From Heterodontus francisci (taxonomy: Eukaryota): a DNA stretch of 64,000 nt. Numbering within the stretch: the stretch's first letter is position 1; each line of letters starts with the position of its first letter. Below the pieces are notes generated by a model. The model saw only the letters and a program-made list of their open reading frames with translations. It did no database searches and was not told where the DNA came from. The stretch lies in contig NC_090407.1 in assembly GCF_036365525.1 (NCBI RefSeq), forward strand, positions 19,540,234 through 19,604,233. The letters are read 5' to 3'. Position numbers and translations under genes: made by a program. This document shows positions 1 through 64,000 of the stretch, piece after piece.

Positions 1-767
1 AACCCCAGTGAGAGTCAGTACCTTCAGGAGAGGAGGGGACCTGAACCCCAGTGAGAGTCAGCACCTTCAGGAGAGGAGGGAACCTGAACCCCAGTGAGAG
101 TCAGCACCTTCAGGAGAGGAGGGGACCTGAACCCCAGTGAGAGTCAGCACCTTCAGGAGAGGAGGGGACCTGAACCCCAGTGAGAGTCAGCACCTAGAGG
201 AGAGGAGGGGACCTGAACCCCAGTGAGAGTCAGTACCTTCAGGAGAGGAGGGGACCTGAACCCCAGTGAGAGTCAGCACCTTCAGGAGAGGAGGGGACCT
301 GAACCCCAGTGAGAGTCAGCACCTTCAGGGGAGGGGGGGACCTGAACCCCAGTGAGAGTCAGCACCTTCAGGAGAGGAGGGGACCTGAACCCCAGTGAGA
401 GAGTCAGCACCTTCAGGGGAGGGGGGGACCTGAACCCCAGTGAGAGTCAGCACCTTCAGGGGAGGGGGGGACCTGAACCCCAGTGAGAGTCAGCACCTTC
501 AGGAGAGGAGGGGACCTGATCCCCAGTGAGAGTCAGCACCTTCAGGAGAGGAGGGGACCTGAACCCCAGTGAGAGTCAGCACCTTCAGGAGAGGAGGGAA
601 CCTGAACCCCAGTGAGAGTCAGCACCTTCAGGAGAGGAGGGGACCTGAACCCCAGTGAGAGTCAGCACCTTCAGGAGAGGAGGGGACCTGAACCCCAGTG
701 AGAGTCAGCACCTTCAGGGGAGGAGGGGACCTGAACCCCAGTGAGAGTCAGTACCTTCAGGAGAGGA
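1..767 (+). repeat. 43-bp tandem repeat (AACCCCAGTGAGAGTCAGCACCTTCAGGAGAGGAGGGGACCTG)n, ~18 units, truncated by window start
   Basis: Near-identical 43-bp units are directly visible; a further monomer lies at ~1016-1050. Confidence 0.97.
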
Positions 768-1012
768 ATTTAAGGTAAGGGGCGGGAGGTTTAGAGGGGA
801 GTTGAGGAGGAATTTTTTCACCCAGAGGGTGGTTGGAATCTGGAACACACTGCCTGAAGGAATGGTAGAGGCAGGAACACTTACGACATTCAAGAAATAT
901 TCATCTAAAGGCTACGTGCCAAGTGCGGGGAAATGGGATTAGTTAGGACAGGTGCTTGATGGTCGGCAAAGGCGCGTTGGGCCGAAGGGCCTGTTTCTGT
1001 GCTCTAAAACTC
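768..1012 (+). mobile_element. CR1-type LINE 3' end fragment
   Basis: Typical CR1 ORF2 end/3'UTR motifs: 'ttttttcacccagagggtggttggaatctggaac', 'gggccgaagggcctgtttctgtgct'. Confidence 0.75.
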
Positions 1013-1453
1013 TATAACCCCAGTGAGAGTCAGCATCTTCAGGAGAGGGGAAGGGGCTGTGGGTGGGAAGTGGAGGAAATAGTAAAAAGAGACAGTCGGA
1101 TGGAACTTCAGGTTGAGACTGAATCTGCTTCAAGGACACGGGACAGATCGCTGCCAGTGACAGACACAAACACACACACATCCATAAGCAGTTGAGCCAA
1201 CCATAAGAGAACACAATTGATTTAGCCGCTGCCCCCAGTACCTGTATTACAGCATTGGCACTGAGGGATTAAGGACTGCTGGAATTGCAAGGTTAATGGA
1301 GTGATGCTATCAAGCTGGTAGGAGCAGTCAGATATCCATTCAGTCTCCCTCATACAACTGGGCAGCAGAAATCCCATCTGTATGTGTCCTCAGTATAGCT
1401 ATCAGCACAGATATCGAGAGGGCCTACAGTTTTAACTAATTCCTGCTGCAGAT

Positions 1454-3035
1454 TATTTATTTGCAAAATACACTTTAGTCATAAAAATCTGTAAAAAATA
1501 CATTACAAAACAGTTCAAAACAGCACCAAGTCGACAATACAAAGAATGTAAAGGAGATCGGGTTCCTCCAATACAGCAGTGAGTTGCCTCACAACCCTTC
1601 CATTTCATTTTACATGCCATGTACATTCTGCAGCAAACCCATATTTTCCAGATACAGTTCGAGGGGTTTCCCATGGATCCAGCCCCTCAGTTCAGCTTGG
1701 TGGGGGGGACCTTACACAGTGGTCTTTCCCCATTGAGCCTTTGATTTAGTGCAGGGGCACATAGTCCTGGACCTTGGAATGTGCCAGTCTGCAATACTCA
1801 GTCGTGGACAACTCTTTGCACTGGAAGACCAGCAAGTTTCGGGCAGACCAAAGAGCATCTTTCACTGAATTTATGGTCCTCCAGCAGCAGTTGATGTTTA
1901 TCTCGGTGTGCGTCCCTGGGAACAGACCGTAGAGCACAGACTCCTGTGTTAGAGCTGTTTGGGACGAACCTCAACAAAAACAACTGCATCTCTTTCCACA
2001 CCCCCGGACCCGGTCCATTTTGGATCCCCAGATGAAGTGGAAAATGGCTCGGGTGACCGCCAGCGCAGGAGTGGGGTATGGGCCAGACCTGCACCACGTA
2101 CAGCAACATCATGAGCACCTCGCACCTGATGACCAGGTTCTTACCCACAATGGAGAGAAATCGCTTCCCCCACATGCTCAGCTTGTGTTGTACCCTGGCT
2201 ACTCGCTCCTCCCAGGTTTTGGTGCACGCCCCAGCCCTTCCGAACCATATCCCCAGCACCTTCAGGTAGTCTGACCTAACGGTGAAGGGGACAAAGGATC
2301 GGTCAGCCCAGTTCCCAAAGAACATGGCCTTGCTCTTGCCATGGTTAACTTTGGCTCCCGAGGCCAGTTCGAACTGGTCGCAGATGCTCATCAGTCTGTG
2401 CACAGACAGCGGATCCGAGCAGAAGACGACGACGTCATCCATGTACAGGGAGGTTTTAACCTGAGTGCCTCCGCTGCCTGGGATTGTCACCCCTCTTATG
2501 CTTGCATCCTTCCTAATAGACTCAGCAAAGGGTTCAATACAGCAAACAAACAAGACAGGGGAGAGAGGACAGCCCTGTCTGACTCCAGATTGGATCGGGA
2601 AACTTTCTGATTCCCACCCATTGATTGAGACTGCCCGACTGATGTTTGTGTAGAGCAGTTTGATCCAATTGCAGATTCCCTCCCCAAACCCCATTTTGGA
2701 AAGCACGTCCATCATGTAAGTGTGCGATATCCTGTCAAAAGCCTTCTCCTGGTCCAGACTGATGAGGCAGGTGTCCACCCTCCTGTCCCGTACATAGGCG
2801 ATCATATCCCTGAGTAGCACGAGACTATCAGAGATCTTCCTGCCGGGTACAGTACAGGTCTGATCAGGGTGAATCATTAACTCCAAAGCAGACTTGACCC
2901 AGCTGGCGATGACTTTGGACAGAATCTTGCAGTCTACATTAAGCAGTGAGATGGGCCGTCAATTTCTGATTTCCGCCCTCTCCCCCTTCCGCTTGTAGAT
3001 GAGGGTGATGATGCCTTTCCTCATGGATTCTGACA
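1454..3035 (-). mobile_element. Tx1/L1-clade non-LTR retrotransposon, 5'-truncated and internally deleted (RT fragment)
   Basis: ORF 1798..2886 has RT motifs SLDQEKAFDR, GVRQGCPLSP and LYMDD. 3' tail near 1454. Homologous to 56448-58351. Possible TSD TGCTGCAGAT (1444-1453) / TGCTACAGAT (3036-3045). Confidence 0.92.
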
Positions 3036-3485
3036 TGCTACAGATGCTTCAGTAGATAACAGCTCGGAGTCAGATGCCATGTCCCATCCCCAGTTATTGG
3101 ATCAATCAACACACACCCCATCTCACAGTCAAACTGTCTCTCCTTGCACCAGGATGCAGAACAGTAAGACCTCAGTGAGCAAATCCTGGGACATACACAG
3201 ATTGGGGGTGTGGAGCAGAGGTTCAGGGACTGCAGGATTGCACTGAAACCAATAACTGTAAACAGCTCCCCCACTGGCTCACAATCCCTCCCTCCTCCAA
3301 TAAATAAAGTCTTAAAAAATAATTCAAAGTATTGACTGTAGTTCCCATCTGTAAAGTGTAACTTTTCTTTTTACACCTCCAACATCCTACACAGGGATTA
3401 AAATCAACCTTACAGTGAGGCACAGATGTGTCCTGTGGTCTGAGGGAGGTCCCCTGTAAATTAGTCTGATGCATAACTTTAATTT

Positions 3486-4084
3486 CGAGACTGTTACCCA
3501 CCTCCTTCTGGAATGTATCTTTGCAAAGCAGGTGTGGAAAGAGATGCAGTGGTTTTTGTCGAGGTTTCTCCCAAGCAGCTCTGTAACACAGGAGTCTGTG
3601 CTCTACCGGCTGTTCTGAGGGACGCACACCGAGACAAACATCAACTGCTGCTGGAGGACTATCAATTCAGTGAAAGATGCTCTTTGGTCTGTCTGAAACC
3701 TGCTGGTCTTCCAGCGCAAAGAGTTGTCCACGACCGAGTGTTGCAGACTGGCACATTCCAAGGTCCAGGACTACGTGCTGAGGGACGCATTAAAGCTTGA
3801 GGCAGTCGCAGCAAAGGCTCAATGGGGAAAGACCACTGTGTAAGGTCCTCCCACCAAGCTGAACTGAGGGGCTGGATCCATGGGGAACCCCTCGTGCTGT
3901 ATATACCAAATTAAAATACAAATGTACATTGCATGTAAAATGGAATGGAAGGGTTGTGAGGAAACTCACGTTCAGTATTGAAGGAATCGGATTGTTATTG
4001 TACTTTCCAAAATGTCAAATTTGAACTGTTTTGTAATTTTTTTCACCAATTTTTATAAATAAAGTATATTTTTTTGAAAAAAGA
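3486..4084 (+). mobile_element. Tx1-like LINE 3' fragment (same family, opposite orientation)
   Basis: Matches the ORF2 C-terminus and 3'UTR of the other copies, has AATAAA and an A-rich tail, and is flanked by the 11-bp TSD AACTTTAATTT (3475-3485 / 4085-4095). Confidence 0.9.
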
Positions 4085-4564
4085 AACTTTAATTTGGTGC
4101 AAAATTGGCCATTTCAGTGGATCTATTGCAACAAAACGCACTTAAAAGTTGTTGCACACTGAAATCTATTCCAGATTCCCTCGGCATTCCGAGCTTATCC
4201 AATGAGTATTGAGTCATAAAGACTGGGAAGATCCCATTCCACCTTGGATCCCTGCTCGGTGACCGGCAGGTTGACGGCCTCTGACATCAGCCCACCTGGA
4301 CATCGGAAGATTAGACATTATTCCATCCACTAATAAATCACTATTCAGTGACTCCTGCTGCACACGTGCAGATTAGGGCCACAGACGGGAATATGCCGGG
4401 TTACGATGCCCCCTGTGAATGAATAGCTGATCGACGCCGTCAGAGTTCACATATAAGAATGGTCCCTGAGGATAGGTACTGGAGGGTGACCTGAATGCCT
4501 GGAATTGTATCTCAGAGTCAGAACTATTTACAAATGGAGAACTGTCAACCTACTGAATTCAGGC

Positions 4565-4765
4565 GGGACCACTTGGCTCTCCGAGTCAGAAGATGGTGGG
4601 TTCGAGCCCCACCCCAGACTCAAGCGCATAATCCAGGCTGACACCCCAGTGCAGTACTGAGGGGGTGCTGCGCTGTTAGAGGTGCCTTCTTTCAGCGTCT
4701 GCCCCAAGTCCTAAAATGGGGCTCAAACCCATAACCTTCTCACTCCAGGTGCAAGCGTGACATTC
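4565..4765 (+). mobile_element. tRNA-derived SINE fragment (SacSINE1/Deu-SINE-like)
   Basis: Box-B-like 'gggttcgagcccc' and body 'gtgcagtactgagggggtgctgcgctgttagaggtgcc' shared with other copies in the window. Confidence 0.6.
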
Positions 4766-5097
4766 CCTCGACAGCCAAGATGGCACAAATATTTGGCCGC
4801 TGACAGAAAAATGTCTCAGATCGGACACAGAATTACAGCGAGACTACACTAAAGGAACAGACCATTTGACACAACTGACCTATGCTAGTGTTCATGCTCC
4901 ATATAAGCCACCTGCCATGTAGCCCCTGTTGCCCTCTATTCCCTTCTCCCTCATGTATGCGTCAAGTTCTCCCTTAAATGCATCAATGCACCAACTCTTC
5001 CATGTAGCAGTGACTTCCACATTCGTACCACTCTGTGTACTGACATAGCTCAAATCCTTTCTTTAATCTGTTAGTGACTGTCTAGTATTTATGCCCC

Positions 5098-6354
5098 GAA
5101 ATGACAACAGAAAGTGCTGGAAATACTCAGCAGGTCAGGCAGCATCTGTGGAGTGAGAAACCGAATTAATGTTTCAGGTCTGTGACCTTTCATTTTTAAC
5201 TTTTGCCAGTTCTGATGAAACAGTCTTTGAGCAAATGAAACAGGGGGGGGGGTGGGGGAAGATTATATGACAGATGTCGTGGAACAGATGCAAATGCAGT
5301 GCTAAACAGTTATCAAGATCGAGAGATACAGCACTGAAACAGTTATAGGTGAAAGACAAAGCATGAGTTCAGAGAGAGTGCTAATGGCAGAATAATGAAC
5401 AGCTCTGTACGAAAGCAAAAACATGAAAAATAAGTTTAAGACTAGAACATGATTAAAGAATAAATAATAATAAAAACATATAAACAAAAAATAATGGGGC
5501 TCATGGTCTATAGAGGAGGCTGCATTGCGAACCGCATATACTGTATAGTAAATTGAAAGTACAAGTATCAGCTGCTTTGCCTGATAGGAGCGTTTGGGGC
5601 CTTGGATAGTGAGGAGAGGAGAGAAGCAGTGATTTCTCTCTACATTGGGGATACTAAAGGTAGATTGGGTGACTGCTTTGCAAAACACCTCCGCTCGGTC
5701 TGAAAGCATGATCTCGAGCTTCCGGTTGCTTGCCATTTTAATTCACGATCTTGTTCTCATGCCCACATTACCGTCCTCGGCCTGCTGCAGTGTTTCAGTG
5801 ACCAACAAGCTCGAGGAACAGCATCTCATTTTTTGATGAGGCCTACAGCCTTCTGGACTCAATACTGAGTTTGATCATTTCAGACCATGAGCCCCATTAT
5901 TTTTTGTTTATTATTTATACATATATATTCTTTAATTATTTATTGTTTAATCATGTTCTAGTCTTAAACTTATTTTTCATGTTTTAGCTTTTGGACAGAG
6001 CTGTTCATTAATCTGCCATTAGCACTCTCTCTAGACCCGTGCTTTGTCTTCCACTATAACTGGTTAGTACTCCATTTGCATTCTGTTCAATGACATTTCT
6101 GTCATTTAATCTCTCCCCACTCCGTCCCATCACAGTCCTTCCCTCTTGTTCTTCTCCCCCTTGCCCCCCCCCACTCCTCCCTCGCTCAAAGACTGTTACA
6201 TTTCTAACTTTTGCCAGTTCTGACGAAGAGTCACAGACCTGAAACGTTAAACTCTGTTGCTCTCTACACAGATGCTGCCAGACCTGCTGAGTATTTCCGG
6301 CATTTTCTGTTCTCATTCCAGAGTTCCAGCATCCACAGTATTTTGTTCTTATTA
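5098..6354. mobile_element. Penelope-like element insertion with inverted duplicated 3' end
   Basis: ~5635-6350 (+) matches the GIY-YIG end and 3'UTR of the element at 53843-55531. ~5100-5515 is the reverse complement of the same 3'UTR. The whole unit is flanked by the 15-bp TSD TAGTATTTATGCCCC (5083-5097 / 6355-6369). Confidence 0.88.
6215..6256 (+). ncRNA. Putative minimal type I hammerhead ribozyme in Penelope 3' repeat
   Basis: agtt-CTGACGA-(agagtc aca gacct)-GAAA-cgt-TA-aact: CUGANGA and GAAA cores, helix II, palindromic AACGTT minimal helix III, and AGTT/AACT helix I. Confidence 0.65.
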
Positions 6355-8649
6355 TAGTATTTATGCCCCCTTGTTCCAGACTCACCCACAATTGGAACCA
6401 CTTTCCCCATGTCAGCACTTCCCCAATTAGTCAGCCTGAAGCTGCAAAGGCTGAGTACAGAGGCAGCAGTAGCAGACTGTGAGCTGTAGGACTGAGCCAC
6501 GGGTGGTTTTAATGGGCAGACTCACAGGTCATTAAAATTAAAAATCAAAAGCAGCTTTGTGCCGGAGCTGGAAGGAATCTGGTAAATCAGTCCTGGTGGG
6601 GTGGGGGGGGGGCGGGGGGAGAGGAGGGAAGCAGAAGGGGGCCACTTTTAAAGAGCAAGTGGAAAAACATAGCCAGTGAAAACAAACATGGGTGTATGAA
6701 GAAAATCGCACCCAGAGAGGGTGGGCCTCAGGTACACAGTTTAATACACCCAACTGCTGCATGTAAACAGCCACCAGCGCAAGCCAAGAGACTCCTACAC
6801 AAACTCGCGGATAAACCAGTCACTGCTTATGGGACCCTCTCGTGTGGCAAATATCTTTATAAAACACTAGCCATCTCCCGTGGGTTGTCAGAACTGGTAA
6901 CTGGTCTCCAGGTGAGGGGGTTAAAGTGCAGGGGGTAATTGAATCAACACATACAGATGTAATTCAACCTCATTTTATAGCCCTACATTCTGTCCTTATT
7001 TTCATAGAACACAAAACATGACAAATTTTTAGCCTGAATAGTGCCTCATCCCCTGCCTCAGTTTACTGTGCTCCAAGTTCTGTATCATTCGATGTAATCC
7101 AGCTTCCAAACCATGACAAAAGGGAACTGCACAAACTTTAATCCCCGTGCTGTGCAGCAAAAGGGGCACAAATATACAAGAAGTTACTGCACCTCAGGGA
7201 GCTACTCTCCCACTGACACTGTACACTCAGGGTTACAGTACAATCTGCACCATTTCTATCTTGAGACACATACAGCAGACTAGTCATGCTCAAACTAACA
7301 CACCCGCTGTAGGTGGCGGGGACCGTACCAGATACTAAGAGGACTATCCCTCAACTTTAACTCCATTCACAGACAGACACACACACCCATCTATAAATTT
7401 CTCTCAACTCACTCAGCCCAGCATGGAGTTAGAAATGGGCCTGAGCAGAGAGAGTGACAGCGGAGTGTTACACTATAGTCACTCAAGGAGAACAGCTCCT
7501 CCCATTTGCAAACCAGCCAGAGCTCCATCCATAATTTAAACAAAAAACAAAATCGCTGGTCTAAAGTTTCATCTGAAGATTGTTTCTCGGCATAAAAGGC
7601 TTCTGCCTATGGCTGAAAGCCCACATCAGCATTAAACACACATCAGCCTGCCCACACTGACAGTTGCAAACACTATCCTGCTTCAGCTCTCCTGCCCCAA
7701 ACCGGCTGATTCAGCCCTCAACAATTAGCAGGGATTTATTTTGAGAGAGATTCCCTTTGTCACTACCTCAGAGAGAGAAAACTCAGGGGCAGGTTTCAAT
7801 CCAGTCAGGTTAACACACACAGGATTTGGGCCAATGCTGCACAGACAGTGCTAGGGTTTTGGTTTCTCCTTTCCTCCAGCCACTGGGATGTTGAACATCA
7901 CAGTTTACGACTGGACTCTGAAAGGACAAGTCACTAAAATCAGACATTGCTCACCCTGGTTTTGTGGGATTGAAGTCAGGTCTAGTTAGGGGTGCTGACA
8001 GAGAGGGCAGTTTGTGATTTAAAGAGACAAGTTTTGTCGTTTCATCAGTTACCTCCCCCAGGTAACTAGCCAAAAGAACAGCAGATTCTCACCAATCACG
8101 TTTCATCAACTCGTTGCCATGATATTCGGATTACAAAAGTGCGGGAGAGAGAAAAAAAAAAATCAACCAAGCACCCAAACTGTAACTTCCCCAGGAATTC
8201 AGCATATTGCAGCACTGGGCACAGAGGCCAAGGTCCCTACTCGATGACTGTTCAATAACTTCTATTGCATGCACTTTGGAGGATGATGGAGATAACAACT
8301 GGATTTTAGTGTTGCCGTGTTGGTTGAATGGAGTCTCTGCCTGGGCTCAAACATGAAGACTGGATACTTGGGGGAGGGGCAGTGTTCTTGATGCTCATGG
8401 AACTGGATCCCAGAATGAGTCAGAAACTTCAGAATAAAGGAGGGGAATAAATTCACAGTAAAAGGAGGGAAAATAAATGGGGAGTAAGCTGTTCCACCTG
8501 GGCAGACACCACCTTTTTAAAAACTCGGCCACATGTTGGAGTTACAGTACAGTTACAGGTTTTAGGACCAGTGTGACTGGGCTAAATGCCCCCTGCCCGT
8601 GCTTCCTGCAAACACTGAACATTAGACGAGGTCTGAGGGCAAAGCATAC

Positions 8650-8740
8650 CTTATCCTGCTGCTCCCGTTGTAGACTCTCCTCCACGCGCTTCTCAATCTC
8701 CTCTTGAACAACCTTGGCATATTGAGAATCAAGCTCCTCA
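8650..8740 (-). CDS. ccdc50: CCDC50-like coding exon 4 (EELDSQYAKVVQEEIEKRVEESLQREQQDK)
   Basis: AG/GT boundaries, 91 bp, frame continuous with the previous exon; similar to the CCDC50 coiled-coil segment. Confidence 0.85.
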
Positions 8741-8764
8741 CTAGACACACAAACAGTGCAGTTA

Positions 8765-9110
8765 GCTCAAGAAAGACCTGCATTTACATAGCACCTTGCA
8801 TCCCAAAGTGCTTTACAGCCAATGAAATACTCAAGAGGCCTGGTTACTGCTGTAATGTATGAAACGAGGCAGCCAATCCTTACAGAGCAAGATCCAAAAA
8901 TAGCAATGTGATAATGACCAGATAAATTCCTCAAATTAGTGTATGGGATATTTAACCTTTATCCAAAATGGGGCTTTGCTTTAACGCATCATCTTAAAGA
9001 CAACCCCTCTGACAGTGTAACACTCTCTCAGTACTGCGAAGGGAACATCAACCTGGATTAGGGTCTCTGAAATGGGGCCTGAAACTTCTGCCTCAAAGTG
9101 GAAAGTGTTC
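8765..9110 (-). mobile_element. SacSINE1/Deu-SINE-like copy
   Basis: Reverse-complement match to the copies at 13140-13480 and 39000-39350. Confidence 0.65.
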
Positions 9111-10633
9111 CCCATTACTGTAGTTCAGCACAAAAAGAGCCCAGTTAAATTAACAAGGAGTGAGGGGGAAAAGACTGAGCGAGGGTAGAGGGAGTGTGTG
9201 GTGGAGGGTCGACAGGGTGGGGGGGGGGGGGTGCGGGGGGGGGAGAAGCTACCAGGAGTTTTGATTTGAACACAGTGATGATGATGTCGGGAGCAGGAAG
9301 AGTGGGTAAAGCCAGAGGGTTTGCAGCTTGGGAGGAACGAGAGGAAAGCTGAGTGGAGGAACTACATTGAAAGCATTAACACAAGCTCACGTTGGACTCC
9401 ACATTCAGGAAACACAATAAGTAGTTGTAGGAACGTCCTTGCAGCTTACACCAAGTGATAGAGGTTTGAATATTCCAAGTAGGAGCTGGAGGTGCTTCAG
9501 GAGAGGAGCAGCTGACAACACCCGATTTTACTGCTTGTGTATCTGACGTGTGTAAACTCAGCACCAAAGCAAGTTACTGCCTGACTGAGACACCCTGCAG
9601 GCTTTGCCTGATACAAGGAGCAGACTCCTTGTAGAGACATGCTCTAGTTACTAAAGTCCAGAGGGCTTAAGAATCTCACAAGGAACGGGTCAGAGAGGCA
9701 CTCGAGGCTGTTCAGAGGAAGTCCTGGAGTTTACCAGCACAGAGTTCTGACCACCTTCCCATTCTACCAGTCACAGCCTTGGTTTGAAGGGTTCCCCACA
9801 GTTTTGCGTGGGAATAATCCCAGCCCTGTGAGCGGTCTACCTCTCCAGTGGTGAGCCAGACTGGCTGGTCCATTCACCAGGACCTGGTGGGCTCAGGCAA
9901 CAGATTGTGCAGCCAGCCCGACCGTAGATACCCACTTACCTGTGATGGGCAGCTACCAGCCAGTCACAGGACAAGTGCAGGCAGGAGTCCTGGGCAGGTG
10001 GAAGATGATGTCAGGAGTTACACCCGAGCAGCACAACTCCCTAAAGCTGTACATCACTGGACTCAAAGCCAGATAATGTACAATGGAATGAAAGTCCACC
10101 TCAGCCAGAGAGGGAGGATAAAATACTGAGCCAGAGACCAACTGGATCCTGGGGGAGGGGCAGGGCAGGAGCTCCGGATCCTGGGGGAGGGGCAGGGGCA
10201 GGAGCTCCGTCCCAGTGGGTACAGCGCCCAATAGCCGATTGTTCCACAGACAGTCGTGTTGCCCAGAGGCTGCACGGAGGGCCTGGTGCATTGTGGTCGG
10301 AAACCAAGTTCACTAAGTCAGTCAAAGGGACAGTTCAAAGGCAGAACTTTCATTTTATATATTTTTCTTTTAAGCAAATAGTCACCTGAATTTTATTTGC
10401 TGTTTTATACAAATGTCAATGTTATTAGAGACAGGGAGCCCCTGATCCCTCTGCCACCTTCCCAAGCCTGTCGTACCCTCACCATCAACCATCCTCTCCC
10501 CAAGTCCGGCTGCTCCTTGCCCATCCTCTTACCATCCACCCTGTCCAGGCAGTTTCACCCTCCACTTTGCCCCTTGTCCGGCCTCTCATTCAGCCCCCGC
10601 CCCCCTCCCCCTCCCCCACCCTGATATACATAC

Positions 10634-10763
10634 ATCTGCTGCTGGTGCTCCCGACTGTAGTGTTTGGCCTCCAATTCCTCCGCATCCTGCAATTTCTTGG
10701 CCACACAAACATCCTGGCGGACTAACTTGTTCTTCTCAATGTTTGAGGCGTAGTGCTGTTCAA
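10634..10763 (-). CDS. ccdc50: CCDC50-like coding exon 3 (IEQHYASNIEKNKLVRQDVCVAKKLQDAEELEAKHYSREHQQQ)
   Basis: 130 bp, ttcccag / gtatgt boundaries; aligns to human CCDC50 [28 protein letters not shown]. Confidence 0.88.
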
Positions 10764-11129
10764 CTGGGAACACCAACACAGGACATCATTTAACATTGTC
10801 ATGGGACTCACTCCTTGATGAACAGCAACTGAGCTTTAACATTTTTCAGGCAGGGATGAACCAGAATCCCAGGAAACTCCCTCTCTCCATACCCGCAGAC
10901 TCCGACTTTCATTGAGGTGCAGGTTCCACAGCTCCGCCCCCTCATATCCAAGCTTTGCCACTGATAGAGAATTCCACTGTAGCAGGTGTTACAGATTTCA
11001 TCGAATGCCCCCCCAGTCAGACATCTCCCCAACCCCACCAAGCTGGATTTCAAAATCTGCATGCTCCTTTTACAAATCTCTCCGTGCCCATACCTCATCC
11101 TCAGCTTCCCTGGCCCTACAACCCAGTTC

Positions 11130-11950
11130 ACTCCCTCCACTCGAGATTGAGCTAATCCACCCATCCCTCCACTCGAGCCTGAGCTAATCCACCCATCCCT
11201 CCACTCGAGACTGGGAGCCAACCCACCCATCCCTCCACTCGAGCCTGAGCTAATCCACCCACCCCTCCACTCGAGCCTGAGCTAATCCACCCATCCCTCC
11301 ACTCGAGCCTGAGCTAACCCACCCATCCCTCCACTCGAGACTGGGAGCTAACCCACCCATCCCTCCACTCGAGACTGGGAGCTAACCCACCCATCCCTCC
11401 ACTCGAGACTGAGCTAACCCACCCATCCCTCCACTCGAGACTGGGAGCTAACCCACCCATCCCTCCACTCGAGACTGAGCTAACCCACCCATCCCTCCAC
11501 TCGAGACTGGGAGCTAACCCACCCATCCCTCCACTCGAGACTGGGAGCTAACCCACCCATCCCTCCACTCGAGACTGGGAGCTAACCCACCCATCCCTCC
11601 ACTCGAGACTGGGAGCTAACCCACCCATCCCTCCACTCGAGACTGGGAGCTAACCCACCCATCCCTCCACTCGAGACTGAGCTAACCCACCCATCCCTCC
11701 ACTCGAGACTGGGAGCTAACCCACCCATCCCTCCACTCGAACCTGAGCTAACCCACCCATCCCTCCACTCGAGACTGGGAGCCAACCCACCCATCCCTCC
11801 ACTCGAACCTGAGCTAACCCACCCATCCCTCCACTCGAACCTGAGCTAACCCACCCATCCCTCCACTCGAGACTGAGCTAATCCACCCATCCCTCCACTC
11901 GAGCCCGAGCTAACCCACCCATCCCTCCACTCGAGACTGAGCTAACCCAC
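11130..11950. repeat. 29-31-bp minisatellite (GAGCTAACCCACCCATCCCTCCACTCGAGACT[GG])n
   Basis: About 27 visible tandem units. Confidence 0.95.
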
Positions 11951-12479
11951 TGATCAACCCTGCTCTCTACCCTCCTACAAATATTATGAGACTTCAGCTG
12001 CATTCTGGAATTCTCTCCCCGATCTCTGTCCTCTGCCCCCCTGCTCTCTCCCGTCTTCCCCTCAAATGGCCTCTTTCCCCAACACTTCACAAATTCTTTA
12101 AATCCTTTAAAAATTCTTCAAGTGCCGCTCCGAGTTCAAGGTGTTAAACCAGAAGGAATCGTGGAGAGGGAACCTCTTCTGATTCTGTGCCCTGTCCGAG
12201 CTCAAGGGCACTGAGGGCAACTTGAAGCACCACCACCAACAACCCCCCCCCGCCCCCACCCCCACACACAACCCCCCACCCCATACCCCAGCCCCTGAAT
12301 TCCCCACAGACTGCAATGGAAACCCTGCTTCGTGTGAGATTGGAGGTCGTCAGGGTTGTAGTTCGACCCTGACATCCTCCTAAAGAAGTGAGCGAGGAGC
12401 AAATGGATGAAAACAATCTGTCGGAGTGTTGAACACTGGCACCACAGGTGTCTGAGCCCCTGGAGCTCTTTGCACTTAC

Positions 12480-12542
12480 TCTCCTGCTCCTGAAGGTTGT
12501 GTGCCAACGCCCCATCCTCCAAGACAGCAAACCCACGGCACA
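12480..12542 (-). CDS. ccdc50: CCDC50-like coding exon 2 (VCRGFAVLEDGALAHNLQEQE)
   Basis: 63 bp, ttatag / gtaagt boundaries; near identity to human [21 protein letters not shown]. Confidence 0.92.
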
Positions 12543-12804
12543 CTATAACACAAGAGAGGAAAGAAAAGGTTGTGGTAAGGCCCGATATTACGAGTAAATG
12601 TACCCGTCAAGCAGGCACCAACATCAGACTTACACATCGCCACAGTCCCCACCAAGCTCTTGCCCAAGAGCCATTCCCCTGAATGCAGCAATGCTCGGTG
12701 CCACCACACTGTCTGGGTTTTATGCCAAACAAATAACACCTTAGAACAGTTTCTTTTGTTTTAAAAAGACAACCTCCCTCAAGAACTTTAATTACTCTCC
12801 AGTT

Positions 12805-13050
12805 GACAACAACTTGCATTTATATAGCGGCTTTAATGTACTAAACTGTCCCAAGGTGTTTTTCAGGAGCAATTATTGGACAAAATATGATACTGAACCA
12901 GCTGAAGAGATAGGAGGACAATTGGCCAAAAGCTCGGTTATAGAGATAGGTTTTAAAGGAGCTCCTTACAGAAGGAGAGACACAGAGAGGTTTTGGGAGG
13001 GAATTCCAGAGCTTTAGGCCCAGACAGCTGAAGCCACAGCTGCCAATTAC
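12805..13050 (-). mobile_element. L2-like LINE 3' fragment
   Basis: Tail 'caacaacttgcatttatatagcg' and 'gggagggaattccagagc', shared with the copies at 21100-21455, 27900-28330 and 28845-29540. Confidence 0.65.
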
Positions 13051-13139
13051 AGCACTTTCCCCGTGGAGTGTAATTGAGAGTCAGATTGCTCCACTGGTGA
13101 GTTATGCAAAAGGGCTGGGCCAGGATAAACACTGCTCCA

Positions 13140-13480
13140 ACTTCGGGTGACTCAGTTGGTAGACTCCCACTCAAACCACAAGCTTGTGGGTTCAAGCCCC
13201 ACTCTGGGACTGGAGCACATACCCGAGGCTGACAGTCCAGTGCAGTACTGAGGGAGTACTGAGTACCCCATCTGCCCTCTCAGGAGGATGTCAAAGATTC
13301 CCACGGCCACTATTTGAAGGCGGGCAGGAAACTTCTCCCCAGTGTCCTGGCCAATATTTTTCCATCAACCTACATCATTGAGAACAGATTATCTGCTCAT
13401 TTCTTACATTGCTGTTTGTGGGAGCTTGATGTGTGCAATTTGACTGCCCCTTCATTACAGCAATGACTACACTTCAAAAA
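13140..13480 (+). mobile_element. SacSINE1/Deu-SINE-like tRNA-derived SINE
   Basis: A/B-box head 'tgactcagttggtaga...gggttcaagcccc' and conserved body 'acagattatctg...gctgtttgtgggagcttg'. Confidence 0.75.
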
Positions 13481-15189
13481 GACATAGATGGGCTGAATGG
13501 CCTCCTTCTATGCTGTAATATTCTATGATTCTGTAAGCTCTTAGCACAGGAGTTGCTGGATATAAACACCCCCCCCCTATTTGACATTAGTGGTGTTACA
13601 CGAACACATCATTAACAGCAGACGCTCTGAATTATCACAAATGAGGTCACGAGGGATCGAACTGTTTAAACATCCCAGGCCCACACAAGACTGGCTTGAC
13701 TGAAACTTCTATTTTTAGTCAGACCCAGACTCCTATAAAAGATGTTCACAGATAACTTGATTTGTGATAGAATATATAAAAACACACTCCCCGGGCTGCG
13801 GCACAGCACCTCCTCCCAGCCTTGCCTGTCACAGTTTCCTGACAAATTTTCTGTTGCTGATACTGTTAGCTGCTCCTCTCTGTGGAAGTGAAAGACAAAG
13901 AGCGAAGGTAGAAGCAAGTCAATAGTTTGGAAACATTGAAATGATCACCCTCGCAGTATCCTCCCCTCACCTGCGCTAGGCTGCATTACCTGGGGCACTG
14001 CCAACTATCAGGTACGTCAAGTATCCTGTTCAGAGTGGCCATTATTGACATAGGAACCTGCTCTAGGGCAGCAGGTGTCAGCAGGGTTAATCCACTGTGT
14101 GCAGCATCACAACTGTGTCCAATCCTGTCCTTCAGCTGAGCTCAGTACAGGGGGCACCGGATAGTGACGAGGAGTGGGACTCCTGTCTGATTCCCCCCTT
14201 CCCCCTCAGAATGAGCACAGCACTCTCCACCCCTTCCCCCAACGCCAGTGCCCCAGCCGAACAAGCAAAGCTAGGGCTTGTGCACACAGATCCACTATAT
14301 GAAGGTAAAAGGCACAGTACAGCAGTGAGAGGCTGTGTGGAGTGGAGAAAGCAGCACTCTACGTCAAACAGAGTTGGGAGCTGTAAAGCTGATACTGCAC
14401 GTCTGAGGTTCCCCATTCCTCAAGTACGAATAATATCTGGAGCTTTAAAAAGTGAAGTAAAGGATTCATTTAGAGAAAAAAAAATCAAATATTGTGTCAG
14501 AAAATAAATTACATGGCAATTCTGTGCGTGTCAGAGGGGGCTCTGGGTGGTGGGGAGGGGGTTAATTTTAAATCGAACCTCCCCCTCGCAGATATTTGGC
14601 TCGTCTTGGAAAGAGAGGTTCAGTCAGGTTTTGTCCAGAGGAGGGCAAGTGTCTCACCTCAGCTACTTGTTGGACACGATAACAATGCAGGAGAGCTGGG
14701 ACTGTGTAAAGCTGGAACTAGTCAACTTGTAGTGGGGGAGGGGTGTGTGGTTTAAACAGAGAGCACAACGATCCCAGACTCAGTTCCCTCCCATTTTGTA
14801 CCAAATTAGCTGATCTCACTTCACCAGGTGTTAACAGAGACAGCAGCTGGGCTGACTACTGTCCCCACATGGTCTGGAAGCACTGAGGCTCATTAAACAC
14901 ACTGACTGCTGCTTCACCTCGGGGGGGAGGAGGAGGAGGGGTGGGGGGTCAGTAACTCGGCGCAGGTCAGAGACTGAACCTGGGATCCTTCCTGTTCCTC
15001 GTTTACCCTTTGCTGCACTTGTAGACATCTGAGATTCTGGCAGATGAGGCCGAACAGCCCTTCAGTATGGTTATGTTAAGTAAAGGGCTGCTCTCAACAT
15101 TAAATTGTTTTGGCACCAGTTAAGCAGCTGGTAGCAGGAACAGAGTGGACAATACTCAGTAAAAACCAATCCCTCAGCTGGTGAGTGCC

Positions 15190-15465
15190 CCAGAGACTGC
15201 AGTCCACAATCCCAGCACACATTCCCGATACGGTACTGAGGGAGTGCTGCACTGTCAGACGAGATGTTAAACTGAGGCACCACCAGCCCTATGAGATAGA
15301 TGTGGAAGTGGTTAATATTTATCGCCCAACCAGCATCACTAAAACAGATTGTCTGGTCATCATCACATTGCTGTTTGTGGGATCTTGCTGTATTTCATTG
15401 GCTGCAAAGCGCTTTGCGACATCCTGAGGTAGTGAAAGGTGCTATATAAATGCAAGTCTTTTCTT
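15190..15465 (+). mobile_element. SacSINE1/Deu-SINE-like fragment
   Basis: Same body plus tail 'gtgaaaggtgctatataaatgcaagtc'. Confidence 0.7.
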
Positions 15466-16689
15466 TTTACTGTTTCGCTGGCACACACAGAGCCTGGGTT
15501 TTGTCTCCAATGGCTGCTGAATCGACCAATCATTGTAGCCCTAACGCCGTGCCAATTTACTCAGCAGAGTGCAGACTCAAACCCGAGCCCTCACCCCCAA
15601 AAGGCTGCTGAGGCTGGGGGTTCAATACTGAGATTGACAGATTTTTGTCCATTTTGTCTATTAAGGGCTATGAAACCAAGTCAGGCAGATGGAGCCATAA
15701 TCTAAGTGAATAGCAGAACAGGCTCAAGGGGCTGAATGGCCTCCTCTTGTTCCTGTGGCGTCAGCTACTCATTGTCTTAATCCTCGGAGGGCTGGGGTAA
15801 TTAACAATTCACCGGCAACTCATTTTAAGACAGCTGTAAGATAAACCAGGAAGAAATTCCTCGTGTTTTCGCATGCTGCCTCGGCAACTGCCAAACAGGA
15901 GGCAGCTACTGGCTGCATGAGGCCAAAGGTCACTCCTTTAGCAAAACTACTTCTGTCACTCAGACAAGTGGGATTGTACAGCACAGATCCCCATCCCCCA
16001 GCCAGTAACCCCCGCCTACCCTACAGGTCAAGGAAATAGCTGTAGGGATTGTAGTGGCAGCACGGGTTACCATGGAGATGTCAGGATTACTCTGACAGTG
16101 GAATCCTGGCTTCGAGCCCAGGAAAATGAAGCACACGAGGATCAAGTGTTTTCTCAAATACACTAACTAGGCCTCACAGAACAGTACGGCCCCGGGTTTG
16201 CCTGTTGATTGCACCGAGGGCTGTGTTGTGGGGGTGGGATCCTCTTCACCCACCTCCCCACTGTAAAAATGGATAGCCTGGATTCCCAACCACTGCCCAC
16301 TGACTCCTGCCAGGAATACGTCTGTGGCCACCCGGTGAGGAAAGGATGAAGCTGGACTGTGACGGTCAATCATCTCCCCATGACCCAATAGCCCAGGATC
16401 TGAAGAACCAGAAAGGCCCCAACAACCGGAAGAGCTTCAGGGCCGGAGGGTGAGGATAAGGAAATTGGACGAGGAATGTTACGGTTACATATTCCAGCTG
16501 AGCTCTCGGAGGAGTTGCTGTCAAGGTTCTGCATCCTTCCAACTGGGTCACCCCTGGACCCGTATCTCAAACTCCTTCAACAGCTCGTCATTTTGGCCTC
16601 CCCTTTCCCTGCTCATTTTCTCTCCCCTCTGCTTCTAACAGGTGCCAGTGCCCAGTGACCTCACCTTCAGGCGGTCAGCCAGGTCAGTG

Positions 16690-17070
16690 AAAGTGGTCGC
16701 CAACCCTCCAGGATTGCCCTGGAGTCTCCAGGAATTAAAAATTGATCTCCAGGACACTGTTGGGAGCAAAATCCAGGAGGGAAAAAAAAAAATCATAGGA
16801 ACATGAAACAACTTGTGTTTTTCTTCCATTTTCTTTGAACACTTTAGTTTATCAGTTATAAAAAATATTGGAGATGGGAGAGAAAAGGCCGTTTCACTAA
16901 CAAGGCAAGATTCATCTAATTGGGTAACAAGAGTCTGTTCCTTTTCCAATTGGTCGCAGGAAAGCGACACACCTGCAGGATGGACCAATGGCGGGAGTGT
17001 GGGGGTAGGGTGGTTTGAGGTGAGAGGTCACATGATGAAACCTTGGGGAATACATCCAACGAGAGTTGGC
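16690..17070 (+). repeat. Unclassified interspersed repeat
   Basis: 'ccaaccctccaggattgccctggagtctccaggaattaaa' recurs at ~47405-47700 (+) and ~55620-55690 (-). Confidence 0.55.
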
Positions 17071-18448
17071 AATGATGGGAGGGGGCTGGCGATGGGGGAG
17101 AGGGGCGGCAACAGGAGGGCTGACGATGACGGGGGTGGAGGGAGGGGGGTGATGGGGGGAGGGGAAGAGCCCCATTACAATATTCAAAAAGTTGCCCCCT
17201 AACATATTGCTGCCAGTCACAGAAGAAACATACAGGACAACCACAACTTAAGACTATTTTCTCCAGGAATACTGCAGTGCAATAACTGCAGCCTGTAAAC
17301 ACACATTGCACATCTGCCACATCGGAAAAGATGGGTGAAGAACAGAGGTAAATAAATCCACACAGACAGATGGAGATATTTAGGAGTTAGTGATCGTTGC
17401 CAAGGGAAATGTGTCGATGGAAAGTTTGGAAATACAGTCAGTCTGAGTGAGGACACAGGGAGCCGGTGCCCGAGAGCAGATTTGGCTTTGTTTTTAAAGG
17501 GGGTGGTGGGAAGAAAGATGGCGTTTTATTTAAAAAGAGCACAAGTTTGCATTTCTGCATACATCCAGCAACCAGGTCACACAGGCTGTGAAGGGCCCAG
17601 GCTGTGTCCAGAACTGATCTGACCCACAGTAGGATTCCAGCAGCCCAGGAAGGAGGCATCAGTAATCTACATCTTTACCAGGACTCCAGACGTGAACACG
17701 CCTGTGCTTGGCTGTATCGGGCATGGAACTGGTTTTCACAGCACGAGTCAACATCTTCAGAGAGCAAAGGAATGTAGAACAGATCTCACCAAAATAAAGT
17801 AATGTACCCCCTGCACCCCTCAGTCTGCCCCCACCCAATAGCTCCTGTTCTACCCCTCACCCAGCAGGGACTGCTCTGCCACCCTCCCCGCCCACTCACC
17901 TCCAGCACCCCTTATTCTGCCAGGCCCCCCACCCAGCACCTCCCCTCTCAGAACCTCTCACTCCATCCTCCCACCAGCACCTCTCACTCCGTTCCCTCCA
18001 GCAGGGACTCCTCCCCCCAAGCACCCCTCAATCTGACTTTCCCCCACTCCCCCACCACCACTCAAAGCATCGGTTTATTATTGGAGTCAATGTTTGTTTA
18101 AAGTATATACATCAAATGCAATATTGTGGAAGTGCATTCATTTCCTGTGCTTTTGAATTCTTCCCATGTAATCTGCAGTCTCTCAATGAACAGAAAGGAG
18201 CAGAGGCTATGTTTAGCACGTTGACTCCAGCTTCACTCATTGGGGTGCACGTATGGTCTGTGTGTGGAACAGGAGCCACTGGGCAAGGTCCAATCGCTAT
18301 AGTAAGAGGAAGAAAGCAAATGAGTGTAGAAGAGCTGCTGGAATGTTGAATTCAGGAATCCCAGATAATGTAGCCCAGACTGCAAGGGTGAAAGGCTTTT
18401 TTCTCTGATGGTTGTTGGGTGCGAAACAAAATGAGATTTAGGCAGTAT

Positions 18449-18872
18449 CCTGCTGTGTATTGCTGGGAGGGAGCGGAGCCGTTGCTGGGAGGGGGCGGAG
18501 CCCCTGCTGTGTATTGCTGGGAGGGAGCGGAGCCGTTGCTGGAAGAGGGAGGAACTCCTGCTGTGTATTGCTGGGAGGGGGCGGAGCCCTTGCTGGAAGA
18601 GGGAGGAGCCCCTGCTGTGTATTGCTGGGAGGGGGCGGAGCCCTTGCTGGGAGGGGGCGGAGCCCCTGCTGTGTATTGCTGGGAGGGGGCAGAGCCCTTG
18701 CTGGGAGGGGGCGGAGCCCCTGCTGTGTATTGCTGGGAGGGGGCAGAGCCCTTGCTGGAAGAGGGAGGAGCCCCTGCTGTGTATTGCTGGGACGGGGCGG
18801 AGCCCTTGCTGGGAGGGGGCGGAGCCCCTGCTGTGTATTGCTGGGAGGGGGAGGAGCCCCTGCTGGGAGGGC
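18449..18872. repeat. 58-bp GC-rich minisatellite, ~7 units
   Basis: Repeated CCTGCTGTGTATTGCTGGGAGGGGGCGGAGCCCTTGCTGG...; the source of several periodic ORFs. Confidence 0.95.
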
Positions 18873-18939
18873 ACATGGCTCCAAACTAGTCAGAACTGAG
18901 GACTAAGTTACCAACCCCCGTGAGAAAGATCTGCTTATG

Positions 18940-19345
18940 ATTGTTGGAGTGGTTCTGCTACTGGACTCTAGTAAACCAGAGAATACGAGTCCAACACCCA
19001 CCGTAACAGTTTGAGAAGTTGAATTCAGTTAAAAAGAAAATCTGGAAATAAAAATCTGGTATCAGTAAAAGTAATCATGAAGCTGTCAGATTGTAGTAAA
19101 AATCCAGCTGGTTCACTAATGCCCTTTAGGGAAGGAAACCTGCTGTTCTTACCCTGTCTGGGCCTATATGTGACTCCAGTCCCACACCAGCGTGGTTGAC
19201 TCTTAAACTGCTCTCTGAAGTGGCTTAGCAAGCCAATCAGCTGGATCAAACCACTCCAAGAAAGCCCCACCATTTTCTTCTCAAGGGCAACTCGGGATGG
19301 TTATACATGGCCTGGCTACCAAAACCCACATCCCAAGAATGAATA
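18940..19345 (+). mobile_element. Interspersed repeat (probable CR1-related SINE or 3' end)
   Basis: An inverted copy lies at ~23180-23505 and a partial copy at ~36390-36555 ('ctctgaagtggcttagcaagcc'). Confidence 0.55.
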
Positions 19346-21099
19346 AAGGGAAAGGTGTGACTGTGGGAAATGAGACTGTCACTTTAGACAGTTGTGGTCC
19401 AGCTCACTGTTCAAGTGGGCTTAACCCTTAGTGCATACTCGATATTAGGAATTTTCTAATCTGAATCTTGTACTATTGGTTGGAGAGTTCTCCATCAAAC
19501 CATTCCCACTGCCCTCAAACGACTACACGACTGTTTGGCCTGTCCTGTCATCACCGCACAAAAGGGAAAAATAAGTGAAAGAGATCTGTACATGATTAAA
19601 TGCAAATACATTGAGAGTGACAAATAATGAAAAAAGATGTGTTGACCAATCACAGGACCTGAAGCTAGACACAGAACTGATTCAGCTCATTCCAGTCCAT
19701 CCATCTAGAAAATTCCACAGTCTGCACTCCCCCAATTACAGCCCACATGTTAAAAAGTACTCCATCTCCAACTGCTCATTCCCTGTACTGATCACTCAGA
19801 GAAGAAAAGCTTTGACAGGAGCCTTTTACCAGTTTGACCCTGTGCCCCTGTTCATTGTATTCCCAATCTACCTCTTCCATCATGTTTACCATCTCATACT
19901 TCCTTTCAAGGTTGAATAGCCCAAACTTTCCTTATAAAACTCAGTTGGCTAATAATGACTAGCAACATAAGGGCCTTGCCCCAAAAATGCCACCAGGACT
20001 TCAGTGTCTCCTGTGTCTTGGTGATTAAAACTGGACACAGTACTTAAGATTCGACAGACCAGAGGACTGTACAGTTCAAATCATAGTGTCTAGACAATGT
20101 GAAGCTGTCAGCAACAGACTGAATAAGGTACTAGGAAATCCAATTATAAATCAAAGCAGGTTATTAATACTGCTAGATAAACCTCATTGGCAGGGTCAAA
20201 CACAAGATTACATACAATTTTGGACAACCTTGATCAAAAGGAGATGCACTTAAAGAGTTCAAGGAACGGCGACCAGCTTTATTCCAGCACTTACAGTATC
20301 AATATTAATAGGAGTAGGCCATTCAGCCCATCGAGCCTGCTCTGCCATTCAATATGATCATGGCTGATCATCCACTTCAATGCCTTTTCCCCACATTATC
20401 CCCATGTCCCTTTATGTCATTGGTATTTAGAAATCTGTCAATAGGATAGGAAATGTGGCAGGTTTAACATTGTAAATTGTCCCAAGGCAGTTCACAGAGA
20501 TGAAAATATGGAGACCAACTAATGGGAGAAGAGTTTAGGGAAAATAACTGAAGACAATGTCAACAATGTAGGGCTTGAGAAGGATTTTGAAGGAGGATAG
20601 GGCTAACTGGGGGCTTTGGGATAATTTCCCAGAGTATGGATTGAGCTGGCAGGCACCAACAAAGATGGAAAAGAGATGTAGAGGTGGTGAGGTATGGAGG
20701 AATGTGCTGGCTCTCCATGAGGGAAGCTCACAGTGTTTACATTGGAAACAATGGTCTTGCATGCTAAAGTTAATATAAACAGATTAGTAACTTTAGAGAA
20801 CGTTAGTACATGGCTCAAGCAAGTACTAGATTAGAAATGTCTCCACCCACACAATGTTGCATGTGTGCAGCAGCCTCCCAAGCAGCTTAATGTCTAATCA
20901 CAAACTGAGCTGCAGGAAGCCAGACTGTACAGTTATACATTGAAGTAGCACCTCCAGGACCTGGACTGAGATCCAATTCAATGCAGACTCATGGATTGCT
21001 CATTTGCTTCTGCTTGTTGATTAAGACCACCATCCCCCACCCCCCCCCCCTCCCCCCCCCACCCACCATACAAAATAAATCTGGGCAGTTCCAACCCTG

Positions 21100-21455
21100 T
21101 GGTGTCTTGTCAAATCCCTCCATGGCCTCGCCCCTACCCATCTCTGTAGCCTCCTCCAGTCCTACAACCCTCAAGAACTCTGCACTCCTCCAATTCTGAC
21201 CTCGAGCATCCCTGATGTTCCTTCAGCTGCCTGGGCCCCAAGCTCTGGAATTCCCTCCCTAAACCTCTCCAGCTCCCTCTCCTCCTTTAAGACTCTCCTC
21301 AAAATCTAACACTGTGACCAATCCTTTGCTCACCTCTCCCAGTATCTCCTCCTGTACTTTGGTGTCAAATTTAGGTTGATAATCGCTCCTGTGAAACACC
21401 TTGGGACATTTTACTCTGATCTAGGTGCTATAGAAATGCAAGTTGTTGTTGTTGA
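21100..21455 (+). mobile_element. L2-like LINE 3' fragment
   Basis: 'ctctggaattccctccctaaacctctcc' and tail 'tgcaagttgttgttgttg'. Confidence 0.7.
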
Positions 21456-22509
21456 TGGGTGCAAGTCTCAAGAACAAACAAAAACTGTCCCTAATTTGAC
21501 AATGGGACTGAGAGGCTGCAGCAGGGCTGGTGACAGTGCTAGGAAATGGAACAATATGACAATAGTGTGTTACAATGTACTCGTCCGAGGTTGAGGCAGT
21601 GCTGCAGAAGTTTTACTTCGCCTCTGAAGTGCTTTGAGATATCCTAAGGTTGTGACAGGTGCTATAGAAATACAAGTCTTTATTTTCTTTTCTCAAACCT
21701 CACCTGGGAGTACTTGATGCTGAAATCTGCTGCCTGAAATGGACAGTGATCAGCACAAACAACTCACCATAGGGAACACAAAATTACACACACATCACAC
21801 TCACGACAGAACACCAGTAACTCCAGGCAGGCAGCAGGATAGAGAGTTACAGTGATAATGTACAAATACTCCACAAACTCCCAGTTAAACATCAGAAATC
21901 AAGGACTTCTTTTTTGTAAACTTTAAAACACATCTCAACTCAAAAAATTGGCCAAAATGGCACTGCCCGGGAATCTTTCAGCTGTGAAAGGAGCAGACAG
22001 GAACACCTCCTTCCCTCTCCAACCTCTTTGATAGTGATGCTCAGGGAACAGATCCCTGAACAGGGAATGTCAGAGTGAGTGCAGCAACTCATTCAGATAT
22101 TAATGCCTCACAGATGGGGCTATAGACAGAGTTACATACAGCCCCTGCGAGGTGGCGGCTGGGGAGATTCCTGTGACTGCAGAGGGCTCAACATCAACTG
22201 AAAAGTTTATCAATAAAACTCTGCTCTGAAAACTTCCCCCACCCCCAGAGTTTTTTTTACAATTGCATACGCTCCAACATTAAGTTGACTGTCACAAGCT
22301 TTAAGGGCTCCGCAGAACCACCATAAAGAAACTCCATGTAGTTATTTAAACATCTCTCTTTCCTTTTCTCTCCCAACCCCCCTTGTTAATCCTGCATCCC
22401 GAGGCAGCCCCGAGCGGTCAGGCTGTCAATTTAGAGCCTGACGTGGGCCAATGGGTCTGAGGAGGGCGAGAATGGGGGCGCGTGGTGGAAGAGCAAGTTA
22501 GGCCATGGG

Positions 22510-22725
22510 ACTTTCCAACGGCTCAAGAAAGGAAATTATAGAAACCTTTACCAATCGCTGGTTAGGCCTCAGCTGGAGTACTGTGTCCAATTCTGGGCAC
22601 CACACTTGAGGAAGGATGTCAGGTGCTTGGGGAGGATGCAAAGGAGATTTACTGGAATGGTGCCAGGGATGAGGCACTTCCGTTATGTGAAGAGAAGCTG
22701 GGATTGTTCTCCTTGGAGGTTAAAG
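22510..22725 (+). mobile_element. CR1 LINE ORF2 fragment
   Basis: Encodes LVRPQLEYCVQFWAPHLRKD, a CR1 ORF2 C-terminal motif. Confidence 0.85.
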
Positions 22726-25303
22726 GGCCTTTCCAGTGACACCAGCAAATCAAACTGTCCTGACTGAGATTTATAAAGGAGGAGGAGAGCTGTGCAAAAT
22801 CCCCATGCCGAGCTTTCATTTAGTCAGGATAGCAAGGAATTCGGGGGAAAAAAAAAGAGCAAGGCAAAGCATCCTCTCCAACCATTTACAGAAATGAACG
22901 TTTCTGGGGCCTGAATTTTAAGGAACAGCCATTCCATTCCGTCAGTCTTTAGGATAGTAGATCCTGGAAGATGTATCGCTGGTCACTGAGTATGCAGAAG
23001 TGGGAAAGCTTTGTGTACAAACGTGTTGGCTTTGGAGTGAAATGGATCAGGAGTGAACAGGAACGGATTTGGGACGTTGGAACTCCAGTCAAGGATCAGT
23101 AGCCAATCCACCACAAAGGGACGTAACAAGGAACTGAAAAGGTCCCAAGCTGGAAACAACAGTTTAAAAAAAAAAAATCCATTCTTGGGAGGTGAGCCTC
23201 ACTGGCATGAATTGCCCATCCCCAGCTGACCCCAGAAAATTTGATACAACAAAGCACCTCACTCGGCCACTTCAGAGAGCAGTTAACAGTCAACAAGCAG
23301 GTGAGACATTGAAGTCACATATAGGCCCAGACTGGGTAGGGACGGCAGGTTTCCTTTCCTAAAGGTGAACCGGCTGGGTTTCCATGACAATCCAACAGCT
23401 TCATGGCCACTTTTACTTTCCCAATTTTTTAAAAGCTGAATTTAAATTCTCAAACTGCCGTGTTTTGGGATTTGAACTCGCGTTCTCAACATTACTCATC
23501 CAGTGATGTAACCCAGGTGGAAGCCCAAGTGTGCTGATACTGGGGCTGCACAGGACTGACTTGCTTCTACCCACTCCTCTTGTCATTTTAAAGTGGGAGA
23601 TGGAGTAACATTATTCAACAGAAGCAGGGAGCAGATGCAGGGCTGGGTGTCCCTGTGCTGACTTCCCAATCGCGGTCACAGTGAGTGGAGAGGCTGCACC
23701 AGCAACAGCGATGAGTGGCAGCAATCTGGGAACAAGGCCTGTAGCCACCTACTCAGCTACCAAGTGTCAAGGTGGTGGTGGGGGGGCGGAATGTTGAATT
23801 GAATAAATTAAAAACTACGCCTGGATCACGTCCCCTCCCAACAGCTGCGCGTGCGGGCAAAAAACAATGGCACGAACGTGGAACAGAATGAGGTGCTTTA
23901 TACTCCCTTCAAAGGGGATTTCCTGTGTGACCCCCACAAACTATATGAATCCATAAGGGTTGGTGGAAACAAATTCAATAGTATCTTTCAAATTGAAATT
24001 AGATAAATGTGAAGGGCCGAATGGCCTCCTTCTGTGCTGTAAATGACTCTCGGACTTGAAGGGGAAAACATTTCAGGGCTATGGGGAACGGGAAGAGTGA
24101 GACTGATTGGATAGCTCTTTCAAAGAGCCAGTATAGACACAATGGGCCAAATGGCCTCCTTTTGTGTTGTATTATTCTACATCACGACGTATCACAGACA
24201 ACAGCCTGGAGTAATGGTAAGAGTTACTGGAACAGGAAGAGGCCATTCAGCCGCTTCAGTCTGTTCCACCATCCGGTTAGATCATGGTGGATCTGTACCT
24301 CAACTCTGTACCTCAACTCCAACCCCCACCCCCGTCTTGGTTCCCTTTCCCTGAAAACTCTTTGCTGAACAACAATCTATCATTCTCAGTTTTGAACATT
24401 TCAGCTGACCACCACCCCCCACTCCCCCTCCAGCCTCAGCAGCTTTCTGGGGGAGAAGCTTCTAGATTTCCACTCCACTTTGTGTCAAGTGTTTGCTGAC
24501 ACATCACCCCTCAACAGCCTAGCTCTAATTTGAAGGTTGTGCCTCCTGCAGCCACCAGAGGATACAGTTTCTCGCCATCTACAAATGACCAAAGGCTCTG
24601 ATGGAGCCTTTTTAATCAGGTGGCTTTTGAAACAGAGGCGAAGGGTGGGCGGAGGGGGTGTGGGGGAATAATAGGGGCCAGATGGGGGGGTGTTAGGGGA
24701 GAGGGGGGCAAGGTGGCTGAATGCACCATCTTCAAATGATAGTGGAGGGAATTATTAAAAGGAGGCCAGAGTTTAAACAAGTAGGTGAGTGCTGACATAT
24801 AAAATAAAACTGACCCAAGCGATAAATTCACTTTCAAAGGACTTTCAAAGACTTCCTTTCCCATCGAATCCTTCCTGCTTCACCCAAGGATTCTTGCATC
24901 AGCCCTCCTATTCCCACTGCCACTAAGAGATGGTCAGAAGGAAGACTGTGGGCGGCTGTGGATTTTTGACAACATTATAAATAAAATAGCTGCTGTAGAA
25001 GAACATTTGCTGACAGTTTATTGATGTTTATATCTACTGCCTGCTGTGGAATAAACAGCCCAGGCTCCAGGAACAGGGCACAAAACCCTGGTGTTGGAGA
25101 AAACTCAGAACTTGTTTATTCTGGAACTCGCATTCCAACTGAAAACAAACACATTAAATATTTTATTCACACTGCAGACCATTTTCTTCCTCAGGAAGTT
25201 TCTGGTGGGAATGAAACACCCAGAAGTAACAGGCTGACTACTCCAGACCTTCACTCGTGTGGTTCGATGAGTTTAATCCAGATTTAACTGCTACTGAAAC
25301 CAA

Positions 25304-25495
25304 CTACACTGTCCCATCAAACACTGTCAGGACACGGGTTAGATACAGAGTAAAGCTCCCTCTACACTGTCCCATCAAGCACTGCCAGGACACGGGTTAG
25401 ATACAGAGTAAAGCTCCCTCTACACTGTCCCATCAAACACTCCCAGGACACGGGTTAGATACAGAGTAAAGCTCCCTCTACACTGTTCCATCAAT
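25304..25495. repeat. ~59-bp tandem repeat (3 units), related to the 65-bp repeat at 41010-41515
   Basis: CTACACTGTCCCATCAAACAC...GGGTTAGATACAGAGTAAAGCTCCCT repeated. Confidence 0.9.
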
Positions 25496-26133
25496 GTCTC
25501 TGCTTTGGTTTGCATCAGCCAGCTATGATCCTTGTCTGTTAAAAAGGGGAACCATTGGTCTAAAACCAATACTCAAATCCAAGATTATTTATCACTGTTG
25601 CCATTTGCCCTTCATTTGGGAGAACGGGCTATTACCTCAATAAAGATTAATTGGGTTATACTCAACTCATTGCAAGAGGGAAATATGGCCACCTTCAGTT
25701 TATTCTATCACATCATAAACACAATTCACTGATTTGTTTTAAGAATCCTGGTGTTTATTGTTCAAGAGTGTTACATTTTTGCATCCAACCCTCCTGTGGT
25801 GCATTTACAAGTTCAGTCCTCCCCATCTCCACTATCTGTGATATCTCCATGCCCTATGCTCTGGAATTCCTTTCCTAAACCTTGTCTCCTTGAAGATCCT
25901 CCTCAAACCTCTCTGACCAAACTTTTGGTCAGCTGTGCTACTATCTCCCGCTCTAGCTCGGTGCCAATTGTTGTCTGATTGAGGTTCTGCTGAAGTACCT
26001 TGGCATGTTTTCCTACTTTAAAGGCACTATTTAACAAAAAGAACCAACTGAAGGAACTACAACAATTATAAATAAACAGACACAAATTTGGAATGTATAA
26101 AAGACAATATAGCAAAGTTCATCTCCCTCTCAC

Positions 26134-26182
26134 CTTCTTGTACCCGAGGTAGATTGGATTGGTCGATCGCGATTTCAGTCAT
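26134..26182 (-). CDS. ccdc50: CCDC50-like first coding exon (MTEIAIDQSNLPRVQE)
   Basis: ATG at 26182, 49 bp to a G|gtgaga donor; matches human MAEVSIDQSKLPGVKE. An in-frame upstream ATG (MVNPKLA) and an acceptor 'tttattttag' at ~26241-26250 suggest an upstream 5'UTR exon. Confidence 0.9.
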
Positions 26183-26959
26183 TGCTAGTTTTGGGTTGAC
26201 CATAAAACGCGGGTTGGGATCATCCAAATAATGAAACTGTCTAAAATAAATACACAAAAATGCGTTATATGATGTTCAAACTGTTTAAACAAAGGATTCG
26301 TGGCCCACTAGCAGTTTTTCAATTATGAACTTCAAAAATAAATAAACTGAGCAACCCAGGGGAAAGGCTGTGCAGATCAAAAGAAAAGTTAGAAAGAGTT
26401 GTAAGGAGGTAAATGATATACTGGTCAGGTGACATCAAGATTGGCTTTGTAAAGTCTGTTAATTGTAGGAAACAGGGAAAACTCGGAGAGGAGGAAGAGG
26501 AGGAGGAGGAGGAGCACACATATCAGAGCAGGAGATATTGTAACAAGTCTTCGTTTCAATACACTCATGAACAGAGGCAGGGAGAAGGTGCCGGGGTAGA
26601 GCAGGCAGGGTGTCCCTCACCCTGTTAATGTGGGACCCTCAGTGGAGAGGATGTTCAGAACCTAGAGTAAAAGAATCAGTAAGAAGGAGGCAGGAGAATG
26701 TGTGACCCAACTCCCAGACCCAGTTCCTGAACAAGCTTTCAGTTGTATTCATGTATCATTGAACTGCTTCACCCCCCAGGATAAAGATCCAGCCTCTCCC
26801 CACTCCCACATCCCAACTCTCTGAGATGTCAAACAATAAATGTAAATTCAACTGACCAGAACCCCCTACTCCCTCCCTCCCTCCCTGTCCTCTCCCCTCT
26901 CCCCTCCTCAGAAAGCCCCAATGTTCAGATACAACTGAACTGTTTCATTTCTGATACAC

Positions 26960-27230
26960 AGATGGAGCGCGGAATTTCAGCGGATCAATATCAATATCGG
27001 TACCGGGTCCCTCCTCTCCCTCCTCCCGGTCTCTCCCTCTCCTTTTCACCAATAGTTAAAGCTCCACAACAATTTGGATAAAAACTTTCCTGAACTATTT
27101 GATGTTCTTCCTCCGCTGCCAGAAATACCGAGTCCGAATCCCGGCCCCGGACTCCGAGCCTCTCGATCACCAGCTCCCGGTCTCGGTCTCTCTCTCTCTC
27201 TCTTCATTCACTCCCCGCCCCCACTGGGAA
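26960..27230 (-). promoter_or_regulatory. CpG-enriched candidate promoter / non-coding first exon of the ccdc50-like gene
   Basis: Local CpG enrichment ~1 kb upstream of the first coding exon; possible donor at ~27129 (TCG|gtattt). Confidence 0.4.
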
Positions 27231-27650
27231 ATCTCTCCTCTTTATCTCACTCCCTCCCTCCTTTGCCTCTCTCACTCTGTCCCTCTTTATTTCTCTAACT
27301 CTTGTCTCTTTATCTCTCTCATTCATACTCTATGTACTCAATCTTACCTCTTTCTCTCCCTCCCTTTACCTCATTCTTTATATACCTCCGATTTATCTCA
27401 CTCACACTCTCTATCCCTCCATCTCACTCTCTATCTCTCCCTTTATCTCAAGCACTCTCTCCCTCTCTTACTTTCTCTCTATCTCACTCTCTCTATCCCC
27501 CTCCCTCTCTCTCTCTCACTCCATCTCTCTATCCCTCCCTCCCTCTATCTATCTCACTCACTCACACTCTCTCTCTATCCCTCCCTCTATCTATCTATCT
27601 CACTCTCTCTCTCTCCCTCCCTTTATCTCTCTCACTCACTCACTCTCTGT
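27181..27650. repeat. CT-rich degenerate microsatellite
   Basis: (CT)n-rich polypyrimidine tract. Confidence 0.9.
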
Positions 27651-27899
27651 TGATGCTCCAACAGCTGTTGTCTTTGGGAGTACGGAGTGCAGCTGCTGCC
27701 AAACCACATTCAAAATCCTGTTCCCACATCTGCACAGGGTGATGGGAGCCAAAGCCCAGCAGTGTGTGTGAACAGAGCCTGACTGTCCAGCTTTACACAA
27801 ACAGCTTCACATCTGAGAGCTGCCCCAGTCCCTCATTGCCAGACTGCTGCACTTACACAGTCAGCTTGGTAAACAGACACAAGCCTCTCTTTTAACCTT

Positions 27900-28330
27900 T
27901 CAACAACAGCATCAATTTGCATTTATATAGCATCTTTAATGTAGTAAAACATCCCACAGGAGTGCTATCAAACAAAATGTGACAGCAAGCTACATAAGGA
28001 GATATTCAGACAGGTAGTGAGTGAAAGAGGTAAGTTTAAAGGAGCAGGGAGAGGCTATGAGGAGATTCCAAAGCTTGGGGCCCAGATAGCTGAAGGCACA
28101 GCCACCAATGGTGGAGTAAAGGGAGTGCAGGATGGAAAAGAGGCCATAATTGGAGGAATGCCGAGATCTCAGAGGGTTGTCGGGCTGGAGGAGGTCACAG
28201 AGATAGGGGAGTGGCAGGGCCAGGGAAGAATTTGAAAACAAAGATGAGAATTTCACATTTGAGCCAATGTTGGTCAGTGAGCACCAGAGTGTTGGGTGAA
28301 CAGGAGGTGGTGTGAGTTAGGATATGGGCA
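27900..28330 (-). mobile_element. L2-like LINE 3' fragment
   Basis: Reverse complement of the 3' part of 28845-29540. Confidence 0.7.
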
Positions 28331-28844
28331 GCAGTTTATGCAGGGTGGGAGGCCGTCCAGGAAGAAAAGAGGAAATCTCACAATATCTGGACTCTCTGGT
28401 TTTGGGAATAAGCTGCAACTGTATAATAGGGTCATTTACAAATGCAGTAATGGCAGCTTTCAGTGTAAAATATACAGCAGGTGTCGCAGTGCCTGTGAGG
28501 AAAGAGAACAGGTTGGAAGCTGAAAGGTGAAGCAGGGGTTGCTCAGTGTCAATAGCCAACAATGAAGATTAAATTCCACTTTTTCATTAAACTGCACTAT
28601 TAACAATTTCTTCAGCAATGAGACAACTGCATCAGGAACAGCCCTTTCCAAACCTCCAGACCCACAAAAACCAAACAAGACAAATTGCCCAGAGAAAAGT
28701 GAATCCCTTTCTCCTGGTTTCCACTTCTGTTGAAGGGTCAGATGACTGAGTAGCTGAGTTCTGTATGGAGCAGGAAAGCTGTCCAATTCCATAAGTTACC
28801 TGCTTTCGCCTGGGGTGTCAGATGGGATAATGCAACTGACCAAA

Positions 28845-29540
28845 TGCTTCCAAATCCGTGCCTGTCTTTCCCACAACTCCATGTTTGAACTCCTCCAATC
28901 AGGTTTCTGCCCCTGCCATAGCACTCCAATGGCCTTTATATAAGTCACAAATGACATCTTGTGTGACAGTGACCAGGGTAAATTATCCCTCCTCATCCTT
29001 CTTGGCCCCTCTGCAGCCTTTGACACGGTTGACTGCACCATTCTCCTCCACTGCCTCTTCCAACATCTATAAACTTGAACTCATCCAAAACTCTGCTACC
29101 TATATCCTAACTCGCACCAAGTCCTGTTTATTCATTGCCCCATGTGCTCGCTGATGCCACTGGCTCCCAGTCCAGCAGCACCTCAATTTAAAAATTCTCA
29201 GCCTTTGATTTTAATGGCTTTGTTTCTCTCTATCTTTGTAATTCTCTTCAGCCCTACAACCCTCCGAGATCGCTGTGATTCTCCATTTCTGGCCTCTGGT
29301 GCATCCCTAATTTTAATCACTTCGCCATTGGCAGCCATGACCCTAAGCTCTGGAATTCCCTCCCTAAACTTCTCCACCTCTCTATCTCCCTCTCCTCCTT
29401 TCAGACCCTCCTTAAAACCAGCCTCTTTGATCAAGTTTTTGGTCACCTGTCCTAATATCTCAGTGTCAAAACACTCCTGGGAAGCACCTTAAAATGTTTG
29501 ACTACATTAAGGATGCTATATAAATGAAAGTTGTTGTTGT
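28845..29540 (+). mobile_element. L2-like LINE fragment (degenerate RT + 3' end)
   Basis: Degenerate QSGF.P.HST...VTNDIL...AAFDTVD..ILL RT motifs; (GTT)n tail. Confidence 0.8.
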
Positions 29541-30119
29541 TGCTAATGACCTCAGCATCCCAGGGCTCAGTTTGCGGCCCCTCATTATTATCTCCTGTGA
29601 AGACACATATGTGGACGTTGGGCTCAGCTTTGATGCCCCACACTGTCGAATAGGCTGACGACTGTCTCTGAAGAATGGCTGTTTGGGTGAGGGGCACCCT
29701 GCATCTGTGGGACCCGTACCCCAGGCTCAGTCCGTGTCTTCAGAAGAAGAATGTTCCTGGAAAAAGGATGAATAAGAACAGCGAAGAACAGAACATTCTT
29801 CAAGGGTCAGCACGCTCTCGGCTCCTGATTTTCTCATCCACATAAGGAATTCCTCTTTATTTTAGCCAATGTTTATGGTACATCTTGTTAAGCCTGGGCT
29901 AGGTCTGAGGGCAAGCTGTAGCAGCTCAGATGGGACGTGGTGTTAAGAATACAGTAGCTGTACTGGTGGATAGGACAGCAGTCAGAAACAGCAGCTTCAT
30001 GCTCAGCACTCTTACACGTCTCTGAGTTTGATACTTCCTCACTGAGGGAGGCTATCAGGTCCAGAACCAACAACAACCACTGAGCACCTCTGGGCATGAG
30101 GGCATCACATCGTGCTTGT

Positions 30120-30410
30120 CCGCTGTGGCTCACTGGGTAGTTCTCTCCCTCCTTTGAGGCAGAGGGGTGTGGGTTCAAGTCCCACTCTTGAAACACGGTC
30201 ACAGTATCTAGGCTGAAAGTCCAGTGCATTGAGTGCTGCACTGTTGGAGGTGCCTTCTTTTGAATGAGATGTTAAACCGAGGCCCTGGTCTGCCCTCTCA
30301 GGAGGATGTAAAAGATCCCATAGCACTGTTTGGAAGAAGAGCAGGGGAGTTATCCCCGGTGTCCTGGTCAATATTTATCCCTCAACCAACATCATTTAAA
30401 TAGATTATCT
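30120..30410 (+). mobile_element. SacSINE1/Deu-SINE-like
   Basis: tRNA-like head 'gtggctcactgggtag...gggttcaagtccc' and conserved body. Confidence 0.75.
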
Positions 30411-30550
30411 AGTCCTCCCTTCCTGCCTTTCATTCTTATTGGATAAATACCTGTAGGAGAAAAGATTGCAGGGATGTGGGGAAGAAGCTGGGGAGTAAGA
30501 CTAACTGGATTGCTCTCTGAAAGAGGTGGCTCAAACTCGATGGGCCGATT

Positions 30551-31819
30551 TGAAGTGGATTATAATCCTAGTCCCTTTTTGGGACCATCCCAGATCAGAC
30601 ATACTCCCCAGATGATCACTCTCACTTAAGGTTGAGAAAGACAGATCTTACAGATACAAATGGGTCTGAAGAACTGATCTAACTCTCCCCAAAGGAAAGA
30701 AACCAGCTGAGAATATTATCATCTCCAGATAACCTCGTTAACAAGTTTTAGCCAGATTATAACAACCCAGACATTATAAGGTTCTGGGCATCTCTCCTCA
30801 ATAACGTACCTCCCCACTAAAGAGTGTATGGAGATGGGTTCTCAAGTTTGTGATACAGAAGACTACATGAGACAACATATTTTTGAAATTATATAAAAGT
30901 TTATTAAAGAACCGAACATGCAATTCATATGTGATGGAAGTCAATTGCAACATTAATAATGCTAGGAAAAGAAAGAAAGTATAATCTTATTTCTAGTACA
31001 GAATCCAAGTTTTAAGTCTAAATATTTATAATATTTGAGATATCCATCAACATTTAAAGCAGCATTTACCTTAAATCCCCGAGTAGAAAGCTACAGAGTT
31101 TATTGAGATACCTCTATTCCAATTGAGGGGAGAATTATCATCGCTGCACCAGGTAGCTCCTACTTTTACCATAAGAAACGCTGAAGTGAATCCAATGAAT
31201 CTAAAGATCCACTGTGTGGTTCCAATATTTATACTGTTTCTAAGCTGCATAACTAGTTTTTTAATGTATGGGGGTGTTGGCTCTCTTCCAAGTAGATTTA
31301 TTCCCTTCTATTTCCCAAATAAGGCTGTATGACTGTCAATTTCTGGTTAAGATCCACCCTCTTTGATTTTTAAGAAAGGCTGGGCCAGCAGCAGGCTGAG
31401 AGCTTCTCATGGTGGGCAATATCCTTAATCACCTGTGTTTCAAAATTATAAATTCAGTTTCCTGGGTTTGGTCAGTTTTGTTAAAATTTCAGCTGACTGT
31501 GGTTTAGGCCTGTCCATATAAGACTATTTTATCAACTAGTTCACTGTTCTGGTTAACGTGATCATTTGTAAACTGTGTTATCAATGTTTTACCGTGCGAT
31601 GAGGTTCATGACTTTTTAGGAGTGAATCCCTCTTATCAGAAGCTGCCTCTGAGCTCTCAGATGAGGCAAACCCTTCACCTCAGAGGCATATCGGAGGCAC
31701 GCCTATGAACTTCTTTTAACCTTTTCAGAAGCTGAACCCTGCTTTTAATATTTTAATGTCTAACTCATAGGAAAATAACTTTTTAACCTTATAACCCCTT
31801 ATTATGGCTGATTCCTTCA
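30551..31819 (-). mobile_element. Solo-LTR-like element (~1.27 kb), putative ERV/LTR retroelement
   Basis: TGAAG...CTTCA inverted termini; splits a CR1 tail (gggccga|atggcc) with a degenerate 6-bp TSD CCGATT/CAGAAT. Minus-strand TATA (31226-31234) and AATAAA (30900-30905). Homologous to 61931-63218. Confidence 0.72.
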
Positions 31820-32014
31820 CAGAATGGCCTCTTTTTGTACTGTACGATTCTGTGATTCTTTGCCAGTCAATGCAAACCTGTCACTCCTAGTCAAGAGCAA
31901 ACTGTCTGGCTAAGGAGGAACAGAAACCGTGAAAGCAGTTTGTACTGTGGCCTTGGTTCTCATTCTCCTGGCTTCCATCTGCTTATGTTTATGGTGGAAG
32001 TTGTGGATCACTGG

Positions 32015-32815
32015 TGTGGGAAAATGTGAAGTTATGCATTTGGTCGTAAGAATAGAAAAGCAGAATACTTTTCAAAAGGTGTGAACTTGTAAGTGTCGAT
32101 GTTCAAAGAGACTTGGGTGTGCTTGTAGAAGGAATACAGAAAGTTAACATGCAGGTACAACAAGCAATTAGGAAGGCAACTGGCATGTTGGTCAAATATT
32201 GCAGGGGGATTGGAGTACAGGAATAAGGAAGTATTACTACAATTGTATGGGGTTTTGGTGAGACGGCATCTGGAATACTATGTGCAGTTATGGTCTCCAC
32301 ATTTTAGAAAGGATATACTTGCATTGGAGGCAGTGCAGTAAAGGTTCACTAGATTGGTCCCTGGGATGAGGGGGTTGTCCAGTAATGAAAGACTAAGTAA
32401 ATTGGGCCAGTATTCTCTGGGGTTTAGAAGAATGAGAGGTGATCTCAATGAAACATATAAAATTCGAAAGGTCTGGATTGGGTAGACAGTGAGAGATTAT
32501 TTTCGCTGGTCAGGGAATCTAAAACACAGGGTCACAGTCTCAGCACAAGGGGGCGATCATTTAGGACTGAGATGAGGAGAAATTACTTCACTCAAAGAGT
32601 TGTGAATCTTTGGAATTCTCTACCCCAGAGGTTTGTGAATGCTCCATCGTTGAATGCATTTAAGGCTGGGATAGATAGATTTTTGATCTTTCAAGGAATC
32701 AAGGGATATGGCGAGCAGGCAGGAAAGTGGAACTGAAACCTAAGATCAGCTATGATCGTATTGAATGATGGAGCCACATGGTCAACTTCTGCTCCTATTT
32801 CTTGTGTTCTTGTGT
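32015..32815 (+). mobile_element. CR1 LINE 3' fragment
   Basis: Degenerate KCEVMHFG, RDLGV, LVR.HLEY and RMRGDL.ETYKI motifs plus CR1 3'UTR. Confidence 0.9.
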
Positions 32816-32854
32816 TCTAACCCCCCAGTGTTCAGTCTGGGCCTTGCGACTGCT

Positions 32855-35800
32855 TTGGCGCATCACTCCAAATACACTGGCGCATCACCCTATCTGCACC
32901 GGCACACCACCCTATCTGCACTGGCACTTCACCCGATCTGCACTGGCGCTTCACTCCAACTACACTGGCACATCACCCTATCTGCTCTGGCACATCACTC
33001 CAACTACACTGGCGCATCACCCTATCTGCACTGGCACATCACTCCAACGACACTGGCGCAATGCCCTATCTGCACTGGCACATCACTCCAACTACACTGG
33101 CACATCACCCTATCTGCACTGGCACATCACTCCAACTACACTGGCGCAACACCCTATCTGCACTGGCACATCACTCCAACTACACTGGCGCATCACCCTA
33201 TCTGCACTGGTGCATCACCCTATCTGCACTGGCACATCACTCCAACTACACTGGCGCATCACCCTATCTGCACTGGCACATCACTCCAACTACACTGGCA
33301 CACCACCCTATCTGCACTGACACATCACTCCAACTACACTGGCGCATCACCCTATCTGCACTGGCACATCACCCTGTCTGCACTGGCACATCACTCCAGC
33401 TGCACTGATGCATCACCCTCTCTGCACTGGCGCATCACCCTATCTGCACTGGCACATCACTCCAACTACACTGGCGCATCACACTGTGTGCACTGGCACA
33501 TCACTCCAACTGCACTGGTGTATCACCCTATCTGCACTGGCACATCACTCCAACTACACTGGCGCATCATCCTATCTGCACTGGCACATCACCCTATCTG
33601 CACTGGCACATCACTCCAACTACACTGGCGCATCACCCTATCTGCACTGGCACATCACCCTATCTGCACTGGCACATCACTCCAACTACACTGGCGCATC
33701 ACCCTATCTGCACTGGCACATCACCCTATCTGCACTGGCACATCACTCCAACTACACTGGTGCATCACCCTGTCTGCACTGGCGCATCACTCCAGCTGCA
33801 CTGACGCATCACCCTATCTGCACTGGCGCATCACTCCAACTACACTGGTGCATCACCCTGTCTGCACTGGCGCATCACTCCAGCTGCACTGACGCATCAC
33901 CCTATCTGCACTGGCGCATCACCCTATCTGCACTGGCACATCACTCCAACTACACTGGCGCTTCACCCTATCTGCACTGGCGCTTCACCCTATCTGCACT
34001 GGCGCATCACCCTATCTGCACTGGCACATCATTCCAACTACACTGGCGCATCACTCCAGCTACACTGGTGCATCACTCTATCTGCACTGGCGCATCACGC
34101 CAACTACACTGGCGCATCACCCTGTCTGCACTGGCGCATCATCCTATCTGCACTGGCACATCACCCTATCTGCACTGGCACATCACTCCAACTACACTGG
34201 CGCATCACCCTATCTGTACTGGCATATCACCCTGTCTGCACTGGCATCTCACTCCAGCTGCACTGACGCATCACCCTCTCTGCACTGGCGCATCACCCTA
34301 TCTGCACTGGCACATCACTCCAACTACACTGGCGCATCACCCTACCTGCACTGGCACATCACTCCAACTACACTGGCGCATCACCCTATCTACACTGGCG
34401 CATCACCCTGTATGCACTGGCACATCACCCTATTTGCACTGGCACATCACTCCAACTACACTGGCGCATCACCCTATCTGCACTGGCACATCACTCCAAC
34501 TACACTGGCGCATCACCCTATCTGTACTGGCATATCACCCTGTCTGCACTGGCATCTCACTCCAGCTGCACTGACGCATCACCCTCTCTGCACTGGCGCA
34601 TCACCCTACCTGCACTGGCACATCACTCCAACTACACTGGCGCATCACCCTATCTACACTGGCGCATCACCCTGTATGCACTGGCACATCACCCTATTTG
34701 CACTGGCACATCACTCCAACTACACTGGCGCATCACCCTATCTGCACTGGCGCATCACTCCAACTACACTGGTGCATCACCCTGTCTACACTGGCACATC
34801 ACTCCAGCTGCACTGACGCATCACCTTATCTGCACTGGCGCATCACCCTATCTGCACTGGCACATCACTCCAAAAACACTGGCGCATCACCCTATCTGCA
34901 CTGGCACATCAATCCAACTGCATTGGCACATCACCCTGTCCACACTGGCACATCACTCCAACTACACTGGCGCATCACTCCAACTACACTGGTGCATCAC
35001 TCTTATCTGCACTGGCGCATCACTCCAACTACACTGGCACATCACCCTGTCTGCACTGGCGCATCATCCTATCTGCACTGGCACATCACTCCAACTAAAC
35101 TGGCACATCACCCTACCTGCACTGGCACATCACTCCAACTACACTGGCACATCACCCTATCTGCACTGGCGCATCACCCTATATGCACTGGCACATCACC
35201 CTATCTGCACTGGCACATTACTCCAACTACACTGGCGCATCACCCTATGTGCACAGGCACATCACACCAACCACACTGGCACATCACACCAACCACACTG
35301 GCACATCACCCTATCTGCACTGACACATCACTCCAACTACACTGGCACATCACTCCAACTACACTGGCACATCACCCTGTCCGCACTGGCACATCACTCC
35401 AACTACACTGGCACATCACTCCAACTACACTGGCGCTTCACTCCAACTACACTGGTGCATCACTCTTTCTGCACTGGCGCATCACTCCAACTACACTGGC
35501 GCATCACCCTGTCTGCACTGGCACATCTCCCTATCTGCACTGGCACATCACTTCAACTACACTGGCGCATCACCCTATCTGCACTGGTGCATCACTCCAT
35601 CTACACTGGTGCATCACCCTGCCTGCACTGGCACATCACTCCAGCTGCACTGATGCATCACCTTATCTGCACTGGCTCATCACCCTATCTGCATTGGCAC
35701 ATCACTCCAACTACACTGGCGCATCACCCTGTCTGCACTGGCACATCACTCCAACTGCACTGGTGCATCACCCTATCTGCACTGGCACATCACTCCAACT

Positions 35801-36010
35801 AAACTGGCGCATCACCCTATCTGCACTGGCGCATCACTCCAACTACACTGGCGCATCACCCTATCTGCACTGGCACATCACTCCAACTACACTGGTGCAT
35901 CACCCTGTCTGCACTGGCACATCACCCTATCTGCACTGGCGCATCACCCTATCTGCACTGGCACATCACCCCAACTACACTGGTGTGTCACCCTATCTGC
36001 ACCAATGCAT
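32855..36010. repeat. 22-bp minisatellite, ~143 units, two interleaved variants (CTGGCRCATCACCCTATCTGCA / CTGGCRCATCACTCCAACTACA)
   Basis: Directly visible periodicity. Confidence 0.97.
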
Positions 36011-36765
36011 CACCCAACATGCAGCAATGCAAACAGGAGACCCAGATGCAGCTTTCAATGGGGTGGGGGAGATGGTCTGTTGGGGCCACCAGAGATGGGC
36101 CGTGACCTTCTTGAGTGACTCACATTGGAACTGAAATCTGGTCCATCTTGAGACAGAGGATTGAGGCCTAGGGCATGGACAGGCACATGGTCAGAAGATG
36201 AGAATCAGTTGCTATAACCAGTTTCCTTTGAATGGGGAATAGTTTGGGACAAAGTGCTTCATAGGTTCTCCTTTCAAGTCTTGCGTGCTTGGATTGCAAG
36301 ATAACTCTGCATCATTCACACTATAGCCCTAGGGTGGATACACCCTTGGCTCATAGTAAAGGAATGTCTGATAACAAGTATGTCAGACTGTTAATAGTTA
36401 TGGTGTTGGACCATAAGATACACCAAGGTAGTTGCCTTTTAAGTGCCATCTGTAATGGACTTAGCAAGCCACTCAGTTGTACAGGGCAGCTTGACATGGG
36501 CAGTAAATAGTGGCCTTGGCAGTGACACCCACATCCTGAGAATGACTGAAAAAAAAACTTGTGAGGAAGAACCAGTTGTGACTGAGGTTACCAATGGTTA
36601 CTCAGCCCTTTGACATTGAATCCCATCAAAATCCAGTACCTTCAGGAGACAAGGGGAACTAAGGGACAAGACAGAAAGGTAACATTTCTAGATTCCTCTT
36701 TCCAACTGGCCGGAGTTGGCAGGGAAAGGATCCGTTCCTTTTTCCTCTGGTGACAACATGTAGAT

Positions 36766-37087
36766 TTTATTTATTTATTTAGAGATACAGCACTGAAACA
36801 GGCCCTTCGGCCCACCGAGTCTGTGCCGACCAAGAACCACCCATTTATCCTAACCCTACAGTAATCCCATATTCCCTACCACCTACCTACACTAGGGGCA
36901 ATTTACAATGGCCAATTTACCTATTACCTGCAAGTCTTTGGCTGTGGGAGGAAACCAGAGCACCCAGCGAAAACCCACGCAGTCACAGGGAGAACTTGCA
37001 AACTCCGCACAGGCAGTACCCAGAATTGAACCCGTGTCGCTGGAGCTGTGAGGTTGCGGTGCTAACCACTGCGCCACTGTGCCACCC
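36766..37087 (-). mobile_element. tRNA-derived SINE with CR1-like tail (HE1/V-SINE-like)
   Basis: Reverse complement of 56600-56960; (TTTA)n tail. Confidence 0.85.
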
Positions 37088-37639
37088 TCGCTGTCAGCTC
37101 CTTGATTTAGAAACTCTATGAAAGGTCACATTGCATTTCTTTTACTTTTTATCTCAATTTTCCTCTGACTTCATTTATAGGTTCTGTTTTAGCATATTTA
37201 TTACAGGATATGCAATCTAAAAATCATCTATTCACACCAGTGTTACATATTTATTACTCTGCAAAACTGCAGAAATATTAGCTTAGACATGCAGGCGCAG
37301 CTGTGGCTGGATGCATCTACTTTGTATTTTATTAAAAGATACAAGAGGTAATTGGACACAGAACCAAGCAACCAACTGTAAAATTCAGAGAAGTGAAACT
37401 TTACTGACTGTTGACCATCTTACTTTACTTCTTTATTCTGTATATGTTTTACTATTATCTTAATTTTTTTTAAAAGAATGATTGTAATACATAACGAAGC
37501 TGAGTTATGGCACATAGACACATAGGCAATAACCTGGATTGATTTCATCGGCTGGTGCAGTTTATTATGGAGTTGAGTCAAACAGACCAGGATGATGTCA
37601 GTCTTCATCCTCAGTCTGTGCTAACTTAGAAAATCAGAG

Positions 37640-38235
37640 CCTAAATGGGATGGAGGAACAAAGGGGTACAGAGTCACAAATCATCAAAAGTAGCAACACA
37701 GGTTAACAAAGCCTTAAAAAAATACAACAAAAGCACTTTGCTCCATTTCCAGAAGAACAGCCTTGAAAAGCAGGGAAGATATGTCAAACATATCTTGGTT
37801 AGACCACTTGTGGAGCACGGTACACAGTTCCACCCTCCATATTATGAAAAAGGATTTGGAGGCATCAGAGAAGGTACAAAAAAGGTTAACAAGGATAACA
37901 AAGATCTGGGGGAACGGAGGGTGGGGGGCGATGGGGTACAACTATCAGGAAAGACTCGTGCTGTTTTCTCTAAAAAAAAGAAGGCGGAGGAGTGACCTAA
38001 TTGAGGTCTTTAAAATTATGAAGTGGTTTGATAGATAAATCCAATAATAAATTCAGCAGAAACCTCTTTCCCTAAAGAGTGGTTAGAATGTGGAACTGAC
38101 TACCACAAGGAATGGTTGAGGTGAATAGTATAGATGCATTTAGGGGGAAGCGAGATAAGTACATGAGGGAGAAAGGAATAGAAGGATATGTTGATAGGAT
38201 GAGATGGGAGGAGGCTCGTGTGGAGCATAAACAAT
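37640..38235 (+). mobile_element. CR1 LINE 3' fragment
   Basis: Degenerate LVRPL.E and R.DLIEVFKIMK.FDR motifs. Confidence 0.8.
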
Positions 38236-38692
38236 GACATTCTTCGAAGCAAAAAAATTTGAATTCGATTTAGGAGTGGAGCTATATAACATTGTTGGCT
38301 CAGTTGAGAGAGTTTGGGAAGGGAAGGGGAGCAGGGGAGGGCTCTTTAAGAGACTTTCAATGTAACATCTGCAAATCTTATCTTAAAAAATAAACCTTTA
38401 ATTCACTCAATACTAACTACATTTCATGTCAGAATCTGTTGGATAAATCTGCGTCACTCAGCTTGTGACCGATAAATAACTCTTGAAAGGCGGGAGCTGA
38501 CAGAGGGAAGTAAATTTGATGGGTTTATTATTTTTGACTGTTGGTGATGGGCAGTAAATCTACGTCCCATCTGCTGTCGTATTTTATCCTTGAAACTGAG
38601 TCAGAATGAAGTGCTGATTGGATTTAACACCTCAAGGTAATAAAACAATATTTTATTGATCCTGCTATATTGTTTGTGAGGGGGAAGGGGGT

Positions 38693-38700
38693 TATATAAA
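38693..38700 (+). promoter_or_regulatory. TATA box of uts2 (TATATAAA)
   Basis: 80 bp upstream of the ATG; a CRE-like TGCGTCA lies at 38450-38456. Confidence 0.75.
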
Positions 38701-38772
38701 GGTTTGTGCTCAGCTTTGGGTGTACACCTCTGCTCTTCTCTGTCTCTCTTGTCTCTCAACCTCTTTTCAATC

Positions 38773-38863
38773 ATGATGTCCTTGGTGCTTGTAGCTGGTG
38801 CATTGCTTCTCAGTGGCTCCTGTGTCTTTGCTCTGCCCATTGCAGACTCCATGTACAGAGCAG
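38773..38863 (+). CDS. uts2: Prepro-urotensin II exon 1 (signal peptide MMSLVLVAGALLLSGSCVFALPIADSMYRA)
   Basis: Hydrophobic signal peptide, 91 bp, strong donor CAG|GTAAGT. Confidence 0.88.
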
Positions 38864-38999
38864 GTAAGTGGGGAGAGATGGGGGAGGTGAGGTGGGATGA
38901 TGATGAGGCACAAGTCAGCTGCTACTGAACCTTCTCCAGTGTCACCATCATCAATCATTCATCTCCATGTGTCAATATAAAAAAAAAGTGCCATGTAAA

Positions 39000-39350
39000 G
39001 AGACTCCAATGCAGTACTGAGGGAATGCTGCACTGTCAGAGGTGCTGTCTTTCAGACGAATGTCAAAGCGAAGCCCCACCTGCTCTCTGAGATCGATGTT
39101 TAAAGATCTCACAGCACAATTAGAAAGAGAGCAGGGGATTCTCTATCCTGAACAATAATTATCCTTCAACCAACATCACTAAAACAGATTATCTGGTCAT
39201 TATCATATTGTTGTTTGTGGGAGCTTGCTGTGCACAAATTGAATGCTGCATTTCCAACAATGACTACACTTCAAAAAGTACTCATTGATTGTAAAGTGCT
39301 TTGGGATATTCTGAGGTTGTGAAAGGTGCTATACAAATGCAAGTTCCTTC
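39000..39350 (+). mobile_element. SacSINE1/Deu-SINE-like
   Basis: Conserved body and tail as in the other copies. Confidence 0.75.
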
Positions 39351-40424
39351 TTTGGATTTTATTTCCGTATTATTAAGTGTTATAGCTGATAACTGTTCTT
39401 GTATGTATGTTAATATATTAAAGTGCTAAAGTTAATTCAGTCTGGAGTTTATAACTGAGTTCAGCAGTTACACTTCTTGTGCTTTAAATGTGTGCAGAAT
39501 TCCTGAACAGAATGGAGTTAAGATGTATGCTAACGTTTAATTTAGTTTTTTGGTGCTTGGGATCCGATTGTACAAAGTTGAGTTTGGGATCTTGTTCTAA
39601 AAGTGATGCAGTTTCAGTTAAATCTCACATTCTGTTTATATTTCTGTTTCTCTGTTTGTTTGATGAACTGTAATCAGAGTTTAGTTTGCTAAGATTAAAT
39701 TACTAATCCATTTACTCCCTACCAAATGTAATTACTAGCATTAAACTAGAAAGACAGATCAGTGATTTCAAACGCTGAGTTTACAGTGTTATTACAGAAT
39801 GTTGAGAGATATGAAAATTAATATTTAATATACAATATAAATTTACCCAGTCTATGGTGAGCGTGGGATTTCCTCTTTGATTCAGGTACTGGAGCTGGGA
39901 GCAGAGGCTCGGTGAAAGTTTTTAAAATTTTATTTTCATTTGTGTCCCTTTTATTTGCAAGTTAAATGTGGAATTTAAGAATCAAAATATTTAGAACACA
40001 ATTTTTTCTTCTATTTCCTTCCCTACACTGTTGAAATTTTTGGTTGATAAGCCTTCATCAGAACCTTTTTGGCTTGAAACATTTCTCTCTCCACAGATGC
40101 TGCCAGACCTGCTGTGTATTTTCAGCAGTTTCCATTTTTATTTCAGATTTCCTGAATCCACAGGACGTTGCTCTCGAAGTAAGGAGCTGCATTGATATCT
40201 GTTTAGAAGGGACTGGGGGTTAGAAAATATTAACAGCGAGGTGATATAAGGTGAAATCTGTTACGAGATATTACGGTGAAGTAGGTGAAGGGACTCAGTG
40301 CTCTGGGTGGGCGCCTGAGACAGAATATTCAGATGTGGGCTCTGGATAAAGTGGGATAAGGGGCTAAATGGCCTGTGGTCTTCAAGTGTTCTGATGTTGT
40401 AACACTCAAATAATTTTCTTCCAG

Positions 40425-40574
40425 TGTCCAGCGAGGAAAATCAGGCCTTAAACCTGGACGAATTGCAAAGTTTGGACAATAACTTCCTGCTGTGGAGCCC
40501 ACCTGCTATGATGCCGAGGACCAGCCTCTATGATGCCATCAGAGATCTAGAAGCTGCTGAACAATATAAAAATG
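40425..40574 (+). CDS. uts2: Prepro-urotensin II exon 2 (VSSEENQALNLDELQSLDNNFLLWSPPAMMPRTSLYDAIRDLEAAEQYKN)
   Basis: Acceptor ttttcttccag, 150 bp open in phase 1-1, donor G|gtacag. Confidence 0.78.
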
Positions 40575-41009
40575 GTACAGTCCACTGATTGAGGGCCCCA
40601 AGAACAGCCCTCACTTTCCACTCTCACCCTGCGTATAGATAGCCAAAGTGAAGGAAGGCTCACACATAGTGCAGTTACAACGTCTGGCTCCTAGATGTCT
40701 ATGGCAAGCTTCTATAGGATGTCGAGTTGGTGTTTGCTAAGAATGCTGGTGACACCTGGTGGTGGGGGAAGCAGTACTGCAAATCTGGGAGCTGGGTTTG
40801 AATCAGGCCACAATATCTCCCCTGCCTGCTGGCTGTAACTGATGTGAGTTTGGACAGGCTCAGTTGAGTTCTCATTGCCAAGACATCTGCTTCTACTTCA
40901 CTGCTAATTGGTAATCTTATCATTGCGGCTACAGAATGGCTGATGTGGAAATGAAAACAGACCATAATGGTGCAGTAGAGGTTCATCATCTTCTGAGGTC
41001 GGGCTTGAG

Positions 41010-41515
41010 ACAGTGTAGACGGAACTTTACTCCACATCCAACCCGTGCTGTACCTGCTCTGGGTGTGTTTGATGGGACAGTGTAGAGGGAGCTTTACTCT
41101 GTATCTAATCTGTGCTGTACCTGTCCTGGGAGTGTTTGATGGGACAGTGTAGAGGGAGCTTTACTCTGTATCTAACCTGTGCTGCACCTGTCCTGGGAGT
41201 ATTTGATGGGACAGTGTAGAGGGAGCTTTACTCTGTATCTAACCTGTGCTGCACCTGTCCTGGGAGTATTTGATGGGACAGTGTAGAGGGAGCTTTACTA
41301 TGTATCTAACCTGTGCTGCACCTGTCCTGGGAGTGTTTGATGGGACAGTGTAGAGGGAGCTTTACTCTGTATCTAACCTGTGCTGCACCTGTCCTGGGAG
41401 TATTTGATGGGACAGTGTAGAGGGAGCTTTACTCTGTATCTAACCTGTGCTGCACCTGTCCTGGGAGTGTTTGATGGGACAGTGTAGAGGGAGCTTTACT
41501 CTGTATCTAACCCTT
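41010..41515. repeat. 65-bp tandem repeat (~7 units)
   Basis: GTTTGATGGGACAGTGTAGAGGGAGCTTTACTCTGTATCTAACCTGTGCTGCACCTGTCCTGGGA repeated; a monomer lies at ~43530-43590. Confidence 0.95.
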
Positions 41516-41738
41516 GCTCCACTGGATTGGATTCAGTGTAACCCAGAGATGTGATTCACTGCCATCTGCTCCCATCAAGGGACGCTTCACACTGGCAATC
41601 CAGACATACTCTGCTCCCCTCTGTGAACTCTCTCTTTATACCTTGGACTCATGCTCTGGGCTCTGAGGATTAAGCTGTGCGTTCTCCTCCATCTATTGTG
41701 TCCAGGAGTTGAATTGTATCTTCCTTCCTTGTCAACAG

Positions 41739-41782
41739 ATCTGAGGGAAATCGGTGACACCCACTCTGGAAACCTGAAAGAG
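41739..41782 (+). CDS. uts2: Prepro-urotensin II exon 3 (DLREIGDTHSGNLKE)
   Basis: Polypyrimidine + caacag acceptor, 44 bp, donor GAG|gtgagt; links phase 1 to phase 0 correctly. Confidence 0.8.
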
Positions 41783-41835
41783 GTGAGTTCAGATCATGGA
41801 AAATCTGAGGCATCATTGCTTTTAGAGAATCAGCA

Positions 41836-43520
41836 CACCTGTCTGTCACCCCCTCACCTGTCTGTCACCCCCTCACCTGTGTGTCACCCCCCTCACCTGT
41901 GTCACCCCCCCTCACCTGTGTGTCACCCCCTCACCTGTGTCACCCCCTCACCTGTGTGTCACCCCCCTCACCTGTGTGTCACCCCCTCACCTGTGTCACC
42001 CCCTCACCTGTGTGTCACCCCCTCACCTGTGTCACCCCCCTCACCTGTGTCACCCCCTCACCTGTGTGTCACCCCCCTCACCTGTGTCACCCCCCTCACC
42101 TGTGTCACCCCCTCACCTGTGTGTCACCCCCTCACCTGTGTCACCCCCTCACCTGTGTGTCACCCCCCTCACCTGTGTCACCCCCTCACCTGTGTCACCC
42201 CCTCACCTGTGTGTCACCCCCCCTCACCTGTGTCACCCCCTCACCTGTGTGTCACCCCCTCACCTGTGTCACCCCCTCACCTGTGTGTCACCCCCTCACC
42301 TGTGTCACCCCCTCACCTGTGTGTCACCCCCTCACCTGTGTCACCCCCTCACCTGTGTGTCACCCCCTCACCTATGTCACCCCCTCACCTGTGTCACCCC
42401 CTCACCTGTGTGTCACCCCCTCACCTGTGTCACCCCCTCACCTGTGTGTCACCCCCTCACCTGTGTGTCACCCCCCTCACCTGTGTATCACTCCCCCTCA
42501 CCTGTGTCACCCCCTCACCTGTGTATCACCCCCCTCACCTGTGTCACCCCCTCACCTGTGTGTCACCCCCCTCACCTATGTCACCCCCTCACCTGTGTGT
42601 CACCCCCCCTCACCTGTGTCACCCCCTCACCTGTGTGTCACCCCCTCACCTGTGTCACCCCCTCACCTGTGTGTCACCCCCCCTCACCTATGTCACCCCC
42701 TCACCTGTGTGTCACCCCCTCACCTGTGTCACCTCCTCACCTGTGTGTCACCCCTCCCTCACCTGTGTCACCCCCTCACCTGTGTATCACCCCCTCACCT
42801 GAGTATCACCCCCCCTCACCTGTGTATCACCCCCCTCACCTGTGTCACCCCCTCACCTGTGTGTTAGCCCCCCTCACCTGTGTCACCCCTCACCTGTGTG
42901 TCACCCCCCTCACCTGTGTGTCACCCCCTCACCTGTATGTCACCCCCCTCACCTGTGTCACCCCCTCACCTGTGTGTCACCCCCTCACCTGTGTCACCCC
43001 CTCACCTGTGTGTCACCCCCTCACCTATGTCACCCCCCTCACCTGTGTGTCACCCCCTCACCTATGTCACCCCCTCACCTGTGTGTCACCCCCTCACCTG
43101 TGTGTCACCCCCTCACCTACGTCACCCCTCACCTGTGTGTCACCCACTCACCCGTGTGTCACCCCCTCTCCTGTGTCACCCCCCTCACCTGTGTGTCACC
43201 CCCTCACCTATGTCACCCCCCTCACCTGTGTGTCACCCCCTCTCCTGTGTCACCCCCTCACCTGTGTGTCACCCCCTCACCTACGTCACCCCTCACCTGT
43301 GTGTCACCCCCTCACCCGTGTGTCACCCCCTCTCCTGTGTGACCCCCTCACCTGTGTGTCACCCCCTCACCTATGTCACCCCCTCACCTGTGTGTCACCC
43401 CCTCACCTATGTGTCACCCCCTCACCTACATCACCCCCTCACCTGTGTGTCACCCCCTCACCTGTCACCCATCATCTGTGTCACCCCCCTCACCTGTGTC
43501 ACCCCCCCCCCCTCACCTGG
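41836..43520. repeat. ~19-23-bp minisatellite (TCACCCCCTCACCTGTG[TG])n in uts2 intron 3
   Basis: Directly visible; generates the Pro/His/Cys-rich artefact ORFs. Confidence 0.97.
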
Positions 43521-43943
43521 GTGTCAACCCCACACCTGGGTGTGTTTGATAGGACAATGTAGAGGGAGCTTTTCTCTGTATCTAACCCAGTGGGAACTGC
43601 CTCCATAGCTGAATATCCTGCTTATATTCACTGTCTCAGTTTTAGCCATATGAAGGATGGACATGAGGGTGAGGTAAGTCAGGGTGTCTGGAACTACTGG
43701 AATTGTACCCATGAGAGTCATGTGCTGAGTGGGGGCGGAGTTGGTGGTTTCAGGTACGGATTATGGTGTGGTGGCTGCAGGTGGGGTAGGGTTAGGGACT
43801 GGAGTGGGTGGGATTTGGGTGGGGGTCAGGGTTGGGTGGGAGTGGAGATTGGAAATGCAATGTAAGAAAGGCTGGTAAAAATGAATGTTTAAATGATCCT
43901 TTGAATCCTTGGTAACCAATGTCTATTGTGATTCTATCTACAG

Positions 43944-44060
43944 ATTCTCTATGGAAGGAAATCCGAGCCGAAGTCAAGCCGCCTCCTCTTTGGAAAGGGT
44001 AGAAAACAATACAAGAAACGTAATAACTTCTCGGACTGTTTCTGGAAATACTGTGTTTGA
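43944..44060 (+). CDS. uts2: Prepro-urotensin II exon 4 encoding KKR cleavage site and mature urotensin II NNFSDCFWKYCV
   Basis: ILYGRKSEPKSSRLLFGKGRKQYKKR-NNFSDCFWKYCV-stop. The cyclic CFWKYC core is the urotensin II signature; the mature peptide (44022-44057) matches the dogfish UII sequence as I recall it. Confidence 0.97.
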   Translation: MLYGRKSEPKSSRLLFGKGRKQYKKRNNFSDCFWKYCV

Positions 44061-44120
44061 AGGCAGACGCTCGCTGCCCGACTTTCAAAATGATCATTCT
44101 TTTCTCTCCTGGTTATTTTT

Positions 44121-44238
44121 AATAAACGTTGTTGCAAAGTATGTAAATATATTCCTTAACTTAACAAGCAAATCACCACTTACTAAAGGTTAATGAAGCA
44201 TTTTGGATTGTTCTATCTCTGCTTCAGTTGTCAATAAA
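44121..44238 (+). terminator. uts2 polyadenylation signals
   Basis: AATAAA at 44121-44126 and 44233-44238. Confidence 0.6.
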
Positions 44239-44334
44239 GTTGTATGTTTTGCAAACATGTGGTTCTTGTCTTCAGATGCAAATAAGACAGATGTTAACAT
44301 TCATATCACTGTCCTTTCCTGTCCGGAAAGCTTC

Positions 44335-44340
44335 TTTATT
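44335..44340 (-). terminator. psmb10 polyadenylation signal
   Basis: Minus-strand AATAAA ~160 nt after the stop codon. Confidence 0.6.
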
Positions 44341-44496
44341 TAGAGACTAAATTTCACAATACATATACTGGATACAATGTGGTTAAAACAGCATGGCAGG
44401 AATTGACTGCCAGATACAAAATCCTTTTGTCTCCAACAGGAATTGCTTTTCTCGATCCCCCTGCTGCATCTTGGGGAGATGATGGGAGGCTTCTGG

Positions 44497-44608
44497 TTAC
44501 TCAGTGTCCATTCTCTGCACAACCTGCTCCACCAGCTCGATTTCTAAAGGAGTGACTGTTTCTGTCAGTATAGCAGTGGTTCCCTTCTTGTAGCGATACA
44601 CCCCCTCC
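44497..44608 (-). CDS. psmb10: Proteasome beta2i exon 8 ([36 protein letters not shown])
   Basis: Acceptor ctcctgcag; beta2-type C-terminal tail GTTA.LTE.VTPL. Confidence 0.92.
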
Positions 44609-45119
44609 CTGCAGGAGAAGATATCGGCAATTAACAGAGCACATTGCGGTATGGGGTGAAAGGCAGTGTGGGGAGTCACAGAAGTCCATTCGGCCCATCG
44701 TGCCTGTGGCCAGCTCTTTGAAAGAGCTCTCTAATTAGTGCCACTCTTTCCCCATTGCCCTGCAAATTTTTCCCCTCTGTGTATTTATCCAATTCCCTTG
44801 TGAAAGTTACCATTGAATCTGCTTCCACTGCCCTTTCAGGCAGCGTGTTCCAGATCATAACATATTGTATCTAAAAAAAAATTCTCAACTCTTTTGCAAT
44901 TATTTTAAATCCCTGGCATGCTTCCAGTCAATCTTCTCAGTACCCTCTCCAAGGTCTAGCCCAGAATTCATCAAAATCCTCCCACCGAAGCCAAACAAAT
45001 ATTTCATAAAGGTTTAGAACAACTTCTTTGTGTTTGTGTCTACGCCTCTGTTTAGAAAGATTTGTCCCCAGGATGGTCCCTGTCCTTCCAATAAATCCCC
45101 CTGGGAGCTCGGTACTTAC

Positions 45120-45271
45120 TTTGTGCCCTTCTTGTTGGGGGTGTCGAAGGCACGGAGGAACTCAGTCCTGTTATCGGTGATGATGCAGAGGTCAACGTTA
45201 CTCCCAGAGCCAAGGTCACTGAATATTCCGGCTGTGATGGCCTCACGGACCAGCTGCTTGGCTGCTTCTTC
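45120..45271 (-). CDS. psmb10: Proteasome beta2i exon 7 ([50 protein letters not shown])
   Basis: 152 bp, AG/GT boundaries, DLGSGSNVD motif. Confidence 0.95.
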
Positions 45272-45319
45272 CTAGAGATAAATAACCAGCCTCAGAGAGA
45301 ATTGTGGCAGCTGAGATTC

Positions 45320-46570
45320 CATGCAGGGCCCAGGGCTGGAGTAACCCAGGGCTGGAGTAACCCAGGGCCCAGGGCTGGAGTAACCCAGGACCCAGGGCTG
45401 GAGTAACCCAGGGCCCAGGCTGGAGTAACTCAGTGCCCAGAGCTGGAGTAACCTAGGGCCCAGGGCTGAAGTAACCCGGGGCCCAAGTAACACCGGGCCC
45501 AGGCTGGAGCAACCCAGGGCCCAGGGCTGGAGTAACCTAAGGTCCAGGCTGGAGTAATTCTGAACCAAGGGCTGGAGTAACCTGGGGCCCAAGTAATGCA
45601 GGGCCAGAGTAACCCAGGGCCCAGGGCTGGAGTAACCTAGGGCCCAGGCCAGAGTAATCTGGGGCCCAAGTAATGCAGGGCCAGAGTAACCCAGGGCCCA
45701 GGGCTGGAGTAACCTAGGGCCCAGGCCAGAGTAACCTGGGGCCCAAGTAATACAGGGCCAGAGTAACCCAGGGCTCAGGACTGGAGTAACCCAGGGCCCA
45801 GGGCTGAAGTAACCTAGGACCCAGGCGGGAGTAACCCAGGGCCCAGGGCTGGAGTAACCTAGGACCCAGGCCAGACTAACCCGGGGCCCAAGTAATACAG
45901 GGCCAGAGTAACCCAGGGCTCAGGACTGGAGTAACCCAGGGCCCAGGGCTGGAGTAACCTAGGACCCAGGTGGGAGTAACCCAGGGCCCAGGGCTGGAGT
46001 AACCTAGGACCCAGGCCAGACTAACCCGGGGCCCAAGTAATACAGGGCCAGAGTAACACCAGGCCCAGGCTAGAGTAACCCGGGGCCCAGGGCTGGAGTA
46101 ACCCAGGGCCCAGGCTGGAGTAACTCAGTGCCCAGAGCTGGAGTAACCTAGGGCCCAGGGCTGGAGTAACCTAGGGCCCAGGCCAGAGTAACCCGGGGCC
46201 CAGGGCTGGAGTAACCTAGGGCCCAGGCCAGAGTAACCCGGGGCCCAAGTAATACAGGGCCACAGTAACACAGGGCCCAGGCTAGAGCAACCCAGGGCCC
46301 AGGGCTTGAGTAACCCAGGGTCCAGGCTGGAGTAACCCAGGGCTGGAGTAACTCAGTGCCCAGGGCTAGAGTAACCCAGGGTCCAGGCTGGAGTAACCCA
46401 GGGCTGGAGTAACTCAGTGCCCAGGGCTGGAGTAACCCAGGGCTCAGGGCTGGAGTAACTCAGTGCCCAGGGCTGGAGTAACCCAGGGCTCAGGGCTGGA
46501 GTAACCCAGGGCTCAGGGCTGGAGTAACCCAGGGCTCAGGGCTGGAGTAACTCAAGGCTGGAGTAACCAA
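45320..46570. repeat. Compound minisatellite built on CCCAGGGCTGGAGTAA
   Basis: Directly visible. Confidence 0.95.
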
Positions 46571-47128
46571 GGGCAACTTACCATAACACAGAAGAAGATG
46601 AGGCCAGTACAGTAAGGTACTGTGATATTCTAGTAATTTACTAGTAATGCAGTGTGTAAATGTGCTATGGCCTATTTCTTCCTGTATTTTCCTGGACATC
46701 TGCATTTCCATGGTGCGGGCGGAGGGTGGTAGGCAGTTAGGGGAGGTGTGCTGGGTGGAGGCAGGTTGTGTGTGGGGGAGGGGGAGTGTGACAGGTGCTG
46801 CGAAGGGTGGAGAGACCCTAAAGGTGTTGGTGTCCAGGGAAGCAAGAATTCTTAATCCAATTTTGGCTCTTTCACCAATTGCACCATCCAGCGGGCCACA
46901 GAGGTATTTACCCGAGAATTTCCTGAGTCAGCTCATTGGTGTAAGTACTGCCTAAAACAGGTGTAATGTTCTCTTACAGAGTATCCAAATTAGGAATCCT
47001 TATATAGCTTTGTTGAGCTCAGGGGTTAGGTTAGGGGCGTTGGTTCCGCACTGGAGGTTTTGCCATGGCAACAGCGGGGGAGGGGATCCGGCCGTGTGCG
47101 CCCAATTCTCATCAGGTCATTCACTTAC

Positions 47129-47187
47129 CTCCATGTTTGGCTTGAAACGATCCTCCAGAACAGCCATGGCAGCAGCGGAGCCGGAAC
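47129..47187 (-). CDS. psmb10: Proteasome beta2i exon 6 (GSGSAAAMAVLEDRFKPNME)
   Basis: 59 bp, AG/GT boundaries, GSG (Ser129) motif. Confidence 0.95.
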
Positions 47188-47714
47188 CTGTTGCACAGAA
47201 GACACACAGACATTTATCACTATTCCAGGAAACCTGAGTGGGTCAGGCCATTCTCTCTCCCTCCCATCCTGAAGTGCTGACTCTCCCCGGGCTGCAGTCT
47301 CAGAGCACTCAATACCCTCTAGTACCCAAAGCAACCACCCATTCTTTATGTGGTAGCCTCGCCCGTGAGCCTAGCCAGGCAACTTGACCAGGGGACATCG
47401 TTTCAGGGTCACCAATCCTCCCGGAATATTCTGGAGCCTCCAGGAATTAAATCCCGGACGCTGCCACAAGCAAATTCAGCGGAATAATCATTGGGGTTTT
47501 TTTAGTTATAAAAATATGGGAGATGGGTAAAATTGCTGTTTGACTGGCAGTCACGAATCATCCAATTGGCCTGTTTGCCTTCTGATTGAAAGAGGAAGAC
47601 CAGTCCCAGAATGATTGATGGCTCCGGTGACCAATCGTGGGACCCTGGGGGTGGGGCAGTCAGTGGTCATGTGATGAAACCTCCTATGATCCATCCAACC
47701 AGATCCTGTCCTTG

Positions 47715-48072
47715 GACTTGGACAGGCTAAGTGAATGGGCAAGAACATGGCGGATGGAATGTAATGTGAATAAGTGAGGTTATCCAGTTTGATAGAAAAA
47801 AACAGAAAGACAGAGTATTTCTGAAATGATGCGAGTTTGGGAAGTGTTGACATCCAAAGGGATCTGAGAGTCCTTGTTCATGAGTCACTAAAAGATTGCA
47901 TGCAGATGCAGCAAGCAATTAGGAAGGCAAATGGTACATTGGCCTTCATCGTAAGGGGTTTTGAGTACAGGATTAAAGAAGTCTTGTTGCAATTGTATAG
48001 AGCCTTGGTGAGACCACACCTGGAGTATTGTGTGCAGTTTTGGTCTCCTCATCTAAGGAAGGATATACTTGG
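47715..48072 (+). mobile_element. CR1 LINE ORF2 fragment
   Basis: QRDLRVLV...LYRALVRPHLEYCVQFWSPHLRKDIL. Confidence 0.9.
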
Positions 48073-48346
48073 GTTCTTACAGCTTAGCAAACCACCCAGG
48101 CAGGTGAAACAATCTTTAAAGCATAAGAAAGAGGTCACTCGGCCCTTTGTGTCTGGGCTGGCTCTTTGAGAGATCTATCCAATTAGCCCAACTCTTGCCT
48201 GATCCTAACCCACAGCTAGTGCAAGTTTTTGTTTTTCAAGCATTTATCCAATTCTCTTTTGATTTGGTGTTTTTTGGAGAGCTTGTAACCAGCCCCAGGC
48301 CTGTTTGGCAGCCGAAGATTTAGACTGAGTGTTAAGTTCTCCTTAC

Positions 48347-48462
48347 CCATGGCGACAAAGGGCAGTTTGTCTGTGGAACCATGAGGGTACACTGCGTAGA
48401 GGTGGGGCCCTGAACAATCCACACCCCCAACGATCACTGACGCTCCAATATGCCCCTGGTAC
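48347..48462 (-). CDS. psmb10: Proteasome beta2i exon 5 ([38 protein letters not shown])
   Basis: 116 bp, AG/GT boundaries, conserved beta2 sequence. Confidence 0.96.
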
Positions 48463-48894
48463 CTAAAGCAAGACAAAGATTATATTGCAGTTAAATCAGG
48501 AAGGGGTTGATTTTCACTGTCCCCATTGGACATTAACTGGGGTTGGGGAGGGGAGGGGAGCAGGGTCAGAATGAGGTCAATGACCTTTCCATCCCATTAA
48601 CACTGATGATGTCACTGCTCTCACTGCCATATTGAAAGAGGCTTTGTGATGGACGCCCAAAACTCCGATTTGATTCGGACAATCAGCCCCTTTTCATATG
48701 GAAACTGGGATCCCACGACATAAATAAGACCCTGATGGCTGGTTCAGGATGAAACTGGTCAGGCATTGTGTCGTGCTGATTCCGACCAGTCACCCAGGAA
48801 ATGGAAGACCTGAGGCCAACGGACAATTATATCTGTTACTCGCGGAGCAGCAGGAGTGACCTCAAAAATAACGGAGGGCCGCTGCCCGGAAACT

Positions 48895-49620
48895 CTCCCC
48901 CCACACCAGCAACCACCAACCACCCCCCCACACACTCCCCCCACCCCACACACTCCCCCCCACACACTCCCCCCACCCCACACACTCTCCCCCACACACT
49001 CCCCCACACACTCCCTCCCCCACACTCACTCCCCCTACACACTCCCCCCCCCGCACACTCCCCCCACCCCACACACTCGCCCACACTCACTCCCCCCACA
49101 CACTCCCTCCCCCGCACATTCCCCCCACCCCACACACTCCCCCACACACTACCCCCCCACACACTCCCCCACACACTACCCCCCCACACACTCCCTTCCC
49201 CACACTCACTCCCCCCACACACTCCCTCCCCCCACACATTCCCCCCCACACTCTCCCTCCCCCCACACATTCCCCCCCACACACTCCCTCCCTCCACACA
49301 CTCCCCCCCACACACTCCCTCCCCCCCCACACACTCCCCCTCACACACTCCCTCCCCCTACACATTCCCCCCCACACACTCCCTCCCTCCACGCACACTC
49401 CCCCTCACACATTCCCCCCCACACACTCCCTCCCTCCACGCACACTCCCCCTCACACATTCCCCCTCACACACTCCCTCCCCCCACACACACTCCCCCCC
49501 ACACACTCCCTTCCCCCACACACTCCCCCCCTCACACACTCCCTCCCCCCCGCACACTACCCCCCCCACACACTCCCACCCCTTCCTCCCCACACCCCCT
49601 CCCCCACACCTTCCCCCCCC
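48895..49620. repeat. C/A-rich low-complexity repeat (CCCCCACACACT-like)
   Basis: Directly visible; G-rich on the psmb10 sense strand. Confidence 0.9.
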
Positions 49621-50085
49621 AACTTGCTGCGGGCAGTTTGAATCCTAAACCTTGCCCAGTGAATGGAAATGGAACTGGAGCCTCAAAATCACAGTGGGAA
49701 GGGGGAGGGGAAGGGGGAGGGGAAAGAGCGAGGGGGTAGGAGCTCTTCATCCCTAGAATGGGAACTGACCAAAGGTCAAAAGAGACTCCAGTGTGGCTGC
49801 AGCAATTTGACTGTGGGGGGCATCACCTGTGGAGGCCAATCCTCTGACACTGACCCACAACAGTTGTTCAGCCCGTGTCAGTGACCACGAGTGGCAGCCC
49901 GGGTTGATTGTTCCGACACTTGTCCAGGACACTGCAGATCCAGCACGTTCCTCAGATGGCAGTGCACATATCCCCTCAGCCATTAAGGACTGCACCCCCT
50001 GCCTCCTTGTTTAATTCTAATGGCTAAAGTTCCATCACAGCCAATTGATGTTGTAAGGTGACCTGCACTGTCATTACTGTCCCAC

Positions 50086-50226
50086 CTGAACAGCATCTGT
50101 TTTAGCATCCGGTTAACCATGACCACACGGGGCTTGCGCCCGGTTGACAGGCTGTGCAGTTGGATGTTGGAGGCTATCATCTGTGTTGTAAATTCAGCAT
50201 CAGCTGCAACTCCTGCTCCACAGCAG
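50086..50226 (-). CDS. psmb10: Proteasome beta2i exon 4 ([46 protein letters not shown])
   Basis: 141 bp; GVAADAE (V48, E53) is the PSMB10-type signature versus GTAADTD in PSMB7. Confidence 0.95.
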
Positions 50227-50319
50227 CTGGGGAGAGAGAGAAAATGAAGGGTTAATATCAGAGGGAGAGAATAAGGGGTAACATGGCCTACTCCTGCTCC
50301 TATTTCCTATGTTCCTAGG

Positions 50320-53300
50320 TCACCAGCGGAGAGTGAAGGACAGAGATCGAAGGGTTAATATCACAGGGAGAATGAGGGAAAGAGTGAGGAACTAATATTC
50401 CAGGAGGAGAGTGAGGGGTAAATATCAGAGAGAGAGTGAGGGAGAGAGAGTGAGGGGTTAATATCACAGGGAGAATGAGAGAGAGTGAGGCGTTATTATC
50501 ACAGAGAGAGAGAGTGAGGGAGAGAGAGTGAGGGGTTAATATCAGAGAGAAAGAGTGAGGGAGAGAGAGTGAGGGGTTAATATCACAGAGAGAGTGAGGG
50601 AGAGAAAGTGAGGGGTTAATATCAGAGAGAGAGAGAGTGAGGGAGGGAGTGTGAGGGTTTAATATCACAGAGAGAGATTGAGGGAGAGAGAGTGAGGGGT
50701 TAATATCACAGAGAGAGAGAGTGAGGGAGAGAGAGTGAGGGGTTAATATCACAGAGAGAGAGTGAAGGCGAGAGAGTGAGGGGTTAATATCAGAGAGAGA
50801 GAGTGAGGGAGAGAGAGTGAGGGGTTAATATCACAGAGAGAGAGAGTGAGGGAGAGAGAGTGAGGGGTTAATTCACAAGGAGAGAGTGAGGGAGAGAGAG
50901 TGAGGGGTTAATGTCACAGAGAGAGAGTGAGGGAGAGAGAGTGAGGGGTTAATATCACAGAGAGAGAGTGAGGGAGAGAGAGTGAGGGGTTAATATCACA
51001 GTGAGAGAGTGAGGGAGCGAGAGTGAGGGGTTAATATCACAGAGAGAGAGTGAAGGAGAGAGAGTGAGGGGTTAATATCACAGAGAGAGAGTGAGGGAGA
51101 GAGAGTGAGGGGTTGATAACACAGAGAGAGAGTGAGGGAGAGAAAGTGAGGGGTTAATATCACAGAAAGAGTGAAGGAGAGAGAGTGAGGGTTTAATATC
51201 ACAAGGAGAGAGTGAGGGAGAGAGAGTGAGGGGTTAATATCACAGAGAGAGAGTGAGGGAGAGCGAGTGAGGGGTTAATATCACAGAGAGAGTGAAGGAG
51301 AGAGAGTGAGGGGTTAATAGCACAAGGAGGGAGTGAGGGAGAGAGAGTGAGGGGTTAATATCACAGAGAGAGTGAAGGAGAGAGAGTGAGGGGTTAATAT
51401 CACAAGGAGAGAATGAGGGAGAGAAAGTGAGGGGTTAATATCACAGAGAGAGAGTGAGGGAGAGAGAGTGAGGGGTTAATATCACAAGGAGAGAGTGAGG
51501 GAGAGAAAGTGAGGGGTTAATATCACAGAGAGAGAGTGAGGGAGAGAGAGTGAGGGGTTAATAACAGAGAGAGAGTGAGGGAGAGAGAGTGAGGGGTTAA
51601 TAACAGAGAGAGAGAGAGTGAGGGAGAGAAAGTGAGGGGTTAATATCACAAGGAGAGAGTGAGGGAGAGAAAGTGAGGGGTTAATATCACAGAGAGAGAG
51701 TGAGGGAGAGAGAGTGAGGGGTTAATAACACAGAGAGTGAGTGAGGGAGAGAAAGTGAGGGGTTAATATCACAGAAAGAGAGTGAAGGAGAGAGAGTGAG
51801 GGGTTAATATCACAAGGAGAGAGTGAGGGAGAGAAAGTGAGGGGTTAATATCACAGAGAGAGTGAGGGAGAGAGAGTGAGGGGTTAATAACAGAGAGAGA
51901 TAGTGAGGGAGAGAAAGTGAGCGGTTAATATCACAGAAAGAGAGTGAAGGAGAGAGAGTGAAGGGTTAATATCACAAGGAGAGAGTGAGGGAGAGAGAGT
52001 GAGGGGTTAATACCACAGAGAGAGCGTGAGGGAGAGCGAGTGAGGGGTTAATATCACAGAGAGAGAGTGAGGGCGAGAGAGTGAGGGGATAATATCACAG
52101 AGAGTGAGGGAGAGAGAGTGAGGGGTTAATATCACACAGAGAGAGTGAGGGTGAGAGAGTGAGGGGTTAATATCACAGAGAGAGTGAAGGAGAGAAAGTG
52201 AGGGGTTAATATCACAAGGAGAGAGTGAGGGAGAGAGAGTGAGGGGTGACTATCACAGAGAGAGTGAGGGAGAGAGAGAGTGAGGGGTGACTATCACAGA
52301 GAGAGTGAGGGGTTAATATCACAGAGAGAGAGAGTGAGGGAGAGAGAGTGAGGGTTTAACATCACAGAGAGAGAGTGAGGGAGAGAGAGTGAGGGGTTAA
52401 CATCACAGAGAGAGAGAGTGAGGGAGAGAGAGTAAGGGTTAAATATCACAGAGAGAGAGTGAGGGAGAGAGTGAGGGGTTAATATCACAGAGAGAGAGTG
52501 AGGGAGAGAGAGTGAGAGGTTAATATCACAAGGAGAGAGTGAGGGTGAGAGAGTGAGGGGTTAATATCACAGAGAGATAGTGAGGGAGAGAAAGTGAGCG
52601 GTTAATATCACAGAAAGAGAGTGAAGGAGAGAGAGTGAAGGGTTAATATCACAAGGAGAGAGTGAGGGAGAGAGAGTGAGGGGTTAATACCACAGAGAGA
52701 GCGTGAGGGAGAGCGAGTGAGGGGTTAATATCACAGAGAGAGAGTGAGGGCGAGAGAGTGAGGGGATAATATCACAGAGAGTGAGGGAGAGAGAGTGAGG
52801 GGTTAATATCACACAGAGAGAGTGAGGGTGAGAGAGTGAGGGGTTAATATCACAGAGAGAGTGAAGGAGAGAAAGTGAGGGGTTAATATCACAAGGAGAG
52901 AGTGAGGGAGAGAGAGTGAGGGGTGACTATCACAGAGAGAGTGAGGGAGAGAGAGAGTGAGGGGTGACTATCACAGAGAGAGTGAGGGGTTAATATCACA
53001 GAGAGAGAGAGTGAGGGAGAGAGAGTGAGGGTTTAACATCACAGAGAGAGAGTGAGGGAGAGAGAGTGAGGGGTTAACATCACAGAGAGAGAGAGTGAGG
53101 GAGAGAGAGTAAGGGTTAAATATCACAGAGAGAGAGTGAGGGAGAGAGTGAGGGGTTAATATCACAGAGAGAGAGTGAGGGAGAGAGAGTGAGAGGTTAA
53201 TATCACAAGGAGAGAGTGAGGGTGAGAGAGTGAGGGGTTAATATCACAGAGAGAGAGTGAGAGAGAGAGAGTGAGGGGTTAATATCACAGAGAGTGAGAG

Positions 53301-53400
53301 AGAGAGAGTGAGGGGTTAATATCACAGAGAGAGAGAGTGAGAGAGAGAGAGTGAGGGGTTAATATCACAGAGAGTGAGACGGGGATTTAGTATCATGCAG
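50320..53400. repeat. ~40-bp GA-rich minisatellite (GAGAGAGTGAGGGAGAGAGAGTGAGGGGTTAATATCACA)n
   Basis: Directly visible; includes a 677-bp higher-order duplication. Confidence 0.97.
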
Positions 53401-53610
53401 AGAGAGCAATTCAGAGTGTGTTAGACAGACACAGAGCTAGTTGGAAGGAGAGTGGATCGTGTGTTTAGTTAATTGTATATTTTAATTAATGATATCTGTA
53501 AAAGAATGTAAATGATTTCAATTAGGAATGGGCCACTGGAGACAGAAATTTAACAGCTATTGAGAGCCAGTGACTGTGGGACACAGACTGACCCCAAGGA
53601 CCACACTTAC

Positions 53611-53708
53611 TAGATGTTGGGGGCCATGTGGTGGATCTTGATACAGTTCTTGTCAGCAACAACCATGTCGTCCGTGGCCCGGGTATCAGCTCCCAGAATC
53701 ACCCCATC
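53611..53708 (-). CDS. psmb10: Proteasome beta2i exon 3 ([32 protein letters not shown])
   Basis: 98 bp, AG/GT boundaries; contains catalytic Asp17 and Lys33. Confidence 0.96.
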
Positions 53709-53842
53709 CTACATAACATAACAGAGGAAACAGTCAGTCATATCACTCGTCATCTCTCCCCACTAAACCCCAGCACTCTGCTATCAGGAGCACAGAATCT
53801 GGAGCTGTGAGGCTGTTCTGTGTGGAATGGGGTTATTTATAT

Positions 53843-55531
53843 CTTCTCACATTGAACAACTTCTCCTTCAACTCCACTCACTTGCTTCAAGTAAAAGATG
53901 TTGAAATGGGTACCTGCATGGATCCTAGTTATGCCTGTCTTTTTGTGGGATATGTTGAACATTCCTTGTTCCAGTCCTATTCAGGCCCCCTCCCCCAACT
54001 CTTTTTCCGGTACATTGATGACTGTATCGGTGCCGTTTCCTGCTCCTGCCCCGATCTGGAAAATTTTATCAACTTTGCTTCTAATTTCCACCCTTCTCTC
54101 ACCTTTACATGTTCCATCTCCGACACTTCCCTTCCTCAACTTCTCTGTCTCCATCTCTGGTGATAGGCTGTCTACTAATATTCATTATAAGCCCACCGAT
54201 TCCCACAGCTACCTGGACTACACTTCTTCACACCCTGCCTCCTGTAAGGACCCCATTCCATTCTCCCAGTTTCTCCGTCTTCGACGCATCTGCTCTGTTG
54301 ATGCTACCTTCCATGACAACGCTTCTGATATGTCTTCCTTTTTCCTCAACCGAGGATTCCCCCCCACTGTTGTTGACAGGGCCCTCAACCGTGTCTGACC
54401 CATTTCTCGCACCTCTACCTTCACCCCTTCCCCTCCCTCCCAGAACCGCGACAGGATTCCCCTTGTCCTCACTTTCCACCCCATCAACCTCCATATCCAA
54501 AGGATCATCCTCCGCCATTTCCGCCGCCTCCAGTGTGATGCCAATACCAAACGCATCTTCCCCTCCCGTCAACATTCCGATGGGATCGTTTCCTCCGCGA
54601 CACCCTGGTCCACTCCTCCATTACCCCCACCACCTTGTCCCCTTCCCACAGCACCTTCCCCTGCAAGCGCAGGAGGTGGAATACCTGCCCATTTACCTCC
54701 TCTCTCCTCACTACCCAGGCCCCAAACACTCCTTTCAGGTGAAGCAGCGATTTACTTGTACTTATTTCAATGTAGTAAACTGTATTCGCTGCTCACAATG
54801 TGGTCTCCTCTACACTGGGGAGACCAAATGCAGACTGGGTGACCGCTTTGCGGAACACCTCCACTCAGTCCGAAAGCAGGACCCTGAGCTTCCGGTTGCT
54901 GACCATTTCAACACACCCCCCTGCTCTCATGCTCACATCTCTGTCCTGGGATTGCTGCAGTGTTCCAGTGAATATCAACGCAAGCTCGAGGAACAGCATC
55001 TCGTTTACCGATTCGGCACACTACAGCCTGCCGGACTGAACATTGAGTTCAATAATTTCAGAGCATGACGGGCTCCCCATTTTACTTGTATTGTTAGTTA
55101 TTTTTTCTTTTTTGTGTTTATTTTATTTTAGTTTGTTCAGTTTGCTTCTACTGTGCCTACCCACTATGGTTTTTCTTCATGTTTGTGCTTGTGGCTGTTC
55201 AGTTTTCAGTCTATTAACACCCTCTCTGTACTAATGCTTTGTCTTTCACCACACCATTAACATATTGTTTGTCTGTGTTCCATGACTTTCTGGTCAGTTA
55301 TTTTCTGTGACCTTGTCCGATCAACACCTTCTCTTTTGTTATCTCTTGCCCCACCCCCACTTTACTTGTTTAAGATATTTTACATCTCTTATATTTACCA
55401 GTTCTGAAGAAGGGTCACTGACCCGAAAAGTTAACTCTGCTTCTCTTTCCACAGATGCTGCCAGACCTGCTGAGTGGTTCCAGCATTTCTTGTTTTTATT
55501 TCAGATTTCCAGCATCTGCAGTATTTTGCTA
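53843..55531 (+). mobile_element. Penelope-like retroelement, 5'-truncated (RT C-terminus + GIY-YIG endonuclease + 3' repeat)
   Basis: RT motif FFRYIDD; GIY-YIG region CIRCSQCGLLYTGET...RFAEH...HF...GLNIEF; frameshifted; 10-bp TSD TTATTTATAT (53833-53842 / 55532-55541). Confidence 0.92.
55399..55438 (+). ncRNA. Putative minimal hammerhead ribozyme in Penelope 3' repeat
   Basis: cagtt-CTGAAGA-a(gggtc act gaccc)-GAAA-agt-TA-act; helix II is perfect, the helix III palindrome is mutated (AAAGTT instead of AACGTT). Confidence 0.55.
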
Positions 55532-55707
55532 TTATTTATATGTTAATTACTGCCCCAGGCTCACACCAGGGTTCGAGAAATATACCCGATACTTTTTACT
55601 GTTCCTGTGACTTTTCCCCTGGATTTTTGCTGGAGTTTAATCTTTTAATTCCTGGAGCCTGCACAACAATCCTGCAGGATTGGCAACTGCTAGATGTTAA
55701 TATTTAC

Positions 55708-55801
55708 CTTGTAGATGATGCCAGTGATGGTGGTCCCTGTCTTCCTTGCTTTTGGGGCTTTGTAGCCCATTTGTTGCAGCTCTCCCTCCAACGCGGCATT
55801 C
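55708..55801 (-). CDS. psmb10: Proteasome beta2i exon 2 ([22 protein letters not shown]^TTITGIIYK; catalytic Thr1)
   Basis: 94 bp, AG/GT boundaries; propeptide cleavage at KTG|TT. Confidence 0.95.
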
Positions 55802-55874
55802 CTGAAAGACATGGAGAGGGGAGAGAGTAACAGAGACTGAGCAGCTCGAGGGTGAGTTTGCAGACACGTGGAGA

Positions 55875-56322
55875 TATTGGCTGTGTCTCAGCGGGTAGGA
55901 CTTTGCCTGATTCAGAAGGTTGTGCCTTCAAGCCTCACTCGGATCTTGAGCACAAAATCAAGGCTGACACTCCTGTGCTGATGCTGAGGGAGTGCCGTGC
56001 TGTCTTTCAGATAAGACATTAAACCCAGTCTCAGTCTGCTCTCTCAGGTGGATGTATAACTGCTACTTGGAAGAAGAGCTGGGGGTGGGGGGGGGGGGGG
56101 GGGGGGGGGAGTTTTCCCCGGTGTCCTGGCCAATATTTACCCCTCAGATTATCTGGTCACTATCTCATTACTGTTTGTGGGATCTTGCTGTGTACAGACT
56201 GCCCGCTGTGTTTCTTACATTACAACAGTAACTACACTTCATAAAAAGACTTAATTGTCTGTAAAGCACTTTGAGATGTCCTGAGGTTACGGAAGACATT
56301 ATATAAATGCAACTTCTTTCTT
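55875..56322 (+). mobile_element. SacSINE1/Deu-SINE-like
   Basis: tRNA-like head, conserved body, tail 'atataaatgcaacttctttc'. Confidence 0.75.
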
Positions 56323-56447
56323 TTTAATATCGGAAACAGTGGGATTCTGAGAGGGTAAATATCCAGTGCATTTTAAACTGCCCTCCCTGCTGGTTCCTGC
56401 TGGCTGACCGGAATGAACTGAGCTCACACAGGGTCACTGCTAACTGC

Positions 56448-58351
56448 TTTTTTTTTTATTTCCAAAATATACTTTATTCATAAAAATCTGTAAAAATTAC
56501 ATTCCCAAACAGTTTAAAACAGCATCAAGTCAAAAAATACAAACAGTCCAAAGGTGATCAGTTTCCTTCTATACAATTATGAGTTGCCTCACAACCCTTT
56601 GGGGCAGCACAGTGGCGCAGTGGTTAGCACCGCAGCCTCACAGCTCCAGTGACCCAGGTTCAATTCTGGGTACTGCCTGTGTGGAGTTTGCAAGTTCTCC
56701 CTGTGTCTGCGTGGGTTTCCTCCGGGTGCTCCGGTTTCCTCCCACATGCCAAAGACTTGCAGGTTGATAGGTTAATTGGCCATTATAAATTGCCCCTAGT
56801 ATAGGTAGGTGGTTGGGAAATATAGGGACAGGTGGGGATGTGGTAGGAATATGGAATTAGTGTAGGATTAGTATAAATGGGTGGTTGATGGTCGGCACAA
56901 ACTCGGTGGGCCGAAGGGCCTGTTTCAGTGCTGTATCTCTAAAACTAAAAACATAAAAAAACTAAAACCTTCCATTTCATTGTCATACCATATACATTTT
57001 TACATTTTACAGCAAATGAACATTTTCCGGATACAGTTCGAGGGGTTTCCCATGGATCCAGCCCCTCAGTTCAGTTTGGTGGGGGGGACCTTACACAGTG
57101 GTCTTTCCCCATTGAGCCTTTGCTGCGGCTGCCCCAAGCTTTAGTGCGTCCCTCAGCACGTAGTCCTGGACCTTGGAATGTGCCAGTCTGCAACACTCGG
57201 TCGTGGACAACTCTTTGCGCTGGAAGACCGGCAGGTTTCGGGCAGACCTAAGGGCGTCTTTCACCGAATTGATAGCCCTCCAGCAGCAGTTGATGTTTAT
57301 CTCGGTGTGCGTCCCTGGGAACAGCCCGTAGAGCACAGACTCCTGTGTTACAGAGCTGCTTGGGATGAACTTCGACAAAAACCACTGCATCTCTTTCCAC
57401 ACCTGCTTTGCAAAGACACATTCCAGGAGGAGGTGGGCGACCATCTCTTCCCCACCACAGCCACCGCGGGGGCATTGCGCGGAGGGGGCGAGACTTCGGG
57501 TGTGCATGAAGGATCTGACGGGGAGGGCCCTTCTCACCACCAGCCAAGCTACGTCTTGGTGCTTGTTTGAAAGTTCTGGTGATGAGGCATTCCGCCAAAT
57601 GACTTTGACGGTCTGCTCGGGGAACCATCCAACAGGATCCCCCGTCTCCTTTTCCCGTAGGGCCTTGAGGACATTCCGTGCAGACCACTGCCTGATGGAC
57701 CGGTGGTCAAAGGTGTTTTCCCGCAGAAGCTGCTCCACGAAGGATAGGTGGTACGGCACCGCCCAACTGCACGGAGCGTTCCGTGGCAATGTGACCAGGC
57801 CCATCCTTCGCAACACCGGGGACAGATAGAACCTCAGCACGTAGTGACACTTGGAGTTTGCGTACTGGAGATCTACACACAGCTTGATGCAGCCGCACAC
57901 GAAGGTGGTCATCAGGATGAGGGCCACGTTGGGTACATTTTTCCCGCCCATGTCCAGAGATTTGAACATCGTGTCCCTCCGGACCCGGTCCATTTTAGAT
58001 CCCCAGATGAAGCGGAAAATGGCTCGGGTGACTGCCACAGCGCAGGAATGGGGTATGGGCCAGACCTGCGCCACGTAGAGCAACAATGTGAGCGCCTCGC
58101 ACCTGATGACCAGGTTCTTACCCACAATGGAGAGAGAACGCTGCCCCCACATGCCCAACTTTTGTTGCACCTTGGCTACTCGCTCCTCCCATGTTTTGGT
58201 GCACGCCCCGGCCCCTCCGAACCATATCCCCAGCACCTTCAGGTAGTCTGACCTGACGGTGAAGGGGACAAAGGATCGGTCAGCCCAGTTCCCAAAGAAC
58301 ATGGCCTCGCTCTTGCCGTGGTTAACTTTGGCTCCCGAGGTCAGTTCGAAC
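56448..58351 (-). mobile_element. Tx1-like non-LTR retrotransposon, 5'-truncated, apparently young
   Basis: Uninterrupted 403-aa ORF2 C-terminus with a zinc-knuckle-like CPRGGCGGEE...HLLLEC motif, poly(A) tail, and perfect 16-bp TSD GGTCACTGCTAACTGC (56432-56447 / 58352-58367). Confidence 0.95.
56600..56960 (+). mobile_element. tRNA-derived SINE (HE1/V-SINE-like) nested in the Tx1 3'UTR
   Basis: Head 'gcacagtggcgcagtggttagcacc...ggttcaattc' and CR1-like tail; interrupts 'cacaaccctt|ccatttcatt', which is contiguous in the copy at ~1590. Confidence 0.88.
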
Positions 58352-58814
58352 GGTCACTGCTAACTGCTGCCCCCTGCTCGAAGGGCCGGGGGAGCGGGAA
58401 GGGGTCCGGCGACAATGCAACCCCCCCCACATCCCCCCCGCCTCACCTCACAGTCAAATCAGCTGCGGACACTCACTACCTGCGGATCAAACCTAGATTG
58501 GGTATCAGAGAGGTGAGGGGTCCCTGGTGATCTGATCCCCAGTGAGCACCTTCAGGGGAGGAGGGTATGGGAAAGGGATGGGAGTGGGGAGGAGTGGAGG
58601 TTGGAGAGGGGACAAGAGGAGGGAAGGGGAGGGAGACCCCAGCAGGATTTGGGACCCTCCCTCCTCACCATGTCAATGAGAAGCAGCATTAAATAATATC
58701 GACTTCAACCTTTGAGAGTCTGTTGGGTTTTGGAGAGAATATCCCCCCCCACTCAATCACTATCTGGACAAAACACTCCCATGCTGAATTTGCTAGTCAT
58801 TCAGGAAATGTCTT

Positions 58815-58827
58815 ACTTTCAGTTTCC
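58815..58827 (-). promoter_or_regulatory. ISRE/IRF site in psmb10 intron 1 (GGAAACTGAAAGT)
   Basis: Matches the GAAANNGAAA consensus, ~270 bp downstream of exon 1. Confidence 0.55.
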
Positions 58828-59097
58828 ATTTGCCAAGCATTATTTGTAATGGGCGCCCACCCTGGTCGCACAGCCCCAGCTCCCCCACCTTAAACCCAGT
58901 CAGACAGTCAGGGGCACAGCACACCTTATAACCTGCCAGCCTTGTGCCAGTTTCACTGCTGACCTCAGGGCAGGAGCTCAGGTACAGGGAGGCTGGCATT
59001 CAATATCGGATGTCCTGGTAAATGCTGCCCAGCGTTATCACTTACTGTTTGCTTTGGGCTTTATTCAGGGATTTACTATCCTGCTCATGCTGCTCAC

Positions 59098-59162
59098 CTA
59101 CTACAGTTCTCGAAGCTGAATCCTCCCACAGGGGTACTCAGGAATCTCTCACACTTCAACAT
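59098..59162 (-). CDS. psmb10: Proteasome beta2i exon 1 (MLKCERFLSTPVGGFSFENCS)
   Basis: ATG at 59162; GGFSFENC propeptide motif; donor AG|gtgagc. The eight exons total 837 nt = 278 aa + stop. Confidence 0.93.
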
Positions 59163-59195
59163 GTCGGTAACTGGCCTCTCCTCTCCAACTCACTG

Positions 59196-59244
59196 ACTTT
59201 CACTTTCAGAAACTATTGAGTAAAACCCCATGTGATTACGGGAA
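59196..59244 (-). promoter_or_regulatory. psmb10 interferon-responsive promoter: ISRE/IRF-E (GAAAGTGAAAGT, 59196-59207) and GAS (TTCCCGTAA, 59236-59244)
   Basis: Consensus motifs 34-82 bp upstream of the ATG of an immunoproteasome subunit. Confidence 0.72.
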
Positions 59245-59549
59245 GCCAGCCTTGCCAAAATTGGTTTACAAACCAGAGTGAGATCAAAATTCAAAGATGT
59301 GCCATTCATTTAACCACTTCTCTCCCATCCTCTGCCACAGCCCCCTGTTGCTGCCTGGGGTCTGGTCACACTTAACTCTACAGGTTTCTGCGTCAGGATA
59401 AGTACAATTTTTAGAAGTGCAGAGGAAAGGAAGGGAATGGTGGTGGGGCACAGAATGAACACAGCTCCTGCTGAAAGTAAAGGGAAAGGCAGTGCCGGAC
59501 AGATTAGTCTTTACTGTGTGAGTCACTGGGAAATGTTCAACCGTTCAGC

Positions 59550-60870
59550 CGTGTGTCTGTGTGCACACGTGTGTCTGTACATCTGTGTGTCTCTGGATGT
59601 CTTTGTGTGTCTGTGCCTGTGTATGTCATCATGCATGTGTCTGGCTGGGTGCCTGTGTGCATCTGTATTTCCTTGTGTTTGTCCACTATGTGTGTTTGTG
59701 ATTTTGTGTTTGTGTGTGTATGGCTGCGTGTGTCTGTAAGTTTGTGTCTGCCTGTTTATATGTGTGTCTGTCTGTGTAACTTTGCAAGTCTGTCTGTGAG
59801 TCAGTATCTATCTGTCTGTCTGTGAGTTGGTGTTGGTCTGTCTGTAAGTCGGTATTTGGCTGTCTGTGAGTCAGTGTCTGTCTGACTGTGAGTTGGTTCG
59901 TGTCTGTCTGTCTGTGAGTCACTGTCTGTCTGTCTGTGAGTCAGTGTCTGTCTGTCTGTGAGTTGGTTCTTGTCTGTCTGTCCGTGAGTCAGTGTCTATC
60001 TGTTTGTCTGTGAGTCGGTTTGTGTCTGTCTGTGAGTCACTGTCCGTCTGTCTGTGAGTCGGTGTCTATCTGTCTGTGAGTTGGTGTCTGTCTATCAGTC
60101 TGTCTGTAGTTGGTGTCTATCTGTCTGTGAGTCGGTGTCTATCTGTCTGTGAGTCATTGTCTGTCTGTCTGTGAGTTGGTTCGTGTCTGTCTGTGAGTCA
60201 CTGTCTGTCTGTCTGTGAGTCAGTGTCTGTCTGACTGTGAGACACTGTCTGTCTGTGAGTCAGTGTCTGTCTGTCCGTGAGTCAGTGTCTGTCTGTGAGT
60301 TGGTTCTTGTCTGTCTGTCCGTGAGTCGGTATCTATCTGTCTGTCTGTGAGTCGGTTCGTGTCTGTCTGTGAGTCACTGTCTATCTGTCTGTGAGTCAGT
60401 GTCTGTCTGTCTGTGAGTTGTTCTTGTCTGTCTGTCCGTGAGTCGGTGTCTCTCTGTCTGTCTGTCTGAGTCGGTGTCTGTCTATCTGTCTGTCTGTAGT
60501 CAGTGTCTATCTGTCTGTGAGTCGGTGTCTATCTGTCTGTCTGTGAGTCGGTGTCTGTCTATCTATCTGTCTGAGTCGGTTTCTGTCTATCTGTCTGTCT
60601 GTAGTCAGTGTCTATCTGTCTGCCTGTGAGTCAGTGTCTATCTGTCTGTCTGTAGTCAGTGTCTATCTGTCTGCCTGTGAGTCGGTGTCTATCTGTCTGT
60701 GAGTTGTTCTTGTCTGTCTGTCCGTGAGTCGGTGTCTATCTGTCTGTCTGAGTCGGTGTCTGTCTGTAGTCAGTGTCTATCTGTCTGTCTGTGAGTCGGT
60801 GTCTATCTGTCTGTCTGTGAGTCGGTGTCTGTCTATCTATCTGTCTGAGTCGGTGTCTGTCTATCTATCT
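59550..60870. repeat. (TG)n / (TCTG)n-derived compound microsatellite with TGAGTC units
   Basis: Directly visible. Confidence 0.93.
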
Positions 60871-61930
60871 GTGTGGCTCCCTCAGTCCAGCTTGTCCTTA
60901 TTTTGGAGAAGGGCTGGTTCTCCTGTCCCAGTGTAACACCTGCAGGTCTGTCAGGCTGTTACTCACATTGAATCAGTTCATACGCTGCTTTATTACAATC
61001 AGGTTATCAACAAAGTGTGACAGGAAAAGTGTGACAGGAAGTTGGTGTGACACTTACAGGAAGTGCTGACTTTATTTTTAACTGTGTTGGAACATGAATG
61101 TTGTCTTACTAAGGCCATATGGTGACACTATTCGAATGGATGACTCTTCCTCTGTATTTACCCACACCCTCTCTCTTCTTCCTCCATCATGTTGGAGGAA
61201 GGATCTTGGTCCCATTGTGTTGCTGATATTGCTTTGCAATGGACTGATGGTAGGTGCCCTCAAAGCATTGTGGGGGTGGAGGTGGGGGGGGTGGTGAATG
61301 GGGAGCTTTAACCCCTTGTCACTCACTCCCTTGTGGGACATTCTGCCTGCTGCTGTTCGCCCCCTCTTGGTGGCATTGGGGATTGTGAGACAGGGAATCC
61401 CAGGATTATCCCACACCCACCTACAGATCTACAGTGGGATTTGAATCTACAATCAAATCACTTCTTGGAACAAAGAGTTCTGGGGTAGAACATCATGAGA
61501 TACCAAACCTTCCCTCCGATGTAAACTCAGCTCTTCAACTCGAACACAAATCGAGCACATTTAATATATGGCATATCCCACACCAGGGGGCAGTGTAGGG
61601 GCACAGTCTGCTCCAACACTGAGCCACTGCTTCAATGGGCACCACTGATCTGGGTCACCGTCACACCCAGTTCACCAGCTCAGGACCAGCTGGAAGGCCT
61701 GTTCTTGTGACCATGGGCGGGTAGGGCAGGTACCAAACAGGAGATGCGGCAATCACTGCCAGTCAGCTGGTCAGTGACTGGGCATGTGCAGCTCAGGGTC
61801 AACAGAGGGAGGGTCATGGGGTCAAAGCACCAAATCAGAACTCATCCAAAATAAAACAAGATTTCAAACTCATTATCAAGAGGCACACATTCTCACAGTA
61901 TAAAGTTTATAAAACAATAACGTTCCCATG

Positions 61931-63218
61931 TGATGAAACAGGTATAATAGGCTTAATTAGGTAGAATTTAGATATAATTAATACATTACACCTTTTAGAA
62001 TTAAAGATTGAATAAATGGTCAGTTTTCAAGACTCACTGAAATTCCCTTTTAAGAGCAGAATTAAAAATCCGTAAACATCCCTGTTATAATAGAATGTGA
62101 ACCAGAAACACCTTTTAAGTTAAAAAATCCATTCCAAGGTCTCTGTTACAATGGAATTAGAGGATGAAACACACTGAGACATGCTATACGAGGTCTGTAC
62201 TGATAACTATAATCTTAATTAGTTGATAGTGTTAGTGATATAGACAGACTGACTCAAGAGGATGGGACAAAGTACCATCAAAGGACCATCACAGATGATC
62301 AATCCCAAAATGGAAGGATACTTACAAAAACAGATGCGATGTAAACCCAATTACAAACATTTTGAAGAGATAAAAGCTCACAACTTCAAGAGAAGGGAAT
62401 TCTCAGTAAATAAATTAAGTGGGAATGGTAGCTAATGATATTACCATGTATGGATAACAGAACTGGGAAAAACACACAAAGAAAGGTAACACCGACATTC
62501 TAAAAGATGAGAAGAAAGAATAGAAACAGTAAAAATGTGAGAGTTTTGAATCGATATACTGGAAGTATTGAATTCCTCATCCATGCTTCTCAACCTATGG
62601 TAAAAACGGCTGACTGCATGACAAGAGAATTCTGCTCTTAACCGAAAGTGTTTTGTTAAGCAGGAGGCTTACTCAGGAAATTTAAGGTCACAGTTTACTT
62701 TGAATTTTGATGGATATTCTAAGATATTTTGTTGTAACATTGTCAAGGTTGACCTTTTGGATTCTATTTTAGAAATAAGATTATGTTTTACATCTCGTAG
62801 TAATCTTTGATATTGTAGTATACTTGGCCACTTTAAGTGTATTGCATGTTTAATTCTTTAATAAATATATAAAAGTTAATAAATCATCTCATGTTGCATT
62901 TTATATACAACTACAAGAACCCCTTCTCTGTGTCTCCTTAAGTGAGGAGATACTTATTGAAGAGAGTTTCCCAGACCCTTATAATATCTGCGATATTTAT
63001 GACTTAAGCTATAATTATTAAAAACAAAGGCTATCCGAAAGATAGTAATATTCTCTGTTAGTTTTCTTTCTTTGAGGGAAGACTAGTCCAGTTCTTCAGA
63101 CACAAACAAGTGTTTGTAGGATTCTGTCCAATTTGAACTTAATTAAAGGAGACTCACAAATATGTACGCTTGATTTGGTTTTAGTCCCGATAAGGGGTTA
63201 AAGTCATAAATCACTTCA
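61931..63218 (+). mobile_element. Solo-LTR-like element (~1.29 kb), diverged relative of 30551-31819
   Basis: TGA...CTTCA termini, degenerate 6-bp TSD CCCATG/CCAATA, and colinear blocks with the reverse complement of 30551-31250 (e.g. 'ttgatggatat', 'tagaaataagattat', 'ttctttaataaa', 'cagttcttcagac'). Confidence 0.7.
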
Positions 63219-63585
63219 CCAATAGGTCTTATTTTAATTTCCTTTAAGAAAATAGAATCAAACAATCTTAGAATGATACAGCACATTCTGAGGCCATTCA
63301 TTCCATCATGCCTGTGCTGGCCCTTTGGCAGAATTATCCAATTAGTCCTACTCGCTTGATCATTCCCCACGGTATTAAAGGACTTATTCACACAATCCCA
63401 TTTTTGGCAATTTGAGCTTTAAATATTTAAATTATTCAATGGAACAGTTTATACACACAGTATATTTACTTTCCCTGCACTGTTACAGTGTTATCTTGGA
63501 GTATTAATCCCCAACGCTCCATTCAAAGAAACAACAAGCTTAAATGCTACAATTTCATAGAAATCCAATATTATAACAGAGCAGA

Positions 63586-64000
63586 TCACTGGGGTTCAGG
63601 CCCCCTCCTCTCCTGAAGGTGCTGACTCTCACTGGGGTACAGGTCCCCTCCTCTCCTGAAGGTACTGACTCTCACTGGGGTTCAGGCCACCTCCTCTCCT
63701 GAAGGTGCTGACTCTCACTGGGGTTCAGGTCCCCTCTTCTCCTGAAGGTACTGACTCTCACTGGGGTTCAGGTCCCCTACTCTCCTGAAGGTACTGACTC
63801 TCACTGGGGTTCAGGTCCCCTCCTCTCCTGAAGGTACTGACTCTCACTGGGGTTCAGACCCCCTCCTCTCCTGAAGGTGCTGACTCTCACTGGGGTTCAG
63901 GTCCCCTACTCTCCTGAAGGTGCTGACTCTCACTGGGGTTCAGGTCCACTCCTCTCCTGAAGGTGCTGTCTCTCAATGGGGTTCAGGCCCCCTCCTCTCC
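63586..64000 (-). repeat. 43-bp tandem repeat, same family as 1-767, inverted
   Basis: Reverse complement of the unit at the window start. Confidence 0.97.

Follow-up and report, generated by a model that had tools for sequence, protein, structure and literature searches.

A urotensin II gene facing a CCDC50 paralogue in the shark Heterodontus francisci, likely the genome-duplication twin of the mammalian UTS2B–CCDC50 pair

In human 3q28, UTS2B (URP) lies head-to-head with CCDC50, and this region (TP63) is paired with 1p36 (TP73), where the human genes PAX7, TNFRSF9, PARK7 and KCNAB2 are also located. Human CCDC187 is an unrelated 9q34 gene. Precursors of urotensin II (UII) have four coding exons and carry an N-terminal extension with an acidic residue ahead of the first Cys. 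The four UII-family genes have been derived from two genome duplications (PMC4364556, PMC8354755), urp2 has five exons (PMC8354755), and the UII peptides of lamprey, dogfish and skate are identical (PMC3493602). For elasmobranchs, the passages on psmb10 in Verissimo et al. 2023 (PMC10751288) place this gene outside the MHC, at the locus that is also analysed here. As far as the gene labels of their Suppl. Fig. 1 can be taken from a scrambled text layer in which gene order is unreadable, the drawing of the catshark psmb10 locus includes UTS2A, PAX7, TNFRSF9, PARK7, KCNAB2 and a CCDC gene, labelled CCDC50-like/CCDC187.

The window, by which we mean the whole stretch of 64,000 nt of Heterodontus francisci DNA that was analysed, contains uts2 on the plus strand head-to-head with a CCDC50-family gene on the minus strand (Table 1). 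As in the tetrapod UTS2B–CCDC50 pair, a UII-family precursor gene is thus divergent from a gene with a CCDC50_N domain, and the spacing of about 12.6 kb given in the first-pass annotation was confirmed, with 12,570 bases from ATG to ATG. The shark locus differs from the tetrapod pair in that the peptide gene is UII, with four coding exons and a 12-mer with Asp before the ring, in that the partner belongs to the other CCDC50 clade at an ATG distance of 12.6 kb, and in that a proteasome beta-2 gene follows on the 3' side, while no osteocrin/natriuretic motif was found in six frames of the window. We consider it very probable that the peptide gene is the genuine urotensin II gene of this shark, facing a CCDC50 paralogue, and that the pair is the likely twin of mammalian UTS2B–CCDC50 made by whole-genome duplication.

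Table 1. Positions of the features of the uts2 locus within the window.
Feature	Position	Strand	Basis
CCDC50 paralogue, fourth coding exon (91 nt)	8650..8740	-	RefSeq match
CCDC50 paralogue, third coding exon (130 nt)	10634..10763	-	Pfam, RefSeq match
CCDC50 paralogue, second coding exon (63 nt)	12480..12542	-	Pfam, RefSeq match
CCDC50 paralogue ('ccdc187'/ccdc50b), start-codon exon; coding 26203-26134; ATGs 26203, 26182	26134..26240	-	RefSeq match, contigs
CCDC50 paralogue, non-coding upstream exon	27090..27163	-	joint 26240/27090 in 4/4 runs
Tandem repeat, 3.1 kb, in spacer between divergent genes	32875..36002	.	TRF
TATA-like box, ~30 bases 5' of alternative first exon	38283..38289	+	sequence; putative function
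uts2, alternative non-coding first exon	38316..38636	+	X1 and X2 contigs, identical to window
TATA-like box, ~50 bases 5' of signal-peptide exon contig end	38693..38700	+	sequence; putative function
uts2, coding exon 1, signal peptide	38773..38863	+	contig 23 of run X5
uts2, exon 2, with Met at 40508 opening 75-aa signal-less frame	40425..40574	+	sequence and contigs
uts2, exon 3	41739..41782	+	sequence
uts2, exon 4, coding part	43944..44060	+	Pfam Urotensin_II, sequence
KKR cleavage site in uts2 exon 4	44013-44021	+	sequence
Mature 12-residue UII and stop in uts2 exon 4	44022-44057 (12-mer)	+	sequence
Proteasome beta-2-type gene, 8 exons, 278 aa, synteny anchor	44497..59162	-	sequence; PMC10751288 text and Suppl. 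Fig. 1 labels

The uts2 precursor of 133 aa is encoded by 402 nt in four coding exons, with GT-AG borders in 3/3 introns and exon joins present in contigs, and it terminates in KKR-NNFSDCFWKYCV-stop. Exon 4 reaches 24.8 bits against Pfam Urotensin_II (cut-off 18.6). The first-pass description of a four-exon UII-type precursor ending in KKR and a 12-mer stands. The N-terminus is hydrophobic (best 11-residue Kyte-Doolittle mean 2.7), and signal peptide, propeptide, basic cleavage site and C-terminal CFWKYC ring are all present; a CFWKYC-type pattern occurs a single time across the six frames of the window. The 12-mer carries NNFSD before the ring, and the five residues between KKR and the first Cys set the product apart from the URP octapeptide. 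Its best atlas clusters were UII (0.97) and, behind it by a small margin, URP1 and UTS2B (both 0.95). A sensitivity-limited homologue search with exon 4 returned seven candidates, all of them shark precursors and none of them a URP, and the C-terminal 15 residues were identical in 7/7 shark UII precursors fetched; the RefSeq uts2a entries of catshark, zebra shark and whale shark share these residues with the window precursor. Following established biology, the precursor would enter the secretory path and be cut at KKR, yielding a disulphide-ringed 12-mer. AATAAA is found 3' of the coding end at 44121 and 44233. The proteasome beta-2-type gene lies tail-to-tail with uts2, the two stops being 436 bases apart.

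On the other side of the spacer, the 118 codons of the four coding exons match the beginning of RefSeq XP_067873315 (P0020) without a single difference, and the gene extends past base 1 of the window, with its later exons outside. P0020 contains CCDC50_N (PF15295) at 143 bits (cut-off 27), and two of the exon-bearing frames exceed the cut-off singly. A PDB sequence search gave 0 matches for P0020 and one chance match for canonical CCDC50. In a tree of 37 proteins and 305 columns, two clades were obtained, CCDC50 (100/100, 12 rows) and the paralogue (100/99, 18 rows), each with chondrichthyans and bony vertebrates, and the window gene groups with the latter, apart from canonical CCDC50. Forcing the six cartilaginous-fish paralogues together with CCDC50 was rejected by the AU test (p-AU 0.00048). 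The window protein is 48-53% identical to the frog, coelacanth and tuatara paralogues over nearly full length, compared with 35% identity to its own species' CCDC50. Judged by these sequence comparisons, the neighbour of uts2 is a CCDC50 paralogue and not CCDC50 itself.

RefSeq labels this neighbour 'ccdc187', a name that appears misleading, since Pfam finds CCDC50_N only. Entries of fishes and amphibians named 'ccdc187', 'ccdc50b' or 'CCDC50-like' fall in the same clade as the window gene, and the UniProt entry of coelacanth reads 'Coiled-coil domain containing 50b'. The database name is thereby corrected, fish 'ccdc187' being a CCDC50 paralogue, and we use ccdc50b in the following. Our literature search found no functional paper on ccdc187/ccdc50b, an unstudied vertebrate gene in fish and frog genomes. 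A location of the 9q33-34 type, suggested by the name 'ccdc187' together with a PSMB7-like neighbour, was rejected because the psmb passages of PMC10751288 put catshark psmb10 with UTS2A on chr16 and psmb7 on chr21. The tested proteasome exon scored higher for PSMB7 (71 bits) than for PSMB10 (62 bits); with the label taken from this published synteny, as far as the source covers it, the gene is most likely elasmobranch psmb10. A further 22 frames of the window, most of them located at 58.8-63.4 kb, gave no curated Pfam match.

Canonical CCDC50 of Heterodontus francisci (XP_067898929) resides on a 122.4-Mb contig, and the window genes reside on one of 51.4 Mb; ccdc50b is hence not the only ccdc50 in the genome. 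The same chromosome split of CCDC50 and paralogue is seen in Stegostoma, Rhincodon, Callorhinchus and Erpetoichthys. UII and paralogue are located on equal-sized contigs in all four sharks with both assigned, and two of these four have near-adjacent accessions. Catshark 'urotensin 2, alpha' (P0014), whose 12-mer is identical, maps to the 144,966,053-bp chromosome that also holds the psmb10 locus. Going by the labels of Suppl. Fig. 1 (PMC10751288), the psmb10 locus sits among 1p36-type genes in three other elasmobranchs, UTS2A being labelled in catshark, and the 1p36-type synteny of UII is given indirectly, through this locus in the other species; TNFRSF9, PARK7, KCNAB2 and PAX7 do not appear in the window itself. 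Catshark ccdc50a was found on chr13 near tp63, p3h2, gmnc and fgf12a.

These data bear on whether the locus might instead be the shark orthologue of 3q28, that is UTS2B/URP with a UII-like peptide next to canonical CCDC50, in which case orthology would need revising. The head-to-head layout as in UTS2B–CCDC50, the proximity of frog ccdc50 to uts2b in one BAC (PMC4319907) and a published gene table that lists nothing labelled uts2b around catshark ccdc50a would agree with such an assignment. It is nevertheless extremely improbable in view of the separate canonical CCDC50 in the same species, the AU result, the 1p36-type labels in the figure and the RefSeq name uts2a of the catshark, zebra shark and whale shark orthologues. 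Of the two options raised in the first-pass annotation, a UTS2 segment keeping a second CCDC50 paralogue is therefore supported by the tree, the AU test, the separate CCDC50 and, within the limits of its labels, the 1p36-type figure, and a revision of shark UII/URP orthology is not needed.

We propose that an ancestral block of a UII-family gene and CCDC50 was duplicated, with the second genome duplication as the most likely event, and that the two copies became UTS2B–CCDC50 (3q28 type) and uts2–ccdc50b (1p36 type). Lamprey and tunicates stand outside both jawed-vertebrate clades (97/84) in the best tree, and a duplication that falls between the divergence of lamprey and that of sharks from bony fishes (2R) is favoured. 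Placement of lamprey with either clade was not rejected (p-AU 0.07 for both), and the copies may also stem from 1R or from an ancient segmental duplication. A local segmental duplication that predates the separation of sharks and bony fishes would be in line with a tree that dates the split merely to before crown jawed vertebrates, with the lamprey position not fixed; we regard it as very improbable, given that five species have the copies on separate chromosomes, that the TP63 (3q28) and TP73 (1p36) regions are presumably paired, with tp63 found near catshark ccdc50a, and that the UII-family genes have been traced to two genome duplications (see above). After doubling by genome duplication, ccdc50b would have been kept in cartilaginous and ray-finned fishes, coelacanth, lungfish, amphibians and lepidosaurs, where it was found among the best 120 of 441 and 150 of 248 matches, many of them unnamed; among the same matches it appears lost in mammals, and UTS2 would consequently stand there without that neighbour. 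The paralogue is not peculiar to sharks, as the bony vertebrates among these matches show.

The pairing can be considered a gene-next-to-gene witness for the accepted view of UII and URP as genome-duplication twins, with the same head-to-head partner kept, and leaves the standard evolutionary model unchanged. We found no paper stating a uts2–ccdc50 pairing, and the passages of PMC10751288 on psmb10 and psmb7 do not discuss it; both genes are already known, being annotated in RefSeq and labelled in the published supplementary figure, and synteny figures of Tostivint 2006, 2013, 2014, Parmentier 2011, Quan 2012 or the supplements of PMC8354755 may show the pair.

The divergent layout could also have been kept by a shared bidirectional promoter or enhancer with co-regulation, as the head-to-head order in both twins, apparently preserved over more than 400 million years, and the spliced contigs of both genes in runs X1, X2 and X5 would allow. 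However, the nearest observed 5' ends are ~11 kb apart with the 3.1-kb repeat between them, uts2 has two TATA-like boxes of its own, mammals seem to have dropped ccdc50b yet retain UTS2, and the 212 kb upstream of catshark ccdc50a hold no annotated gene, which renders co-regulation improbable. Inherited synteny is the preferred reading of the pairing, and uts2 and ccdc50b would most likely have separate promoters ~11 kb apart. The start-codon exon of ccdc50b is preceded by a non-coding exon and hence not the first one; the donor of this upstream exon is GA, not GT, and its 5' end is not fixed, as contigs are cut at the adjoining repeat. The X5 contig of ccdc50b has a loose end without a match in the window.

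For uts2, both first exons are represented among spliced contigs. In contig 23 of run X5, the stretch 38742-38860 is followed by exon 2, which places transcription of the signal-peptide exon from at least 38742. The alternative first exon, with five short upstream ORFs and a GT donor at 38637, bypasses the signal-peptide exon and is joined to exon 2; its contigs (X1, X2) come from one sample. No run listed is recorded as RNA, and exons without contig cover were not counted as silent. The signal-peptide exon, intact in the window, is left out of the 75-aa RefSeq UII model of Heterodontus francisci. Its skipping may account for the truncated RefSeq UII models of two sharks, and the skipped form may be a real regulatory uts2 isoform.

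The C-terminus of P0020, encoded outside the window and read from the RefSeq model, is CKQQ, which it shares with farnesylated proteins such as LKB1, NAP1L1 and Pex19, for which CKQQ farnesylation is documented (PMC10320760); a farnesyl on P0020 is predicted. CaaX-type ends occur in 147/172 paralogue-type proteins (CKQQ in 143/172), the remaining 25 probably being other isoforms or fragments, compared with 0/49 canonical CCDC50, and are also found in many invertebrate relatives of the paralogue. With six MIU-like repeats, ccdc50b is a predicted coiled-coil adaptor that would bind ubiquitin, and it would have kept the ancestral CKQQ signal that canonical CCDC50 lost. A broader reading that joins these points is tentative and in our view rather doubtful: 'ccdc187' of fishes, amphibians and lizards would be the 2R sister of CCDC50, an autophagy receptor, and would alone among the vertebrate copies have kept the ancestral farnesyl anchor (CKQQ), canonical CCDC50 having taken its present role after losing a membrane anchor still present in insects, spiders, tunicates and lamprey, and shark uts2 would use two TATA promoters, the upstream one giving a conserved signal-less transcript that serves as a non-secreted 75-aa UII precursor or as an off-switch. 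The clean CKQQ split between the paralogues offers a simple test of how CCDC50 localisation evolved.

A urotensin II (UII) precursor gene, uts2, lies head-to-head with a paralogue of CCDC50, and the first-pass annotation of this divergent pair proved exact. The precursor terminates in KKR-NNFSDCFWKYCV, and 12,570 bases separate the two start codons. The window exons of both genes are letter-for-letter identical to Heterodontus francisci RefSeq entries, namely XP_067872866 ('urotensin-2-like') and XP_067873315/6 ('coiled-coil domain-containing protein 187'), both placed on a 51,423,871-base contig. Both genes are already annotated (one database entry calls the paralogue ccdc50b), and a published figure shows the uts2/psmb10 locus (PMC10751288 Suppl. 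Fig. 1, available in part). For the uts2-ccdc50b pairing we found no published statement in the literature searched, a scope outside which the main specialist papers fall. Two modest new leads emerge, a split of the C-terminal CKQQ between the paralogues and a uts2 transcript devoid of the signal peptide.

Features of the uts2-ccdc50b region (positions within the window)
Feature	Position	Strand	Remark
uts2 coding exons	38773-38863, 40425-40574, 41739-41782, 43944-44060	+	introns GT-AG
uts2 alternative first exons (two) and TATA-like boxes (two)	38283-38863	+	upstream exon skips signal peptide
CCDC50 paralogue coding exons	26203-26134, 12542-12480, 10763-10634, 8740-8650	-	118 residues of CCDC50_N protein
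Proteasome beta-2-type gene, 8 exons	59162-44497	-	tail-to-tail with uts2, 436 bases from uts2 stop
Poly(A) signals between uts2 and psmb10-type gene (44060-44497)	44121, 44233 (+); 44335, 44118 (-)		
Broken non-LTR retrotransposon reverse-transcriptase frames	1801-2958 (-), 57094-58353 (-), 53717-55065 (+)		intronic
Long tandem-repeat arrays	32875-36002, 41040-41510, 41840-43500, 45275-46460, 50300-53240		spacer and introns

As established for UII, the uts2 product would be a secreted precursor from which cleavage at KKR frees a cyclic 12-mer. It comprises 133 aa with a hydrophobic N-terminus, and exon 4 exceeds the Pfam Urotensin_II cut-off. The C-terminal 15 residues are common to all UII-type precursors retrieved (7/7 candidates, all shark), three of which are named 'urotensin 2, alpha', and the atlas ranking placed UII clusters (0.97) slightly above URP1 and UTS2B clusters (0.95). 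In the available parts of the literature, UII is identical in lamprey, dogfish and skate (PMC3493602), the caudal neurosecretory system is the main site of chondrichthyan UII (PMC4364556), and the family is described as four paralogues from two duplications (PMC4364556, PMC8354755).

The first-pass annotation weighed a revised UII/URP orthology against a UTS2 ohnologous segment that kept a second CCDC50 paralogue, and the latter is borne out by a separate CCDC50 in the horn shark, by two clades in the tree and by the rejection of their merger. The separate 'CCDC50' (XP_067898929) resides on a 122,426,060-base contig, and canonical CCDC50 and paralogue likewise occupy different contigs in zebra shark, whale shark, elephant shark and reedfish. 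UII and paralogue, in turn, were found on equally long contigs in all four sharks with both placed (horn, zebra, whale and sevengill), with near-adjacent accessions in two of them. From 279 family proteins fetched, 37 were picked for a maximum-likelihood tree (305 columns, LG+G4), which recovered a CCDC50 clade (support 100/100) and a further clade (100/99). The window gene belongs to the latter, along with chimaera, sturgeon, bowfin, teleost, coelacanth (labelled 'Coiled-coil domain containing 50b' in UniProt), lungfish, amphibian, tuatara and lizard proteins; neither clade includes lamprey, tunicates or other invertebrates. A topology in which the six paralogues of cartilaginous fishes are forced to group with CCDC50 was rejected (p-AU 0.00048). 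The split stems more probably from the second genome duplication than from the first, a preference kept moderate because topologies with lamprey in either clade withstood the AU test (p-AU 0.07 each). Birds, turtles, crocodilians and mammals are missing from the paralogue-clade members identified by name, names having been looked up for 20 representatives of the whole family and for five shark paralogues; loss in mammals is graded likely, because this absence rests on the best 120 of 441 and 150 of 248 matches, few of them named. The uts2-ccdc50b pair is real and very probably a retained ohnologue pair, which supports the standard model.

Synteny places the uts2 of the window at the UTS2 (1p36-type) locus. 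At the psmb10 locus of other elasmobranchs the neighbours appear to include UTS2A (catshark), PAX7, TNFRSF9, PARK7, HES5 and KCNAB2, which are genes of human 1p36. Fragments reading as these names and as CCDC50-like/CCDC187 stand in the scrambled text layer of PMC10751288 Suppl. Fig. 1, where gene order is illegible. According to the available part of the same paper, elasmobranch psmb10 moved out of the MHC, and in catshark psmb7 lies on chr21 and psmb10 is drawn on the 144,966,053-base chr16, a length equal to that of the catshark uts2a contig. One exon of the proteasome gene in the window scored higher with PSMB7 than with PSMB10 in a PDB comparison, but the published synteny favours psmb10. 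The gene occupies the 3' side of uts2, and this site may be the landing point of the psmb10 move. From the positions of the poly(A) signals on both strands (44118-44335), the 3' UTRs of the two genes abut or overlap. No osteocrin-like motif was found within the window. Catshark chr13 carries canonical ccdc50a in the vicinity of tp63, p3h2, gmnc and fgf12a, and the 212 kb upstream of ccdc50a are free of annotated genes (PMC10751288 supplement, in part). The same supplement gives a distance of about 5 Mb between ccdc50a and the genes gmnc and fgf12a (NC_052158.1, 154.6-159.9 Mb), with two unnamed genes between the latter two. The OSTN-UTS2B-CCDC50 block may be broken in catshark, with its uts2 twin intact. 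In frog, uts2b and ccdc50 are neighbours according to PMC4319907.

The two CCDC50 types differ at the protein level. The paralogue carries six D-x-x-hydrophobic-A-x-x-L/V/I-Q-x-E repeats compared to five in horn shark CCDC50, presumably MIU-like ubiquitin-binding motifs as predicted from their pattern. Sorting the 279 family proteins by profile score yielded 172 paralogue-type, 49 canonical-type and 57 outgroup or weak matches and one ambiguous protein, from lamprey. A CaaX-type end was observed in 147 of the 172 paralogue-type proteins (143 CKQQ) versus none of the 49 canonical ones, and in 28 of the 57 outgroup or weak matches (21 CKQQ) plus the lamprey protein, these counts being database entries including isoforms and close kin and not independent events. 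Tunicate, lacewing and spider are among the named outgroups ending in CKQQ. The simplest reading is that the C-terminal anchor is ancestral and was lost by canonical CCDC50. LKB1, NAP1L1 and Pex19 are documented to be farnesylated through CKQQ (PMC10320760, available in part), and farnesylation of the paralogue, whose last exon with the C-terminus lies outside the window, is predicted from its sequence. A NIAEELDPTF-type C-terminal motif, also encoded beyond the window, occurs in 132/172 paralogue-type and 6/57 outgroup or weak proteins, in the lamprey protein and in 0/49 canonical CCDC50.

Sequence runs aligned to the window, contigs of presumed RNA origin spliced across introns, revealed two first exons of uts2. 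In X1 and X2, both from one sample of organism A, the contigs run from an upstream exon, whose last base is 38636, directly into exon 2; they bypass the signal-peptide exon and show 0 differences to the window; X3, from the same sample, has matching depth at the upstream exon. In the X5 contig (organism B) the signal-peptide exon is joined to exon 2, with 5 differences in exon 2. Each first exon is preceded by a TATA-like box (38283 and 38693, +), at a distance of 30-50 bases from the observed 5' end. With five short ORFs and a stop in frame, the upstream exon leaves its transcript a sole UII-bearing frame, which starts at 40508 and encodes 75 aa without a hydrophobic leader. This frame equals the horn shark RefSeq model, which possibly derives from the same source data and is not independent; the sevengill shark UII model is also 75 aa long, with the same Met start and no signal peptide. 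For the paralogue, a non-coding exon (27090-27163), its 5' end hidden by a repeat, is joined to the start-codon exon in 4/4 runs. The closest observed 5' ends of the two genes are separated by 11.2 kb that include a 3.1-kb tandem repeat, which argues against a single bidirectional promoter.

Intron 1 of the paralogue (26241-27089, -) displays a GA donor (CAG/GAAAGT) with a normal AG acceptor, a joint present in 4/4 runs from two organisms. The intron is either of the rare GA-AG kind or affected by a one-base assembly error or allele. Of the reverse-transcriptase frames in the window, two are presumably LINE-type copies and one is Penelope-like in look. The array in uts2 intron 3 is of short period and spans 1.7 kb.
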